Shown one piece after another: positions 1-64,000 of a DNA stretch of 64,000 nt. The translations under genes were made by a program, and so were the position numbers. The stretch covers positions 1,632,001-1,696,000 of the forward strand of contig OZ244057.1 in assembly GCA_965215515.1 (NCBI GenBank). Direction: 5' to 3'. The notes beneath the pieces were generated by a model that had not been told where the DNA came from, searched no databases, and saw only the letters and a list, made by a program, of their open reading frames with translations. Positions within the stretch are counted from its first letter, which is position 1. Every line of letters starts with the position of its first letter. The stretch is from Oligoflexales bacterium (lineage in GTDB: Bacteria; Bdellovibrionota_B; Oligoflexia; Oligoflexales; JAPPIL01).

Positions 1-520
1 ATGTCGTCCGTGATTCAAATTCAGCAAACGCCGCTAACTGATCAAGCTGGAGGATAGAAGCAGGATCGTTCGGGTTGAATGGCAGTCCACGAATACATAT
101 CTCGCAGTCGTAGGTTTGGCACAGCTTGAAGAACCGCTTCCAAATTTCAAGGTCTCTGACCAGACGTGCAATCTCCTTGATAATGACAAAGCCGTGGTGC
201 TTCAGGCTGATATTCTGCTGCATCCTGATAAACTCTGGCCTGTTGTCATGCGTACCCGTGATGCCGGGCTCGATGTAGAACTCGGTGATCCTGTAATTGA
301 GCTTCTCCTGCTCCGAGCGATATTGCGCTTCAGAGATAGCGATGTGGATTTGCTGTTCCAGTGATCCCCGCTCTACTGCTACCTGTGTGTCATCAGATAA
401 ACGCAGATAAACTGCCCCTTCAATCGTCTGCCAACTTTTGTCAAACGGTTGCCAGTTCCTGATGTGCTCTTCGGCAAGGCCGCGGCAATCAGCCACGACC
501 TTCAATGCAAGCTTTTTCAT
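1..520 (-). CDS. Serine recombinase (probable large serine integrase); N-terminal catalytic domain, runs off the window start
   Basis: Not in the ORF track. Manual translation from ATG at 520 (AGGGAG RBS upstream): MKKLALK...AVYLRLSDD...GSLEQQ...EPGITGTHDNRPEFIRM...IKEIARLVRD...LAAFAEFESRT. Has the YxRxS catalytic motif and the resolvase-type RP.F and R..R motifs. Confidence 0.88.
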   Translation of the reverse strand, partial: MKKLALKVVADCRGLAEEHIRNWQPFDKSWQTIEGAVYLRLSDDTQVAVERGSLEQQIHIAISEAQYRSEQEKLNYRITEFYIEPGITGTHDNRPEFIRMQQNISLKHHGFVIIKEIARLVRDLEIWKRFFKLCQTYDCEICIRGLPFNPNDPASILQLDQLAAFAEFESRTT

Positions 521-542
521 CTCCCTATGATCTAGCTTTTTT

Positions 543-839
543 CTATACATCTCTACCTCCTAGATTTAGGTACGAATTAACAATTATCATGGCCACAGCA
601 TCCACATCCACCCCAGACAGGTCACCAACGATCTCAGTCTCAATTACCAAGTTCTCGCCATCAATCACCATGTGCTTTTTAGCCTTCGCCTTCCTTCTGC
701 GGCAGGACTGTTCCCGCTTACGACAGTTCTTGCATCTGCTCTCCCGCCCATTCTGGCCATTGGGCTTCTTCCCGAAACAATCCCAAGCTTTGAATTTGTG
801 GCATTTCTTACATATCCTTCCCACATCTGATGCTGTCAT
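543..839 (-). CDS. Small basic Cys-rich (CxxC...CxxC) zinc-binding hypothetical protein
   Basis: CKKC...CKNC motifs; ATGA overlap with the upstream gene; lies directly upstream of the recombinase. Confidence 0.65.
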   Translation of the reverse strand: MTASDVGRICKKCHKFKAWDCFGKKPNGQNGRESRCKNCRKREQSCRRRKAKAKKHMVIDGENLVIETEIVGDLSGVDVDAVAMIIVNSYLNLGGRDV

Positions 840-1150
840 ACCACAGCTTGCTTAGGTTTCCGTCCCGTTATCTTTCGTCCCTTGTTGAGGTACTCCTTGA
901 TGGATTTGTCGATATCCTCAATCGGTGCGGTATTGATGAGGCTTCGCAGGTAGCTGCGCTTATCGAAGAACATTTCGGCAATACTGTCATACTCCCGCTC
1001 CGCATACTTCTGAAAAAAGATTGCAATGATCTGGTTCACCACCTTCGAGCTGTCCGTTCGGCAAGACCCTTCCCGCAGCCTTGTCACCAAATCGGTGACA
1101 AGGCTTGCTTGCTTCTGTTCCAATACTATCCTACGCACTGACTTACTCAT
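836..1150 (-). CDS. Hypothetical protein, possibly a ribbon-helix-helix-type DNA-binding accessory protein
   Basis: Start revised to ATG 1150 (MSKSVRRIVL), which overlaps the upstream stop as ATGA; predicted beta-strand then helices. Confidence 0.55.
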   Translation of the reverse strand: MSKSVRRIVLEQKQASLVTDLVTRLREGSCRTDSSKVVNQIIAIFFQKYAEREYDSIAEMFFDKRSYLRSLINTAPIEDIDKSIKEYLNKGRKITGRKPKQAVV

Positions 1151-1587
1151 CTTGAGCTTGGTAACCGAGATGCATTGCCTCTGATCGTCCATACACAATG
1201 CTGCTGGACGAGCCTGTTGCCTCTGACCTCCCAGTCGAAGCACTCCTTATCTACGTCAGGAGCTGACAACCGAAAGTCCTGCACACCCTGCTTGCTGATC
1301 GGTGCAGAGACCGAGAATTTATCGAGATTGAGTAGCGTCTGCCGTCTTGTCTTGGTATCCCTCTTCTGCAACGCCTTATGAATCAGATAGCTGCTAGCTG
1401 CGCCGATTGCAGCACCGAATAGTGCTCCCTTCAGCGCACCTTTGCCTCCCGTTGCAGCCATGTTCGCTACTGCTCCTGTGCCCACGCCTACACCTACGCC
1501 TGTAAGCATAGACCTGTGCATCGTGGCACAGCCAGCTGCTAAAGTAGCACTCATTACCAGTAACATCACCATCACCTTTTGCTTCAT
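1147..1587 (-). CDS. Glycine-zipper outer-membrane lipoprotein with TraV/VirB7-like C-terminus
   Basis: AGGAGG RBS, ATG 1587; lipobox LAAGC; GxGxG/GAxxGAA zipper; C-terminal LSAPDVDKECFDWEVRGNRLVQQHCVWTI resembles TraV-type beta hairpins. Confidence 0.6.
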   Translation of the reverse strand: MKQKVMVMLLVMSATLAAGCATMHRSMLTGVGVGVGTGAVANMAATGGKGALKGALFGAAIGAASSYLIHKALQKRDTKTRRQTLLNLDKFSVSAPISKQGVQDFRLSAPDVDKECFDWEVRGNRLVQQHCVWTIRGNASRLPSSR

Positions 1588-1759
1588 GAAACCTCCTAAA
1601 AAATGGTTATTTAAGACACATGTCAAAATAGCTGATAATCCCTCTGATTGCTTTTCCGCTTGCAGCAGAATAAAATCGCAAAATCAACTAGTTAGCTCGC
1701 TGCCCCTGAGTTTGCTGAACCGATGTCGGGTGCGGGAGTTGAAGCCAGCCTGCATGTCC

Positions 1760-2557
1760 CTAGCTAACAATGAAAATGTACTCATCCGCATTGGTGAAAG
1801 TAATTTCACCAGTTGCACAAGTGACATCTTCGAGCAAAGCAAAATACAATTTAGGGTCACACTCATAGCGTTCGGACACCTCCTTATCTGCCTTTATCAA
1901 GGCATTCAAAATGTAATCGTTCACACAGATATAAAGCACACCGTCTACTTCCTGATGTTCATAATAAGCATCGATCTTTTTGACGTAGCGACTTTTGCTT
2001 TTACATGTCGTGTCAAACTCGATGGCCAAATTCAACACACCAGCTTTTGAGTTAACTTCAGCCATTGCATCACTGTTAAGTTCAATGAATGGCTGAAACC
2101 TTTCATCGTCTTGGTAATCATCACATGTCTGCAAGACATTTTCGGTGTAGTAATTTTGCACCGATGCCTTAGTCTTAAATACCTCGCGAATATCGTTCAA
2201 GGCGATGTCATGGAGCGGACATTCACTTGATGATCGCACCGATTTTACCTCATACGGCAGCGTTGGTTTGACTTTAGCTAAACCATGTTGCGTTAGCGAG
2301 TAGCCATAAATTATCTTACGCCCTACAGCGACAGACTTTCTTTTTATGAAGTCGATACTTGTGATTTGTCGTAGCCTCCTATTTACAATGTTCTTGGTTG
2401 CATCAGGAAAAAACTGTTCGTGTATCTGATCCCTACTGACAATTTTGTTTTCAAACAACAAGTGCATTATTCGCCAATCCCGTTCTCCTAAAATCACATT
2501 CGTTGAATGCTTTTTAGCTTTAAACAGATTTGCGCGTTCGCGGTATTTTGCTGCCAT
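1760..2557 (-). CDS. Replication-relaxation (Replic_Relax-like) family protein
   Basis: N-terminal wHTH (LGERDWRIMHLL...VNRRLRQI...YSLTQHG), HDIALNDI, and PD-(D/E)xK-like SDAM...LAIEFDTTCKSKSRYVKKIDAY. Confidence 0.75.
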   Translation of the reverse strand: MAAKYRERANLFKAKKHSTNVILGERDWRIMHLLFENKIVSRDQIHEQFFPDATKNIVNRRLRQITSIDFIKRKSVAVGRKIIYGYSLTQHGLAKVKPTLPYEVKSVRSSSECPLHDIALNDIREVFKTKASVQNYYTENVLQTCDDYQDDERFQPFIELNSDAMAEVNSKAGVLNLAIEFDTTCKSKSRYVKKIDAYYEHQEVDGVLYICVNDYILNALIKADKEVSERYECDPKLYFALLEDVTCATGEITFTNADEYIFIVS

Positions 2558-3902
2558 TAGTTTGTATCTCCAAAAGCGAATTAAAATTCTGCCTAGTGCA
2601 ATCCTTGAACTCCTGACTAATAACTTCCAGATCAGTATCTACTAACTCATCGTTAACAAAGGGTGCTTGCACCTCCCCTCGCTCGCTGCCATTACTCCAC
2701 ACGGCACGACCTTCAATAGCTGGCAGGTTTTGTGCGGCATTTTTGCCTAGTGCTGCACTTGAAGCAGCTACTGATGTCATTCTGAAGGTCATTCGCCCCG
2801 CTAAATTATCCAAAATCTCTGTGCTGATTGCCTCCTTGACAGGCTTCTGTGTGGAACTAACCAAGTGAATGCCTGCAGCTCTGGCAAGGCGGGAAAGTTC
2901 ACCCACATGCGAGTGAGCGGGCACACCTGATCTTTTGCCGAACAATGCCGCTGCTTCGTCTATCCCGACTACAACCAAATCTAACTTATCCCTCACGGGG
3001 TCGATTGATTTATGCCCGCTTTGCTCTAAAATTTCATAACGGCGGTGCATTTCTGCCACCAAAGACTTTAGAAGGAGCTTAGCTTCTTTTTCGCTTTTTG
3101 CTGTCCTGACATTTGGCAGTGTGGCGAATTCCTTAACCTCCACTCCTCGCTTCAAATCCAAGAGATATAGCTGAATGTGCGGCGAGCTTTTCAGCAGTGA
3201 AAGCATGGTCGAGCGAAAGAATACTGATTTACCACCGCCCGTTGCACCAGAGATGAGCAAATGCGGCAGCGATTGAATTTTCTGCACGACTACACCCTTC
3301 ATGCTCTGTCCGATGATAAACGAATACGGTTCTTTGATATGGCTATACAATTCGTGAAAGCCAACCATCTTAGGCAGATCACGTTCGCACAGAATTATCT
3401 CAACCTTGCCCATATCCTTGCCATGCACGATGTCTTCAACCTTTTGGCGAAAGCCCGCAGTCAAGCTGTCCTTCTGGGCTTGAAACTTGTTAAGACCGAC
3501 ACCAACGGTATCAACAATCACCTTGAGGCGGTGTTCACCTATAGGAATGATTTTTTTGATTTTCGGATTTTCGCCTGTAGCAGTTTTCAAACCTGCTCGC
3601 TCAATGGCCTTTTGAAAGATAACCTGCCTTCTAAAAGGCTTGCAGCCACAAGCAAACAGAGTGATTACCGCGAGTATGCCCATCAGTGGTAAAGAAAGGC
3701 TCAACGCTTCCTGATGGCTCATTGTCCAAAACAGTGCCAGCAGGGGAATACCATTGATCAACAGAAAAAATGACCACGTGTTTAAATCCTTGAAATCAAT
3801 ACGCCGCAAGCCAAACCAACAAACACGTAGCATGCTAAAGAGCGTATACAGCAGCATGAGGACAAAATTTTCTAGCATCTGATTGTCTTTTGCTTTACTC
3901 AT
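2520..3902 (-). CDS. FtsK/SpoIIIE-family DNA translocase (TcpA-like coupling protein)
   Basis: N-terminal TM helices; PHLLISGATGGGKS Walker A; LLDLKRGVE; VVGIDEAA Walker B; RLARAAGIHLVSSTQKP. Confidence 0.88.
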   Translation of the reverse strand: MSKAKDNQMLENFVLMLLYTLFSMLRVCWFGLRRIDFKDLNTWSFFLLINGIPLLALFWTMSHQEALSLSLPLMGILAVITLFACGCKPFRRQVIFQKAIERAGLKTATGENPKIKKIIPIGEHRLKVIVDTVGVGLNKFQAQKDSLTAGFRQKVEDIVHGKDMGKVEIILCERDLPKMVGFHELYSHIKEPYSFIIGQSMKGVVVQKIQSLPHLLISGATGGGKSVFFRSTMLSLLKSSPHIQLYLLDLKRGVEVKEFATLPNVRTAKSEKEAKLLLKSLVAEMHRRYEILEQSGHKSIDPVRDKLDLVVVGIDEAAALFGKRSGVPAHSHVGELSRLARAAGIHLVSSTQKPVKEAISTEILDNLAGRMTFRMTSVAASSAALGKNAAQNLPAIEGRAVWSNGSERGEVQAPFVNDELVDTDLEVISQEFKDCTRQNFNSLLEIQTNGSKIPRTRKSV

Positions 3903-4837
3903 TGCTCACCTCTGTAAGTTGATAAAAGATTTACGATCATCTCTCTGCCAGCAGGAATAGTGACGTACGCCTGCACGTTGCCAAGCTCAGCCGCTTGCCG
4001 CTGTGCCTCTGCCTCACTTGCTTTAGCGATGCCTTGATAGAGTGCGTTTTTAGCTGTCGCTTTTGGTGTAACTTGACCTTCGCTGCCTAACACTTGCTTC
4101 TCCGTGAGAGTGTCGGTGAATGCTGACACCATTGTCAGACCTAGAGTTGAAGCAACCCGTGCTGCCGTGCCACTGTTCAATTTACCCTCAAGCCCAGGGC
4201 TATAGTCCTTGGCATTCAATGCCTGTGCTTTCAATTCAACCTCCTTACCATCTGGTAGTAATGCCTTTGAAAACTGCATGAATACCTTCCTGCCTTTGTT
4301 GGGATAATTGATCGTGCCGAACAAAATTGAATTCTTTGGGATACCCTCGCCATGCTTGCCCTTGCCTCCATAAGGAAGCAGCACCTTGTAGAGTTGCTCA
4401 CTCTCTCTGGTATCAACAGTAGTCAAGAGCTTGCCGATGAGGTTTGACCCGATGGGTAGCTTGCTGGTGAAACTGTCTGCTCCCTTTCTCTCAATGACTT
4501 GTGGTGCTTTGTATTTGAGTTGCTGCTTGTTTTGAGAAACGGGTTTAGCTTTCCTCGGCTTAGATGCAAGCACTCTCTGTTCTGATGCCTTAAGTAAGCC
4601 ACTTACCTTTTGTGATGTAGGTGAAGATGCTTGTGCTGTTTCAAAATTACCTGTGTCTATCGGCTCAGTGGCGTTGATAATGACACTGTTATCACCATTG
4701 GTTCTAGCATAGATAAGTGGAATAGCTCCTAATACTACCACTACAAACACGGTGCTAAAAAGTTTTGTCTTGTTGATAATTTCTTTGCCACCATCATTCT
4801 TGAGAAAAAACATCCCTATCTGCTTGATGTGCCTCAT
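3899..4837 (-). CDS. VirB10/TrbI-like T4SS core protein
   Basis: Single TM helix, low-complexity linker, C-terminal LPIGSNLIGKL...IPKNSILFG...GLEG...VTIPAGREMIV. Confidence 0.7.
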   Translation of the reverse strand: MRHIKQIGMFFLKNDGGKEIINKTKLFSTVFVVVVLGAIPLIYARTNGDNSVIINATEPIDTGNFETAQASSPTSQKVSGLLKASEQRVLASKPRKAKPVSQNKQQLKYKAPQVIERKGADSFTSKLPIGSNLIGKLLTTVDTRESEQLYKVLLPYGGKGKHGEGIPKNSILFGTINYPNKGRKVFMQFSKALLPDGKEVELKAQALNAKDYSPGLEGKLNSGTAARVASTLGLTMVSAFTDTLTEKQVLGSEGQVTPKATAKNALYQGIAKASEAEAQRQAAELGNVQAYVTIPAGREMIVNLLSTYRGEQ

Positions 4838-5568
4838 CGCAAGAACCCACTGCTGATGATTTTCTTTCCTTGCCTCTTGTTGATCACTACGTTCACGCTA
4901 AAACTTTTAACCTCCTTTGCTGATAAAAATAGTCTTGCCGTTGTTAGCTCACCTGCTTTCAACTCCTCCTTTTCAACTACATATCCTTGCTTTGGCAGAG
5001 GCTTACCTCTGCGGGTTGCAACAATTCTTGCTGATGCAATGTTGATCTTTGTTTTGCTACTATTCTTTAGCTGCATGTCGATAATACGCAGCTGCTTTGC
5101 CTTATCGACAATGGTTTTGGTGATGACAGCAGACATGCCATTGCCAACACTGAATTCAAGTCCGATAGCTTTAAAGCCAAGTATAGCCTCCGCTCTCTTT
5201 GGTTTAGGCACAAAGCGATGGTTTGATTTCCACTTCACAAAAACCAAATCATCAGAGCGGCAACTACTGCACACTCGCAAAACAAAGCCATAGGTGCGAT
5301 AAGGCGTATACACAAACAAGTTTGTTTCAGCTCTGCCAAGCGGCTGAATGGTTAAGTCGTTGTCGATAAATTCAACCGAGTAGTAGTTTTGATTGCCAAT
5401 GACAACCTTCTTGGGTTTTGCTGTGAAGCGCAGCACCGTTGCCTTACCCATCTTCAAGGAGATAGAGTGCATTCTGGTATCATTGACATAAGCTGTTCTG
5501 ATCCCACTTGCTTGTGTTGTTAGAGGTAAACACAGCAAGGCACAAGCCAAGACAAATACCCTATTCAT
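4834..5568 (-). CDS. VirB9/TrbG-like T4SS outer-membrane core protein
   Basis: Signal peptide; ISLKMGKATVLRF...VVIGN...LTIQP...TNLFVYTPYRTYGFVL. Confidence 0.7.
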   Translation of the reverse strand: MNRVFVLACALLCLPLTTQASGIRTAYVNDTRMHSISLKMGKATVLRFTAKPKKVVIGNQNYYSVEFIDNDLTIQPLGRAETNLFVYTPYRTYGFVLRVCSSCRSDDLVFVKWKSNHRFVPKPKRAEAILGFKAIGLEFSVGNGMSAVITKTIVDKAKQLRIIDMQLKNSSKTKINIASARIVATRRGKPLPKQGYVVEKEELKAGELTTARLFLSAKEVKSFSVNVVINKRQGKKIISSGFLR

Positions 5569-6146
5569 TTCGACTGATGCTCGATAACGCCGTTAACTAG
5601 CAGACCTATTGGATTCCAAACACTAGATGTTCCTTTGATTATATTGAGCGATACCGTTGTCGGCACAGGAATAGGCACACCTTCAAGCTGCAACAGCTTG
5701 TCAAAGCTCGCTACTACCTTTTCTTTTGTCACACTGACCTTGACGTTAACAATCGCCTGTGAAGTCTCCTTGCCCTGAAACTCCTTATCCTTGAGATGGG
5801 TTAATAGCTTGAACAATTTCTGATGCAAGCCAGATGTGGTAATGGGTGACAGGCTCTGCTGCTTTGCTTTTGGATCGAGCTTGTCCCACTCATAGCGGAT
5901 GCGCAGAAACTTTCTGACAAACTCTTCAACCGCCACCTCTGAGATAGGCAGGCTTTCCCTCTGTCCTGCAAGATACTGTTGCTGGTCACCATCTTTGATA
6001 ACGACGATGGGATCGGCAACATACATCCAACCGATGACGAACACCTGTAGCACACACACCACAACCAACCCCAAGTTGATCAGTTTGTGCGTACGTAGCA
6101 GCGAATTAATGTCCGTCCATGCTCGCAACGAATTAGTTTTTTTCAT
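5565..6146 (-). CDS. VirB8/TrbF-like inner-membrane T4SS protein
   Basis: Start revised to ATG 6146 (GGAGG RBS); TM helix, NTF2-like periplasmic region, WNPIGLLVNG (VirB8 NPxG motif). Confidence 0.7.
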   Translation of the reverse strand: MKKTNSLRAWTDINSLLRTHKLINLGLVVVCVLQVFVIGWMYVADPIVVIKDGDQQQYLAGQRESLPISEVAVEEFVRKFLRIRYEWDKLDPKAKQQSLSPITTSGLHQKLFKLLTHLKDKEFQGKETSQAIVNVKVSVTKEKVVASFDKLLQLEGVPIPVPTTVSLNIIKGTSSVWNPIGLLVNGVIEHQSK

Positions 6147-6183
6147 AAAGATATGTCCTCCAAAATAATTGATGTATCTATAT

Positions 6184-7071
6184 TCATTTAAGTTTACCGA
6201 GACCTTCACGAAACTTTGTTACCCCTCTCCCGACATGGTTTAGCATGGGGCGAGCTACAAACTTGCCCGCACCCCACGTCTTGGCTACACCCTGTTTAGC
6301 TGCTTGTTTAGCGTAAAGCTTGGCTGCACCTACCGCTGCCGTTGCAGGGGCAAGAGCTAATCCCGATGCTGCCGTCTCAAGTCCATCGTTGATTAATGAG
6401 CGTGTAGCGAGAGGAATAAACAGCATGCTGAGTCCAATACAGAGATTGGTAATCATCGCTACTAAGTAACCTTCCATGTCTTCTCCTGTCTGGGGATTCA
6501 TAGCTAACTTCAATAGCAGTGCACCAAGAATCGTCCAAAGAACTTTCCAGATAACTACCTTCACCAGCCCCTTGTATAAGTTAGCTGTCACATTGGATGT
6601 TGCTTTAGCGACGTAAGCTAAAATCATTAGGGGCGACACTGCGTAGAGAACTACCCAAACGAAATGCACTAGCGATTCAGTGACAAAAAAGCCTAAGTAG
6701 GCAATCAGATAAGAAAACAGTGCCAGTGTGTAGAGAATGTGACCACGCAGATCAAACATTCCGCTCGATGTGTCTTTGTAATTCGGCCCCAGACTTTTTA
6801 GTACTTCCCAGACATCAGTGTTCTTATCTATCTTGCTAACAATCCCACTGCCAAGTTCACCAATAATGTTGATCGTATACTCGAAAGAAAACAACAGCAG
6901 TATCGAGATAACAGCTCGCCTGAAAATACCAAAAACATTGATGCTATCTTTTTGTTCCTTGAAGAACTCCAGTATAATTAACAACAGAACTAGCGGAGCT
7001 AACAGCAACCAATAGAGTTCAAGTATCTCTCCCCGAATATCCTTCGCTACACCTACTAGCTGGTTAAACAT
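6184..7071 (-). CDS. VirB6/TrbL-like polytopic membrane protein
   Basis: About 5-6 hydrophobic segments, Ala-rich C-terminus, operon position. Confidence 0.65.
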   Translation of the reverse strand: MFNQLVGVAKDIRGEILELYWLLLAPLVLLLIILEFFKEQKDSINVFGIFRRAVISILLLFSFEYTINIIGELGSGIVSKIDKNTDVWEVLKSLGPNYKDTSSGMFDLRGHILYTLALFSYLIAYLGFFVTESLVHFVWVVLYAVSPLMILAYVAKATSNVTANLYKGLVKVVIWKVLWTILGALLLKLAMNPQTGEDMEGYLVAMITNLCIGLSMLFIPLATRSLINDGLETAASGLALAPATAAVGAAKLYAKQAAKQGVAKTWGAGKFVARPMLNHVGRGVTKFREGLGKLK

Positions 7072-7764
7072 CTAAAATTTTATGAACTTATCTTGCCGTT
7101 TGAAATTCTTAAAAGCATTGCCTATGCCCTTGTCAACCTTTTGGTAGGCAACAATCTTGCGCTTATCTTGCTTGTTGAGCATGGCTAGCTGTTCGCTTTG
7201 CATCTTCAGACTTTGACTTTGCAAACGAATTAGCTGGTTGACACTCTCCAAAATCATTGCATTGGACACCGCAGCTGCCCGTGCTGCTCCTTTGGGAGAA
7301 GCTGTTTTACTTTGAGTTTTGAGCAATTTCGAATTCTTTTCTTGTGACTCTGAATAGTCTTTGAACGAGTTCACCATCCGCAAAGATTCTGCTGCGGTTT
7401 CATCGTGTAAGCTGTGCAGTGCTGATTCTGGTGATTTGGGTATCCTACCGTAGAAATGCACAATGGCTTTTAATGATTTGTTAAAATCATCTAAATCTGC
7501 GAGCACACCCTGATCACTTACAGGTAATCCGTCTAACATTCCCGTGATGTTTTCTAATCCCTGATGGATGGTGCGAAAATAGTTATCTGACTGTTTGGCC
7601 TGTTCCAGCATGATTTTAAGCTGTGTGTAGCGTTTGTAATTTTCAGACAGCACCTTGGCCAGATAGGGAATTTGTGCCCAACCCGCACCACCATCACTAA
7701 AGCTGAATGCTGGTGTTGAGGTAATGAGTATAGACAACAATATCGCTAAAATTTTAGTTCGCAT
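7072..7764 (-). CDS. VirB5/TrbJ-like secreted helical protein
   Basis: ATG 7764 with GGAGG RBS; signal peptide; Gln-rich helical C-terminus; lies between VirB4-like and VirB6-like genes. Confidence 0.6.
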   Translation of the reverse strand: MRTKILAILLSILITSTPAFSFSDGGAGWAQIPYLAKVLSENYKRYTQLKIMLEQAKQSDNYFRTIHQGLENITGMLDGLPVSDQGVLADLDDFNKSLKAIVHFYGRIPKSPESALHSLHDETAAESLRMVNSFKDYSESQEKNSKLLKTQSKTASPKGAARAAAVSNAMILESVNQLIRLQSQSLKMQSEQLAMLNKQDKRKIVAYQKVDKGIGNAFKNFKRQDKFIKF

Positions 7765-10213
7765 GGTTACCTCCAATTAAAAATTTTTGATCGAGCTTTT
7801 TACCCTCCCCAAAAGCTAATAGTTCAAGAACCTCTAGTTTACTCAAAGCTGGATGTTTCTTTTCTGTATTAGCAATCAGTGTCTTGTCGTTAGCATCTGA
7901 AGTAGCAATCCAGTGACTGATTGGTTCAGGGATAAGCCGCAAGATGGCATCGCGCTCATCTTGCAGATAGTAGAACTCGCTGTATTCGCCCTTCTTGATG
8001 GTTAAACTCTTGATGCGCTCAACTTGCGTAGCATTGAAATCAAAAGTTTTTTGAAAATCGTCCCAGTCGATTTTGCTTTGGCGCAGAATGATAACACTGG
8101 TGGTGTTGGTCATTAGTGCATCTCGCAAAGCCTTATCTGCCATAAAATCTTTGTAGTTTTGGCTCAAACACCAGATGCCGCTGCGAAACTTGCGCCACGT
8201 GCGATAACAGGTAATCACTACTTGTCGTGCTAGTTCAGATTGGAATAAGCGTTCGGCTTCGTCGATAATCAGCAGATACTCACGTTCAATGTCTGAGGAA
8301 GCGACATCTTGAATGTGAGAGGTCAGAAGCAACAGCAACACGTCTTTCAGGTCAGAATAGTTGCTTAACTGCTGCACCTCGATAGACACCAAATCTTTGC
8401 TCAGTTCAACGTTAGTTTGCCCGTCAAGCATCTGCCCATAGGCTGATTGTCCCGTCCAGCTGTAAAGCACATCGCCAAACTTGCGCATCTGCTTATCTGT
8501 GTGCCTGTCGAGCAATGCCTTCAAGTCTGATAGCGTAGGTATCTTGCCTTTTGCGTCAGCATAGACCTTGTGTAGCTGTTCTTCGAGCAATGCCTTCTCA
8601 CGCTTGCCAAGTGCCTGCTTGTCATCGTCTTTGAGGATCATCTCCAGCACTGCTAGCAACGTGCGAATGCGATCTGGACTTGGTGTTGTCTCACCTTCCT
8701 TTAGATCGAACATGTTGAGGCACAGACCAGAGCCGAGCTTGAGGTCTAAAAACTCGCCGTCGAGCACTTCAATTAAACGTTTAGATGATGCGCCATTGTC
8801 GATCCAAACAATTCTAGGACGATTGCCGTTGGTTACCTTGCCATAAAACATCGCCATCAATTGAACGACGGTATAGCTCTTACCGCTGCCTGAACTGCCG
8901 AAGACTATGCCGTTCCATGCAGGCAGGTGTTCTGCATAGGGATCAAGACTGAACAATTGTCCGTCTCTCGTCGGCAGCAAGCACACAGGCGTAGGGTTGC
9001 CTGTCCAGTTAGCAAACACAGGCATTAGGTGTGCAGCGTTGCTAGATTTCATCTTCTTGTGTCGCAAGCCCTGACAGGTGCTAGGCATGGACTTCAAGAA
9101 GGCTTCCTTGCCTGCCAGTGTCTCTTGCAATCCTTCAGCTTGATTGAGCAGACGAAAAGTTTTCAGTATCTCATCGGTCTTGTCATCTAGTTCGCTACTG
9201 GTTTTGCCCCAGATGATGATATTGAAATCGGCCGACACGAGTTTTTCTGAACCTTCTAGCAAATTTCCTAGTAAACCTTCGATCTGTCCGAGCTTGTTTT
9301 CTGAATCCAGATCACTAACGTTCTTGCTGCCAGAAGCCATCGAGTGGGCAATGCGCCTTTTCATTTCCAGTTTTGATTTCTCCTTTGCTTGGTCGAGCAG
9401 GTGAATTGACTGACTCAACCAAAAGTGAAACGGCACGGCTGCGAACATGTTAGCCATACCCGCGAATGTCTGTCCTTCGGGCAACGTGGCAAGGCTGATA
9501 GTGCGAAACTTGTAATTCCCCAGCGTGATGGCCTGTTTGTCCCAGATGAAATCGGTCAAGGTTAACTGCTCGCTAATAGATGGATCAAGGCAACTGTGCT
9601 GCTCACGATAACGAGCTGTGCCAATCCTTTCAGTTCGATCTAGGTTTAGAAACGCAAACAGTAGTCCAAACCATTCTTCCCGCTGCAACGCTTGTGGCGC
9701 AAGCCGAACAGCTTCAATTGCTGAAGCAATACCTTTCACTTCCCGCAAGAACTTCGCTTTGCGACTGTCGAACTCCGCTTTGCTAATTTGCTGAAACGCA
9801 CGCTCGCTGTTAAACAAACCCTGTCGTTGCATGGCAAAGGCTTTGCTGCGCACGAAAAAGAAAATGTTTGGCACAAAGTAGCTCCCCTTGCTCTGATTGC
9901 GTCGATAGAGCTCAACACGCGCATCAGCTAACCGTTTGTAATTGCCGCCAATGCTACTAGAGAGCCGTTGATGCTGTTTTATCAACTGACTAACATCTGG
10001 TGTCAGCTGATAGAACAATTGCAAACGCATTCCCTCATCAGCAGAGATGAGCAGGTTTTCTAAACCTCTACTCATCTGATTGATCGCTTGCTCTGTGGCA
10101 CAAGTCATGTCAAAGCCTCCAAGCTTGAACCCTGCACCGAGCGAGCCATCTTTAAAAACCATTAGGTCATCATCGAAGTGCCAAAGCTCAAGCTCATTAG
10201 CTAGGCTACTCAT
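7754..10213 (-). CDS. virB4: VirB4/TraC-family T4SS ATPase
   Basis: Start revised to 10213 (MSSLANEL); NGIVFGSSGSGKS Walker A; WIDNGAS; LLIIDEAERL Walker B; RTWRKFRSGIWCLSQ. Confidence 0.9.
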   Translation of the reverse strand: MSSLANELELWHFDDDLMVFKDGSLGAGFKLGGFDMTCATEQAINQMSRGLENLLISADEGMRLQLFYQLTPDVSQLIKQHQRLSSSIGGNYKRLADARVELYRRNQSKGSYFVPNIFFFVRSKAFAMQRQGLFNSERAFQQISKAEFDSRKAKFLREVKGIASAIEAVRLAPQALQREEWFGLLFAFLNLDRTERIGTARYREQHSCLDPSISEQLTLTDFIWDKQAITLGNYKFRTISLATLPEGQTFAGMANMFAAVPFHFWLSQSIHLLDQAKEKSKLEMKRRIAHSMASGSKNVSDLDSENKLGQIEGLLGNLLEGSEKLVSADFNIIIWGKTSSELDDKTDEILKTFRLLNQAEGLQETLAGKEAFLKSMPSTCQGLRHKKMKSSNAAHLMPVFANWTGNPTPVCLLPTRDGQLFSLDPYAEHLPAWNGIVFGSSGSGKSYTVVQLMAMFYGKVTNGNRPRIVWIDNGASSKRLIEVLDGEFLDLKLGSGLCLNMFDLKEGETTPSPDRIRTLLAVLEMILKDDDKQALGKREKALLEEQLHKVYADAKGKIPTLSDLKALLDRHTDKQMRKFGDVLYSWTGQSAYGQMLDGQTNVELSKDLVSIEVQQLSNYSDLKDVLLLLLTSHIQDVASSDIEREYLLIIDEAERLFQSELARQVVITCYRTWRKFRSGIWCLSQNYKDFMADKALRDALMTNTTSVIILRQSKIDWDDFQKTFDFNATQVERIKSLTIKKGEYSEFYYLQDERDAILRLIPEPISHWIATSDANDKTLIANTEKKHPALSKLEVLELLAFGEGKKLDQKFLIGGNHAN

Positions 10214-10520
10214 AAATCTTCCTCCGCATCTGTGCTGCTTGTGTTGGTTCTTGACCAGCCGAGAAAAAACCCGGCGATACATAGAAACGCAGCAAATGAG
10301 GCAAGAACTTCTCTGGCTTGCCGCGTTTGCCAAAGTAAAACACCGCAAGGATCAGTGCAGGGCAGCCAATCACCAACGGCAGCTCTAACACCGTGTCCCC
10401 GAAGAACAGGTTCATAATTGCGGCGAAGATCAAAGCTATCAGCAGATCGAGGGCTTCAATGCCCCCGACCTTAAACTTCGCATCTAAATTCCGCTGCACC
10501 TCTGAAGTGTAAACTTCCAT
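10206..10520 (-). CDS. VirB3-like small membrane protein
   Basis: Two TM segments; GKRGKPEKFLPH; immediately upstream of virB4. Confidence 0.65.
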   Translation of the reverse strand: MEVYTSEVQRNLDAKFKVGGIEALDLLIALIFAAIMNLFFGDTVLELPLVIGCPALILAVFYFGKRGKPEKFLPHLLRFYVSPGFFSAGQEPTQAAQMRRKIYE

Positions 10521-10810
10521 CACCCTACCGCCGCAGATTGAAACCAGCGAATTATTAAGGGAGCGAGAAAGCCAACCACACTAGCAATGATCACCAGCAC
10601 CATGCGTCGCTTCGCCCCTTCATCGCCGCTCATGGTGAGCATAGCGGCATAGAGCAAGCCAAGTATGGCCACAGCAGGCAAGACCACCGACATCAAATTG
10701 TCGGTGAACGAGCGAATTCTGCCCTCAAAACCACTTCCACCCCAGAACTGGGCGAGAGCTGTGTTAGAAATCCATGCGAGACAAACTACCCAGAGTTTTC
10801 TTGAAATCAT
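10520..10810 (-). CDS. VirB2/TrbC-like pilin
   Basis: Signal peptide (ALA-Q) followed by two hydrophobic helices separated by GDEGAKRR. Confidence 0.7.
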   Translation of the reverse strand: MISRKLWVVCLAWISNTALAQFWGGSGFEGRIRSFTDNLMSVVLPAVAILGLLYAAMLTMSGDEGAKRRMVLVIIASVVGFLAPLIIRWFQSAAVG

Positions 10811-11157
10811 TTATTTTTCAGATAAAGCACTAGAGTTTTGAATTTCGAGCCATAGCTGATGAACACACTGCCATCTGTATCTGCGTTTCTGTAGCCAGTT
10901 CCGACTAGCTGTCGTTTACGAAAACTACCATCTTTGTGTTTCAGCACCAGCTCCATGCGGTAGGTGACATGATCATCCTCGCTGGCATAGGGTTTGAGAA
11001 AATACTGCTTCTCGCTTGGTTCTTCGTCGATCTTTAGTAGATACTCGCCGTAGGTAGGGTTGTAGAAGCTAACGCCTGCGTGGTTGATACTGTCATCTCG
11101 CGGATCGAGCCAACCAAGAGTTAGCGTTTCGTGTTTGGTTACATCTTTGCTTTGCAT
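10807..11157 (-). CDS. Hypothetical beta-rich cytoplasmic protein
   Basis: GAGG RBS, ATG 11157; ATGA overlap with the pilin gene. Confidence 0.6.
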   Translation of the reverse strand: MQSKDVTKHETLTLGWLDPRDDSINHAGVSFYNPTYGEYLLKIDEEPSEKQYFLKPYASEDDHVTYRMELVLKHKDGSFRKRQLVGTGYRNADTDGSVFISYGSKFKTLVLYLKNK

Positions 11158-11222
11158 TTGATACCTCACTGTTAAGATTTAGAATGGACTTCCCCTTACA
11201 ATCTTCCCAGCGTAGATTTAGG

Positions 11223-11582
11223 TTATGCTGCCCTCCTTTCTACTGCTAACCTCCACAGGTCAAGGTAGATGTCTGTGTTGCCGTAAATGTCCCACTCCAG
11301 TTGAATTAGCCCTGCATTGCTACCACTCATGAGATGACCAACACCGACCTGCTTTAAACCTCTGACACGTGAGCTGCGATGATAGATCACATAATCGTTA
11401 TCTGCCCGTATGTCCTCTTCTGGTATGAGGATGTGGCTGTCAGGAGCGAAGCCGTTGATCAATAGCTTGTAAGTGATGAGTATTGGGTGACCATAGCCAA
11501 CGCTACGAACTTTCACTATCTGCCCACTCCTGCTTTTCCGTCCCTTGAACACATCGAGCATAGTCGTTGCCTCCCTCAACAT
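11223..11582 (-). CDS. Hypothetical beta-rich protein, weakly similar to 10807-11157
   Basis: ATG at 11582 overlaps the upstream TGA; QVGVGHL resembles QLVGTGY of its neighbour. Confidence 0.55.
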   Translation of the reverse strand: MLREATTMLDVFKGRKSRSGQIVKVRSVGYGHPILITYKLLINGFAPDSHILIPEEDIRADNDYVIYHRSSRVRGLKQVGVGHLMSGSNAGLIQLEWDIYGNTDIYLDLWRLAVERRAA

Positions 11583-11863
11583 CAGGCCGCCACCGCTATA
11601 GAGAAATGCGGCTGCTCTACGCACTCACGCTTGAGCTTGATCAGTGCATCCTTGATCGTCCTGTCCGCTTGTTCCCATGTAAGGCCGAGCGTCTTAGCCA
11701 CCTCGAAAATCGTGTAGTCGTGCCAAAACCGCAGCACAATTGCCTTCCTCTGTCTTGGCCGCAGTTTTCTCGACAACGAGCGAGCTTGGAGCGAGAAAGC
11801 GGCAAACAAGCCTCCATGAGCAAAGCGAATGGAGTGATTCTCAAATGAAAATTTTACTGTCAT
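11582..11863 (-). CDS. Sigma-70 region-4 HTH protein
   Basis: LRPRQRKAIVLRFWHDYTIFEVAKTLGLT...IKDALIKLK; GGAGG RBS. Confidence 0.8.
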   Translation of the reverse strand: MTVKFSFENHSIRFAHGGLFAAFSLQARSLSRKLRPRQRKAIVLRFWHDYTIFEVAKTLGLTWEQADRTIKDALIKLKRECVEQPHFSIAVAA

Positions 11864-11982
11864 GTAGCACCTCCAAAGTTGGCGATTAAAGAAAATTTCC
11901 CCTCCACTAAGGCAGAAAAAGACAACCTTTCGACAACCTCATGAACAAAAAATTCAATATTATCAGCAACTTTTCATCAACA

Positions 11983-12453
11983 TCAGCTGGCTAGCATTTG
12001 TTTAGCTGCCATGACCTGTCGCCTAAACGAACTGCTGGTAAAATTTGTTTTTATCTTTGCTAGAGCTATTTTCATGGTTTTACGCACCGCTTGTTTACTT
12101 ACCCCCATGCTTGCAGCTATTTCGGCAACTGTTTTGCTATCCCAGTAGTAACGTATAACCACGTCTCGCTGTTTAGGGGTAAGCTCACGAATGCAGGCAT
12201 CCAGCATAACCTTGAGGAGTGGGTAGCTCTGCTTTCTTGCCATAGAAAACGCCACGCTGATGTGTTGCTCCGTTGAAAAGGTATCCATTTCAGCAGGCGA
12301 AAGAACATCTTCCTCTCGCCTACCCACCTCCAGCGTAGAAAGGTATGCCTCCCACACACTTGGCGGCCATTGCTGGCCTTCCTTTCGGATTTTGGCATCG
12401 GATTTAATGCTACCGTCCTCGTTCAGCCATGGTTTCAGTTGTGAATTGTTCAT
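11983..12453 (-). CDS. Sigma-70 region-4 HTH protein (ICE activator-like)
   Basis: LTPKQRDVVIRYYWDSKTVAEIAASMGVSKQAVRKTMKIALAKIK. Confidence 0.8.
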   Translation of the reverse strand: MNNSQLKPWLNEDGSIKSDAKIRKEGQQWPPSVWEAYLSTLEVGRREEDVLSPAEMDTFSTEQHISVAFSMARKQSYPLLKVMLDACIRELTPKQRDVVIRYYWDSKTVAEIAASMGVSKQAVRKTMKIALAKIKTNFTSSSFRRQVMAAKQMLAS

Positions 12454-12556
12454 GCGGGGCCTCTCTCACAGTTGGTTGATCTGCCATTGCTGCCAACATT
12501 AGGCATTGGCTATAACTCCCACGCTGCAGTTGCCCCTTGGAATGCAGCTGTTGACA

Positions 12557-12574
12557 AGACTAAAATAATAGTCT
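12557..12574. promoter_or_regulatory. Palindromic operator AGACTA-N6-TAGTCT, copy 1
   Basis: AGACTAAAATAATAGTCT directly after TTGACA (12551-12556) in the divergent intergenic region; a near-identical copy is at 44331. Confidence 0.7.
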
Positions 12575-12671
12575 CTAATATAATTACTAGATTAATTTAT
12601 TTCTAGATCTTGGGCTTGTAAAGAATAAATTTTGTGGTTTGGTAAAAAATTTTTAGGGATGTTGAGAACTA

Positions 12672-13211
12672 ATGGATATGACAGCAGAATTTAGCGTTGG
12701 TCTTGGTCGCACCTTCAAGGCTGTGCGGGAGCGAGAGGACTTAACACAGAAGGAGTTAGCTACAGGCATGGGGGTTAGCGTGCAGCAGATCAAGCGTTAT
12801 GAGCAGGAGAATCTCGCTATGATCGGCTCACACGGTTTTTCTATCAGCATGCTGATCAAGCTTGCCGAGTATCTCAACACGCATCCTGCCACCTTGTTTG
12901 CTGAGATTATGTCGCACTCACGGATCGCACCACGTGATGATCGGACACGGGAATTGCGTAAGGTGCTGGCTGCTGTGGCTAGCGATAGCCTTGACGCACT
13001 GCTTGCTGCGAAGTCGAAACGAGAGAGAGTGCCGTTTGGCAACGTCGCTGTCTGGAATTTAGAGATGGCAGCCAACCTCGCCCGCCTCCCTGTTAAAGCA
13101 AGAGCGCGGGTCGGAATGGAGATACTACAAGCGTTAGTTGATAATGGCATTGTCTCCCGCAAGGAGGTTGATAGCCAGCAACGGCAGTTGTTTGAATTCT
13201 CGGTGGGTTAG
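12672..13211 (+). CDS. XRE-family HTH transcriptional regulator, copy 1
   Basis: AVREREDLTQKELATGMGVSVQQIKRYEQ; divergent from the T4SS operon. Confidence 0.88.
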   Translation: MDMTAEFSVGLGRTFKAVREREDLTQKELATGMGVSVQQIKRYEQENLAMIGSHGFSISMLIKLAEYLNTHPATLFAEIMSHSRIAPRDDRTRELRKVLAAVASDSLDALLAAKSKRERVPFGNVAVWNLEMAANLARLPVKARARVGMEILQALVDNGIVSRKEVDSQQRQLFEFSVG

Positions 13212-13330
13212 TGAGGATAATGTGCCCAACATAGTGCAAAAATAGAAATAAATCGGTATTTGGTGCTTAAAGTTAGCTCTTTCCAGAAGATATTACGTAT
13301 TTTTTCCTGATAAAGCCATATTTGTGTGCT

Positions 13331-13355
13331 AAAATACTTATAGGGTAAGTATTTT
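13331..13355. promoter_or_regulatory. Inverted repeat upstream of abiEi (probable autoregulatory operator)
   Basis: AAAATACTTA-TAGGG-TAAGTATTTT, perfect 10-bp arms. Confidence 0.6.
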
Positions 13356-13408
13356 GGGCAGAAAAATCAGCTTTTACTCGACTAAATACTTAGTAAACGG
13401 TAATTCAC

Positions 13409-14002
13409 ATGAACAGAGAAATCCACTCGGCACTATACCAAATAGCTAGTGAGCAGTGCGGACTATTTACTGCCCGACAAGCCATCGAAGCAGGTTTCAC
13501 TGCCAAAAATCACCTTTACTATGTCAAAGCTGGTTACTGGGAAAAGGAGCACAGGGGCATATATCGACTTAAAGATTTCCCCCTTGAGCAATCCTATGAA
13601 TACGTATTGTGGTCGTTGTGGTCGTGTAATAGAACTGGCAAAGTGCAAGGCGTGTTTGGCTTTGAAACAGCACTGAGTATTTACGAACTTTCTGACTTGT
13701 CGCCTGCAAAAATACATATGATTGTTCCCCAAAGCTTCAGAAAAAAAACAGCAATACCTAAGGTTCTCGTTCTCTACAACGAGAATCTCAAGTCCGAAGA
13801 TTGGCAAGATATGGGCGGTTACCGTGTAACAACTCCAACCAAAACTTTGTCAGATATAATTTTCTCACAGCGAATATCACGAGAGTTTGTTTGCCAAGCT
13901 ATCGAAGAAGGAATGGGAAGAGGACTTTATCCTATCAGTGAGTTGAGGAAATACGGCATTGCTAGCCTTACACAAGAGCTACTGGTGAAGCATGGTCGTT
14001 AA
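13409..14002 (+). CDS. Type IV TA antitoxin, AbiEi family
   Basis: EQCGLFTARQA...RGIYRL...ETALSIYEL...RVTTPTKTLSD. Confidence 0.85.
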   Translation: MNREIHSALYQIASEQCGLFTARQAIEAGFTAKNHLYYVKAGYWEKEHRGIYRLKDFPLEQSYEYVLWSLWSCNRTGKVQGVFGFETALSIYELSDLSPAKIHMIVPQSFRKKTAIPKVLVLYNENLKSEDWQDMGGYRVTTPTKTLSDIIFSQRISREFVCQAIEEGMGRGLYPISELRKYGIASLTQELLVKHGR

Positions 14003-14867
14003 AAAATACAGCACACCAAAATCTTTTCTAGATGCTATAAGTCACCGTCTTCGGCTCGTTTCAAGAGATGAGGGCTTGCCAGCAATCAGATTTCGCCGCA
14101 GCTTAGCATTCGACAGACTACTAGCAAGGATATTTCACACCAAAGAAACATCTTGGCTGCTTAAAGGTGGCTATGCCATGGAGTTGCGCATGGAAAATTC
14201 GAGAGCAACCAAGGATGTCGATCTCACCTTGTTTGAGAAAAGCCTGAGTGGGTTAATGGAAGAAAATCAGTATAATGCTATTCATCAAATCCTGACACGA
14301 GCAGCACTCCTTGATCTAGGAGACTATTTCAAATTTGAAATAGGAGAGGCTAAAAAGAATATCTTATCTCCTCCTTACGGTGGGGCTCGTTATCCTGTCA
14401 CTTCGATCATAGCAGATAAAACGTTTATAAAATTTCATGTTGATGTGGCGATAGGAGATCCAGCTATTGATCCTCCGTCACACTTAAAAAGTAGAAATTG
14501 GCTTGATTTTGCTGGAATTAAATGTCCAACATTTGTGGCTATTTCGGCAGAGCAGCAGTTTTCAGATAAGCTCTATACGTATACTATCCCACGCAAAGAT
14601 ACTCCTAACACACGTATGAAAGACCTTGTCGATTTAGTGATGCTGGTTCAAAGTGGAGAGCTTGAAAGAGATAGAGTTAAAACAGCACTGGAGACAAAGT
14701 TTGCCCACTATAAGACTCACAAGCTACCAGCCTCCTTGATACCTCCACCGTCAGAGTGGAAAACCTCATTTGCGCAGCTAGCCGCAGAATGCAAAATAGA
14801 AACAAATATCAACAAGGCTTTTGATTTAGTCGCGGAATTTTACACCAAGATTATACAGCACCAATAG
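13992..14867 (+). CDS. Type IV TA toxin, AbiEii nucleotidyltransferase
   Basis: WLLKGGYAMEL...RATKDVDL...NTRMKDLVDL; overlaps abiEi. Confidence 0.88.
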   Translation: MVVKKYSTPKSFLDAISHRLRLVSRDEGLPAIRFRRSLAFDRLLARIFHTKETSWLLKGGYAMELRMENSRATKDVDLTLFEKSLSGLMEENQYNAIHQILTRAALLDLGDYFKFEIGEAKKNILSPPYGGARYPVTSIIADKTFIKFHVDVAIGDPAIDPPSHLKSRNWLDFAGIKCPTFVAISAEQQFSDKLYTYTIPRKDTPNTRMKDLVDLVMLVQSGELERDRVKTALETKFAHYKTHKLPASLIPPPSEWKTSFAQLAAECKIETNINKAFDLVAEFYTKIIQHQ

Positions 14868-15104
14868 TCACTCCTGCTGTAAGTCATGCGGGAAATTTTC
14901 CACAAAACACCGAGTGCGGGGCATTGCGCCCCACCCCTACTCTACACGGTCTCACACACAGAGTTTTGTGCTGCTGTCCTATACATAAGAGACAAAATAA
15001 TAGTCCCTATGGGATATTTGAGAACACGATAATATTAACAGGCATTGCCCGTCAAACAAAATTTTCAAGAAAATGTTGAGATGGACAGAAGAAACTGCGG
15101 TCTG

Positions 15105-15647
15105 CTAGCACTTCTCTATCTGAAACAGAGTTGACATGCGCACGTAGCAACTATCACCTTTACTGTCATCTTCTTTGGCTGCCAACATCATCTTGGTAGC
15201 GGTGCGCACCATATCGAGGGCTTCTTGGGCTACGGTTAGGGGAATTTTGTTCGTGGTTATGTGCCCACCTTTTATCGTGCCGATACCCTCGTGCTGGGCG
15301 AGTTCTGATATATGTTTGGCTTTTAGGGCGGTAACCTTGAGTTTCTCTAGTTTTGACAGTTCACTGGAACACAGTTCTCCTCGCAGGGGGCGTAGCCCTG
15401 ACGGTGCGATCTCGTCCTCTACCACAACCCCATCATCTACAAAGGCTTGCCTGATTAGCTTGAACAGGCTGGAAGCAAGAGATTCACCAATAGTAGATAT
15501 TACCCCGTCTTCAAGCTCCTTACCGGCGGTGAGATTTGTCCAACATTCGGTTACTTCGACAGGATATTGCAGGAAGATGTGATGTGTGCGCGGTGCGCTC
15601 TCCTTTGTAACCACCAGTGGCTTGGTTTTGAGGGCTTGAGATGACAT
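15105..15647 (-). CDS. Hypothetical protein
   Basis: 180-aa ORF with GGAGG RBS; no recognisable motif. Confidence 0.55.
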   Translation of the reverse strand: MSSQALKTKPLVVTKESAPRTHHIFLQYPVEVTECWTNLTAGKELEDGVISTIGESLASSLFKLIRQAFVDDGVVVEDEIAPSGLRPLRGELCSSELSKLEKLKVTALKAKHISELAQHEGIGTIKGGHITTNKIPLTVAQEALDMVRTATKMMLAAKEDDSKGDSCYVRMSTLFQIEKC

Positions 15648-16120
15648 GACAGCCTCCGTAGTAATGTGTTAGCGATTGGCTCGGCAACGGCAAGCCCTGC
15701 CCCTCACATTTGCCACTAGGCTAGAATCGACTGTAGCAACAAGATTATACTCATGTCCAGCAGAAAGTTGTGTAAATTTTGTGCAGGCATAGACCCTGTC
15801 CTACAAGGATTTCAGAGGTAGGAGTCCTATCCGTAGTCCTAAAGGTAGCCCATGAGCAGATACCAGCAGAGGTAATAACGTTCTCAGGCAAGTATTGCAC
15901 AGACAAGCTTATCCTACCTCGAAAGATGATGCCTTGTGTTTATAGCTCGACTAAATATGAATTATCCATTGCGTCACAATCCATTTTTATAGGGTATATT
16001 ATTGCTGCTCTTTGTTTTTCTTTAAAACTATCTCCGCAGAAAATGTTAATCAAAAATTAATTAAGTTCAACCAAGTTCCGATGTTATGAGCAAGATCAAC
16101 ATATTGTTCATAGGTAGAAT

Positions 16121-17576
16121 ATGGCTCGAAGGACAAAAGAGTTACGTCTCACGCACCTTGAGGAGTTTTTGGACAAGGTCGATGCTTGCAAAGGGAAATT
16201 ATCCGCTAGGAAAAAAAGGGAGCTCGGCAAACATTTTCTTGAAGTCGTTATGGGACTTAAAGATGAGTTCGTTGCCTGTAAACGGGCAAAAGAATCGCCT
16301 GACTTTGAACCTCATAGTGAGGGGTCGTACTCGTGGGCGTTGTTTGTCACTGATAAAGAAGATTTGCAAGAAGAATATCACGACAGAGCTAACTCTTATC
16401 TACATCCTAATAAGGCCGGTGAAGAATTCCATGCTGTTATCATCAACCAATGATGCATGGATGGGCGGCATTAATGCATATATAAAGTGGCTGATACCTA
16501 GATTAAGGGAATGCTATAGGCTGCTAAAAGATAGTGGTGTTTTCTGTTTACACTTAGATCATCGTTCCTCTCACTACGCAAAAGTAGAGTTGGACAAAAT
16601 TTTTGGGCAGAACAACATGATTAACGAAATAATATGGCAACGAGATCCAGCTGGTAAGGGAGCGAAAAAGACCTCAAAACAATTTCCAAGAAATCATGAT
16701 ACGATACTGGTTTATGCAAAAACGCAAAAATTTGTATTTCGTCAACAGCATGTACCGTTGACTGATGAGCAGAAGAAAACGTTTTCACAGATAGAACCTA
16801 AGACAGGAAGAAAATTCAGAACTGCTCCCATCGGGGATTATTCAGAAACATCAATAGCAAAAATGAAGAAAAAGGGAATGATATACACTACAGGTGGTGG
16901 AAAGCTAAGGAAAAAGTACTACTTAGATAAGTATAAGAGTGCTGTTGGCTCTGTCTGGACAGATATTCTTGGTTTTGGAACAAGATCAGGAGCTAAAGAA
17001 AGGGTTAATTATCCAACACAGAAGCCATTAGCGTTACTTAATCGTCTTATAGAAGCATTTACAAGAGAGAATGATTTGGTTTTTGATGCCTTTTGTGGTT
17101 GTGGAACAACGATAAGTTCTGCACAGCAGCTTGGACGACGTTGGTTGGGGATTGATGTTAGCAAAGATGCCATAAATGTTATCAAAGAAAGGATGGTTCG
17201 TGATCACAAGTTGAGGATAGAAGTTATCCGAGATGATAGTCTATCCAAAGCTCAAGTTATGTCACTGTCTCCTTTTGAATTTGAAAAACATATGGTATCT
17301 CTTATTGGTGGGACACCAAATATTCAGCAAGGAAGAGATGGTGGTGTTGATGGGTACACACATGATCACATTCCCATACAAGTAAAGAAATCATACAGAG
17401 TCGGTAGACCTTTTATTGATGCTTTTCTCAAACACATACAAAAGCGTGGTGCTGGCATAGTAATAGCACATAGCTTCTCAAAAGATGCTCATGAAGAAGC
17501 TTATAGATTGGAAAATGAACATGGCTACACTGTTGATTTGATGTATACTCGCGATTTATTGCGAGACGCATCTTAA
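16121..17576 (+). pseudogene. Disrupted N6/N4 DNA methyltransferase with C-terminal Mrr-like nuclease domain
   Basis: Protein-like frame 16121-16453 switches near 16450 into the frame DAWMGG...RLLKDSG...YPTQKP...FDAFCGCGTT...DGGVDG...IQVKK; the expected catalytic DPP(F/Y) motif is absent. Confidence 0.7.
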
Positions 17577-17619
17577 CGCTTGAAGTCACGAAGCTTGCTA
17601 CATACTCACTGGGAAAACC

Positions 17620-18009
17620 TCAAACCAAAATATTTTTAGTGTAAACAATTCCCTTCCTTCCTAAAAAAGAAATAGGGGGATCGATAACTTTAACAATCTC
17701 AACTTGCCAGCCCCACTTTGGCTTGTCTTTCCATGCCCACAGTGAGTCTTTATCGACAAAGTGACGGTCATAATCAGCATAGAAAGACTTAATATTTTTG
17801 TATTTGAAGCACTTGGTAAACTTGATAGTGGCAGTAATACGAGACTTGAATTTACCCTGTGTACCGGGAGTTTCAATAAGTAGCATCTCCTTGTTTAGAT
17901 ATTGCTGAGGGATTGGGTAGAAACGTGTTTCGATAGATTTTTCTCCAGAGAGAATTTTTCTGGAGATAGGCCATTGAATGTTGATACCTGTGTAGGTTTT
18001 TTTAGTCAC
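17620..18009 (-). CDS. ASCH/PUA-like domain protein
   Basis: GINIQWPISRKILSGEKSIETR (ASCH GxKxxExR motif) and C-terminal GRKGIVY. Confidence 0.75.
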   Translation of the reverse strand: MTKKTYTGINIQWPISRKILSGEKSIETRFYPIPQQYLNKEMLLIETPGTQGKFKSRITATIKFTKCFKYKNIKSFYADYDRHFVDKDSLWAWKDKPKWGWQVEIVKVIDPPISFLGRKGIVYTKNILV

Positions 18010-19357
18010 GATGATTTAGAGGGCGGTGCAGTGTATCTTTGTTATGCGGCTTTAGGCACTTGTTGTTAGTGTGTTTCATCCTCACATCCCAATTGATGTC
18101 ACGAGCCGTTTTTGTTTTAGCAAACTTCTCGACGCGATCTATGGCATTGCAACAATCCTTCTTGTTAGACCACAGGTCTTGATCTTTCCAAAAATGACTT
18201 TCACCATTGCCGATGTAGCAGGTAGTAAACTGAATACCTCTCTGCACACACTTGGCATGGATACGCTCATAGTAGGCTCTGATCTCAGCATCACTATAGT
18301 GAAAATCACGGGATTTCTTCTCAGTAAAAATGGCTGCCTTTTTTGTATCGTCACGGTAAAACTCCCGTAAGTTGCGCCCAGAGGCTTTCTCTATCTGATT
18401 GAGGGAAAAGCTCGAAAGCCTTACTATACCCGCCAAAATAGCAGGTACACCATGATCAGCTATTTCATCGACCATCTCAAAGCTGGAGTAATTGAAAGGT
18501 GCAGGCATATTTTTGCGATCAAAGTTAGGATCAGTAAAGTATCCATCAGGATAGATGGGGAAGAACGGATTGAGTCTAACTGTCGTCCAAAAACCGCTAC
18601 GCACAAGTTTTTGTAAAGCTTTTAAACGTCGTTTAGCACTCGGTGCGCCCGGTTCAATTTGACGGTTCATCTCATCGTTGGTTGAAGCAATACTCATCTG
18701 CACCGAGCAAAGATCAGGCCGTAGTAGTTGCATATACTCATCTTGAGCAATCAAATCTGAACGCGTGAAGATGATATAAGGGTAATCGTAGTAACTGAGC
18801 ATTTTTAGCAGTTCTTGCGTAACTTTATATTTTTTGTCTATCACCATAAAGGAATCTGACATCGAACCAATGCGTAGCGGCACACGCATTTCTATCATCT
18901 CTCGCCATCGGGACTTTTTGTCGGTTTCAAGGGCATAGTAGAAGGTCTTCCAGATTTCGGTTATATCGACAGGCATAGGGAAAGGACGATTCCAGTAGGC
19001 ATGCACCGTTAGCTCAGCTTTGGCGTAGCAATAGACGCAGTTGTGAATACAACCTCGCCCATAGGTATCGACCTCAAAAGCATAGAGGCACTGCTGGCAG
19101 GTGTTATGGCTATTGACCAACTTAAAAGGGCTTTGGAACACCACTCCGCCTCGTGGCTGCCGGTCACCAAACCTAGTTTCCAGCCGTTTATAGATCTCAA
19201 AATCGAATGAGCACGGGTAGTTAGACAGCTTGTTGAGCTTTGCCGCTCGCTCAGCAATCCTATCAAACTTGGGAGTTGGAGGTGCAGGCTGTGGCGGCCT
19301 GTCCACATGAGGGAAGGGGATAACATTACTGACACTGCTGGGGGTAAGCGTATCCAT
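18002..19357 (-). CDS. Radical SAM protein, spore photoproduct lyase (SPL/SplB)-like
   Basis: DTYGRGCIHNCVYCYA (CxxxCxxC), RIGSMSDSF, IFTRSDL, IEPGAPSAKRRLKALQKL, VRLNPFFP; start uncertain (19357 or 19396). Confidence 0.85.
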   Translation of the reverse strand: MDTLTPSSVSNVIPFPHVDRPPQPAPPTPKFDRIAERAAKLNKLSNYPCSFDFEIYKRLETRFGDRQPRGGVVFQSPFKLVNSHNTCQQCLYAFEVDTYGRGCIHNCVYCYAKAELTVHAYWNRPFPMPVDITEIWKTFYYALETDKKSRWREMIEMRVPLRIGSMSDSFMVIDKKYKVTQELLKMLSYYDYPYIIFTRSDLIAQDEYMQLLRPDLCSVQMSIASTNDEMNRQIEPGAPSAKRRLKALQKLVRSGFWTTVRLNPFFPIYPDGYFTDPNFDRKNMPAPFNYSSFEMVDEIADHGVPAILAGIVRLSSFSLNQIEKASGRNLREFYRDDTKKAAIFTEKKSRDFHYSDAEIRAYYERIHAKCVQRGIQFTTCYIGNGESHFWKDQDLWSNKKDCCNAIDRVEKFAKTKTARDINWDVRMKHTNNKCLKPHNKDTLHRPLNHRD

Positions 19358-19693
19358 AACAATGCCAACGTATGCCTCAACAGCTCCTGCTGTCAAGGAG
19401 AGAGGATAGTTATGCGAGGATGTTAGCTCTAGTGCAGGTTATAGCTGCTTGATATTACTATTGTTGTGTATAACCCTCCTCACATCTTTGGTAGTATCTT
19501 ATCTCCATTGCCCCTGTGTTGGTCAGAAATCTGTTAGGGAGATCAGCAACTAATATACTGACAGGGGGAGGGAACGGGGCAATCTCGTTTCTTTCTGAGA
19601 AAAACATAGTATTTTCCAAGAAAAAATCTAAATTATCTTGTAAGTTTCTCCGATAACAAGTATGGTTATAAGTATGAGGATTAGGAGGAGATC

Positions 19694-20173
19694 ATGGCTA
19701 TTGCAACAAAGAGAGGAGTTTTGCCCGCAACTCTATCGAGCTTGGAGTTTGAACAGGGGCGTTGGGCAACAGCTCGTACTACCAATGTTGAAAAGATTGC
19801 AGATACTTGGCGTAAGAACCCGAACTTGGTGAGGGTCTTCAGAGACCCCAAGTTTGGCCGTAACGAGATGGTGCTAATGCGTAAGGACAAGTTTGAACAT
19901 ATGTTCAAGCTACTGCGTGACTTGCAGAATGCTCAAGCTGCTGTTCAGCTTGATATGAGTACGTTGTTCCAAGCAGTTGAGGCTATGCAGTCTCTTGTTG
20001 AGACAAGGGCACAAGAACTACCAGAAAGCGTGAGTAAGCCGATGGCAAAGATGACGAAGCTCATCGTCAACATACGCAGCAGGATTCCTGCCAAGATCGT
20101 TGTTCGTTCGCCAAGACGTAAGTTGCAACCATCGCCACTGAGTAAAGAAGAGCAAATGCCTCTGGAGGATTGA
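19694..20173 (+). CDS. Hypothetical protein, possible Phd/YefM-like antitoxin
   Basis: Strong AGGAGG RBS; VRVF...EMVLMRKDKFEHM resembles the Phd beta-beta-helix pattern. Confidence 0.55.
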   Translation: MAIATKRGVLPATLSSLEFEQGRWATARTTNVEKIADTWRKNPNLVRVFRDPKFGRNEMVLMRKDKFEHMFKLLRDLQNAQAAVQLDMSTLFQAVEAMQSLVETRAQELPESVSKPMAKMTKLIVNIRSRIPAKIVVRSPRRKLQPSPLSKEEQMPLED

Positions 20174-20179
20174 TCTCTG

Positions 20180-20872
20180 TTGTCTAAAAGACCACTTGAT
20201 GAACAATTCAACAACCTAGTGGAAGAACTTGCAAAGAGTTCACATGGTTCGTCTAAGCTTGGTGAAGTAAAGGAATTCTTGAACAAAGAGCTGAAGGGAA
20301 CAGCAAACAGAGAATCTTTTCTTCTGCCAAAATTATTGCAGGAGGCTGTTGTCTGGGAAGATGTAAAAGATTCAATTTGGAAAAGTTCAAAAGCTCAAAA
20401 AGAAAATAAATTCCCCTTCCTTCAAGGTGATGTGGTCGGTACAGAAATCGTTATGAGGCTAGGGGAAGCGCAAACCTCACAAAAACATGGTATTTGGTTG
20501 GTGTTATCACCAGATTGTGATTGTGTGCGTTCGTCTTTTATACGAGTTGTCCCTGTTTTTCCTGTCTACAGTGTCAGCAAATCAACTGAAGCCAAACAAA
20601 GGTTTGGGCACTCGCTTAAACTCAGTACTTTAAAGGCATTTCCACTGCCGAAGTTGCCTTCTGATACGGAAGACGAACTGAGAGGTTACTTTGCTGATTT
20701 TGGAGAGCCTTTCTATATTGAGCAAGGATCAGCATCAGTAGCAACTCCTTATGCATCTATGACGGTAACGGGTTGGCATCTCTTGAACGCAATAATTCAA
20801 GAGAAGGAAACAAGAGCTGTCAATATGGAGGAAGCCGTAGCTATTCGCTCAAGAGACATTGGTTTGCATTGA
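20180..20872 (+). CDS. Hypothetical protein with possible PemK/MazF-like fold
   Basis: LQGDVV...WLVLSPDCD...IRVVPV pattern; GGAGG RBS; coupled to the preceding gene. Confidence 0.55.
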   Translation: MSKRPLDEQFNNLVEELAKSSHGSSKLGEVKEFLNKELKGTANRESFLLPKLLQEAVVWEDVKDSIWKSSKAQKENKFPFLQGDVVGTEIVMRLGEAQTSQKHGIWLVLSPDCDCVRSSFIRVVPVFPVYSVSKSTEAKQRFGHSLKLSTLKAFPLPKLPSDTEDELRGYFADFGEPFYIEQGSASVATPYASMTVTGWHLLNAIIQEKETRAVNMEEAVAIRSRDIGLH

Positions 20873-21340
20873 GTAGGTGTGTGCCGAGATACTGGTAGTG
20901 GAGATACAGAAGGAAATGGTCGGTACTATGATAGATGGCATTCGTTGTCTTTACCTATACTGCCGTAATTTGTTGGTAGGTAGAAAACAGTTAAAGTTGA
21001 AACTATCTGGAGATGATTTGCCGAGTAAATCAACAGCTCTAATAATAGTGAACAAAGGCTATTATTCCCCTTATTTTGAGAGCTGTGTATCACTACAATG
21101 CCAGACAGCTATAATAGTGTTTGCCAATATCACAAAGTTGACCAAACTAAGCGTGCTTTTGCACTTACAGAGTGAGACAAAACAGCTTTGCTACCCACTG
21201 GTGGTGAGTACAACAATAGATCACTCATCACCACCTATCATTACACTAGTCAATTTGTTTGGAAATAATCTGTTTCGTGTTTACGACAACCCTGTGAGTG
21301 GATTAGGCAGTATGCTGTGCTACTAGAAGGTGTATAAAAT

Positions 21341-22066
21341 ATGATTACAAGCAATGTTATTCAAAGGACATTCCAGCTCAGAACTTCATGTGCAACCTTT
21401 ACAGGGTTCACAATTGATGTTAGCGGCAGGCAGTATCTTTGTACAGCAAAACACTGTTTGCTGTCTGATGCTAGTTCAGAAAACTTCCAGCACATAGAAG
21501 TTTTCCATAACGAGAAATGGAAGCCCTTGAAAGTAAGGTTAGTTGGCTTCGGGTCAGAAGATACGGATGTATGCGTTCTCACGTCAGAGCAAAGGCTGTC
21601 TCCGTCTCATCCACTGGAGCCAACAACGGCTGGTATTGCCTATGGGCAGGATGTCTACTTCCTTGGCTTTCCCTATGAGATGAGGTTCGTAGTAAAAGTA
21701 AATAACGGATTTCCTGTTCCGTTTGTAAAGCAAGCGACATTATCAGCTCTTTCATCTCCATATGAAAAGCAAAGGATTTTGTATTTGGATGGGCATAACA
21801 ATCCAGGATTTTCTGGTGGCCCCGTAGTGTTTAGAAAAAGTGGTGATTTACAAAGTGGTTTCTGCGTAGCATCAGTCATTAGTGGATATAGGGAGGATAA
21901 AAAATACATAGTCGCTGGTGATAAAAGAGGTGTGATGTCAATTGATATAGGAGACGGAAAACGCAAGCCACTGGAAGTGTACCTGAACACTGGGATTATT
22001 ATTTCATACGATATCTACCATGCTATCGATGCAATAAAAAAGAATCCGATTGGAGTGAAAGTATAG
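21341..22066 (+). CDS. Cytoplasmic trypsin-like serine protease
   Basis: Catalytic triad motifs TAKHC, DVCVL, PGFSGGPV; no signal peptide. Confidence 0.88.
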   Translation: MITSNVIQRTFQLRTSCATFTGFTIDVSGRQYLCTAKHCLLSDASSENFQHIEVFHNEKWKPLKVRLVGFGSEDTDVCVLTSEQRLSPSHPLEPTTAGIAYGQDVYFLGFPYEMRFVVKVNNGFPVPFVKQATLSALSSPYEKQRILYLDGHNNPGFSGGPVVFRKSGDLQSGFCVASVISGYREDKKYIVAGDKRGVMSIDIGDGKRKPLEVYLNTGIIISYDIYHAIDAIKKNPIGVKV

Positions 22067-22067
22067 T

Positions 22068-23543
22068 ATGTTGAAAACAATTTTGTTTGACAAGTCTGTG
22101 ATAGAGAGTCTGAAGCCAGATAAAGCCAGAGAGCTTGCTGAAATCTACTCCGTTGTTCTACCACCCATATTGATTGATGAGATGATATCTATGTTAGCTA
22201 AAGAGAAGAAAGGAGCTAGAGACCCCGAAAAAATCTTGAAAAGCATTGCAAGAAAGTCGATCAACAGCTCTCTAGTTTTGCCACACGCACGTTTGTTAGC
22301 AAAGAAAAATCTGTTGGGCGAAACAATACCCGTAGACGGGAGAGTACTTTTTATGGGAGGAGAGTTGTTTCGTCAAAGAGATGGGGCGTTCGGGATGCAT
22401 TACGACACCACTAAGGACAAAAAGCCTCTTTTAGATTGGAGCAGGGGAAAATTCTCTAGCTACCGTGGTAAGGCTAGTGACATCAGGCATAGACAACATG
22501 AATTTGATTACAAAAAATATCATAATGAATCTTCAGATGTTTTTAATCGTCTTCCTAAGTTTAAGACTATGGGTGAATTTACAGAGTGGTTTGATAACAT
22601 CCATCTGGCAAATATGTCACCAGAACGCCTTTTCAACATGATAATGCAGGATTTGCTTAACGATAAAGAAAAAGCTAAAGTTAAAGAAAATTGGAAAAGA
22701 TCAGGTAAAACCCCCCAAGAACTTTTCCCTTACGCTTTCCACTATGCCCGCGTTAACCACTGGTTTTTTGGTGCTATTGGAATGGTGCGTAATTCAGGTT
22801 TAACCTCAAAGGAGGCAAAGTTCCATATCGATATACAATATTTGTATTACCTTCCATTTTGTAAAATATTTACAACTTCAGACAAACTGCTTTTTGCCGC
22901 AGCTCAGGTGTTTAAGCTTCCTGGTCAAAGCATTGTATCAGGAACAGAAGTGAAGGAAGACCTTGCAAAAATTTGTAAGATCAAAGAGCAGAACAGTTCC
23001 AATAAAGTTACTTTGGAGGAAGTTAGAAAACTATCAGGGGGTGAGATTCTTCAGGACTGGCAATCTATCCAGCTGAGTCGCCAAACGGGAGAGCCTGATA
23101 AGCATGATGAAAATTCAACGAAAAGGTTTGGTGAAGAAGTTTTTGTGAACTCTGACACACAAGAAAGCATCATAAAACGCAATGGGAAAAATAAAAGTAT
23201 CTATCACCAATGCGTAAATTTTGCGGATGAAACGCTAAAAATAGCTGGTTATTACGAGCATGGGGATTGGAATGATTTAAAGGAACACTTCACTGGCGAT
23301 ACTGTGAAGCAAATTTATGATCTCCATGCAGATATATGGCATCCAAGCGATCCATTAAAGGAACTTGCTTCTGATCTCATAGATAAAAAATTCCAAAGAT
23401 ACCTTTATCTTGGTGGAATTGAACCACATGATGTTCTTCAGCAGGTTTTTAGATGGAGTTTGTACCTCGACCAAATCCTCATTCCAGATGTGGTGAAGCT
23501 ATCCAAATCTGAAATCAACCCTTCCCTGTCAGTTTTTGGGTAA
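22068..23543 (+). CDS. Hypothetical protein: PIN-like N-terminal domain plus a probably truncated second domain
   Basis: ILFDKS...LIDEM...DIQYLYYLPFCKIFTTSDK acidic pattern; starts 1 bp after the protease stop; last ~17 aa look unrelated. Confidence 0.55.
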   Translation: MLKTILFDKSVIESLKPDKARELAEIYSVVLPPILIDEMISMLAKEKKGARDPEKILKSIARKSINSSLVLPHARLLAKKNLLGETIPVDGRVLFMGGELFRQRDGAFGMHYDTTKDKKPLLDWSRGKFSSYRGKASDIRHRQHEFDYKKYHNESSDVFNRLPKFKTMGEFTEWFDNIHLANMSPERLFNMIMQDLLNDKEKAKVKENWKRSGKTPQELFPYAFHYARVNHWFFGAIGMVRNSGLTSKEAKFHIDIQYLYYLPFCKIFTTSDKLLFAAAQVFKLPGQSIVSGTEVKEDLAKICKIKEQNSSNKVTLEEVRKLSGGEILQDWQSIQLSRQTGEPDKHDENSTKRFGEEVFVNSDTQESIIKRNGKNKSIYHQCVNFADETLKIAGYYEHGDWNDLKEHFTGDTVKQIYDLHADIWHPSDPLKELASDLIDKKFQRYLYLGGIEPHDVLQQVFRWSLYLDQILIPDVVKLSKSEINPSLSVFG

Positions 23544-23651
23544 GCTCCTCGGTAGAGGATAAACCCTTATCGATGCGTTCGATAGCGGCTTTCTGCACGA
23601 AGGGCAAAAGTTTCTTGGCCGCGCAGCCTGCCCCAGATAATAGCAGAGTTA

Positions 23652-24100
23652 TCATGATGAGACTAGTGCCGCCCTCCTGCCCCTATCCATGTAAACCCCC
23701 TCCCGCCTGAGAATTGCGGTAACCGTGCTGTGATCCCAGCCCTTGCCTTGCCGCTTGGTGGGGATTTTCATAGTATCCAGCAGCCTAGCGATAGCCGCAG
23801 TTCCGATGCCTTCGGCATACATCTTTTTGATGGCAGCGATGGTGCGCAGCTCACGCTGGTGATCTACGGCTTTGCCGCTAGTACGCCGCTTGCCGTAAAT
23901 TCTCCAGTGGTCTTTGTGGTATTTGTTCTGCTCTCGCAACGGAATCTCATACTTCAAGAGCAGGCTTCTGATCCGTGTCTTTGAGCACGAAAATTCATTA
24001 GCAATGTCCCGCATTGAGAGGCGATCTTCGAGGTATTTCTGTTTGAGCACGTGTTTGGAAGCAAGCAGGGATGTGATATAAGCATCTAATTCTATGTAGA
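23652..24100 (-). CDS. Stand-alone HTH + Recombinase (PF07508-like) DNA-binding domain protein
   Basis: LKQKYLEDRLSMRDIANEFSCSKTRI...YGKR...ELRTIAAIKKMYAEG...IARLL...IPTKRQGKGWDHSTVTAIL; true start uncertain, ORF track runs from 24242. Confidence 0.65.
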
Positions 24101-24139
24101 ACTTTATATTGCGCACGGATATTGCACAAAGACTGTCCT

Positions 24140-24330
24140 GAACGACCAGTCCCGCCGCTATGCAATTTGTGACCTCATCATCCCCGCTAGGTGTGGATAA
24201 GTTTTTGAAAATGAACTGTAGACGCACTTTTGCCTCGTCCATAGGCTAGCCCTGTTAAAATCCTTTCCTTGCTTGCTCTTGATACCTCTCGATTTGCACA
24301 GATCAAGCAGAGTTTTATATCTGTCCACTG
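24140..24330 (-). pseudogene. Remnant of a large serine recombinase (recombinase-domain piece joined to the C-terminal tail)
   Basis: LCKSRGIKSKQGKDFNRASL abuts DEAKVRLQFIFKNLSTP..EVTNC, which aligns with the tail at 52840-52995. Confidence 0.5.
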
Positions 24331-24697
24331 TGAGGGTTATTCTCGCGTATTTATCATTCATGATTGTTGCACAGCCTGTCGCCACCGGTAGCAACAGCAC
24401 CAGTAAGTACAGCCCAATACATTTCAAAGTATCTTTCATGGCAGGAGTATCGACTAGACTTTACTACTTACTTAGTGAAGACTTCGCGGCTACATCTCAG
24501 ATGAGCTTGTCATTCTGAAATAAAATGTCAAAATAAGATGAATAAACTGTGGATTGGTGTAGCACTCTCTTACTCATTGCTATCAATTATATTAATCAAT
24601 TTTATGGAAACTATCATCTTTAGTGGTAGTTGACACACCCTTTATTCAAAATAAGTCTCTACCTAACCTCTGCCAGAAGGAAAGGATTTCTCTAAAA

Positions 24698-24719
24698 GCT
24701 TTTTACGGGGGCATCTACA
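24698..24719 (-). mobile_element. 22-bp stub of an IS terminal inverted repeat
   Basis: GCTTTTTACGGGGGCATCTACA is identical to the terminus of the 94-bp repeats at 47034 and 49186. Confidence 0.6.
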
Positions 24720-24749
24720 TAACCACTAAAATCTTCACGGACACCATGA

Positions 24750-24872
24750 TTGTTATGAATATCGCGATTTTCCTGAACATCTTGATATTCACAGTTACAT
24801 GTTGCACGTGAATATTTCGGTTTTTGCAAGAACTTTGTTTAATATGTGAATTATAATAACTGTGAATATCAT
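24750..24872. promoter_or_regulatory. AT-rich cluster of TGAATAT-like repeats (candidate parS/par operator)
   Basis: About six TGAA(T/C)AT-like motifs, one of them inverted, upstream of parA. Confidence 0.45.
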
Positions 24873-24975
24873 AATAGGTAGAACAAGAAAAAAAAATATA
24901 TCTATCAGTATAGACACGAGTAGCGGCAGAGTGCTAGCATAGGTGTAGAACGCACTTGAACAAGGGAAATCTGCT

Positions 24976-25746
24976 GTGCCGACGATAGTCGTTGCGTCGC
25001 CGAAGGGCGGTTGCGGGAAATCCACGACGGCAGTGTTGTTAGGTACTGAGCTGGCGCGCGCAGGTGTCGAGGTTGCCTTTCTCGATTGTGACCCGAACCG
25101 TTCGTTGACTATGTGGGCGACCAAAGGTAAGTTACCGCCGCGCATCACCGTGCAGTGCGGCATCAGCGAGGCTAATGTGGTGCAAGCGATCAAGGACAAG
25201 GAAAGCCGCAATCGCTTCGTTATCGTCGATCTTGAGGGCATCGCGGCACGGATTATCCCACGAGCAATATCGCAGGCCGATTTGGTGATAACACCGATGC
25301 GGGCAACGGCACTCGATGCTACCGTCGGGGTGCAGACCGTATCTCTAATTGCGCGGCAAGAAGAGATACTGGAGCGCGAGATCAAGCATGTGGTTGTGTT
25401 CACCATGACCCGCGGCACACTTACCAAACAACACCGCGAGATCGAACACTCGCTCAGAGAGCTGGGCATTACGGTGATTAAACCGCCGTTGCTGGAGCGA
25501 GCTGCGTTTGCCGCCCTGTTTGCCTTCGGTGGTGATTTGAGCACTATTCCCCAACAGGGAGTTATGGATAAGGCGTTTCAAAACGCCCGCGAGTTTTGTC
25601 AAGCGATTCTCGACCAGCTGAAGGAGGTAGAACGTGTCCAGAAAAAAAAGCCCCCCGCCGATCAAAATCGATCCGCAAGATTACGTTCCGCAAGATTACG
25701 TGTTGCAAGACAAAAACGACAATCACTCGACCATGCACAGACTTGA
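24976..25746 (+). CDS. parA: Type Ib ParA partition ATPase
   Basis: SPKGGCGKST deviant Walker A, DCDPN, IVDLEG, ADLVITPM. Confidence 0.92.
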   Translation: MPTIVVASPKGGCGKSTTAVLLGTELARAGVEVAFLDCDPNRSLTMWATKGKLPPRITVQCGISEANVVQAIKDKESRNRFVIVDLEGIAARIIPRAISQADLVITPMRATALDATVGVQTVSLIARQEEILEREIKHVVVFTMTRGTLTKQHREIEHSLRELGITVIKPPLLERAAFAALFAFGGDLSTIPQQGVMDKAFQNAREFCQAILDQLKEVERVQKKKPPADQNRSARLRSARLRVARQKRQSLDHAQT

Positions 25747-26062
25747 TGCTGTCGCGGCGGATCAAGGCTACGTGACACGGAGGGTGCGCAGGCGCAGGAT
25801 TACACCCAATCCGCGCACGCGGCAGGTGCACGCCAAGGTGTTGCCCCATATCTACGAGGAGATTTTGCTCGAATCCAAACGGCGTGGCGTGCAGCAGGGG
25901 GTTTTGCTTGAGGAGATGTGGAGCGCAAGAATTAAGCCACATGTTTACTGGCAGATTACACAGGAAGCAGAGAGCCGCGGCGTTAGTCAAGGAACACTGA
26001 TTGAAGAGGCGTGGCAAGCATACCGAGAAGCGGAGACGCGGAGTAGTGGAGCGCGGCAATAG
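25634..26062 (+). CDS. ParA partner, probable RHH-type centromere-binding protein
   Basis: AAGGAGG RBS; internally duplicated motif ESKRRGVQQGVLLEEMW / EAESRGVSQGTLIEEAW; follows parA. Confidence 0.65.
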   Translation: MSRKKSPPPIKIDPQDYVPQDYVLQDKNDNHSTMHRLDAVAADQGYVTRRVRRRRITPNPRTRQVHAKVLPHIYEEILLESKRRGVQQGVLLEEMWSARIKPHVYWQITQEAESRGVSQGTLIEEAWQAYREAETRSSGARQ

Positions 26063-27738
26063 TGATTGGTGTTGGACTTGTTGAGCTGGAATCTGAAGTC
26101 TCTACGGAGACGGAAGAAATATATTGCTCAGGCCCCGGTTGTTACGACGGCGTGCGCATTTGGAATGATGGCGGTAAGACAGAGGCGGAGAGGTGTTCTG
26201 ATTGTAAGCGCAGCGCACCTGCTGACGAGCATTTGCAGCCAGAACTGCTAGCAAAAGAAATTTCCCAATCTGGTCTTCCCGCCCGTTTTGCCGATGCTAC
26301 CTATGGCGGTAGGTCTTTCGACGAAGTAGCACCTGAGGTGTTACAAGAGTGGCTCGCTGAAATTTGCGCCAAGCCGCGTGAGGGTGGGCACTGTATTTTT
26401 CTTTGCGGTAGTGTGGGCAACGGCAAAACTCATCTTGCCAGCGATTGCTTGAAGCGATTCGTGCTTACTACCGGCAGAAATGCCCGCTATCTAACGGCCA
26501 CTGCGCTGGTCGAGGGTGAACGGGATGCGCGCATATTTGCGGACAGGTTAGACACACGGCGGAAAGATAGACTTGAGTATTTAGATCAGGTGTTGAAATT
26601 TGCTGGTTTGGTTGTCCTTGATGAGATCAAGGAGGGCGTGAGCGCGGCAGGGATGGGTTACCTTGAAAAGTTTATCGACCATCGTTATCAATCGGGCTTG
26701 CCGACGGTTTTCATCAGCAACTATACATTTGATGCGCAGACCTCATACAAGGGTGTTCCGATTACGAAGGTTTTCAGCCCGCGAATCGTTGATAGGTTGC
26801 GGTCTTCGCTGTATTGTGAGTTCACAGGGGAGAGTAGGCGTGGGATTAAGACACCAACGAAGGCAGAAGTGAGCGAGTATTGCTTTCCCAAATCGATATT
26901 GGCGCAGAAAGATGGCGAACTGCAGATTTTGCGGTGGGTGACCAGAAATCCTATTTTTGAGGCAATTAGACGAGATCAGAGGAAAATAGCACAGGACTCT
27001 GATGGTAACTTGCTCTACGAATATGGTATCCCTGTAGATGTTGGCCGCGGTAAACCGCGAGTGAGCCGTGATATTTGGCAAAAGGGTGATAGGTTGATCA
27101 TGAGCGGCCCAATCTTGAATGAAACCGATTTGAAAACCTACGTGGTTTGCATGGAACTGCTCAGGCAAGAGCACCGCAGAGGAAACTTAGGCTTGAGTAT
27201 CAAGCTTGATTCTCAGATTATTATGACAGCTCTTGGTAGAAAATCAAACAACTAAGATAACAAGAAAGCACTGCACCGCAGTTTATTGCGGATTTCTCTA
27301 GCAAGCATTAGTTACGCTGACAACGTAGGTAGAGAGTGGACGGGGCCACTTTTCTATTTTTATAGACAGAATGTCAATATTGACTACTACGAGATAACGT
27401 TTAACAAGTACATGATACCTTTCTACGATACCTTCGAGTATACGAAACTACATCGCAAACTTTTTGATGCTAAGATAGGCACGGCTGGCGTGACGATGCA
27501 GACGTTTGTGCGCTCGCACAAGGGCGACACCTTTGATTTGATGAACGTTGATCGTTGGATGGAATTCCTGGATTTCAACAGGATGTTCGTCAAGTCTTCT
27601 GACGAGAAGAAAGCAAGAAGGTTTCGCCGCATGAAATTCGCGGAACTCATAAAAAAGCAAATAGATGCCGGGCTCCTGACTCCGGATTCTGCTCTAAAAC
27701 GCGGCAACAAGGTTTCGCTGACAATCGTTCCCTTCTGA
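26062..27738 (+). pseudogene. Replication initiator: DnaC/IstB-like AAA+ ATPase fused to a TrfA-like domain, with one in-frame TAA at 27253
   Basis: CGSVGNGKTHLA, VVLDEI, PTVFISN, RIVDRLR; then GPILNETDLKTY...ALGRKSNN*DNKKALHRSLLRI...YTKL...FVRSH, all in one frame. Confidence 0.75.
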
Positions 27739-27742
27739 ATTT

Positions 27743-27838
27743 TTATCCACAGTTTGCACAAAATTTGAGCAAAACAACCACGCTGTTTATGGTTGCAAAC
27801 CACGCTGTTTATGGTTGCACTTTTTTCTGTTATCCACA
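27743..27838 (+). other. Iteron-type replication origin (oriV)
   Basis: Perfect DnaA boxes TTATCCACA at 27743 and 27830 flank two exact tandem 22-bp repeats AACCACGCTGTTTATGGTTGCA (27776-27819). Confidence 0.75.
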
Positions 27839-28385
27839 CCCACCACTCCATATAATTGCTGCAACACAAGGCAAACAAGGCGCTGGTTAATTTTTGCACA
27901 CCTCCTATAGACATATTTTAGACATGTACTTAAACCTAAATATAGGCAGGGGTACTTAGACTCAGCACTAATCTGAGTGCACGTATACGCGCGTGCGCGC
28001 GAGGCTCGCGCAAATTTTGTGCAACTCAGAGGAATCGCCTAACGGCGATGATCTAGTTTGTCGGGGGCTTTGCCCCCAGACCCCCAGCCTCGCCGAACTA
28101 AAGGAGCTGCTCCCCCTACGCCCGCTGTCGTTTTCTGCGCTTGTCTCACAGCCTCGTCGGGAGTAAAGGGACGCTACGCTCTAAAGCCCTTGACTCCCTC
28201 CGTGATCGGCTGTGAGAACTGCACTTCGCCGACACGGGCTGGGGGAGCAGGAACATAACCCCTCGTTAAATGCCCCTAATTGCCCCTGTACGACGTTTTC
28301 AGCGGGCAAGTAATGCCTAATTCTTTCCGGAGGAAAGAAAATGCATCAGAATTGAGGTTTCGGCAACAAGCAAAGTGAACATCTC

Positions 28386-28410
28386 TTGACAGCAACATGG
28401 TTGCTTTCAA
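28386..28410. promoter_or_regulatory. Inverted repeat overlapping a -35 TTGACA upstream of the second abiEi
   Basis: TTGACAGCAAC-ATG-GTTGCTTTCAA, one mismatch. Confidence 0.55.
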
Positions 28411-28461
28411 CATCGCATTTAGTTTAAACTAGAGTAGTAACGTGAATAGTAGCTGAGCAAA

Positions 28462-29253
28462 ATGGCTTCCAAAATAAACCAAATTCTCACTGAATGGGCA
28501 CCGGGAGATTTACACTCCTTGTATTGGCTGAAGCAGAGGCGAGTTTCGCGCAGCTTAGCTAGGCACTATCACGATAATGGCTCGCTAGTCAGAATTAGTT
28601 CAGGCATCTACAAAAGGGCTGGAGAACAGCCCAGCTGGGCTGGTGGAGTTCGTCTTCTACAAGAAGAGCACCGAAAGAATTTCCATGTTTCAGGTAAAAC
28701 AGCACTAGAGCTCATAGGAGCAGGACACTTTGGTAGCCTAAGCAAACGACCCCAGATATTCCTCTCTTGCTACACAAAAATCAAGCCACCAATATGGCTG
28801 CAGTATAAACATTTTAATGGTAAGTTTGTAATCAAGAACTCTTCTATGTTCTCTCCTGCCTTTTTTCTGAACAACAAACAAACGCTGCTTGTAAAACATG
28901 AAATTCCATCAGGCATCAAAATAAAAATCTCTTGTCGTGAACTTGCAATACTAGAACTGATAAATCACATTGATCTAAAAAATTCACTGGAAACAGCAGA
29001 GAACTATGTAAACATGATGTATGGAGTTAGGTTTAAGCTCGTTCAGCAGCTTTTAGAGAACTGCATGTCCATCAAGGTCAAACGAGTATTTTTATATCTA
29101 TCTGAGAAAATCGGGCTCAAGTATTTTAACAGACTTGATCTACATAAGATAAATCTCGGAAAGGGCAAACGACAGATTGTAAAATACAACGCTACCCTAG
29201 ACAAAAAATATCTGATAACCGTTGACAAAGAACACGATGGAGATTTCTTATGA
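28462..29253 (+). CDS. Type IV TA antitoxin, AbiEi_3-like
   Basis: SKINQIL...GIYKRAG...HVSGKTALEL.G..HF...SCRELAILE...LLENCMSIKVKRVFLYL...INLGKGKR. Confidence 0.88.
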   Translation: MASKINQILTEWAPGDLHSLYWLKQRRVSRSLARHYHDNGSLVRISSGIYKRAGEQPSWAGGVRLLQEEHRKNFHVSGKTALELIGAGHFGSLSKRPQIFLSCYTKIKPPIWLQYKHFNGKFVIKNSSMFSPAFFLNNKQTLLVKHEIPSGIKIKISCRELAILELINHIDLKNSLETAENYVNMMYGVRFKLVQQLLENCMSIKVKRVFLYLSEKIGLKYFNRLDLHKINLGKGKRQIVKYNATLDKKYLITVDKEHDGDFL

Positions 29254-30158
29254 TAGAAACATATAGAAGACAAGTACATCTTCTATTATCAGTTCTGGAC
29301 GTAGTTCTTGAAGACGAAAGATTTGCTCTGAAAGGTGGAACAGCGATTAATCTTTTTTACCGCGATTTCCCCCGCTATTCCGTAGATATAGACTTATGCT
29401 ACTTACCACTGGAAAACAGAGCAACGAGTATGGGAAATATTCATGTAATTTTGCGCAAAATATCTGCCGAAATAAGGAAATTGCCCGGCACAAAAATTAT
29501 ATCTTCCCGACCACTAGATGGTAAGGGAGAGTCGAAGCTACAAGTTGTTGACAAAGAAGTAAGAATTAAAATAGAACCAAACTACATATTACGCGGACAT
29601 CTATTTCCTATCAGAAACATGCCCATGAGCGGGAAAGCATGCGAGGAATTCAACACTTATATTCATGCCAGATGTTTGAGTTTTGCGGACTGTTATGGCG
29701 GCAAAATCTGTGCTGCTCTTGATCGTCAGCATCCTAGAGATTTGTTCGACGTAAAGGTAGTATTTGAGCACGAAGGAATAACAGAAGAAATTAAGGATGC
29801 CTTTATTCTCTATCTCATATCTGGCAAGCGTCCTATAAATGAAATGCTAATGCCACACCGCAAGGATATTGCCGACATCTACAGCGACGATTTCAAGGAT
29901 ATGCTTATGGTTGATGTAGAACTAGAGGAGCTAATTCAAACTAGGGAGATGTTGATCGTCGAAATCAAAAAATCTCTGAACGAAAATGATAGAGCGTTCC
30001 TGCAAAGTTTTGTTCGCAACACACCCGACTGGCAACTATTTAAATACAGCAAGATCAGTGAATTTCCCGCGGTCAGATGGAAACTGCTTAATCAACAAAA
30101 AATGAGCGCAGACAAAAGAAAAAAATATATCTCTGCCGTAGGTGCAGTGCTTTCTTAA
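29250..30158 (+). CDS. Type IV TA toxin, AbiEii nucleotidyltransferase
   Basis: FALKGGTAINLF...PRYSVDIDL...YGGKICAALDRQHPRDLFDV. Confidence 0.9.
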   Translation: MIETYRRQVHLLLSVLDVVLEDERFALKGGTAINLFYRDFPRYSVDIDLCYLPLENRATSMGNIHVILRKISAEIRKLPGTKIISSRPLDGKGESKLQVVDKEVRIKIEPNYILRGHLFPIRNMPMSGKACEEFNTYIHARCLSFADCYGGKICAALDRQHPRDLFDVKVVFEHEGITEEIKDAFILYLISGKRPINEMLMPHRKDIADIYSDDFKDMLMVDVELEELIQTREMLIVEIKKSLNENDRAFLQSFVRNTPDWQLFKYSKISEFPAVRWKLLNQQKMSADKRKKYISAVGAVLS

Positions 30159-30171
30159 TAGACAAGCTGCA

Positions 30172-31674
30172 CTAAATCCGTCCTCTAATCCGCCCCGCGA
30201 GTTTCCCCACACCCCGTGCACCTGCACTGAGCAGGCGGTTGTTGCCGACCGCGGCAAGTCCCATGAAACCCGCACCCTGACTGAACGACATCTTGTTGAT
30301 CGCAAACCCCGAACCGACGATACCGATCACAAACAATGCTGCGATTACAAACTGCGAAATGAAATACGCAGTCTGGTAGTGCACGAGTTTAGTATCGATC
30401 AAGGCTGCACCCATGAGAGCAAGAGGATCGCGGGAGAGATCGGCGAAGGCTTGACCGATGTCGCTCGACGCTAGCATCATGCTGTGTATCTCGTAGTTGA
30501 GCGTCGCTAGAGGTGCATAGACCATTTCCATCAACAGCAGTGAACCCCACCACAGCAACGGTTTAGTAAAACCGAGACAGAGCGCGGCGGCAGCAAAGAT
30601 AAATGCCAACGCGATGAACAGTTTCACATAACCTTTGAATGACGGCAAGAGATTGACGAGGTTGTTGTAGATGATGCGCGCCTCGTTGCGGTTGATGCCA
30701 GCCTCAACGTCACGTCCTTCAGTGAATACATGCGATAACATCGCAGGTAGTGCACCTGTAGAAAAAATACGTTGCATGTTGAACCAAAAATGATCACTCT
30801 TGTCCTGAATGCCTAGCTCCTTAACGTTGGTGTTGATCGCATCGGTATAGCCGCGCACTTTTTGCCGACCATAATTGACCAGTGCAGAGCCGATAACTTT
30901 GTTCTCCAGCGTTTCGGCGCGGGTAAAGTTGACGATACGGGTTGGCAACGCGTCGCTGCTCACCCGCTGTGCCTTGTGCACCAACGCAGGCATTGCCCCT
31001 TTGACCCACGCCTTGAGATCGTCTTGCAGCTCACGATAACGCTGAGCACAGGCAGGATTACTCATGTTCAAGAGATCGCCCATCGTGCTGCTCGCATTTG
31101 CCACCCTGCCTTTACGGGTGTCCGAGCACTGGGCGAGAAAATCGTCTAGCTCGGTGGTAATGCTAGCATCGTCGAGTTGCACCGCTGCGGTCGCGGTCAA
31201 GAGTTTGAACATCAGGTCGGGTGAACGCAGGAACGTATCGTCGCCAAAAATACCGCTGGCAATGCTGGTCATATACTTGGATATCGAAACGGTCGCACCG
31301 TGCAACAAGCGATACCACCACAAACCATCGGTGCTGTTTTTAAGTTGCTGGTAATCGGCATTGCTGCGCACATAACGATAGCTCACCCAATCCCGACCTC
31401 CCGCGTCGTGGGGTTGAAACGGGGTCGCGGCGACCGAACGCAACAGCGTTAAACCCATCACGACACAGAAGCCGTAGGTTAGCAGTTGGCGGGCGATGTC
31501 ATGCCCATCGTTGCCTTGCGCAGATGAGCTTAGGGTTTGCAAGACGTGCTTCATCAAGAAAAAAACGACCACCCCCGTAAAGACCACGTTGCCGAACACC
31601 TTCAGCGCAATCTCTGTCTGCACCGCAACACCGAGATGCCACAATGTCCCTTCGATGGGGGTGAGGGTGAACAT
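30172..31674 (-). CDS. TraG-like (F-type) polytopic mating-pair protein
   Basis: N- and C-terminal TM clusters around a periplasmic domain with a Cys pair; last gene of the tra operon. Confidence 0.6.
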   Translation of the reverse strand: MFTLTPIEGTLWHLGVAVQTEIALKVFGNVVFTGVVVFFLMKHVLQTLSSSAQGNDGHDIARQLLTYGFCVVMGLTLLRSVAATPFQPHDAGGRDWVSYRYVRSNADYQQLKNSTDGLWWYRLLHGATVSISKYMTSIASGIFGDDTFLRSPDLMFKLLTATAAVQLDDASITTELDDFLAQCSDTRKGRVANASSTMGDLLNMSNPACAQRYRELQDDLKAWVKGAMPALVHKAQRVSSDALPTRIVNFTRAETLENKVIGSALVNYGRQKVRGYTDAINTNVKELGIQDKSDHFWFNMQRIFSTGALPAMLSHVFTEGRDVEAGINRNEARIIYNNLVNLLPSFKGYVKLFIALAFIFAAAALCLGFTKPLLWWGSLLLMEMVYAPLATLNYEIHSMMLASSDIGQAFADLSRDPLALMGAALIDTKLVHYQTAYFISQFVIAALFVIGIVGSGFAINKMSFSQGAGFMGLAAVGNNRLLSAGARGVGKLAGRIRGRI

Positions 31675-32412
31675 TTAGTTGTTGTTTCCCGTTAACAGAT
31701 GGGAACTGTCCACTTCATATTGCACATAAGTAATGTTCCCAGCTCCGTGACCAACTTCGTCCTCGTAATCCGTATCCCAAAAGCTAAAATTTATTTTTAT
31801 GCGACCATTCGTAACCGAACTTGTGATATCTTCGTCCTTAAGCCTGCCTTGATAGGCATCTACGACTTGTGCCCGATCGATAGGCAGATCATAAATTTTG
31901 CCGTTGAGTTTGATAGTGCCGTTGACAAACCACATGTCGTCAAATGCTAGAGAATCCAAATCTTTCCTTGCGGTCAGGAACGTACTTATCAATAGGCTGG
32001 TTATGTGGTTTGTTCCGTCTACTTTCCTTGTTGTCCCGTGGTGAACCGGATGCCATAAAAAGCATTTGTTGGAGGCACAATCCTCTTGTCGGAAAAGGCT
32101 TTTGCCATTGCCCAGGTCTTTTGTTACAAGTCTGTCAAGCCACTCTTGTTCGGCAATATTCTGAACAGAGAAGGTTTGTTTACTCGATTTAAGAGTGAAG
32201 CCAACGATCTCATCGCTGAGATGAATACTGTCGTAGCAGTGACCGAGATGAGGCATTTTGCCTTTCGCACAACGATCAGTTAAATTGAGAGTCTCATTGC
32301 CATTGCGTTTACGTTCATCTGTCGCCTGCTTATCTTTTTTGCCACACCCCATCAGCAACAACATCACCACCACTAAACTACTCACTACAACTGAAAGCAT
32401 CTGTGCACGCAT
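31675..32412 (-). CDS. Lipoprotein of unknown function (possible exclusion protein)
   Basis: Lipobox LLMGC; more AT-rich than the flanking tra genes. Confidence 0.6.
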   Translation of the reverse strand: MRAQMLSVVVSSLVVVMLLLMGCGKKDKQATDERKRNGNETLNLTDRCAKGKMPHLGHCYDSIHLSDEIVGFTLKSSKQTFSVQNIAEQEWLDRLVTKDLGNGKSLFRQEDCASNKCFLWHPVHHGTTRKVDGTNHITSLLISTFLTARKDLDSLAFDDMWFVNGTIKLNGKIYDLPIDRAQVVDAYQGRLKDEDITSSVTNGRIKINFSFWDTDYEDEVGHGAGNITYVQYEVDSSHLLTGNNN

Positions 32413-33658
32413 TCTCTAACTCCTTGTTTAAGATTTTGCGGGCAGTGACCCCCGCGGCCACCTCCCGATTGCGTTGCCGATAGTGATGTCCGAGCTGACC
32501 AATTTTGGTCAACACGGCACTGATCGGCTTGATTTCGTTAGCCGCCATTTTAGCATCGATCGCGGCGAAAGTCATCTCGCTGCGCTCACTGTAGAACGCC
32601 GCCAGCGCATCGGGCAACGCGTCGTTAGCCAGGGCTGCAGTCATCGTGCTTTTGCCGTGCGCGGTGAACCGCTTGATTGCCAACTGCGCCAACGACAAGG
32701 CAAGAGCACGACAAGCCCGTGCCCGATCAGCACGCGGCAACGATTCGAGATCGCGGATTGTGTTTGCAGAAATTTTTTCTTGAATAACTTGGTGCAGATA
32801 TTTTTGCATACCATCTTTTTGTTTTTGATAATTTTTGTCAGTAATCAGCACGCGCAGCACTGCGGGGCTACAGACTGTCAAGCGCATAGTGCGATTGATG
32901 CCGTGCACGTAATCAGCGGGCTTCAGTAAATTTTCCGGGAACGCTTTCGTCCAATAACCGTCGCGGCGCAGCTCGACCTCACCGAGCAATTGTGCCAACA
33001 CTTTGTAATCATCCGACTGTTGCACCACCTGCATCAACGAGGCGAGCACCCGCTGTTTGCCTTGTGCTAGTTTCCGCGTGAACGGCTGAAGCAGATTGCG
33101 TGCCTGTCCTTTTTCCTGCAAACACGCCCGCATCTGTGATGCACCCATATCTCCGTCATTACCAGCGATACATTGTTGCACCGCCTCGGCGTGTAGCTGT
33201 CTTCTGCCCTTGTCCACCTGTGCGTCGATAAAGGCATCGATGGCACGGCAACTGTCCATCTGCATGTTCAGTTCTTCCCGCAGCTGGGCAGTGAAGTGGC
33301 GGATGTGGGCGCAGAGCGTCGGCTTGTAGTAGCAGATAGTGGCGATGAGAATGCCTCCGCCTGATAGCATGCCCTTTAGTTGTTCTGCCGCGGCACCTAG
33401 CTGTTGCTTGAGATTTTTTAGCTCGGCACTGAGGTTAGCAGCGAGCGACAGCTTGCCGCATTTCAGCGATGTGCCGACGCGTAAATTGATCCGCCCGACA
33501 TTCAACGCCATACGCTTGCGTTTGGGGGCAGGTGTTGCCTTACCGAAGAACCACTCCGACATCTCGCTCGCGCTGAGACGCTTAGCGTAGTCGATCTCAG
33601 CCCCGCGTGTTGCGCTACTCAGCAGCGAGATGAACAGTAATAAAATTAACCTTTCCAT
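32378..33658 (-). CDS. TraH-like periplasmic protein
   Basis: Start revised to 33658; signal peptide; SLKCGKLSL...ICYYKPTLC...MDSCRA Cys pattern. Confidence 0.65.
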   Translation of the reverse strand: MERLILLLFISLLSSATRGAEIDYAKRLSASEMSEWFFGKATPAPKRKRMALNVGRINLRVGTSLKCGKLSLAANLSAELKNLKQQLGAAAEQLKGMLSGGGILIATICYYKPTLCAHIRHFTAQLREELNMQMDSCRAIDAFIDAQVDKGRRQLHAEAVQQCIAGNDGDMGASQMRACLQEKGQARNLLQPFTRKLAQGKQRVLASLMQVVQQSDDYKVLAQLLGEVELRRDGYWTKAFPENLLKPADYVHGINRTMRLTVCSPAVLRVLITDKNYQKQKDGMQKYLHQVIQEKISANTIRDLESLPRADRARACRALALSLAQLAIKRFTAHGKSTMTAALANDALPDALAAFYSERSEMTFAAIDAKMAANEIKPISAVLTKIGQLGHHYRQRNREVAAGVTARKILNKELENACTDAFSCSE

Positions 33659-36291
33659 GCTGCAATTCTCCTCTTCTCTGTCTCCGTCATGGTGCGCAAC
33701 TGCCCGCTTGCGTCCCGCAAACCATGCGGGGCAATCTCTGCCAGACAATCGATCGCCCGCGGCCAGCTCGCCAACTGCGCGTGGGCATATTGCAACGCCT
33801 GCACATCGCCGTGATGATTGGCCGCGAGCCAGTAATCGTGACCCGTGGGCACATAAGCCACCGAGCCGCGCACCTCATCGCCAAGCCACAGGTGTTCAGA
33901 AAATTTACCGGGTTGCTTGTCGAGCGACGCGGCCAGCTCCGCGAGATAATTATCGTTAGTCAATTCAACGAGCCGTTTTCTCTCGCCACCTTGCATGACG
34001 GGCAAGATAACATTGGTCGCACTGCTGTTCCACGCCGCACGACAAGCGGGAAGATCGAGATAGTGCGCGATCTGGTTGGTGATCGTGCCACAGGAGATTT
34101 GTTTTTTAGCAAAACGAGCGAAGGCATCCTTGATGTAATTCTCTAGCGCGGCGTTTCCGCCCGCAAGGTTTACCCCGGCTTCCTCGATAATCAAACAACC
34201 CTTGCGTCCTCGATTGGCTGGCAGATTGAACTGACGTTCGATCTCGGCAATTAGAATTAACGTTACCAACGTCCGCAACGGTGATTGCGGTAACTCGGCG
34301 AGATCGAAGATCGTTAAGCCCGCGGCACGTGCCTCAGGCTGTTCGGCTTCGGCTTGATCGAACAACATCGCATAGGGGCCGCGCCCGCAGAAGGGCAGCA
34401 GTTTCTCTCGCAATGGCGCGAGTAGCTTTTCTTCCAGATCGAGCGTGGCGGCAACTGTGTTCAACTTGTGCACGATGTCGGTCAGGCGAGGCAGACGGAC
34501 AGCGTTGTCTGCTTGTCGGTAAGTGCCAAGTTTTCCCTTTGAGCCTTTCTGGTAAACGGTCGTCGCGGCATTGTGGTTGTCGTGGTAGGTTTTCAAGATC
34601 GCTTCGCTCAACAGTGTTTGCTCGGATGCGGTTAGCTCTGTCTTGCAAACGAGGTTAACCGCGACCGCGATTATACTGACGATAATGGGCAAGCGGGTTG
34701 CGTCGATCGTGCCGCGAAAAATGTTGGGATACTCGACAGGCGGTTTAACAAAACGAAAACCGTGATCGTTCGCGATCGCCTTGCCGAGATATTCCACCGA
34801 AGTGATCGAGTCGATCAAGAACACCATTGTCTGCGGATCGGCGGCGAATTCGGAGATCAAAAAATTAGCGAACCAAAAGCTCTTACCGCTCTGCGACGCA
34901 CCGAAAACGGCAAAGTGCGGATTGGTCTTGCTCGTTCTCTGATTCAACCAGATCGCTTCGCCGCTACGGGCTTGCATCAGTTGCTTGGGTTGTGTTGCGC
35001 CCCGCGTGCCGCCAAACACAGGCAACAGATAGCCGATGTCATCGCTCAGCACGCGCCGTTCACGGCTGACAAAACCCGCGACTTTGGCAGAATAATGCAG
35101 CGGCAAGCAGGAGATGAAGATCGGCAACGCGGCATAGGTTTCACGGAAACAGGGGAGAACATCGTTTAAGGTGCGACAGACCGCTTCGCCCCGCCGCTGT
35201 TCTTTGGCCGCGTGCAAGGGCACGTTAACATCACGCACCAAGACGTGCAGGCAACAGGCGAGTAATTTCTCGCCCCCCACCACCCGATCTTCGGCAGCAT
35301 AGACATCTTGCTTTTGCCTCTCTTGATACGGATCGCCACCTTGCAGCTTAGCGCTCAGCCCTTCTAGATCAGCGGCGTAATGACAGGGACGTATGTTCAA
35401 CACACACAGCAACGGTTCTTTGATCTGCATAAGCACAGTCATCAGCCCGGCAAAAATTTGCGCGGGCTGTTGCGACCACGAGAGCACTTCCCATGTATCG
35501 TCACCTATGCCAATGCCATCCCGCTCCCACGCCAGCGTGCCGTTGAGCATCCGTTTGGCAAGGCGTGTCGGTGTGCGCTCTGGCGTTACCTCACGAAAAA
35601 ACAAGCCATGCTTGTCGCACTCACCGTGCAACAGATCGCGCAACAACATGATCAGTTCGTTTTCAGTCGCGCGCCGCAAAGGACTGAGTGATTGCCAAGA
35701 ATTCTCGATGCTCTGGGCATAGCCGCGCAGTTTTAGCAGCGCGGCGTTGACGATTGCGGTCTCTTTGCTAATTAAATCAGCGAGCGATGCGCTGCCTGTG
35801 TTCAAGATCGTGCCCGCGGTTTCAACCCGCAGGGTGAGATAGATTTGGCGTTGATAGAGCGATGGGTTGTCACCGTGCGCTAAGCTCTTGATCGCGGTGA
35901 TCCTCCTTCCCAAAACTTGGCGAGCATAGGTGTCTTCTCGCCATGTTGGTAAAGGAAAATTAGAAGAAATTTTTTGGGTGAAAATAATTTGAAACGTTAC
36001 GCGTGGGTCGCTGATCTTTTTGAAAATTTTAGCGAACTCAGCCATCATCTCTTGTAATTCAGCTTCGCTCTTGATTTCGTGCGGGATCGGTAGCATTTCC
36101 CACAGTGTGCCTAAGCCGCCATCGCCGAGCATGAACACGGTGCGGCCCGCGTCGGTGAACGCATTTTCGTAGCTGAGCCGCTGGCTGAATTGTTCGCCGT
36201 CGAATGCCAAATCACGCGGCGGTTGCAGCGGCATGATCTTTGCGCTCACACGCTCAAAAGCTTTGTTCAATACTGTTGCGAGATGTCGCAC
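33646..36291 (-). CDS. traC: TraC/VirB4-family ATPase (F-type)
   Basis: GTG 36291 with AAGGAG RBS; NPHFAVFGASQSGKSF; LIIEEAG; RFAKKQISCGTITNQ. Confidence 0.82.
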   Translation of the reverse strand: MRHLATVLNKAFERVSAKIMPLQPPRDLAFDGEQFSQRLSYENAFTDAGRTVFMLGDGGLGTLWEMLPIPHEIKSEAELQEMMAEFAKIFKKISDPRVTFQIIFTQKISSNFPLPTWREDTYARQVLGRRITAIKSLAHGDNPSLYQRQIYLTLRVETAGTILNTGSASLADLISKETAIVNAALLKLRGYAQSIENSWQSLSPLRRATENELIMLLRDLLHGECDKHGLFFREVTPERTPTRLAKRMLNGTLAWERDGIGIGDDTWEVLSWSQQPAQIFAGLMTVLMQIKEPLLCVLNIRPCHYAADLEGLSAKLQGGDPYQERQKQDVYAAEDRVVGGEKLLACCLHVLVRDVNVPLHAAKEQRRGEAVCRTLNDVLPCFRETYAALPIFISCLPLHYSAKVAGFVSRERRVLSDDIGYLLPVFGGTRGATQPKQLMQARSGEAIWLNQRTSKTNPHFAVFGASQSGKSFWFANFLISEFAADPQTMVFLIDSITSVEYLGKAIANDHGFRFVKPPVEYPNIFRGTIDATRLPIIVSIIAVAVNLVCKTELTASEQTLLSEAILKTYHDNHNAATTVYQKGSKGKLGTYRQADNAVRLPRLTDIVHKLNTVAATLDLEEKLLAPLREKLLPFCGRGPYAMLFDQAEAEQPEARAAGLTIFDLAELPQSPLRTLVTLILIAEIERQFNLPANRGRKGCLIIEEAGVNLAGGNAALENYIKDAFARFAKKQISCGTITNQIAHYLDLPACRAAWNSSATNVILPVMQGGERKRLVELTNDNYLAELAASLDKQPGKFSEHLWLGDEVRGSVAYVPTGHDYWLAANHHGDVQALQYAHAQLASWPRAIDCLAEIAPHGLRDASGQLRTMTETEKRRIAAWKG

Positions 36292-38017
36292 TGTCTGTCT
36301 CCTTGCTGCTGTGGATAACGATTGGGCTAAGTGATTGTTGTGTCTTATCTGTAGCAACCGCAGCTTTGCGATCGGCATCGCTAAGCCATCTGCTATCGAT
36401 CTTGGCCGCGTAGCGCGCGGGCACATTATCAGTCACGTAACGCGAGCGCACGGGTGGCCAGCCTTGACTGCCGAGATGTCCGATCAACTTGCAACCGATG
36501 AGGTTGACGAGCGTGTCCCGCGATCCCTCGTAGCGATACATCTGATCGATCCTGCCGAGGTCTTGTGTGCCCAGCAACATGCGCAGTCCTTTGGAACGCC
36601 CCGCCCGTGCTGCTTCAAACAGTTTAGGAATTTTGGGCAAGGTCTGAAATTCATCCATCACTGCCCAGATGCGACGCTGGTTGCTGTCAGCTAAACTGAG
36701 CACCGATGCGAAGAGAAAATTAAAAAAATTAGCGACAAACGGCCCCATCGTTTCCGCGTAGAGCGGGTCGTAACGCACGATCAGCGTTGGTTTTGCTCCG
36801 CCACAATCGTTGAGCCAGCCGCTAAGTGAGAACTGCTTGCCGTCGCCATCACCCCACGCGCGTGCTAACGGTTCAAGCCGTGCCATTGCCCTGCGAATCG
36901 TGCCTTTGATTGCCTCGAATTGTCTGCTCTCACCCTTGAAGTTAGCGGCGAATTCAGATTCAGGGCGATACTTGCGCACCGCATCGATCAAATCCTCTAG
37001 GCTTTGGCTAGCACGATAGAAATCCCGCCATGTCCAATATTTTTTCTCGCGCTGTAATTTGATCAGGCAAGCGGTCAACAGATCACGCGCCCAATCTTCA
37101 AAGATGATGTCCGCCGGGGCATCGCCCTGTCTGACCACCATGCGCACGAACTCCCATGCCTTTGCCTCCGTGTCGATGTCACGGGCGATGTTCCAGATAA
37201 CCGAGCGAGCATCGAGCGGTGAGATGATCAACGTGTCTCGGTCTTCGCCAAACGCTTGCGTGAACTCACCCTTATAGTCGAAGATAACCAGCAGATCGCC
37301 GCGGGTTCGCAGCTGCGGCAGAAAGTGCGTCTTGATGAGATGTGATTTACCTGAACCGGGTGCACCAAAGATGATAATACCGCGAGTTTCCAATTTACGC
37401 GGCATTTTTAAGTGCTCGTGCAGATAGATGCCGTTCTTACGCAACGGCAACAGCTTTAGTTTTAACACGAACAAGCCATGCCACATGTCCTTGAGCGCAG
37501 CTTGTCCTTCGACGATGCGCTGCTGGCTGTGTGCTTTGCGGTGCGCCCAGAAAAGAGAAAACAAGATAGGCAGTAACAACAAACCATAACTGGCACAGCT
37601 GGTAAGCATGCCAGTGACAAGCGCGGCAATTGTGCTGAGCGTATCTTGGTTGCAAAAGTAACGGTGCATGATGGTGGTAACGAGGTAAAAAGTTGTCAGC
37701 GACGTGCCACATATGACAAGCACCGCAATCTGATCTGCGGTGGTCAAAGCTTGCCAAGTCGTGTGCAGGAAACCAGCGTGATAGGAAAAAATTTTTGCAA
37801 ATTCTGGAAAGCTGTATGAGTTGCTGACGTGATACAGAAATTTTTCTAACCGCGGTGCAAAGACAAAATAATTAGCCATTGCCAACGGCATGAGCGATAA
37901 CACGACACCCACCCGTAACAGCCTTGCCATCGGCGCAAAGCTCAGTAAGGCAAGCGTTAGTGCGGCACACAGCAGTCCTGCCGTTGCTGACCACGATGTC
38001 AGTATGGCAAGATTCAC
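36254..38017 (-). CDS. traD: TraD/TrwB-type coupling protein, possibly with a C-terminal in-frame deletion
   Basis: TM N-terminus; IIFGAPGSGKS; IFDYKGEF; DARSVIWN; WAVMDEFQTLPK; GRSKGLRMLLGTQ. Confidence 0.82.
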   Translation of the reverse strand: MNLAILTSWSATAGLLCAALTLALLSFAPMARLLRVGVVLSLMPLAMANYFVFAPRLEKFLYHVSNSYSFPEFAKIFSYHAGFLHTTWQALTTADQIAVLVICGTSLTTFYLVTTIMHRYFCNQDTLSTIAALVTGMLTSCASYGLLLLPILFSLFWAHRKAHSQQRIVEGQAALKDMWHGLFVLKLKLLPLRKNGIYLHEHLKMPRKLETRGIIIFGAPGSGKSHLIKTHFLPQLRTRGDLLVIFDYKGEFTQAFGEDRDTLIISPLDARSVIWNIARDIDTEAKAWEFVRMVVRQGDAPADIIFEDWARDLLTACLIKLQREKKYWTWRDFYRASQSLEDLIDAVRKYRPESEFAANFKGESRQFEAIKGTIRRAMARLEPLARAWGDGDGKQFSLSGWLNDCGGAKPTLIVRYDPLYAETMGPFVANFFNFLFASVLSLADSNQRRIWAVMDEFQTLPKIPKLFEAARAGRSKGLRMLLGTQDLGRIDQMYRYEGSRDTLVNLIGCKLIGHLGSQGWPPVRSRYVTDNVPARYAAKIDSRWLSDADRKAAVATDKTQQSLSPIVIHSSKETDSATSRNSIEQSF

Positions 38018-38382
38018 TTCAACCTCTCTCTACGTAAGCTTGTGCTCGTGCGCAGAGAACGCCAGTTAGCTACCGGGCTGAGCCATCTCACCTGTTCTGT
38101 TTCCATGAACAACCACGTGCCCCTTAGCCATACGTCTGTGTTGATCAGCTGATCATAGACCCAAATTTTAGCGATGCGGGCGGGTTGACGGGTTGGCATG
38201 TCCAGCGATCCGATTGCTTTGGTAATCCGGTTATTTTTTAACTGGGTTGTTTCTGTAATCGCTCTTGTGCCAACAGCAAGTCCACTGCGCTTGTTTAGTT
38301 CATGGGTGGTCGGCGCGAGCGTGGCACAGCCGTGCAATGCCATCAGTGCGACAGCCAAAATTTTTTGCTTGCCCATCATCAT
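38014..38382 (-). CDS. TraV-like lipoprotein
   Basis: Lipobox LHGC; PTRQPARIAKIWVYD...W pattern. Confidence 0.7.
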   Translation of the reverse strand: MMMGKQKILAVALMALHGCATLAPTTHELNKRSGLAVGTRAITETTQLKNNRITKAIGSLDMPTRQPARIAKIWVYDQLINTDVWLRGTWLFMETEQVRWLSPVANWRSLRTSTSLRRERLK

Positions 38383-38391
38383 CACCTCCAT

Positions 38392-39372
38392 TCAATTGTT
38401 TTGCAGATTAGGCACCGCGACCTTATCCACCATTACGATCCAGACATCCTGCCCGCTGCCGATGTGCACGGTCGGCAAGAGCGACTTGGCTTGTTCGAGA
38501 TACCACTGGGTGACCATTTCGGCGGGCTTGCCGATCCCACGGGCGAGCGCGAATTCCGCCAGCTTGCCCTTGAAATTAGTGATCGGTGTTTGGGTATCGT
38601 TGCTGCCTGTCACTACCGTTGTTGCGGTGTTGGCAATCTCGTACGCTTCGCTCGCTCCTTTGACGATGCCTGCCAGCACCGCTTGCAGAAACACCTTGCT
38701 CTGCTTGCTGTCGTAGACCCCAGTCATGCCGTTAGACGAATCGTCGCCCGCCACGAAACCGCGCACTTTGCGCTGCACATATGCGCCATCAGCACGCACA
38801 CAAGACAAGGTATGCGGGGCGATGATCACCCGCTCGATGCTCAAATCCGCGGTCGCACCACCGAGCATCAGACAACCATTGAGCGGAATTCTGGTGCCGT
38901 TCGGCCCTGTGTAGGCGTAATCCAACTGCATCAACACATCGTACGGATGGCGAGAATTAGCTTGCACGCCCGTCAACAGTTTTGCTCGTACCCACGCCCC
39001 CGCGGGCAAGACCGTCAAGGCTTGTGTCGCGTGTGCCGAGACCGCGAACACCTGCACCCCGCTGGCGAGTTTTTTAGTTGGGGCTGCGCGCGTCGTCGTG
39101 CCTCGCGACTTTTTGTTGGAGCTATGACTCGTGCTGCCTTGCACAGGTGCATACAGCTGTTTACGACGCATGTTTTCCAATTCAAGTTTGAGGCGTTGGT
39201 TTTCATCGTGCACACCTTCGGTATCGGCGATAACTTTTTCGTAGAGCCGCTTGTATTCGCTGTCGATCCGGGTCTGCATGTCGGTGCGCATGATGCGCTT
39301 AGCTTCTCTATCGGGGACGGGCAGGTCAGCATAAACGGTATTGGTTAGCAACAACGCAATTACAATTCTCAT
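38392..39372 (-). CDS. TraB/VirB10-like core protein
   Basis: LPAGAWVRAKLLTGV...LNGCLMLG.ATADLSIERV...LSCV...GFVAGDD..GMTG. Confidence 0.8.
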   Translation of the reverse strand: MRIVIALLLTNTVYADLPVPDREAKRIMRTDMQTRIDSEYKRLYEKVIADTEGVHDENQRLKLELENMRRKQLYAPVQGSTSHSSNKKSRGTTTRAAPTKKLASGVQVFAVSAHATQALTVLPAGAWVRAKLLTGVQANSRHPYDVLMQLDYAYTGPNGTRIPLNGCLMLGGATADLSIERVIIAPHTLSCVRADGAYVQRKVRGFVAGDDSSNGMTGVYDSKQSKVFLQAVLAGIVKGASEAYEIANTATTVVTGSNDTQTPITNFKGKLAEFALARGIGKPAEMVTQWYLEQAKSLLPTVHIGSGQDVWIVMVDKVAVPNLQNN

Positions 39373-40178
39373 CGTTTACCTCCACGCAAGAAGGGCAAGC
39401 TCGTGGGGGTGGTGCTGGCGATAAAATTTTTCGTGCGCAGCACCAGGTGTACCGTTGTTTTACAGATACCCGTTTTGCAGAGGGTCAGCGTGGCGTAATC
39501 GGTGTGAAATAGCGCAGCACGAGGTAAATTGAACAGCTGCGGCGTGATTGCAAGTGTTTGCTTACCGCGATTTTCGACCACAAAAACCTTGCCGCTGAGA
39601 TATTGTCCGCTGAATTGTCTAATTTGGGTCGCTTTGAGTTTGTGGTTGCGTAGGGAAAATTTTTGGTTTGTTACCGTCCGCGCAAAACCCTTGCCATGCT
39701 CATCTTTGAGCAACTGCTGCATCAGGGCTAGCTCGCGGGTCAGGAACGCCCCACCGCGGGTCACGTCGGCAGCAGCAAACACAAGGCGTTGATGCTTGGC
39801 CGCACCGCGTTTTGCTTTTAGCTGTAAGCTCAAGGCACGGTGACCGTTCAAGACGAACGCCACTTCTTCGCTGGTTGCCCGCGGCTTCGCGGTTATCTTG
39901 ACGATGCGCACATCGACCGCCTTGCCCTCCTTGTCCACCTGTGTAGCGATGCGTTGAATTTTGAACTGGGCTGCGGCCGAAACCACCAGTAGCGGGCGCG
40001 GGAACTCAACCAATGTGCCGAGCCTGCTGTTGATCGCTACCGGCACTGTCTCTTGTCCGTGCACCTGAATGTCAGCGGCGGTCGCGTCATCAGGGGTAAA
40101 TGGGTCAACTAGCAAATAACCCGATAAAAAATATAAGCGGATAAATTTTCTTACCCAGTTTTTGGTGAAGCTTCTCAT
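39369..40178 (-). CDS. TraK-like secretin-type core protein
   Basis: Position between TraE-like and TraB-like genes; GKVFVVENRGKQTLAITPQLF. Confidence 0.6.
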   Translation of the reverse strand: MRSFTKNWVRKFIRLYFLSGYLLVDPFTPDDATAADIQVHGQETVPVAINSRLGTLVEFPRPLLVVSAAAQFKIQRIATQVDKEGKAVDVRIVKITAKPRATSEEVAFVLNGHRALSLQLKAKRGAAKHQRLVFAAADVTRGGAFLTRELALMQQLLKDEHGKGFARTVTNQKFSLRNHKLKATQIRQFSGQYLSGKVFVVENRGKQTLAITPQLFNLPRAALFHTDYATLTLCKTGICKTTVHLVLRTKNFIASTTPTSLPFLRGGKR

Positions 40179-40960
40179 GTTTTTTCTCCTTCGTCAGGTG
40201 GTGATGAACTCAGGCGTTGATCGTCGAGCTGTTGTTGGGTCTGGCGTTTGATGTCGAGCAGTTGAAAGACCCACGCCTTATCGCTGATCACTGCGGCGGT
40301 GGTAAAAGACAAGCTGATGCGTTCACGATACGGCTCGACGGCGCGTCCCTCGATATACTTGCGGGTCGTGCCCCAGACGGCAACACGATAGACCGACTTG
40401 TCGCGGCCGTAAATTTTTGCAGTGCGACGGGTAAATTTTTCCACCTTGTCGAAAGCAAACACCTGATCGATTTTGCGTAGCCGCCACAACTCGATATTGC
40501 CGCGCATCTCGCGCATGAAACGCGTTTTCAGTTGTGGGTGCATCCAGCGGCTCAGCTCGCGATAACGGGTGGCGACATCTTCGTAGTTGGTGTTGGCGAG
40601 ATCGTGGACGATCGTTTCCGCGAAGTCATAGACGAGCCGATCGGCAATGCTGTTGGCTCTGATACGCATAATGTCGGTGATATTGCTGGGTACGATGTAG
40701 CTGTCGGGGTGTTCGAGTTGCTGTTGCAAACTGTGGTTGACACACCCCTGCCAGATAGCAACTGCGAGCAGACAGATGAACACCGCGACGAAGGCGATGC
40801 GCTCGACGCACAGGCGATGCAGCAGCGTAACTACCACCATGCTGTGCGGCGGCAAGGAGGCACGAGCGATGATCCCCGCGTCTTTAGTGGCATAAGCTCG
40901 GATCAGGGCGAGCGAGATTTTTTGCTTCGTTTTTTCTGGCGATAAAATTTTGCGTTCCAT
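40175..40960 (-). CDS. TraE/VirB8-like protein
   Basis: Single TM helix then an NTF2-like domain (YIVP...IDQVFAFD); operon order L-E-K-B. Confidence 0.6.
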   Translation of the reverse strand: MERKILSPEKTKQKISLALIRAYATKDAGIIARASLPPHSMVVVTLLHRLCVERIAFVAVFICLLAVAIWQGCVNHSLQQQLEHPDSYIVPSNITDIMRIRANSIADRLVYDFAETIVHDLANTNYEDVATRYRELSRWMHPQLKTRFMREMRGNIELWRLRKIDQVFAFDKVEKFTRRTAKIYGRDKSVYRVAVWGTTRKYIEGRAVEPYRERISLSFTTAAVISDKAWVFQLLDIKRQTQQQLDDQRLSSSPPDEGEKT

Positions 40961-40968
40961 CGTCTCTC

Positions 40969-41301
40969 CTACAGCACAAAATAACTTTTCTGTGGTCGTT
41001 TAAGACTCTGCGGCAAGCCGGTATTCCAAACACCGCAGAGCCATAAGGCGTGCCCGAAGGCATTGGGTGGTAGTTTAAGGCGCAGCTGTTTCAAGCCCAG
41101 CGGCACGATGACCGCCAGCACGAGAAACACGAGTGCTAGTAACATGGAAAATGCCGACGTATAGACCATACCGATAAAACATCCCACGCCTGCCATGAGC
41201 TCGCCTTTGGTCATGCCCTTAAGAAAAATCACCGGAGCATCGATCAAGGGGTTAGTTTCTTTGCGAGCGAAACGGCGATAACGATCGTAGTTTTCTGGCA
41301 T
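40969..41301 (-). CDS. TraL/VirB3-like protein
   Basis: IDAPVIFL...EL, two TM helices, HALWLCG. Confidence 0.65.
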   Translation of the reverse strand: MPENYDRYRRFARKETNPLIDAPVIFLKGMTKGELMAGVGCFIGMVYTSAFSMLLALVFLVLAVIVPLGLKQLRLKLPPNAFGHALWLCGVWNTGLPQSLKRPQKSYFVL

Positions 41302-41305
41302 TGTC

Positions 41306-41623
41306 TTAACCTCGGATAGCGTTAAGAATTTGCGAAATTATCACCGGCAAAGCGAACATGCCGATGCCACAGATAAACGTCACGACACCCGCGCCTTTGT
41401 TGCCGCGCTCGGCGTTGCCGATCATCTGCCACCCACGAAAGGCGGTAAAAAATCCAGCAACTGGGGCAACGACATAGGTCAAGATACCGATGGCGATTTC
41501 CTGCACCCGTTTCGGAAGTTCGAGGTCATCGACCACCGACTGATCACCGATTACCAGCTCGGTAACTTCGGCATAGCCGCGTGCCGAGATGCAAATGGCG
41601 ATTGTTGCGATTAGAGTTCTCAT
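41306..41623 (-). CDS. TraA/VirB2-like pilin
   Basis: Signal peptide plus two hydrophobic helices; upstream of the TraL-like gene. Confidence 0.6.
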   Translation of the reverse strand: MRTLIATIAICISARGYAEVTELVIGDQSVVDDLELPKRVQEIAIGILTYVVAPVAGFFTAFRGWQMIGNAERGNKGAGVVTFICGIGMFALPVIISQILNAIRG

Positions 41624-42411
41624 GTTTCACCTCCGTGTCTTTTGATGTGGGTGATCAAATCCTGTAAGGCAATAAAACCTTCGTGCTTGAATGGCTTTTG
41701 CCCTCGCCGCGCGATATAAAACATCGGGGTAGTCTGTGCTTTGCCGAGCGGGAAAAACAACGACCACTCACCTGCATGATATGGTCGTGAATCTGTATGT
41801 AACGGTGCACCGCGATCGAGTTGTAACGTCGCGACCTTTGCCCCTAATGCCTTGATCGTTTCGATGACATGCTGTTGCTTGCGGCAGGCGGGGCAGTCGG
41901 AGCGATAGATGTAGACGATGGCGACGTTTGCCCAGTCAAAGCCTGGGGGTATGTCTTGCTTGCTCTCTCGCAATAGCGGTGTGGCTGTTTGTAATAGGAG
42001 TTTGTCCTGCTGTGCGATATGTTCCAAAACATTTTCCCCGATCAGATTGGAGTAGGTATCGAGTTCGTTAGCACCTCCCAGAGCCTTGATAATCTGCTCG
42101 ATCGTCTGCCACTGCTGTTTTTGCCATGCTAACAGCTGGCGCGCATTTTCCCGCGTCGGTTCACCTGCTAAGTGCAAGAACGGACGCGGTAGGATGCCGT
42201 AAGCCCCATCAGCCCAGAACTCTGGCCGCGCTGGGTCTTGATAGACACCCCAGTCGAACGGCAAGTGATCGGATTGATGTGGACTGCCGGCGATCACCAC
42301 CTGCGGCACAGTCGGCATGGGGTTATCAAGTCCATGCCCTTCCACGACGCGGAGATTCCTGCATCCCATAACGAACATGCTAACTAAACAGAGCGTAAGC
42401 TTCGTTCGCAC
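41620..42411 (-). CDS. TraF/TrbB-like thioredoxin-fold lipoprotein
   Basis: Lipobox FVMGC; EPTRENAR; YIYRSDCPACRKQ; cis-Pro TTPM. Confidence 0.7.
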   Translation of the reverse strand: MRTKLTLCLVSMFVMGCRNLRVVEGHGLDNPMPTVPQVVIAGSPHQSDHLPFDWGVYQDPARPEFWADGAYGILPRPFLHLAGEPTRENARQLLAWQKQQWQTIEQIIKALGGANELDTYSNLIGENVLEHIAQQDKLLLQTATPLLRESKQDIPPGFDWANVAIVYIYRSDCPACRKQQHVIETIKALGAKVATLQLDRGAPLHTDSRPYHAGEWSLFFPLGKAQTTPMFYIARRGQKPFKHEGFIALQDLITHIKRHGGET

Positions 42412-43471
42412 TTATCTCTCCCTCTTGCACTAATGCGAAAGCTGCGTCCTTGAGACTGCCGACCTGTGTAATCTTTTTTTCTTCGTCTTTATGCAGGTAT
42501 TCAAAGACAAGCGTGCGTCCTCGTGTGCCGCGGTGATGGCAGTGTTCACAGCCCGCCGCGGTGTAGGGCACAACATCTAGTGTTTGTTGGCGAAACATCC
42601 TTGCTAACATCATGCCCGCTTCTTTTGCCTCTGTTTTGCAGACAGGGCACAGGGTCTTGGCTAAACGTTGTGCAGAAGCGAACAACAGCACACTCTCAAC
42701 CAGCCCCCGCTCAATACCCAGCCCCTCTAGGCGCGTTAAAATTTCTGCGGCACTGTTGGCATGCACGGTGGTTAGCACTAAATGCCCGGTGCAAGCGGCA
42801 TGGATCGCGGCAGTGGCGGTCTCGCGATCGCGCACTTCGCCGATCATGATCACGTCGGGGTCTTGCCGCATCAGGGCACGCAAGGCGGCGGCGAAAGAAA
42901 AACTTTTGCGCGGCTCGATCGCGGTCTGGTTAATCCCTGCCAACTCGTATTCGATCGGGTCTTCGACGGTGCAGACGTTGAGCTCAACACGATCGAGACT
43001 GCCGAGAATCGAGTAGAGCAACGTCGATTTGCCTGAACCGGTGGGGCCTGAGACGACGATCAAGCCCGCTTTTTTATTTATTAAGCGTTGTAAGATTGCC
43101 TTTGCTTCTGCCTCAAGCGGATAGGTAGTGAGGCTGAAATCTTTGCCGCGTTCTAGTAGCCGCAAGCAGATTTTTTCGCCGTAGCGGGTGGGCATAAGGT
43201 TACCACGCAGATCGAGTTTTTCTTCGGGATGTGCCCAGCGTGCATCTTGCGGCACACCGACGACGGTCATGTTGAAACCGAGCAGCTGTTTGGTGTGTTC
43301 CGCAAACAACGCGCGATCATCGCCTGCCACCTCCTTGATCTTGTGCAATGTGCCGTCGATGCGTTGGCGAATACAGATGCCGTTGGCAGTGGGTTCGATG
43401 TGAATATCCGAAGCTCCGTGGGTGAAGGCATAGCTGCAAATATCGAGCAGGGCGGCTTGGTGTGGGGTCAT
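42380..43471 (-). CDS. GspE/PilB-family secretion ATPase
   Basis: GASDIHIEP, RIDG, PQDAR, GEKICLRLL, SGPTGSGKST, TVEDPIEY, RQDPDVIMIGEVRD, TGHLVLTTVH, CPVC...CEHC. Confidence 0.92.
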   Translation of the reverse strand: MTPHQAALLDICSYAFTHGASDIHIEPTANGICIRQRIDGTLHKIKEVAGDDRALFAEHTKQLLGFNMTVVGVPQDARWAHPEEKLDLRGNLMPTRYGEKICLRLLERGKDFSLTTYPLEAEAKAILQRLINKKAGLIVVSGPTGSGKSTLLYSILGSLDRVELNVCTVEDPIEYELAGINQTAIEPRKSFSFAAALRALMRQDPDVIMIGEVRDRETATAAIHAACTGHLVLTTVHANSAAEILTRLEGLGIERGLVESVLLFASAQRLAKTLCPVCKTEAKEAGMMLARMFRQQTLDVVPYTAAGCEHCHHRGTRGRTLVFEYLHKDEEKKITQVGSLKDAAFALVQEGEISANEAYALFS

Positions 43472-44283
43472 AGTAGCTTGCACACTCCTTTCGTCGATAC
43501 ATACGTCGCTTCAATCAGCATGTCCTTCCACGTCGTGCCACCGAAGGGCGGAAAGCAGCTGGTCTTTTTTTTGCGCCAGATGGCGAAGATGTAGGTGATC
43601 CCTTGTTTGTTTTTGTCGCGTTTCTTTTCGTCGGGGCCGGGCAGTGGCCAGTCGGTCGCAACATTGCCCGGTCGATAGCAGCCACGCATCTCGGTCAGCG
43701 GATAGACGAGTTGCCACTTATCATCTGCTTCAATCCCGCCAACGCCGTGTTGCCACTGATCGACGACGAATTCGCTGATACCGTAGTAGAGGCTTGGTAC
43801 TGACGCGGCTACACCGGGCATAGGCGGCAGCGCGGGGTAAGCGAACGCTTCTGTTGCAAACGGCACTGCGAGGGTGCGGGCATGCCAGAAAAAACTTTTG
43901 CTCTCCCCACCATCGCTACCGCCACTATCGGCGAAGTTGTTGGTTGGCAATGGGCTGCGGCTCTTATACCAGCGTTTAGCCCAATTGAAATGTTTGGCTA
44001 AGATACGCGGGTAAGCATCGGCGAACATGCTCTTCCCCCAGCGGGTGGTTACCTCGATCAGAAACAGCGGGCGATACATGTAGCCGCGCTTGCTGGGCAT
44101 CTTGGGACAGAGAAAACTATCGCAAGCTTTCCATTTGCACCTGCCGAAATGCGGTTCAGCACAGCTCCAAAAATAGTCGTCCAGCTCCTCATAGAATGTG
44201 CAACCGGTCACCGCCCCCCAACCTCTACCTGCTTCGGCAATAAGTGATATTAGCGAAAAAATGGTGGCAATCAGGACGAACAT
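43468..44283 (-). CDS. Cys-rich secreted protein, TraU-like
   Basis: Signal peptide, multiple Cys, YRPLFLIEVT; first gene of the F-type operon. Confidence 0.5.
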   Translation of the reverse strand: MFVLIATIFSLISLIAEAGRGWGAVTGCTFYEELDDYFWSCAEPHFGRCKWKACDSFLCPKMPSKRGYMYRPLFLIEVTTRWGKSMFADAYPRILAKHFNWAKRWYKSRSPLPTNNFADSGGSDGGESKSFFWHARTLAVPFATEAFAYPALPPMPGVAASVPSLYYGISEFVVDQWQHGVGGIEADDKWQLVYPLTEMRGCYRPGNVATDWPLPGPDEKKRDKNKQGITYIFAIWRKKKTSCFPPFGGTTWKDMLIEATYVSTKGVCKLL

Positions 44284-44330
44284 CGGCTACACTTCGCCTC
44301 ATAGTCATCAGCCGTTGCTGACGGAAGTTA

Positions 44331-44348
44331 AGACTAAAACAATAGTCT
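44331..44348. promoter_or_regulatory. Palindromic operator AGACTA-N6-TAGTCT, copy 2
   Basis: AGACTAAAACAATAGTCT, 17/18 identical to 12557-12574, same relative position. Confidence 0.7.
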
Positions 44349-44444
44349 TTGTTTGAATTATGGGGACACCGTAGCGCGGAAAGTTTCCCCTGTAAAGAAA
44401 AAATTGCATTTTCTATAAAAAAAATTTCAGGAGTATCACAACTG

Positions 44445-44987
44445 ATGAATATGACGGCTGAATTTATTGTGGGTTTAGGTCGTACCTTTAGAGCGGTGCG
44501 GGTACGGGAGGGCTTGACGCAACAGGAATTGGCGGCGGGCATGGGCATCAGTGTGCAGCAGGTCAAGCGTTACGAGCAGGAAAACCTCGATTTGATTGGC
44601 CCGCACGGTTTTACGATCAGTATGTTGGTAAAGCTGGCGCAGTATCTCGACACGCATCCGGTGACGTTGTTTACGGAGATCGTCTCGCATTCAAGGATTG
44701 CGCGACGCGATGAACGGGCGAAGAAACTGCAGAAGGTGTTAGCCTCAGTGGCGAGCGACAGCCTCGATGTCTTGCTATCACCGAAGTCAAAGCGCACCTC
44801 CAAAGCACCGTTCGGTAACGTGGCGGTGTGGAATTTAGAGATGGCCGCTAACCTCGCCCGTTTGCCCGCTAAAGCACGAGCACGGGTGGGGGTGGAAATT
44901 CTGCGGGCGTTGACTGACAGTGGTATCGCCTCCCGCAAGGAGATTGATAGTCAGCAACGGCAACTGTTTGAGTTCTCGGTGGGGTGA
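44445..44987 (+). CDS. XRE-family HTH regulator, copy 2
   Basis: ATG 44445 with AGGAG RBS; about 78% identical to 12672-13211 by manual alignment. Confidence 0.88.
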   Translation: MNMTAEFIVGLGRTFRAVRVREGLTQQELAAGMGISVQQVKRYEQENLDLIGPHGFTISMLVKLAQYLDTHPVTLFTEIVSHSRIARRDERAKKLQKVLASVASDSLDVLLSPKSKRTSKAPFGNVAVWNLEMAANLARLPAKARARVGVEILRALTDSGIASRKEIDSQQRQLFEFSVG

Positions 44988-45023
44988 GAATAACAATGCT
45001 ATTTACTAAATTCTTCGCAAGAA

Positions 45024-45048
45024 AGCCCACAGGCTTGTCCTGTGGGCT
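45024..45048. other. Perfect 10-bp hairpin: oriT inverted-repeat candidate or terminator
   Basis: AGCCCACAGG-CTTGT-CCTGTGGGCT followed by TTGCGT, just upstream of the relaxase remnant. Confidence 0.4.
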
Positions 45049-45076
45049 GAATTGCGTCCTGCGGTAGTATGTGGAT

Positions 45077-45907
45077 ATGATTAGGATGGTAAAATTTGCC
45101 TTGCGTGATTTCTCCGATGCTGAGCTGATCAGCGATTGGCAGGAATTTCGCCGCGGTGAGCCAAAGGCAAGTGCCTTGATCGTCGCGTCAAGGAACGAGA
45201 CAGTCGCGCGCCTCAACCGCGCGGCTCGTGCTCAGCTAAAAGAGCAGGGTGTGCTCAAGGACGGTAACAGCTTTGTCCGTAAAGATGGCACAACAATTGA
45301 ACTGGCGGTGAACGATACGATTGTGTTCACGGCTAGTGATAAGGCAAATGGAATCTTTAACAGCGATCTCGCGAGAATTCGTTCCATACAGGGCACAAAA
45401 ATTTCTGCGCTCAGAAGCGATGGCGAGTTTGTGTTCTTTGACCTGCGGGAATTCGCACAGGTGGCACATGGCTATGCGGTGACCGCGCACCGAGCACAGG
45501 GCACAACCGTCGATCGTGCCTTTGTCTATGCTGATGGTGCGTTCATGGATCGGGAAAAAGCTTACGTGGCGTTGACGCGTGGCAGAGCAGGCAACCGCTT
45601 GTATGCTGACCGTGCCTCGTTCGGCAGTCTGTCTTGGCAACAACAGGTGGAGGTTCGCAAGCTGTCCCGCGCTGACCGCGAGCAGTTTCTTACCGCGGAA
45701 TATCGTGATCGTCTGTGTGCACGTCTCGGCACATCCCGTGAGAAGGAGACCACACTTACCTATCGTGCCGATGACATCAACGCCCGCACGCATGGGAGGT
45801 TTGAGCAGGCGATGGCGAAACTGCAAGCGGCGTTCACGGCGGGATTGAGGGGCGATGGTCGGGAGAACGTCAGACCGAGAGATAGCGGGGTTGGTGTGGA
45901 GAAATAG
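45077..45907 (+). pseudogene. Relaxase-helicase (TraA/TraI/TrwC-like) remnant: C-terminal SF1B helicase part only
   Basis: LNRAAR...GIFNSD...HGYAVTAHRAQGTTVDRAFV...YVALTRGR; no Walker A and no HUH domain. Confidence 0.75.
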
Positions 45908-45945
45908 GTGTTGACATATTATTCGTTTTTGATTAATAAGAGGAT

Positions 45946-46266
45946 GTGGAGCGAAGAGCAGAACACTACACTACTGCTGCGGGTAAGAAGCCGTTTTGGA
46001 ACTGGTTTGGAGGGCTAGATCGCTCCTCTCGTTATGCGGTGGACAGATATATTTTCAGGGTTTGTCGTGGTGGCAGCACAAAGAATGTCAGGTATTTGGA
46101 TGACGGAGTTAGTGAGATCAAAATCGGTCGGATCAGAGTTTATTATGCCGAGACAGAAGATGCCCTTATTCTCCTCTGGGGAGGTGACAAGGGCACACTT
46201 GGGGCACAACGGGCTGATATAGCTAGAGCTAAACGTTATTGGAGGGATTATGTCCAGAAGAAGTGA
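45946..46266 (+). CDS. RelE/HigB-like addiction-module toxin
   Basis: GKKPFWNW...DGVSEIKI.RIRVYY...LLWGGDKGT..QRADIARAKRYW. Confidence 0.85.
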   Translation: MERRAEHYTTAAGKKPFWNWFGGLDRSSRYAVDRYIFRVCRGGSTKNVRYLDDGVSEIKIGRIRVYYAETEDALILLWGGDKGTLGAQRADIARAKRYWRDYVQKK

Positions 46267-46546
46267 GTCATACGACGCGGCCATTGCTAAAGAAATGCAA
46301 AACCCTGAGTTTGCGCGAGGCATGGTGTTACATGCGCTTGAAAGTGGCGATAGCGTTGAAGATGCGCTAAAGTATGCCATCCAAAGGATGGGTGTTAAAG
46401 AATTTTCGGAACAGTCTGGGTTATCAATTCAGAATGTTTCGGCATTTATCAACGGCAAACGTCGCTTTGGTTTCAGGAATTTAAGCAGATGCCTTGCCGT
46501 GTTCGGCTTGAAGTTTGTCGTCGCAGAGGATGACGAAGCTGCCTAA
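46250..46546 (+). CDS. HTH antitoxin (HigA-like)
   Basis: EMQNPEFA...GVKEFSEQSGLSIQNVSAFING; overlaps the toxin gene. Confidence 0.82.
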   Translation: MSRRSESYDAAIAKEMQNPEFARGMVLHALESGDSVEDALKYAIQRMGVKEFSEQSGLSIQNVSAFINGKRRFGFRNLSRCLAVFGLKFVVAEDDEAA

Positions 46547-46616
46547 TCCGATTCATTGAGGCACGATTCGTTTTGTGCTAAAATCCTGCGCCAGAACTGG
46601 GGAAAGCTTTAGGGAC

Positions 46617-47033
46617 ATGCCGACGACGCAAGATTTTCTGACCATACCTGCTGCCAGTCGCTGGGCGAGTGCGTATTTACACAAGAATGTCACACCCTCT
46701 AACATCGCTTATCTCATGCAGTATGGGCGTATTCGCAGGCTTGAACAAGGTGGCACAACGCTGGTGCAGGCCAACGAATTAGGCATGCCAGCTGTTGGCA
46801 TCGACATCTCGGCATTCAACGCCTTGATCAGCAACGTCAAGGTAAACACGCACAACGTAGCCCAAATAAAAAAAGAACTAGCAACTCTTACGGATAAATT
46901 ACAGCAGCATGTTATCAGCTCGCGCATTAATACTTTTGAAACACATCTGGCACAGGAACTAGCACAGTTCAACGCACAGTATTTTCCCTCGCCGGAGTTT
47001 AAGTATCGGGTGCGGCAAGGCGAGATCGATCAG
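46617..47033 (+). pseudogene. DNA methyltransferase remnant (internally deleted, 3' end cut by an IS end)
   Basis: LTIPAASRWAS...NIAYLMQYGRI joined directly to GTTLVQANELGMPAVGIDISAFN; the DPFxGS half of motif I is missing. Confidence 0.65.
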
Positions 47034-47127
47034 CGAACTTACGAAACGATCACTAACCATAACTGAACTCCTCTACGTGAATTGTTAGAAGCCGATAGGG
47101 TGTCCGCTTTTTACGGGGGCATCTACA
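47034..47127 (-). mobile_element. 94-bp IS left-end fragment (IS3-like IR, RBS, first codons)
   Basis: Reverse complement of 49186-49279 with 1 mismatch; begins TGTAGATGCCCCCGTAAAAAGCGGACACCC, then AGAGGAG..ATG. Confidence 0.7.
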
Positions 47128-47373
47128 GCCATATAATGCCTCAGGATCGATTTTTTTGCCTGTCCTGATAGGACAGCATTCAGAAAATATTTTTGAAGAG
47201 TTGTTTTATGTTAGGTAGTTGTCTGTTATATGACTTCGCTATCTGCCTGACTACAGTCAGGAGGAGATTGTTGAGATGTTCCCCAAGAGTCACCCTTGAG
47301 CTAGGATTAACCTCTGATGGGGTGTTCCGTTTTTTACGAGGGCACCTACAGTGGCTGGCATGGCAGTATGACT

Positions 47374-48420
47374 TTAGTTCTTCAATGCCTTTTTAATTGC
47401 AGCTAATTTTTTGGTGTTGAGCCGCAGAACGTTGCAAATCTGCTCATCAGGTATGCCTATTGCCAGCATGCGTTCAGCAGCATCTAGTTGTTTCTGCTCG
47501 ATACCAAGCTGTTTACCTTGCTCGATACCAAGCTGTTTACCTTGCTCGATACCAAGCTGTTCGGCCCTATCGCTTTGTGTTTCCAACATGATCTCCAACC
47601 TCTCTTCCTGTGCCAAATCTGGCCACCTCTCCCGATCCACCCGATTGAAATCACCTTCATCGACCGCGTTATCGGCACCTACGTAGTATACATTTAGATT
47701 CTCTAGGATAAAAGCCCCGTCTTCGGGAGCAATTGAACGGCCTTTGGAGAGCAACGCAGCTACCGTGTCATCATTAGCATCCCACACTTCCGCCATTCCC
47801 TCCACCGCCGTTACCGCAGCGCGGTAGCTCTCATCGCTTGTTTCCTGTCCCGTCTCATCCCACAACTCGGCCAGGGGTAGCTTACGCAAATTCACCACCA
47901 AGCAAGGCATCTTCGGAAACAAAGCTCTAAATTCCTGTAGTATGGGAGGAATCTTTTCGTCAGCAAATTCAAGCGACAGATCATCTTCGGGCGGCTCGAA
48001 GTCCTTATCCTTGCAACATATCAAGACTACAGGAATAATCAAATTGCGGGTTGTCACCCTCTTGCGCTGCTTGAGTTGTTCACGACGAGCGGTAACATAA
48101 TACTCCATAGTCTGTAAAATTACTTCAGGATCACGATAACTCTTGTGTTCCAGAATAAAAGTGATCGTGATTTCCATGTCTGTATTTAGCAGACATACCG
48201 ACGCGGTTAGGTCAGTGCATATCTCTCCACCAGTTCGCTTCAGCAATATACCATCCTTGATGGTTAGGCTCGTAGCATTAAACGCGTCAACAAGCTTGGA
48301 TGGAAAGATAATACGCAATAACCCTGTGAGATATTTAGATTTTTTGAATATTTTCTTAAAAAATTCGTCGTGCAGATTATGCCCCTTCTGCGGTGCTGAC
48401 TTTTGCGTTTTTGCGGTCAA
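47374..48420 (-). CDS. Rpn family recombination-promoting nuclease / putative transposase
   Basis: HDEFFKKIF...CTDL...ILEHKSYRD...IIPVVL; C-terminal (QLGIEQGK)n encoded by 24-bp tandem repeats. Confidence 0.85.
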   Translation of the reverse strand: MTAKTQKSAPQKGHNLHDEFFKKIFKKSKYLTGLLRIIFPSKLVDAFNATSLTIKDGILLKRTGGEICTDLTASVCLLNTDMEITITFILEHKSYRDPEVILQTMEYYVTARREQLKQRKRVTTRNLIIPVVLICCKDKDFEPPEDDLSLEFADEKIPPILQEFRALFPKMPCLVVNLRKLPLAELWDETGQETSDESYRAAVTAVEGMAEVWDANDDTVAALLSKGRSIAPEDGAFILENLNVYYVGADNAVDEGDFNRVDRERWPDLAQEERLEIMLETQSDRAEQLGIEQGKQLGIEQGKQLGIEQKQLDAAERMLAIGIPDEQICNVLRLNTKKLAAIKKALKN

Positions 48421-48538
48421 ACCATTAGCCTCAAAGGTATCTAATCAAATTGTAAGTGCCTAAAATCATCTAGGTGCGACCCTGTGGAGAAGTCGTTCAT
48501 TAAACTATTGTTTTATAGACGATGAGTTGAACTCATTC

Positions 48539-49185
48539 CTACTTCGTTTTTAGGCCACGCTGTAGCGACTCTATTTCTTTTTTGGTTATGCCAGTGATGC
48601 GGCGGATTTTAGCTTCAAGCTCGCCCTCCTTTAGCATACGGAGTGCAATCTCGTAACGTTCCTCGGCCTTGCCTTTGGCCTTGCCTTCGGCCTTGCCTTC
48701 GGCCTTGCCTTTGGCTTTGCCTTCGGCCAGTCCCCTCTTGAAGCCCTGTTCTAGCCAACCTTCTTGACCAATTTTGACGGTGCGCATCAACCTATCCTTT
48801 ATTTTCTTGATACAACCAGCCTCGATCCTCTCTAGCACATTCATACTGAAGTTGCCACTGGATTCGGTGAGGCAGTTGGTCACCTGACCCATTAATCTTA
48901 ACCTTTCCTCCTTGCGCAGGGCAAGACTGCCGACAAAAAACGCCTCGATCGCCTCTTTGTTCAACTGTTGCAGACTTTGCCAGGCCAGCAGGTAGGGGTA
49001 TGACTGCGGAAATTCAGCTTGCAATACCTCTCTGGGAAGAGCCGCTAGATCAAGCAGCAGGTAGCCGAAATTGAGTGTTACCTCCCCGCATATGTTGTCG
49101 GAGGTGGAGCGAAAACGTTGTGGTAGTCTCCATTGTTTCTTTGCTGTGGAGATAACGATAGGCACGATCTCGTCGCTAGCGTTTG
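48539..49185 (-). pseudogene. Second Rpn-family gene, 5'-truncated by an IS end
   Basis: IVPIVI...YLLLDL...(GKAE/K)n 12-bp repeats...IALRML; the first 15 codons of the called ORF are IS sequence. Confidence 0.75.
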
Positions 49186-49279
49186 TGTAGATGCCCCCGT
49201 AAAAAGCGGACACCCTATCGGTTTCTAACAATTCACGTAGAGGAGTTCAGTTATGGTTAGTGATCGTTTCGTAAGTTCG
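49186..49279 (+). mobile_element. 94-bp IS left-end fragment, second copy
   Basis: Inverted relative to 47034-47127, 93/94 identical. Confidence 0.7.
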
Positions 49280-49304
49280 GAGGCACCCGATAGAGAGGGA
49301 GCGG

Positions 49305-52300
49305 CCGTTGTTGCAGAGCAACGGGTAAGGTTTATGCAATTCAATGCAAGTTTTACCGTGAAGATCAAGAACTTAAGAAAAGTGACATCGACTCTTTTTT
49401 CAATGAACTAGGCAAAAAAGATTTCTATAGGGGTATTATCTTCTCTACTACTAGTAGATGGAGCGTTCATGCAGAAAAAGCTCTGCAAGGGCGAAGTAAA
49501 GAATGTCAACGTGTTGATCTCAATAACATGGAGCAGTTCAATGTTGACTGGGAAAAGCTATTAAGCAAAGACCGCAAGCAAGCTCTCTTGCCACAAAAAA
49601 AGCTACGTGATGACCAGAAAGATGCATTGAAGAATGTGGTGCGTGGTTTTGCAGGTGATGATGTCGGCAAAATGATCATGCCTTGCGGCACAGGCAAAAC
49701 TTTCACTGCCCTAAAGGTTGCCGAGAAAATGGGTACCCCTAACGGCACGGTGTTGTTACTTGTGCCATCGCTATCGCTTGTTTCGCAGACACTGCAGGAA
49801 TGGTCACAGCAAGCACAGCGGCCGTTGCAGATTTTTGTTGTGTGCTCTGATACGAAAGTAGGTAAAAAAGACGATGAAGATATTCACACTTATGACCTTG
49901 CCTTACCATCTACCACTGATCCCTGCGCCCTTGCTGACGAAATGCGGAAGGCTCTAACAAGCAATAATAATTCACGTACCATGAATGTTATTTTTTCGAC
50001 CTATCAGTCAATTGAGGTAGTCGCTGAGGCACAGGAAAAACGGAACATACCTGTCTTTGATCTCATTATTTGCGATGAAGCGCATCGCACTACTGGGGTA
50101 GAAGATCGCGAGAGCAAGTCCTCATATTTCACCCAAGTGCACGATAAAAATTTCATCAAAGCAAGCAAACGATTGTTCATGACTGCAACACCGCGTATCT
50201 ATACAGAGAAATCAAAAAAGAAAGCGAAAGAATATGACGTAGAAGTTTTTTCAATGGACGAGATGTTGGAATGCGTTGGCAAAAAGATCAGTCGGTGACA
50301 ACGAACACTGGGGCGATATGCGGCCAGCTAAACGCGCTGTTGCTTTTTCGGGCACAATTAAACGCTCGCAAGCTTTTCAAGCTCAGTTTAATACTGCTAT
50401 TAAGTTTTTCAAAGATAACAACTCACAGGAAACTAACATCCTCGATTGTGATGTCCATCATATCGATGGCAAACAGAATGCTTTGCTACGCAACCGTGAA
50501 CTGCGTTGGCTAAAAGATGAACCTGCTAAAAACGAATGCCGTATCTTGAGTAATGCCCGCTGTCTCTCTGAAGGTGTTGATGTACCTGCTCTTGATGCCG
50601 TACTGTTTTTGAATCCACGTCGTTCAGAAATAGATGTGGTGCAATCTGTCGGGCGGGTCATGCGTAAAGCGGAAAACAAAAAATACGGCTATATTATTTT
50701 GCCGATTATTATTCCAAAAGGTGCAGATGTAGATAAGGCACTAAACAGCGATACTACCTATGCTGCCGTGTGGGAAATTCTGCAAGCGTTGCGCTCGCAC
50801 GATGACCGTTTCAATGCCATGATCAATCAACTGGAGTTGAACAAAAAGCCTCCATCGCAGTTAATCTTCGGTAGTTGTCACGAAAGTTTTAAGCAACCAC
50901 AAGAGCTTATCATTAGTGCAGAGCAAATCAAAAAATTACGTGAGGCAGTATTTGCCAAGCTAGTAGTCAAATGTGGCGATCGTCAATACTGGGAAAAATG
51001 GGCAAGAGACATCAAAAAAACGGCAAGAATTGTCACCAATCGTATCAGTGAGGTAATCAAAGAAGCACGCTACCAGACTGTCTTTGCCAAATTTCTGCAC
51101 AATCTGCAACTCAATCTCAACCCCGCGGTAGACAAGGAGAGTGCTGTTGATATGCTCGCACAACACACGATCACCAAACCGATTTTCGCTGCGTTGTTCA
51201 ACGATTATGATTTCGTTACACACAACCCTGTCTCTAAAAGTATGGAAGGGATGGTGCAGCTGTTACAAAACCTTGCACTTGCAGAAACAAAAGACCTCAG
51301 CCAATTCTATGCCAGTATTAAACGCAGGGTTGAAGGCATAGATAACGATGAAGGTAAAGAAAAGGTTATGAAAGAGCTGTATGAGAACTTTTTCAAGCAG
51401 GCATTCCCTGTTACTCGCCTACTATATCGGGGCAATAGGCATCGAACAAGCGTATCATTTCAGGAAACAACAGGCAGGACTTGATAACGAATACGAAACA
51501 TTCAGAGGCATTGTGCTTACCGATACGTTTCAGATCAGCGAACACGGGGAGTTGAACGGTGATTTCTTTGTCGAGAACAAAGAGCAAATCGAGCGGCAGA
51601 CCCGCGGCCCGATCAAGGTAATCGTCGGTAATCCACCGTGGTCGGTGGGGCAGAGTAGCGAAAACGATGCCAACAAAAACCTCAAGTACACCAAACTTGA
51701 CGCGAGAATTGCTGAAAGCTATGTCAAATTATCTGCAGCAACCTTAAGTAAAAGGGGTTTATGATTCCTATGTGCGCGCCCTGCGTTGGGCAGCAGATCG
51801 TATCGGTGATAACGGGATCGTCTCGTTTGTCACCAACGGTAATTTTATCGAAACTCCCAGTATGGATGGCCTACGTGCATCACTGGCAAAGGAGTTTAGT
51901 GCTGTCTATGTCATTGATCTCAAGGGAGACTCACGTAATTCTCGTGTGGTAGAAGAAGATCAGGGAGGTAATATATTTAACGTAAGAACCCCGATTGCAA
52001 TCACATTACTGGTAAAGCAAAGTCCAAAGTCTGGCTGTAAAATCAAGTACCACAATATCGGTGATTTTTTGTCAGGAGATGAGAAACTAAAGAGCATTGC
52101 AAAGACTAGCAACGTTGTAAATATTAAAGACTGGGAACATATAGCACCGAGCAAACAGCACACGTGGCTCAACCAGCGTGACCCGCGCTTCGCAAAATTT
52201 ATGTCGATGGAAAACGTTAAAGGTGAAACAGACACAGCTATCTTTAACCTGTGTTCGCTAGGTGTGGTAACAAGCCGCGATGCATGGGTTTACAACTATG

Positions 52301-52819
52301 ATCGACAGACATTAGCAAAGAACGTAAAGAAGACGATTGCTTTTTACAACAGCGAACTAGCACGTTGGCAGGAGCGAACAGATGACTTACCTGTTGAAAA
52401 ATTTATCAATAGAGATGACCAAAAAATCAGTTGGAGCGCTAAGGAAAAAATATCCATTCAAGATTACAGGATTAGAGAAGGGCAACCTGCACGTACAAAA
52501 GATGAAACATCCGAAAGTTGGCAAAGAAAATGATCTTAGTCAGATCATCTACAACGATGATATAACTATCTCTGGTATTCCTGAAGAGGCTTACCGCTAT
52601 GAGGTAGCAGGGCGAAGCGCGATCTGGTGGATCATGAACCGTTACCGAATAAAAACTGACAAGAAGAGTGGCATCGTCAACGACCCCAACAAGTGGAGCG
52701 ATGACCCGCACTACATCATCGAACTGTTGCAAAGGGTTGTTACAGTAAGTGTTGAGAGCGTGAAGTTGATCAGTGCACTGCCAACAGAAGATGACGAAAA
52801 AGAGGAGAAAGCAGCGTAG
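49305..52819 (+). pseudogene. Fragmented Type ISP restriction-modification enzyme (nuclease-SF2 helicase-MTase-TRD)
   Basis: AIQCKFY; MPCGTGKT; DEAHRT; TATPR; RCLSEGVDVP; QSVGRVMRK; VGNPPW; SGIVNDPN; frame breaks near 50261, 51410, 51760 and 52440. Confidence 0.85.
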
Positions 52820-52820
52820 A

Positions 52821-53005
52821 ATCGTGCAACAAGCATAGCTCAACAGACGGAAAGATTTTGTTGCGCTCAAATCCATCTACAAACGACTGTTTGAGAAGAT
52901 CGTTGTGAAACCACTGGAGAACGCACATGTAGAGTTGGAATTCATCCTACGGGACCTATCCACACCCAAAGTTTGAGGTCAAAAATTGTCTGTCGGCACG
53001 TCAAG
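52821..53005 (+). pseudogene. C-terminal tail of a large serine recombinase running into the tRNA 3' end (att-proximal remnant)
   Basis: ALKSIYKRLFEKIVVKPLENAHVELEFILRDLSTP..FEVKNC matches DEAKVRLQFIFKNLSTP..DEVTNC at ~24160-24240. Confidence 0.5.
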
Positions 53006-53079
53006 CGACCCCAGCAGGACTCGAACCTGCAGCCTCGACCTTAGGAAGGTCTTGCTCTATCCAATTGAGCTACGGGGCC
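53006..53079 (-). tRNA. tRNA-Arg (anticodon CCT)
   Basis: GGCCCCGTAGCTCAATTGGATAGAGC...TTCCTAA...GCAGGTTCGAGTCCTGCTGGGGTCG cloverleaf; CCA not encoded. Confidence 0.93.
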
Positions 53080-53090
53080 TTTATTGCACC

Positions 53091-54272
53091 CTAAATAATA
53101 CCTAACTCACGCCCGACGTTAGCAAAAACAGCCAGTGCCTGTTCAAGCTCTGTGCGAGTGTGTGCCGCGGAAACCTGCACCCGAATACGTGCTTTGCCTT
53201 CAGGCACAACGGGATAAAAAAAACCCACCGCGTATACACCTCGTTCATACAGCAACTGTGCCATGCGTTGTGCTTGAGCAGCCTCACCCACCATGAGGGG
53301 GATTATCGGATGCTCACCCGCGATGAGTGTAAAGCCGAGTTTTTGCAAGCCTCGACGGAAAAAACGACTGTTAGCGTGTAGCTTAGCGCGCAACTGCGGA
53401 TTTTCCGCCATGAAATCCAAAGCTCGCAACGACGTGGCGACAATGACAGGGGCAAGCGTATTGGAAAAAAGGTAGGGACGTGATTTCTGACGCAACATTG
53501 CGATAAGTTCCCTGCGCCCTGCCGCATAACCACCTGATGCACCGCCGAGTGCCTTGCCCAACGTGCCCGTGATGATGTCCACTCGCTCACTGACTCCGCA
53601 ATGCTCGATCGTGCCCGCGCCACTTTTTCCCAGCACCCCCACTGCATGCGAATCATCGACCATCACCAGTGCCTGGTAGGTGTGCGCTAACGCACAAATT
53701 TTCTCTAACTGCGCCAACGTGCCATCCATCGAAAACACACCATCGGTGGCAACAAGGCGAAATCTCGCCGCACCGCTGGCCTTGAGCTTATCCTCTAGAT
53801 CCCGCATGTCGTTGTTGCCATAACGATACCGTGTCGCTTTGCATAAACGAATACCATCGATAATGCTGGCATGATTGAGTGCGTCGCTGATAATCGCATC
53901 CCGCGCATCGAAGAGTGTTTCAAACAAGCCTGTATTGGCATCAAAACAAGAAGAATAAAGAATAGCATCCTCTTTGCCCAACAACGCGGCGATTTTCTGC
54001 TCCAACTGACGATGAATTTTCTGTGTGCCGCAGATAAACCGTACCGACGACAAGCCGTAACCGTAATGTATAAGTGCCTCCCGCGCCGCCTGCACTAACT
54101 GAGGGTGTGCAGCCAAACCGAGATAGTTATTCGCACACAGGTTGATAACCTGGCCTGCAATGCGCACCGTGCTGCCCTGTGCTGAGCATAACGCGCGTTC
54201 CTCCTTGTACAGATGTCGCTTGCGCATCTCCTGCAGCTGTGTAGCAAGACCTGTGTAAAACCCCGTCTTCAC
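53091..54272 (-). CDS. kbl: Glycine C-acetyltransferase (2-amino-3-ketobutyrate CoA ligase), alpha-oxoamine synthase family
   Basis: [71 protein letters not shown]. Confidence 0.88.
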
Positions 54273-56260
54273 CCCACCTCCAACCGCGCTTGTTCCAAAG
54301 CGTGCAAAGCCACCCCCAGCTCGTCATCCGTAATAACCAGCGGAGGCACAAAATAAATTGTCTCACCCAGTGGGCGCAGAAACAACTGATGTGCTGCTGC
54401 CACACGCGCAAAAACCTGTGCAGTCTCTGCATCACACACCTCAAAAGCGAGAATACCACCCAAAGCACGTGGATTGTCGAGCCGTGTTCTGTGCTGTGCA
54501 ATCCACGCCGTGAAGCGATTTTCTAATCCTAAAGCATGCTCATTAATGTTTTCTTGGCGAGCAATTGTCAGGGCAGTCAAGGCAGCACGGCAAGCGACAG
54601 GATTGGCTGTGAAGGTGTGACCGTGCATGAAAGCCCGTGCCGCAGTAGCAAAACCGTCAAAAAATTCTGCTTTTGTCAAAGTCAAACCCAGCGGCAGCAC
54701 CCCACCCGTCAAGCCTTTCGCGAGACACACGATGTCGGGCACGATACCCGCACGTTGAAAAGCAAAATCATGCCCACAACGACCGCAGGCAGTGAACACT
54801 TCGTCAAAAATCACAGGGATGCCGTGTTCTGTTGCCAGCCGACTTATCTCTCGCAACCAAGCAACCTCCTGCATTACCATGCCAGCTGCCCCCTGTACTA
54901 ATGGCTCGACAATTATGGCGCAGAGACGCGCAGCGTTGTCCTCCAACAGATGCTGACACCGCGCGATATTTTGCGACAAAGCCTGTGCCCCTTCAGGACA
55001 GACACGGGAAGGATGAGTGGTGACAGGGGCGAGCCGCAAAGTTTTGCATAACAGTGTATCGAACTCGCCCCGAAAACGCTTGAGATCGCTGACCGCCATC
55101 GCTCCCAGAGTGTCGCCGTGGTAACTGCCATGCAGTGCGACGAAGGTGTCGCGCTGCGGCTCACCACGATTGCGTTGGTGCTGAAAAGCAATCTTCAGCG
55201 CTACTTCCACTGCAGTCGAGCCGTTGTCGGAGAAAAAAACACGGGCAAAGTTTCCCTCGCCGCGGGCCAGAATCTCGTGTGCCAGTCGTGCGGCAGGTTC
55301 ATGCGTAAGCCCCGCAAACGCCACGTGGTCGCACTGGCGTATCTGCGCCGCGCAGTTGCGTGCTATTTCTGTGCGTCCATGCCCGATGTTATTTGTCCAC
55401 CACGAACTGATACCATCGATCAAACGTCGCCCCTCGCTATCCTCCAGCCAGACACCTTTAGTTTTGACGATAGCACGAGGTGGTGTCTGTGCTTGCGGGC
55501 GGGTGAAAGGATGCCAGACACTGCACTGGTCATACTCGCGCCACACCTGTGCCTGTGTGGTAACGGAATTCAGTCTCTCGTCGATGAAGCGTGTCAGTGT
55601 ACTGCTGTGTGTTCCCCAGTCTTGACTGTCCGAGAGCTCAGCGCATGCTTCAAGACTGTGCACCGCTGTGTTGCCATGCATGCGTTGCACGACAGCTTCG
55701 TTGTCGTGGAAGCGAGCACCGCATAAAACGACCGCGCTGGCCGTGAAACCGTTGTCCCGCAAGCAATGCAACGATAACGCCGTATGGTTTAACGTGCCTA
55801 ACCCACTGCTGGCAGCCAGCACGATGGCGAACTTATTGCCCAGAGTCAAAAAATCCAGCCAGGTTTGCAATTCGTTGTTCAACGGCACATGCAGTCCCCC
55901 TGCTGCTTCGATAAGCAGAACATCGAGCTGCATCGTGCTTTGTATTTTCGCTAGCCGCGCCCCTAGGGTGGGCAAATTGACCGCCGCCTTCTTCTCCTTG
56001 ACCGCCGCTGCATGAGGGGAGATAGGAGTGTCGTAAGCAAAACAAGACGGAAAGATTTTTACCTGCGGGGCGTGCCGAGCGATGATCTCCGTATCACTAG
56101 GCTGTCCTGACGATACTGGTTTCCAGTAACCGACCCGTGTGCACTCAACCCCTTGCCGCTTCCTAGCTCCTTGCCGACTGAACCCGTCGCCTAGTGCCGC
56201 AGCGAGCGTCGTCTTGCCAACACCCGTGCCCGTACCCGCGATGAAGATGTTGTGCCGCAC
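54269..56260 (-). CDS. bioD/bioA: Fused dethiobiotin synthase / DAPA aminotransferase
   Basis: [31 protein letters not shown]; then [50 protein letters not shown]. Confidence 0.9.
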
Positions 56261-56631
56261 TAGCCACTCGCGTAATCACCGTCGGCAAACTACACACTCA
56301 AACTAGGTGGGTCAAGTGTCACAGCATGCATTACCACCCATGCGTCCACGGCGATGAGGCGACGAGCGATGCCGACCTACATGGTCAGGGCAAGCAGAAG
56401 TGACACCGCGGCACATCAGCTGTCCTGTTTCTTGAGCGCAATCCCCGCGCTTTCTTTGTTTTGTGCTGACAGCGTGTTGTTATTCTGCTAAGATACGGGG
56501 AGGTGTGTCTCTGTGAGGTTAGGGCATTGTGTGTGGTGCGGTCGGGAATGGCTGTGCGCGGTGGGGTGTGAGTCGTGAACCGCTTGCTGAGTGGCGGTGG
56601 TTTGCTCAGCGGTAGTGACAGGAGGTCGAGT

Positions 56632-58614
56632 ATGTCCAGTAAGGGGATGGTGTTGTTCTGTGGTGTGCTGGTGGTGTTGAGCAGTTGTGCCCATGAATTC
56701 CCTGCCAAGATAGCGAACATGGCGACGAGTGAGGATTTTGTGTCACGCTGGCGCGTGGCAGGCGAACGTAAGCGTATTACGTTGCCGTTGGTCGCAGGCT
56801 ATAACTACAACTTTGTTGTCGATTGGGGTGACGGGGCGAGCGATGCGATTGTGCTTGCTGATGATCCCAATACCACGCACCGTTATGTGCACGCAGGTGA
56901 GTATACGGTCACGATTTCTGGGGTGTTGGAAGCGTGGGACTTTCAGCAGACAAAGAACAGCCGTAACCTCTTACTGGGTGTAGAGGATCTTGGTGCGGTA
57001 GGTTGGCGCAGTTTGCGCGGGGCTTTCGCAGGATGTGATAACTTGACTGCATTGCAGGGTGGCGATACTGCCTTGGTCGAGGACATGAGCAGCGTCTTTC
57101 ACAACTCATCTCGTATCAACCCCGACATCGGCGACTGGGACACGGCACGGGTGCGAGACATGAGCTACATGTTTAGCAGCGCACCAGCAGTGATTGTCTA
57201 CAGCGAGCGACCCACGTTTGTCGATGGTGTAGTCGCCTCGGTCGCCAACCCTGAGGTCAGCCGCTGGGATACGAGCAGCGTCACCGACCTGAGCCACATG
57301 TTTGCAGGAGCGGTGCAGGCTGACCCTGAGGTCAGCAGGTGGGATACGAGTAACGTCACCGATCTGAGCCACATGTTCGAGGGTGCAGTGCAGGCTAACC
57401 CTGAGGTCGGCAACTGGAACACCGCCGCGGTGACCAATATGTACTCGATGTTTGCAGGGGCAACAACCGCCAACCCCGATGTCAGTCGTTGGGACACGCA
57501 CGCGGTGACTAACATGGGGGCGATGTTTTACCGTGCTGAAAAAGCCGACCCTGAGGTCAGCAGGTGGGATACAGGGATGGTAAACAACCTAAGTTACATG
57601 TTTGAAGGGGCACTGAGCGCCGATCCCGATGTCAGCCGCTGGGATACGAGCAACGTCCTAACGATGAAAGGAACTTTTTATCGCACCAGCCGTGCCGACC
57701 CTAGTGTGAGTGATTGGAACACCGCTAAGGTGACTGACATGAGCTATCTTTTTGCCGACGCAACCCTTGCCGACCCTGATGTCAGCAAGTGGAATACCGC
57801 CGCCGTACAGAACATGCGGCATCTCTTCCACCATGCTCTACATGCGAACCCTGATGTCAGCAAGTGGAATACCGCCAACGTGACCGATATGAGTTCGATG
57901 TTCGAGGGAGCGTTGCGCGCCGATCCTGATGTCAGTCATTGGGACACAGCAAAAGTTACCAACCTCAACCACATGTTCGAAGGTGCGTTCGTCGCTAACC
58001 CTGATGTCAGCGAGTGGAATACCGCTAACGTTGTCTACATGCGAGGGGTTTTTCATCGCACCCATCGTGCCGATCCCGATGTCAGCAACTGGCAAACAGC
58101 AAACGTGGTGCGTATGGACTATATGTTCGAGGACGCGGTGGCCGCACGCCCCGATGTTTCTAGCTGGAATACCGCACGAGTTACCCACATGGACAGTATG
58201 TTCAGAGGAGCGATGCAGGCACGCCCCGATGTTTCTAACTGGAATACCGCCGCGGTGGTCGATATGGATCGCATGTTTCAAGATGCCGCCAGAGCACGCC
58301 CCGATGTTTCTAACTGGATTACCACCCGTGTTACTGACATGGAGAGTATGTTCGAAGGTGCAAGTTCCGCCGCACCTGACATGTCTAGCTGGGATTTCCG
58401 CAACGTCAACAACATGCACAACATGTTCACAGGACTGGCTTTGCCTGTTACCATCTACAGTGACATGCTGCTGCGCATTCTCGCAACCTCGCAGCAACGG
58501 CAAGTAACCCTTGACGCAGGCAACTCACATTACAACGCAGCCGCCGCAAAGGCACGCCGTCGCCTAGTCAGCGCATACGGCTGGCATATCCGCGACGGCG
58601 GGCGTGCCCGCTGA
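56632..58614 (+). CDS. DUF285/BspA-like surface lipoprotein with 25-aa repeats
   Basis: AGGAGG RBS, lipobox LSSC, PKD-like VDWGDG domain, 17 repeats of PDVSxW(D/N)TxxVxxMxxMF. Confidence 0.85.
   Translation: MSSKGMVLFCGVLVVLSSCAHEFPAKIANMATSEDFVSRWRVAGERKRITLPLVAGYNYNFVVDWGDGASDAIVLADDPNTTHRYVHAGEYTVTISGVLEAWDFQQTKNSRNLLLGVEDLGAVGWRSLRGAFAGCDNLTALQGGDTALVEDMSSVFHNSSRINPDIGDWDTARVRDMSYMFSSAPAVIVYSERPTFVDGVVASVANPEVSRWDTSSVTDLSHMFAGAVQADPEVSRWDTSNVTDLSHMFEGAVQANPEVGNWNTAAVTNMYSMFAGATTANPDVSRWDTHAVTNMGAMFYRAEKADPEVSRWDTGMVNNLSYMFEGALSADPDVSRWDTSNVLTMKGTFYRTSRADPSVSDWNTAKVTDMSYLFADATLADPDVSKWNTAAVQNMRHLFHHALHANPDVSKWNTANVTDMSSMFEGALRADPDVSHWDTAKVTNLNHMFEGAFVANPDVSEWNTANVVYMRGVFHRTHRADPDVSNWQTANVVRMDYMFEDAVAARPDVSSWNTARVTHMDSMFRGAMQARPDVSNWNTAAVVDMDRMFQDAARARPDVSNWITTRVTDMESMFEGASSAAPDMSSWDFRNVNNMHNMFTGLALPVTIYSDMLLRILATSQQRQVTLDAGNSHYNAAAAKARRRLVSAYGWHIRDGGRAR
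57118..58432 (+). repeat. Coding tandem repeat with 75-bp period
   Basis: CC(T/C)GA(T/G)GT...TGG recurs every 75 bp from ~57250; one 54-bp insertion after the first unit. Confidence 0.85.
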
Positions 58615-58780
58615 TGAAAGGCAGCTAATACTTCGCCACCGAACAAATCATCAGCATGTTGTTGCTGCTCTGATAACGTAGCAATTCAAGGCAGCTAGGT
58701 GTTTGAGTAAAGAAACGCGGTCAGGATGCCGACGACTCAGACGCGGTGGTTTGTAGGAAGTATGTTATGGCGGGCGTTTT

Positions 58781-59254
58781 GTGGCTAAGCGCATAAAAAT
58801 TTTCGGCTTCAGTCTTGTCGAACTGATGGCCGCGGTGGCGGTGGTGGGTATCTTGGCTGCTCTCGCCCTGCCGAGGTATCGTGCGTTCATCGCCACCTCA
58901 CGACAGGGGGAGGCGATTACCAATCTTGGCATCATCGCATCGTTGCAGCAAAGCTACTTCCTGCGCTACGATGGCAACTACCATAATACTCTCAAGTACG
59001 GTGACGCCAATGGTGGTGATTGTAGCAATATCGACACAGCGAAGAAAAACGTGCTAGGCTTTAGAGCCACCAAATGCGAAAAATTGCGTTACACCTATAC
59101 CAGCGACAGCGCCACTGGAGGGGGGTCTGCGGCGAGTGGTAGTGTCAGTGGAAAGAACATTTACCCCAATTGCACGGAAACTGACACATGGTCGATCACC
59201 GATGACCGCGATCTATCTCACACTGCAAACGCTATCGCAAAATGTACCGACTAG
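58781..59254 (+). CDS. Type IV pilin (PilA/PilE-like)
   Basis: Prepilin motif G|FSLVELMAAVAVVGILAALALPRY; C-terminal Cys pairs. Confidence 0.88.
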   Translation: MAKRIKIFGFSLVELMAAVAVVGILAALALPRYRAFIATSRQGEAITNLGIIASLQQSYFLRYDGNYHNTLKYGDANGGDCSNIDTAKKNVLGFRATKCEKLRYTYTSDSATGGGSAASGSVSGKNIYPNCTETDTWSITDDRDLSHTANAIAKCTD

Positions 59255-59386
59255 AGCCAGTCTTTCCTCGCTCCCCACTCCTGAATTCCGTGGGTAAATC
59301 AGCATTGTTGCCTAAGTCGGTGTATATTCAGGCACTACGAGTCAGTTTGGCAAAAGAAGTCAGACGAGAAACTGAACTCCTAGCTG

Positions 59387-59878
59387 TCACTTAACCCGAA
59401 TGTGTGAATCAGTAGTAACCCCAAAATTAATTTCCGTGTCCTTCGACCCAATCACATCGGTAATGCTCCACATATTGTCTTCCTTAAGCAACGTGACCGT
59501 GTTGGTAGTTGCAACAAGCGGTGGCTCGTCGCCAGGCGCAATGTCCTGGCGATCATAATAAGAAATGCGAAACGTTATCTCCACCTCCCGCGGAGTGCGA
59601 TCACGGCGCGTAACAATCGAAAAACTATCCAGCTCAAACTTGCGCTTGATGAAGGCATTGGTAATCTCTTCTTGAGTCGCCCCCTCCAACGCAGCCCGCA
59701 ACGCCCCACCCGTGTATTCCAGCAAAACCTCCCGCTGCTCAAGATCAGTCATGCTGGTAGACACCTCGATGTAGCCCTCCAGCACCTGCACCGCACTCAT
59801 AGCCTCCCGCTTAGGCTTGCACCAAGTGAAACACCCCGTCATAAACACCGCAAGCAATAAAACTTTAATAGAACTCAA
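59387..59878 (-). CDS. Hypothetical lipoprotein (NTF2-like)
   Basis: Lipobox FMTGC; operonic overlap with the upstream gene. Confidence 0.6.
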   Translation of the reverse strand: MSSIKVLLLAVFMTGCFTWCKPKREAMSAVQVLEGYIEVSTSMTDLEQREVLLEYTGGALRAALEGATQEEITNAFIKRKFELDSFSIVTRRDRTPREVEITFRISYYDRQDIAPGDEPPLVATTNTVTLLKEDNMWSITDVIGSKDTEINFGVTTDSHIRVK

Positions 59879-60468
59879 GACGACCCCCCTGATGATTTTT
59901 GCTTGAGAGTGCGAATTGTCCGTCGTGGCAAACTACCCGAAATATAACCAGGTCGCTTATGCCTCCTGCGAGAGTAATCATACACGCGCCCGTGCACAGG
60001 GGGATCAACCACCCCCAGCGCCAGTGCATAGCTTTCAATGTCAGGCTGCACGACAGGCCGTAACACAAACCTACGACGCTCAGTCAAAAAATCAAGATCA
60101 CCGCCGATACGATACATGCGATCGTCACAAATCAACGTTGTTGTCCCCATAGCACTCGCAACCCGCACCACCACCTGCTGCGTACGCAAATAATCATACT
60201 GGGACAACACGTCCTGCGCCCTCTCCTGCCCCAGTACCACCCGCACGTCGAGCTTACGATGCGCGGCAAGATAAAGCTCCAACGAAATATCATAATCAGA
60301 CAGATAAGGACTTACCACCCACACCCGCCACTGAGCACGAGCAATCTTAGCTACAATCGCATCACGCAACTGCTCAAAGGCCACGAAACGCCGCACCGCA
60401 GGACGAGCAGCACACACCGCTCCCCCCAACACACCACTCACCACAACACCTAACAACAGTCTCGTCAC
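59875..60468 (-). CDS. Secreted PLD-like domain protein lacking a clear HKD motif
   Basis: IARAQWRVWVVSPYL...LDVRVVL...LICDDRMYRIG. Confidence 0.6.
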   Translation of the reverse strand: MTRLLLGVVVSGVLGGAVCAARPAVRRFVAFEQLRDAIVAKIARAQWRVWVVSPYLSDYDISLELYLAAHRKLDVRVVLGQERAQDVLSQYDYLRTQQVVVRVASAMGTTTLICDDRMYRIGGDLDFLTERRRFVLRPVVQPDIESYALALGVVDPPVHGRVYDYSRRRHKRPGYISGSLPRRTIRTLKQKSSGGSS

Positions 60469-61832
60469 GCCTCTGCCCTGATAATAAAGGCACTAAAACC
60501 ATCCATAGCATCATGATTACCAGGATATATCTGCAAGATATTGCGACGCGTAACATAACGCTTGTAATAATCAGGCAACCGACTGACAGGCGAAACCAAC
60601 GTCATGCGCTCCCCTAACTCTGCCCGCACATAATCAAGCACCGCATTTGACTCCTCCGCCTCAAACGAACATACGCTGTAAACCAACTCGCCGCCCTTCC
60701 GCAACCAGGCGAAAGCCCTGACAATCAACTCACGTTGCAACTGCGCCAGTCGCTTGATCAGTGCCTCCTCCTTATGCCACTTGCCCTCTGGATGTCGCCG
60801 CAACACCCCTAAACCCGAACAAGGAGCATCGAGCAATATTTTGTGTGCCCGCGTCTTACTCGACCACTTGCTGATATCCTCGCACAAAAATACCACCCCT
60901 TCATGCCCCAAACGCCGCAACGCCTCCTCCGCCTGCTGCAAGCGCACCGCACTCTTGTCGATAGCCGTAATACACGCCGCACCATCCGACAACTCACAAA
61001 GATGCGAAAGCTTGCCACCAACTCCACTACACAAATCGAACACCGTCTCACCCGCACGCGGATTGACCAAAAACGATACCAGCTGCGCCGCCTCATCCTG
61101 AACGGTATAAAACCCCGCCGCAAACAACGAACCGTCCGCCAACTGCGGAAAACTACGCAACTTCAAGCTACAACGCAACGGACGACGCTCGGCATGCAAA
61201 CGCTCCTCCCGCAACAAACGACTCTGCAGGCGATGCGCAGGCAAACCACGCCGCGTATTGACCCGCACAAACACAGGCGGCACACGATTGTTGGCAGAAG
61301 CAATCTCCTCCGTGCGCTCATAACTAAACTGCGTCAACCAACGCTCAATCATCCAACGCGGATGCGCATACTGCAACGACAAGTACGCCGCAGGCTCCCT
61401 GACCTTGTCAGGCTTAGCAAAATACTCCGCCCGTCGCGCAATCTGACGCAAAATGCCGTTGACAAACGAACAGGCATTAGCCTGCCCCTTTTTTCTAATA
61501 TACTCCACACTCTCGTTGACCGCAGCCCTGTCAGGCACACGATCCATGTAATAAATCTGATAAGTGCCGAGAATAAGCGCCGACCTCACCTGCGGCGTAA
61601 CCCTCGCCAGATCACGATTGGCGGTATTTTGTAAAATCCAAAACATCTTTGCGTGCCAGCGCAAACTACCATACAGCAACTCCTTAACGAAGTTTTTATC
61701 TATCCTCTTGATATTTTTGGCATGCTTCTCATAGAGGTAAGCCACCGCAGCCTCTGGTTTGCGGCGGTGATCCATCACTTCGACGAAAGCATCTAGTGCT
61801 ACCTCACGCACTAGTGATAACCTCGCAGTCAA
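60465..61832 (-). CDS. rsmB: 16S rRNA m5C967 methyltransferase RsmB/Sun
   Basis: NusB-like N-terminus (AAVNESVE, FVNGILR), QDEAAQ, DLCSGVGGK, LLDAPCSGLG, YSVCS. Confidence 0.92.
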   Translation of the reverse strand: MTARLSLVREVALDAFVEVMDHRRKPEAAVAYLYEKHAKNIKRIDKNFVKELLYGSLRWHAKMFWILQNTANRDLARVTPQVRSALILGTYQIYYMDRVPDRAAVNESVEYIRKKGQANACSFVNGILRQIARRAEYFAKPDKVREPAAYLSLQYAHPRWMIERWLTQFSYERTEEIASANNRVPPVFVRVNTRRGLPAHRLQSRLLREERLHAERRPLRCSLKLRSFPQLADGSLFAAGFYTVQDEAAQLVSFLVNPRAGETVFDLCSGVGGKLSHLCELSDGAACITAIDKSAVRLQQAEEALRRLGHEGVVFLCEDISKWSSKTRAHKILLDAPCSGLGVLRRHPEGKWHKEEALIKRLAQLQRELIVRAFAWLRKGGELVYSVCSFEAEESNAVLDYVRAELGERMTLVSPVSRLPDYYKRYVTRRNILQIYPGNHDAMDGFSAFIIRAEA

Positions 61833-61938
61833 AATTTTCAGCTCACGCAGTTATTGTTGAGGCACAACACGACCGTGTGTCCGTCGGACAACAGCCCCTT
61901 CTATCGTCTCACATTCAGCGGGGGATTTCACGAAACAA

Positions 61939-62277
61939 TCATGAGACGGTCTGGTCTTCTCGCCAACGTGCGCCTTGCTCAGGGGTGGTGTAGGACGCAG
62001 GCTCGCTACTTTTTGCTGTTATTTCAAGTAATTGTTTGCGTAATTGCTTCACATCGAGGGCTTTGCGTAACCACTCGTAGCCAAAAAAAACGGCGGTAAA
62101 ACAAATGCCAACCACGAAGGCAAGAAATAAGGCGAGCGAAACATTCATGCTGACTGCCTGATCAGTAACTGGCACTCTCACCAGCAAATCATGATTGTTG
62201 TTGATGGCGAAATAAACCCCCGCCCCCAACAACAACACCGCCACCAGTAACTTCAACAACCTGAGGAAAAACCCCAC
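61939..62277 (-). CDS. LapA-family two-TM membrane protein
   Basis: FAINN, second TM helix ending FVVG, then coiled coil; downstream of rpsA as in other diderms. Confidence 0.65.
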   Translation of the reverse strand: MGFFLRLLKLLVAVLLLGAGVYFAINNNHDLLVRVPVTDQAVSMNVSLALFLAFVVGICFTAVFFGYEWLRKALDVKQLRKQLLEITAKSSEPASYTTPEQGARWREDQTVS

Positions 62278-62280
62278 GTC

Positions 62281-64000
62281 TCAGTCCTCCACCTGCGGTG
62301 AGGCGATCTTCGTCTCACCTACCTGCTTGTCCACATCTTCGCTCGCCTCCGCCTGCCTCGTCTCACCCTCGGAAGCAGGCTGCCCAGCCTGCCCCTCGTC
62401 AACACCTTCTGTTGTTGCTGACAGCCCTGTATCAACGGTCTGCTCCGTCTTGTCCGCCTCTCCTGCCTCGACACTGACAGGAGAAACCTCGCTATCACCC
62501 ACCTCTTGTTCACGACGGATCTTTTTCTTTCTGCGTCCCCCTCTGCTATCACGTATCTTGGAGAAGGCATCCGCCATGCGGGTTTTAGGTTTGGCAGTAT
62601 CGATATACTCCTGCAACTGTTCGCCGTGTAGGTTGCGTAAGCGAGCCCTACGAGACAAAGAAAAGCGGCGCTCCTCGGAATCGACCGCCAGCACCACGAA
62701 ATCAAGCAGGTCGCCCTTGCGGCAAACATCGTGCGGTTTCTCGAACTCGGTGTCGGACAACTCGCTCTGATGAATAAGACCCTCGACACCATTGCCTAGC
62801 TGCACGAACACGCCAAAATCAGTGACCTTCTCAACCTGACCGCTGGCAGTCGCACCGACAGGGTACTGCTCCGCAACGGTGTTGAAAGGATCTTCCGTAA
62901 GCTGCTTCACCCCTAGCGAGAATTTGCCCTCATCGACATCAATCTGCAACACCTTCGCCTTGATAGGATCACCCTTGCGATAAAGATCACCAGGGTGCTT
63001 AACACGCTCAGACCAACTGATATCAGAGATGTGCACCAGACCATCGATAGGCTCACCTACACCGACAAAAATGCCAAAATCAGTGATGTTGCGCACCTCG
63101 CCCTCCACCGTATCGCCCACCTGATACTTGGTACGAATAGTCTCCCACGGATTGGGTTCGGTCTGTTTCATGCCGAGACTGATACGGCGAGCATCAGGAT
63201 CGACCGCTAACACCACCACATCGACACCATCACCGATCTGCACACACTTGGAAGGATGCTTGACACGCTTCGACCACGACATCTCGCTGACATGAATCAA
63301 TCCCTCGATACCCGCTTCCAGCTCGACGAAAGCTCCATAATCAGTCAAACTAACTACCCGCCCCTTGACACGCGAGTTTAATTCGTACTTGTCCGCCGCC
63401 GCAACCCAAGGATCAGGCAGCAGCTGCTTGTAACCCAGCGACACCCGCTGCTTGTTAGGATCGTAACTCAATACCTGTACCCGCGCCTCCTCACCGACCT
63501 CAAACAACTGTGAGGGGTGATTGATCCGCCCCCACGACATGTCGGTGATGTGCAGTAACCCGTCGATACCACCCAAATCGATGAATACCCCATAGTCGGT
63601 GATATTCTTGACGATGCCAGTCAACACCGCCCCTGACTTGAGATTCTGCATGATCTCCTCGCGCATCTTCTCGCGATCCTGCTCCAACAAGACACGGCGA
63701 CTGAGCACGATATTGTTGCGCTTTTTGTTAAATTTAATGATGCGAAACTGGTACTTATTGCCCATCATGTGGTCAAAAGTCTTGACGGGACGCAAGTCAA
63801 CCTGCGAACCAGGCAGAAACGCCTTCACCCCCACATCGACTGAAAGACCACCCTTAACTCTGGAGATGACCACCCCCTCGATGATCTCATCATCCTCGTA
63901 AGCTTTAGAAATGCGATCCCACGCACGCATAACCTCAGCCCGCTCGCGGCTGAGCACCATCTCACCGCTGTTGTCCTCGAAAGTATCGAGATAAACCTCT
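62281..64000 (-). CDS. rpsA: 30S ribosomal protein S1 (5' part outside the window)
   Basis: Repeated S1 domains (AFLPGSQVDLRP, ITDYGVFIDLGGIDGLLHITDMSWGR); frame open to the window edge; acidic C-terminal extension. Confidence 0.96.
   Translation of the reverse strand, partial: EVYLDTFEDNSGEMVLSRERAEVMRAWDRISKAYEDDEIIEGVVISRVKGGLSVDVGVKAFLPGSQVDLRPVKTFDHMMGNKYQFRIIKFNKKRNNIVLSRRVLLEQDREKMREEIMQNLKSGAVLTGIVKNITDYGVFIDLGGIDGLLHITDMSWGRINHPSQLFEVGEEARVQVLSYDPNKQRVSLGYKQLLPDPWVAAADKYELNSRVKGRVVSLTDYGAFVELEAGIEGLIHVSEMSWSKRVKHPSKCVQIGDGVDVVVLAVDPDARRISLGMKQTEPNPWETIRTKYQVGDTVEGEVRNITDFGIFVGVGEPIDGLVHISDISWSERVKHPGDLYRKGDPIKAKVLQIDVDEGKFSLGVKQLTEDPFNTVAEQYPVGATASGQVEKVTDFGVFVQLGNGVEGLIHQSELSDTEFEKPHDVCRKGDLLDFVVLAVDSEERRFSLSRRARLRNLHGEQLQEYIDTAKPKTRMADAFSKIRDSRGGRRKKKIRREQEVGDSEVSPVSVEAGEADKTEQTVDTGLSATTEGVDEGQAGQPASEGETRQAEASEDVDKQVGETKIASPQVED

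Follow-up and report, generated by a model that had tools for sequence, protein, structure and literature searches.

How do two T4SS operons of different type come to stand divergent from closely similar XRE genes, with the same 18-bp dyad in between? Here, we describe this arrangement in a 64,000-nt stretch of an Oligoflexales genome (hereafter the window, meaning the whole stretch analysed; G000:C1:1632001-1696000, part of a single-contig 2.18-Mb genome). The best explanation, and in our judgement a probable one, is an autoregulated repressor of the transfer operon that would travel on a portable cassette and occur in two specificity groups.

The XRE regulators and their T4SS operons

12672-13211, plus strand: XRE1, group A; N-terminal HTH_3, recognition helix SVQQIKRYEQ, ~100-aa C-terminal domain without known-family match
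44445-44987, plus strand: XRE2, group A; recognition helix SVQQVKRYEQ

XRE1 (179 aa) and XRE2 (180 aa) share 140 of 180 residues (78% identity, E 2e-107, BLASTP), in agreement with the roughly 78% that the initial annotation had estimated by hand, and the common helix SVQQ(I/V)KRYEQ that it had read in both is likewise correct. Both proteins pass the Pfam HTH_3 (PF01381) gathering cut-off of 23, with 39.8 bits for XRE1 and 34.4 bits for XRE2. An AF2 model (17 sequences, mean pLDDT 65.5) has confident helices over residues 3-81, the N-terminal HTH, and a poor C-terminal part of ~100 residues (pLDDT 35-65). Foldseek of this model against the PDB returned nothing at E <= 0.001; its weak fold matches, including C.BclI and other HTH_3 proteins, cover the HTH and not the C-terminal part, and R-M controller proteins match the HTH best (for C.BclI, TM 0.81 on the target and E 4e-4 by profile). 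Sequence searches of the PDB also matched the HTH only, with the C-terminal part unmatched, and the match to the ICEBs1 Xre-family chain 7t8i is confined to the HTH (E 0.005). The RstR-family phage repressor model NF041951 (NCBIfam) scored 33.8 bits, below its cut-off of 80. Family scans detected no S24 autopeptidase domain, the C-terminal hallmark of CI/LexA/SetR/LvrR-type cleavable repressors (HTH families alone were reported at E <= 0.001), and no other known sensor domain in XRE1 or XRE2. A scan of 69 window ORFs likewise gave no ImmA/IrrE-type metalloprotease gene, the anti-repressor that accompanies ImmR/ImmA-type ICE repressors.

A search of 1.84 billion representative proteins gave 947 matches at E <= 0.001, most through the HTH alone. 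The two-domain family is small: only 13 of the 150 matches listed span at least ~150 profile positions in one stretch, at a length of 171-204 aa. XRE1 and XRE2 belong to this family of predicted two-domain XRE-type regulators, found on conjugative elements of one Oligoflexales family: all 3 further genomes of that family encode it, and in the order's other families it turns up in 1/91 genomes (E <= 1e-10). A plasmid collection searched with XRE1 (tblastn) gave zero matches, and a profile of the family run against JGI metagenome contigs gave 119 pattern matches, of which 0 were confirmed. Metagenome runs from sponge, coral and marine sources contain no more than small shares of related DNA fragments; contigs from four of these small-share DNA runs (>=85%) cover fragments of T4SS, XRE and AbiE genes, with the operator bin outside their coverage. 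No RNA run was found to contain the region.

The 2.18-Mb genome has five full-length XRE paralogues, X1 (XRE1), X2 (XRE2), X3, X4 and X5, which fall into two specificity groups. X3 (genome position 1587077) is 94% identical to X2 and 78% to X1; X4 (genome position 15272) and X5 (138821) are each 59% identical to X1. An IGPHGF motif is common to X2, X3 and P0008, a protein from an ENA/Logan contig. Group A (X1, X2, X3) has the helix SVQQ(I/V)KRYEQ and the site AGAC(T/C)A-N6-TAGTCT; group B (X4, X5) has the helix SEGYLKRLER, with GGTAAC-AAATAG-TATACC in place of the group-A site. The recognition helix of X4 and X5 thus differs from that of group A (ISEGYLKRLERG vs VSVQQIKRYEQE). In the related genomes, loci L011 (G046) and L012 (G045) are group-A XREs next to type-A operons, and L014 (G046) and L015 are group-B XREs next to type-A operons, L015 being identical to L020 (from G047) and counted with it as one locus. 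In L013 (G046), also a group-A XRE, other DNA takes the place of the upstream region from mid-dyad on, and no T4SS adjoins. These loci are kin: X2 and X3 are near-duplicates, X4, X5 and L014 are close, and L011, L013 and L014 lie in one genome.

The operon on the left of the window, divergent from XRE1, was assigned by Pfam and NCBIfam scans as follows.

1760-12453, minus strand: type-A T4SS/transfer operon
11983-12453 and 11582-11863, minus strand: two sigma-70 region-4 proteins, nearest XRE1
10520-10810, minus strand: VirB2/TrbC-like pilin
7754-10348, minus strand: TraC/VirB4-like ATPase
4834-5568, minus strand: CagX/VirB9-like protein
3899-4837, minus strand: TrbI/VirB10-like protein
2520-3902, minus strand: FtsK/SpoIIIE-like coupling ATPase
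1760-2557, minus strand: Replic_Relax/MobC-like protein

The operon on the right, divergent from XRE2, was assigned by the same scans, as was a relaxase fragment on the other side of XRE2.

30172-44283, minus strand: type-B (F-like) T4SS operon
43468-44283, minus strand: first gene
42380-43483, minus strand: GspE/PilB-like ATPase
41620-42411, minus strand: TraF/TrbB-like protein
40175-40960, minus strand: TraE
39369-40178, minus strand: TraK
38392-39372, minus strand: TraB/TrbI
36254-38017, minus strand: TraD
33646-36426, minus strand: TraC-like ATPase, with three ORFs without assignment beyond
45071-45907, plus strand: C-terminal fragment of a Ti-type TraA relaxase/helicase (TIGR02768 positions 548-746 of 751, below cut-off)

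In the type-A operon, PF19044 (69.2), PF11130 (51.8), FtsK_SpoIIIE (84.7) and TrbI (44.6) pass their Pfam cut-offs, T4SS_pilin passes narrowly (27.0 vs 26.6), and CagX is below cut-off; the operon has the features of a VirB4/TraC-bearing T4SS (VirB4-family ATPase, VirB2-, VirB9- and VirB10-like parts, coupling ATPase) and reaches none of the curated T4SS subtype cut-offs. In the type-B operon, TraE (27.6, cut-off 24.8), TraK_C (35.9, cut-off 28.5), TrbI (61.2, cut-off 35) and TrwB_AAD_bind (179.8) pass, and the NCBIfam F-type equivalogs are far below cut-off (for example TraD 106.7 vs 521 and TraC 119.6 vs 567). Both systems are divergent, since neither reaches any NCBIfam equivalog cut-off. 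G+C content is 43-48% in the left operon and 52-55% in the right, and tblastn with the left VirB4 at E 1e-5 did not find the right TraC-like gene. The initial annotation had called these two unrelated conjugation systems of different type and composition, spread over ICE and plasmid classes: the difference in type and composition holds in both the family scans and the G+C content, "unrelated" overstates it as both are T4SSs, and the plasmid label is unsupported, with nothing marking either element as a plasmid and both being chromosomal.

Four copies of the type-A operon occur in the genome, beside X1, X4 and X5 and at 607 kb; the 607-kb copy has no XRE, so the cassette is not obligatory. The type-B operon has two copies, one beside X2 and a decayed one beside X3 (1579.9-1586.9 kb) with a TGA stop in its first gene and with TraD and most of TraC not found by tblastn. 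The only type-B relaxase part beside XRE2 is the C-terminal helicase fragment listed above, and the first type-B gene has no homologue in the 3 family relatives and only 39-40% relatives in G066.

The putative operator and its candidate promoters

12557-12574, no strand: putative operator O1 of XRE1, AGACTAAAATAATAGTCT, an exact AGACTA-N6-TAGTCT dyad
44331-44348, no strand: putative operator O1 of XRE2, AGACTAAAACAATAGTCT, an exact AGACTA-N6-TAGTCT dyad

The dyad ends 97 nt before the ATG of XRE1 and 96 nt before that of XRE2, exactly where the palindromes had initially been placed; the arms are identical and the spacers differ (AAATAA vs AAACAA). X3 has AGACCAAAACAATAGTCT at the same distance. 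Within the window, the number of sites at <=2 mismatches is unremarkable (3 vs 1.47 expected; 20/100 shuffles reach 3). The genome-wide scan for the exact pattern that the initial annotation had proposed found 2 sites in 2.18 Mb against 0.10 expected (mononucleotide model), both upstream of an XRE. Allowing <=1 mismatch raises the count to 4 (3.95 expected), and 3/4 sit 94-97 nt upstream of XRE paralogues. The fourth (genome position 836166; core GACTA-N6-TAGTC at 836167) was rejected as an operator, lying inside an ORF without mobile-element context. Extra core sites in G045, G046 and G047 are matched by equally frequent controls (the pattern read backwards).

The palindrome is conserved ahead of homologous XREs from other genomes, and it changes with the recognition helix; a lack of such conservation is what the initial annotation had named as a refutation, and on this point its reading stands. 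L011 has the exact dyad AGACTATAAAAATAGTCT at -114 and L012 the exact dyad AGACTACAAAAATAGTCT at -112. At -115 to -98, the same position as the group-A site, X4 and X5 have a different, imperfect dyad, GGTAACAAATAGTATACC, and L014 and L015 have GGGTATAAATAGTTTACT and GGGTATAAATAGTTAACC at -115. The four distinct group-B loci (X4, X5, L014, L015) all carry the helix S(E/D)GYLKRLER and all fit the site consensus GG(G/T)(A/T)A(C/T)-AAATAG-T(A/T)(A/T)AC(C/T) at columns -115 to -98, a motif absent from the rest of the genome. Helix type matches site type and position in 9/9 loci with intact upstream DNA, from four genomes. Across the five group-A loci, 11/12 arm columns are invariant, vs 44/160 elsewhere in the intergenic alignment, whose longest invariant runs are AAGAC, AATAGTCT and the -35 TGTAA. 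In 434/lambda-type HTH proteins, the outer operator bases are read by the first residues of helix 3. Because the loci are related and there is a single A/B specificity split, the co-variation of helix and putative site is suggestive, short of statistical proof.

12594-12622, minus strand: candidate leftward transfer promoter, XRE1 locus; TTTACA (12622-12617), 17 nt, TAAATT (12599-12594), 19 nt to O1
44368-44396, minus strand: candidate leftward transfer promoter, XRE2 locus; TTTACA (44396-44391), 17 nt, TACGGT (44373-44368), 19 nt to O1
12551-12556, plus strand: candidate -35 TTGACA of a rightward XRE1 promoter, abutting the operator (consensus matching)

In 9/9 loci a sigma-70-like candidate promoter points leftward, with the -35 at -47 to -50 (8-11/12 consensus matches), a -35/-10 spacer of 17-18 nt and a gap of 19-20 nt between the -10 and the dyad. 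In group A the -35 reads TTTACA and the -10 TACGTT, TACGGT or TAAATT; in group B the -35 reads TTGACA, TAGACA or TTGGCG and the -10 TATAGT. The -10 at XRE2 (TACGGT) is weak, and this promoter was missed by a stricter scan. The dyad would therefore lie just downstream of the likely transcription start, which on the leftward strand suggests a repressing or roadblock position. On the other strand, the TTGACA at XRE1 pairs with a -10-like TAATAT at 12576-12581 as a candidate rightward promoter, a layout (10/12 consensus matches, 3 loci) kept in L011 (TTGACA) and L012 (TTGATA) and not at XRE2 or X3. In X1, L011 and L012 the dyad occupies the spacer of this strong candidate, which, for promoters recognised by consensus, is the classical layout of autoregulation. 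A block closer to the XRE ATG (CTGTAAAGAA...) was considered as the XRE promoter and set aside, the better fit being the -35 of the leftward promoter.

12450-12506, minus strand: putative short leader ORF (18 aa; GGAG as ribosome-binding site), the stop overlapping the ATG of the first sigma-like gene
12523-12548, minus strand: stem-loop, XRE1 locus, between operator and leader ribosome-binding site
44306-44323, minus strand: stem-loop CGUCAGC-AACG-GCUGAUG, XRE2 locus, between operator and ribosome-binding site of the first type-B gene

A ribosome-binding site plus ATG is found at -155 to -166 in 8/9 loci with intact operator. Most of the 9 loci have a predicted short GC-rich stem-loop, in the same place and of different sequence, with 7 loci showing it most clearly; since single-sequence folding z-scores are not significant in most loci, the hairpin is reported as an observation.

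14990-15006, no strand: decayed putative operator O2, AGACAAAATAATAGTCC (AGAC-AAAATAATAGTCC, one base missing), intact in two relatives
15105-15647, minus strand: o15105, conserved 180-aa protein without family match

The degenerate site first noticed near 14990 is real, and lies in a decayed copy of a second promoter-operator unit. In the window, O2 comes with a leftward -35 of its own, TTGACG at 15055-15050, plus a -10-like hexamer. The intact counterparts are GGACTAAAATAATAGTCC in L011, within a 28-bp perfect palindrome, and AGACTAAAATAATAGTCC in L012, each ~100 bp past the stop of an o15105 homologue, as in the window. The second unit is found in 3/3 group-A type-A loci, where a leftward TTGAC(A/G) -35 is followed by a -10-like hexamer that lies 18-22 nt ahead of the site; in L012 it precedes a lipoprotein gene and a HigBA-like pair, and in the window it is one base short and faces an inserted AbiE pair. 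Each group-A type-A element would thus have two predicted promoter-operator units, of which the second in the window looks decayed. The o15105 homologue is convergent with and downstream of the XRE in 7/7 type-A loci examined and is absent from type-B loci.

Histories of the cassette and of the T4SS genes

Aligned as DNA, the XRE1 and XRE2 loci are similar from about where the first leftward ORF starts up to the XRE stop codon, which supports a single homologous cassette comprising the XRE, the presumptive promoter region, the 18-bp dyad, the hairpin, and the first leftward ORF's ribosome-binding site and ATG. To judge by the trees, this cassette and the T4SS machinery have separate histories, because the VirB4 tree groups loci by host genome and not by XRE group: forcing the four group-B loci together in the VirB4 tree costs 90.6 log-likelihood units (AU p = 3.3e-5). 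The VirB4 of X1 is 87% identical to that of X4, 84% to X5, 82% to L011 and 67% to L012 (partial), and the XREs show the reverse pattern, with X1 and X4 at 59% for XRE and 87% for VirB4. This leaves exchange of cassettes between elements or homogenisation of co-resident T4SS genes, and both would amount to separate histories; gene conversion among co-resident T4SS copies could give the incongruence without cassette transfer. In the XRE tree, X2 and X3 form their own branch (support 99/97) beside, and not within, the other group-A proteins; the tree does not support their nesting within the type-A-associated XREs, from which a direction of transfer could have been read. The sharing between X1 and X2 is old, since XRE identity is only 78%. 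The comparison of XRE and VirB4 phylogenies that the initial annotation had called for therefore yields incongruence, with group-B monophyly rejected in VirB4, and its swap of a cassette between elements survives as a decoupled history and not as a recent event.

The association extends further. Genome G066 encodes a full-length, 26%-identical XRE relative divergent from a Trb/VirB-type operon that is complete (TrbB, TrbC, VirB3, TrbE, TrbL, VirB8, VirB9, VirB10 and TraG); inverted repeats near this homologue gave no clear operator. As the G066 locus represents a third T4SS type, the XRE family is tied to at least three.

Proposed mechanism, rival readings and known systems

From sequence conservation, position, helix/site co-variation and tree incongruence, we infer the following scheme of binding, promoter use, regulation sign and cross-talk. 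The XRE would bind the 18-bp dyad, probably as a dimer. Starting 19-20 nt after the -10 of the leftward transfer promoter, the dyad would fall in the initially transcribed region, and in some loci the same dyad would fill the spacer of the XRE's own promoter; from there, bound XRE would turn the T4SS operon off and limit its own synthesis. Specificity would come from the first residues of the recognition helix, V-Q-Q with AGACTA arms in group A and E-G-Y with GGTAAC/GGTATA arms in group B. The cassette would have moved, or been retained, independently of the T4SS genes, and specificity A now stands before the type-A operon of X1, the F-like type-B operon of X2 and the decayed type-B remnant beside X3. 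Since X1, X2 and X3 share specificity A, they should be cross-regulated, with X4 and X5 insulated, and cross-repression among the three is plausible. A tentative and rather doubtful extension takes the cassette as an exchangeable immunity type of conjugative elements, in which X1, X2 and the decayed X3, spanning two T4SS types, would form a trans-repression group; X4 and X5, two further type-A elements, would make up a second, orthogonal group through a three-residue helix switch and matching operator changes, the decayed element would be kept as a repressor policing its neighbours, and O2 would extend the regulon to cargo genes or a small transcript.

These readings compete with one of plain paralogy, in which the cassette would be ancestral to several T4SS lineages and its copies act in cis only, X1 and X2 (22% divergent) having been insulated by drift in affinity or oligomerisation. 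The well-supported separate branch of X2 and X3 beside the other group-A XREs fits this, as do the differing spacers, the many differing positions of the C-terminal domains, and the distant relative already heading a third T4SS type, which suggests an old association. We nonetheless regard it as somewhat unlikely, because the X1 and X2 operator arms are identical, the recognition helices are one conservative I/V change apart, and no sign of insulation appears in the sequence.

Two further alternatives concern what the dyad does. The XRE might bind it as an activator or dual switch, in the manner of R-M controllers or of Rco at its own promoter, and not as a plain transfer repressor. A site 19-20 nt past the leftward -10 in 9/9 loci is typical of repression or roadblock, and the XRE is still intact in the decayed X3 element, which fits a repressor whose retention does no harm; we therefore think a switch of this kind quite improbable, even though the closest solved HTH folds are controller proteins, the dyad fills the strong rightward promoter spacer in X1, L011 and L012, and Rco of pLS20 is described as both activating and repressing its own promoter (PMC4207663). 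Or the dyad could be the site of another protein (a sigma-region-4/HTH, nucleoid, relaxosome or recombination factor), with the XRE acting elsewhere and joined to it by linkage only. The first genes of type-A operons do encode two sigma-70 region-4 proteins, which must have a DNA site somewhere, and the A/T-rich core of the dyad resembles the sites of bending proteins, but the type-B loci X2 and X3 keep the dyad without sigma-like genes, its outer bases change exactly where the XRE recognition helix does, and L013 keeps the XRE after losing half the dyad and the whole T4SS side, which fits a promoter-operator unit. This possibility is very unlikely.

On the preferred reading, an autoregulated transfer repressor on a portable cassette, the two helices and two putative operators at the same position make a clean natural pair of repressor-operator specificities, in conjugative elements of a little-studied phylum and with the proposed operator recovered from sequence alone. 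If cross-repression is real, six T4SS clusters of one genome would be run by only two regulatory circuits, which would bear on the co-existence and decay of ICEs in reduced, possibly host-associated genomes. Literature searches found no paper on the XRE family or on conjugation in Oligoflexales.

Several known systems are comparable. In the immunity regions of lambdoid phages (434/P22/lambda) and in R-M C proteins, a small HTH protein and a dyad operator form an exchangeable specificity cassette, with specificity set by the N-terminal residues of helix 3. A study of C.Kpn2I is said to have found roadblock action by a C protein downstream of a promoter. The XRE HTH has its best structural match in the C-protein fold; unlike the lambdoid and C-protein systems, the cassette here sits at T4SS operons, not at lysis-lysogeny or restriction genes, and its protein has an extra ~100-aa domain. 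ImmR and SetR are phage-like repressors, encoded by their elements, that hold transfer genes off and confer immunity, and SXT/IncA/C regulators also act in trans on other elements. No ImmA-type metalloprotease or S24 autopeptidase is found in or beside the XREs here, in contrast to ImmR/ImmA of ICEBs1 and SetR of SXT/R391.

The likeness to Rco of pLS20 (Bacillus subtilis) is one of layout, and extends to a similar size and to an N-terminal HTH with a C-terminal non-DNA-binding part. Rco is reportedly comparable in size to XRE1 and XRE2. As described in the cited text, Rco represses the main conjugation promoter, autoregulates and has two operators (PMC4207663); likewise, the XRE gene here is divergent from a conjugation operon with a putative operator at divergent promoters (known here by consensus), repression of transfer and autoregulation are proposed, and there are two operators each. 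The pLS20 operators, however, are described there as close together and looped by a tetramer (PMC4207663), whereas O1 and O2 are 1.5-2.4 kb apart with promoters of their own. A Rap/Phr-like anti-repressor is not seen here, and the host is Gram-negative (Bdellovibrionota), with different T4SS types.

In Legionella, one module, lvrRABC, heads GI-type, Lvh, P- and F-type T4SSs in one genus, and its authors infer coordinated control across T4SS classes (PMC3864950). The lvrRABC module consists of four genes, including a CsrA-like one, and LvrR is described as having SOS-response-regulator-like domains, whereas the cassette here has just one gene, whose product carries no S24 peptidase and is unrelated in its C-terminal domain; a putative operator and its co-variation with the recognition helix, defined here, do not figure in the lvrRABC passages cited (PMC3864950). 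What the two share is one regulatory module at the head of several T4SS classes, and on the published accounts cited for lvrRABC and Rco (PMC3864950; PMC4207663), both parts of the concept proposed here, repressor-controlled conjugation and a regulatory module common to several T4SS classes, have precedent.

T4SS clusters and XRE loci beyond the window

Elsewhere in the 2.18-Mb genome, beyond the ends of the window, there are three further type-A T4SS clusters, resembling the one beside XRE1, and one decayed cluster of the F-like type B found beside XRE2. These lie at the following genome positions:
4-15 kb
127-138 kb
607-617 kb
1580-1587 kb

The type-A copy at 607 kb is without the XRE cassette. 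In a related genome, the DNA next to a group-A XRE, one of the same specificity group as XRE1 and XRE2 (locus L013, G046:C1:417138-437674), has been replaced upstream of position 10001, from mid-operator on, leaving the TAGTCT arm of the operator alone. No T4SS adjoins the XRE at this locus, and an AbiE pair lies downstream of it. A distant full-length XRE relative with 26% identity, in another genome (G066:C51:8000-27000), faces away from a complete T4SS operon of the Trb/VirB type, in which TopA, ArdC-like and TraG genes are also present.

Other genes in the window

Besides the XRE cassettes and T4SS operons, the window contains:
13409-14867, first AbiEi/AbiEii toxin-antitoxin pair
28462-30158, second AbiEi/AbiEii toxin-antitoxin pair
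45071-45907, Ti-type TraA relaxase, C-terminal helicase part only
49528-52533, Type ISP restriction-modification enzyme
54269-56260, BioD-BioA fusion protein (AAA_26 + Aminotran_3), 663 aa

The first AbiE pair sits between XRE1 and the conserved gene o15105, where relatives have other cargo. Only the helicase part of TraA adjoins XRE2; the F-like element may be without a complete relaxase. The Type ISP enzyme is divided among three ORFs, in the order ResIII/DEAD, Helicase_C with the ISP coupler, and the Type_ISP C-terminal domain, and is probably a broken gene. The BioD-BioA gene adjoins one for a BioF-like aminotransferase.

DNA around o15105 and its homologues

To the left of the second promoter-operator unit, on its downstream side, some 100 nt of non-coding DNA (14880-14990) are conserved between the window and L011, an XRE locus of the related genome. 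This segment contains a GGGGC...GCCCC stem and might correspond to a small transcript that is controlled by the XRE. At group-B loci, the region that tblastn matches to the o15105 homologue is followed directly by tandem repeats of about 57 nt, which may be coding (genome positions about 15960-16260 and 139400-139700; also L014 and L015, group-B loci of relatives).

Sigma-like proteins of the type-A operon

The type-A operon opens with two proteins that are hardly more than sigma-70 region 4:
11983-12453, sigma-70 region-4 protein
11582-11863, sigma-70 region-4 protein

One of the two has a weak match (22 bits) to the NCBIfam 'positive control sigma-like factor'. In PBSX, the Xre/Xpf cascade runs from a repressor to a sigma-like activator, an arrangement that these proteins, by analogy, may be said to recall.
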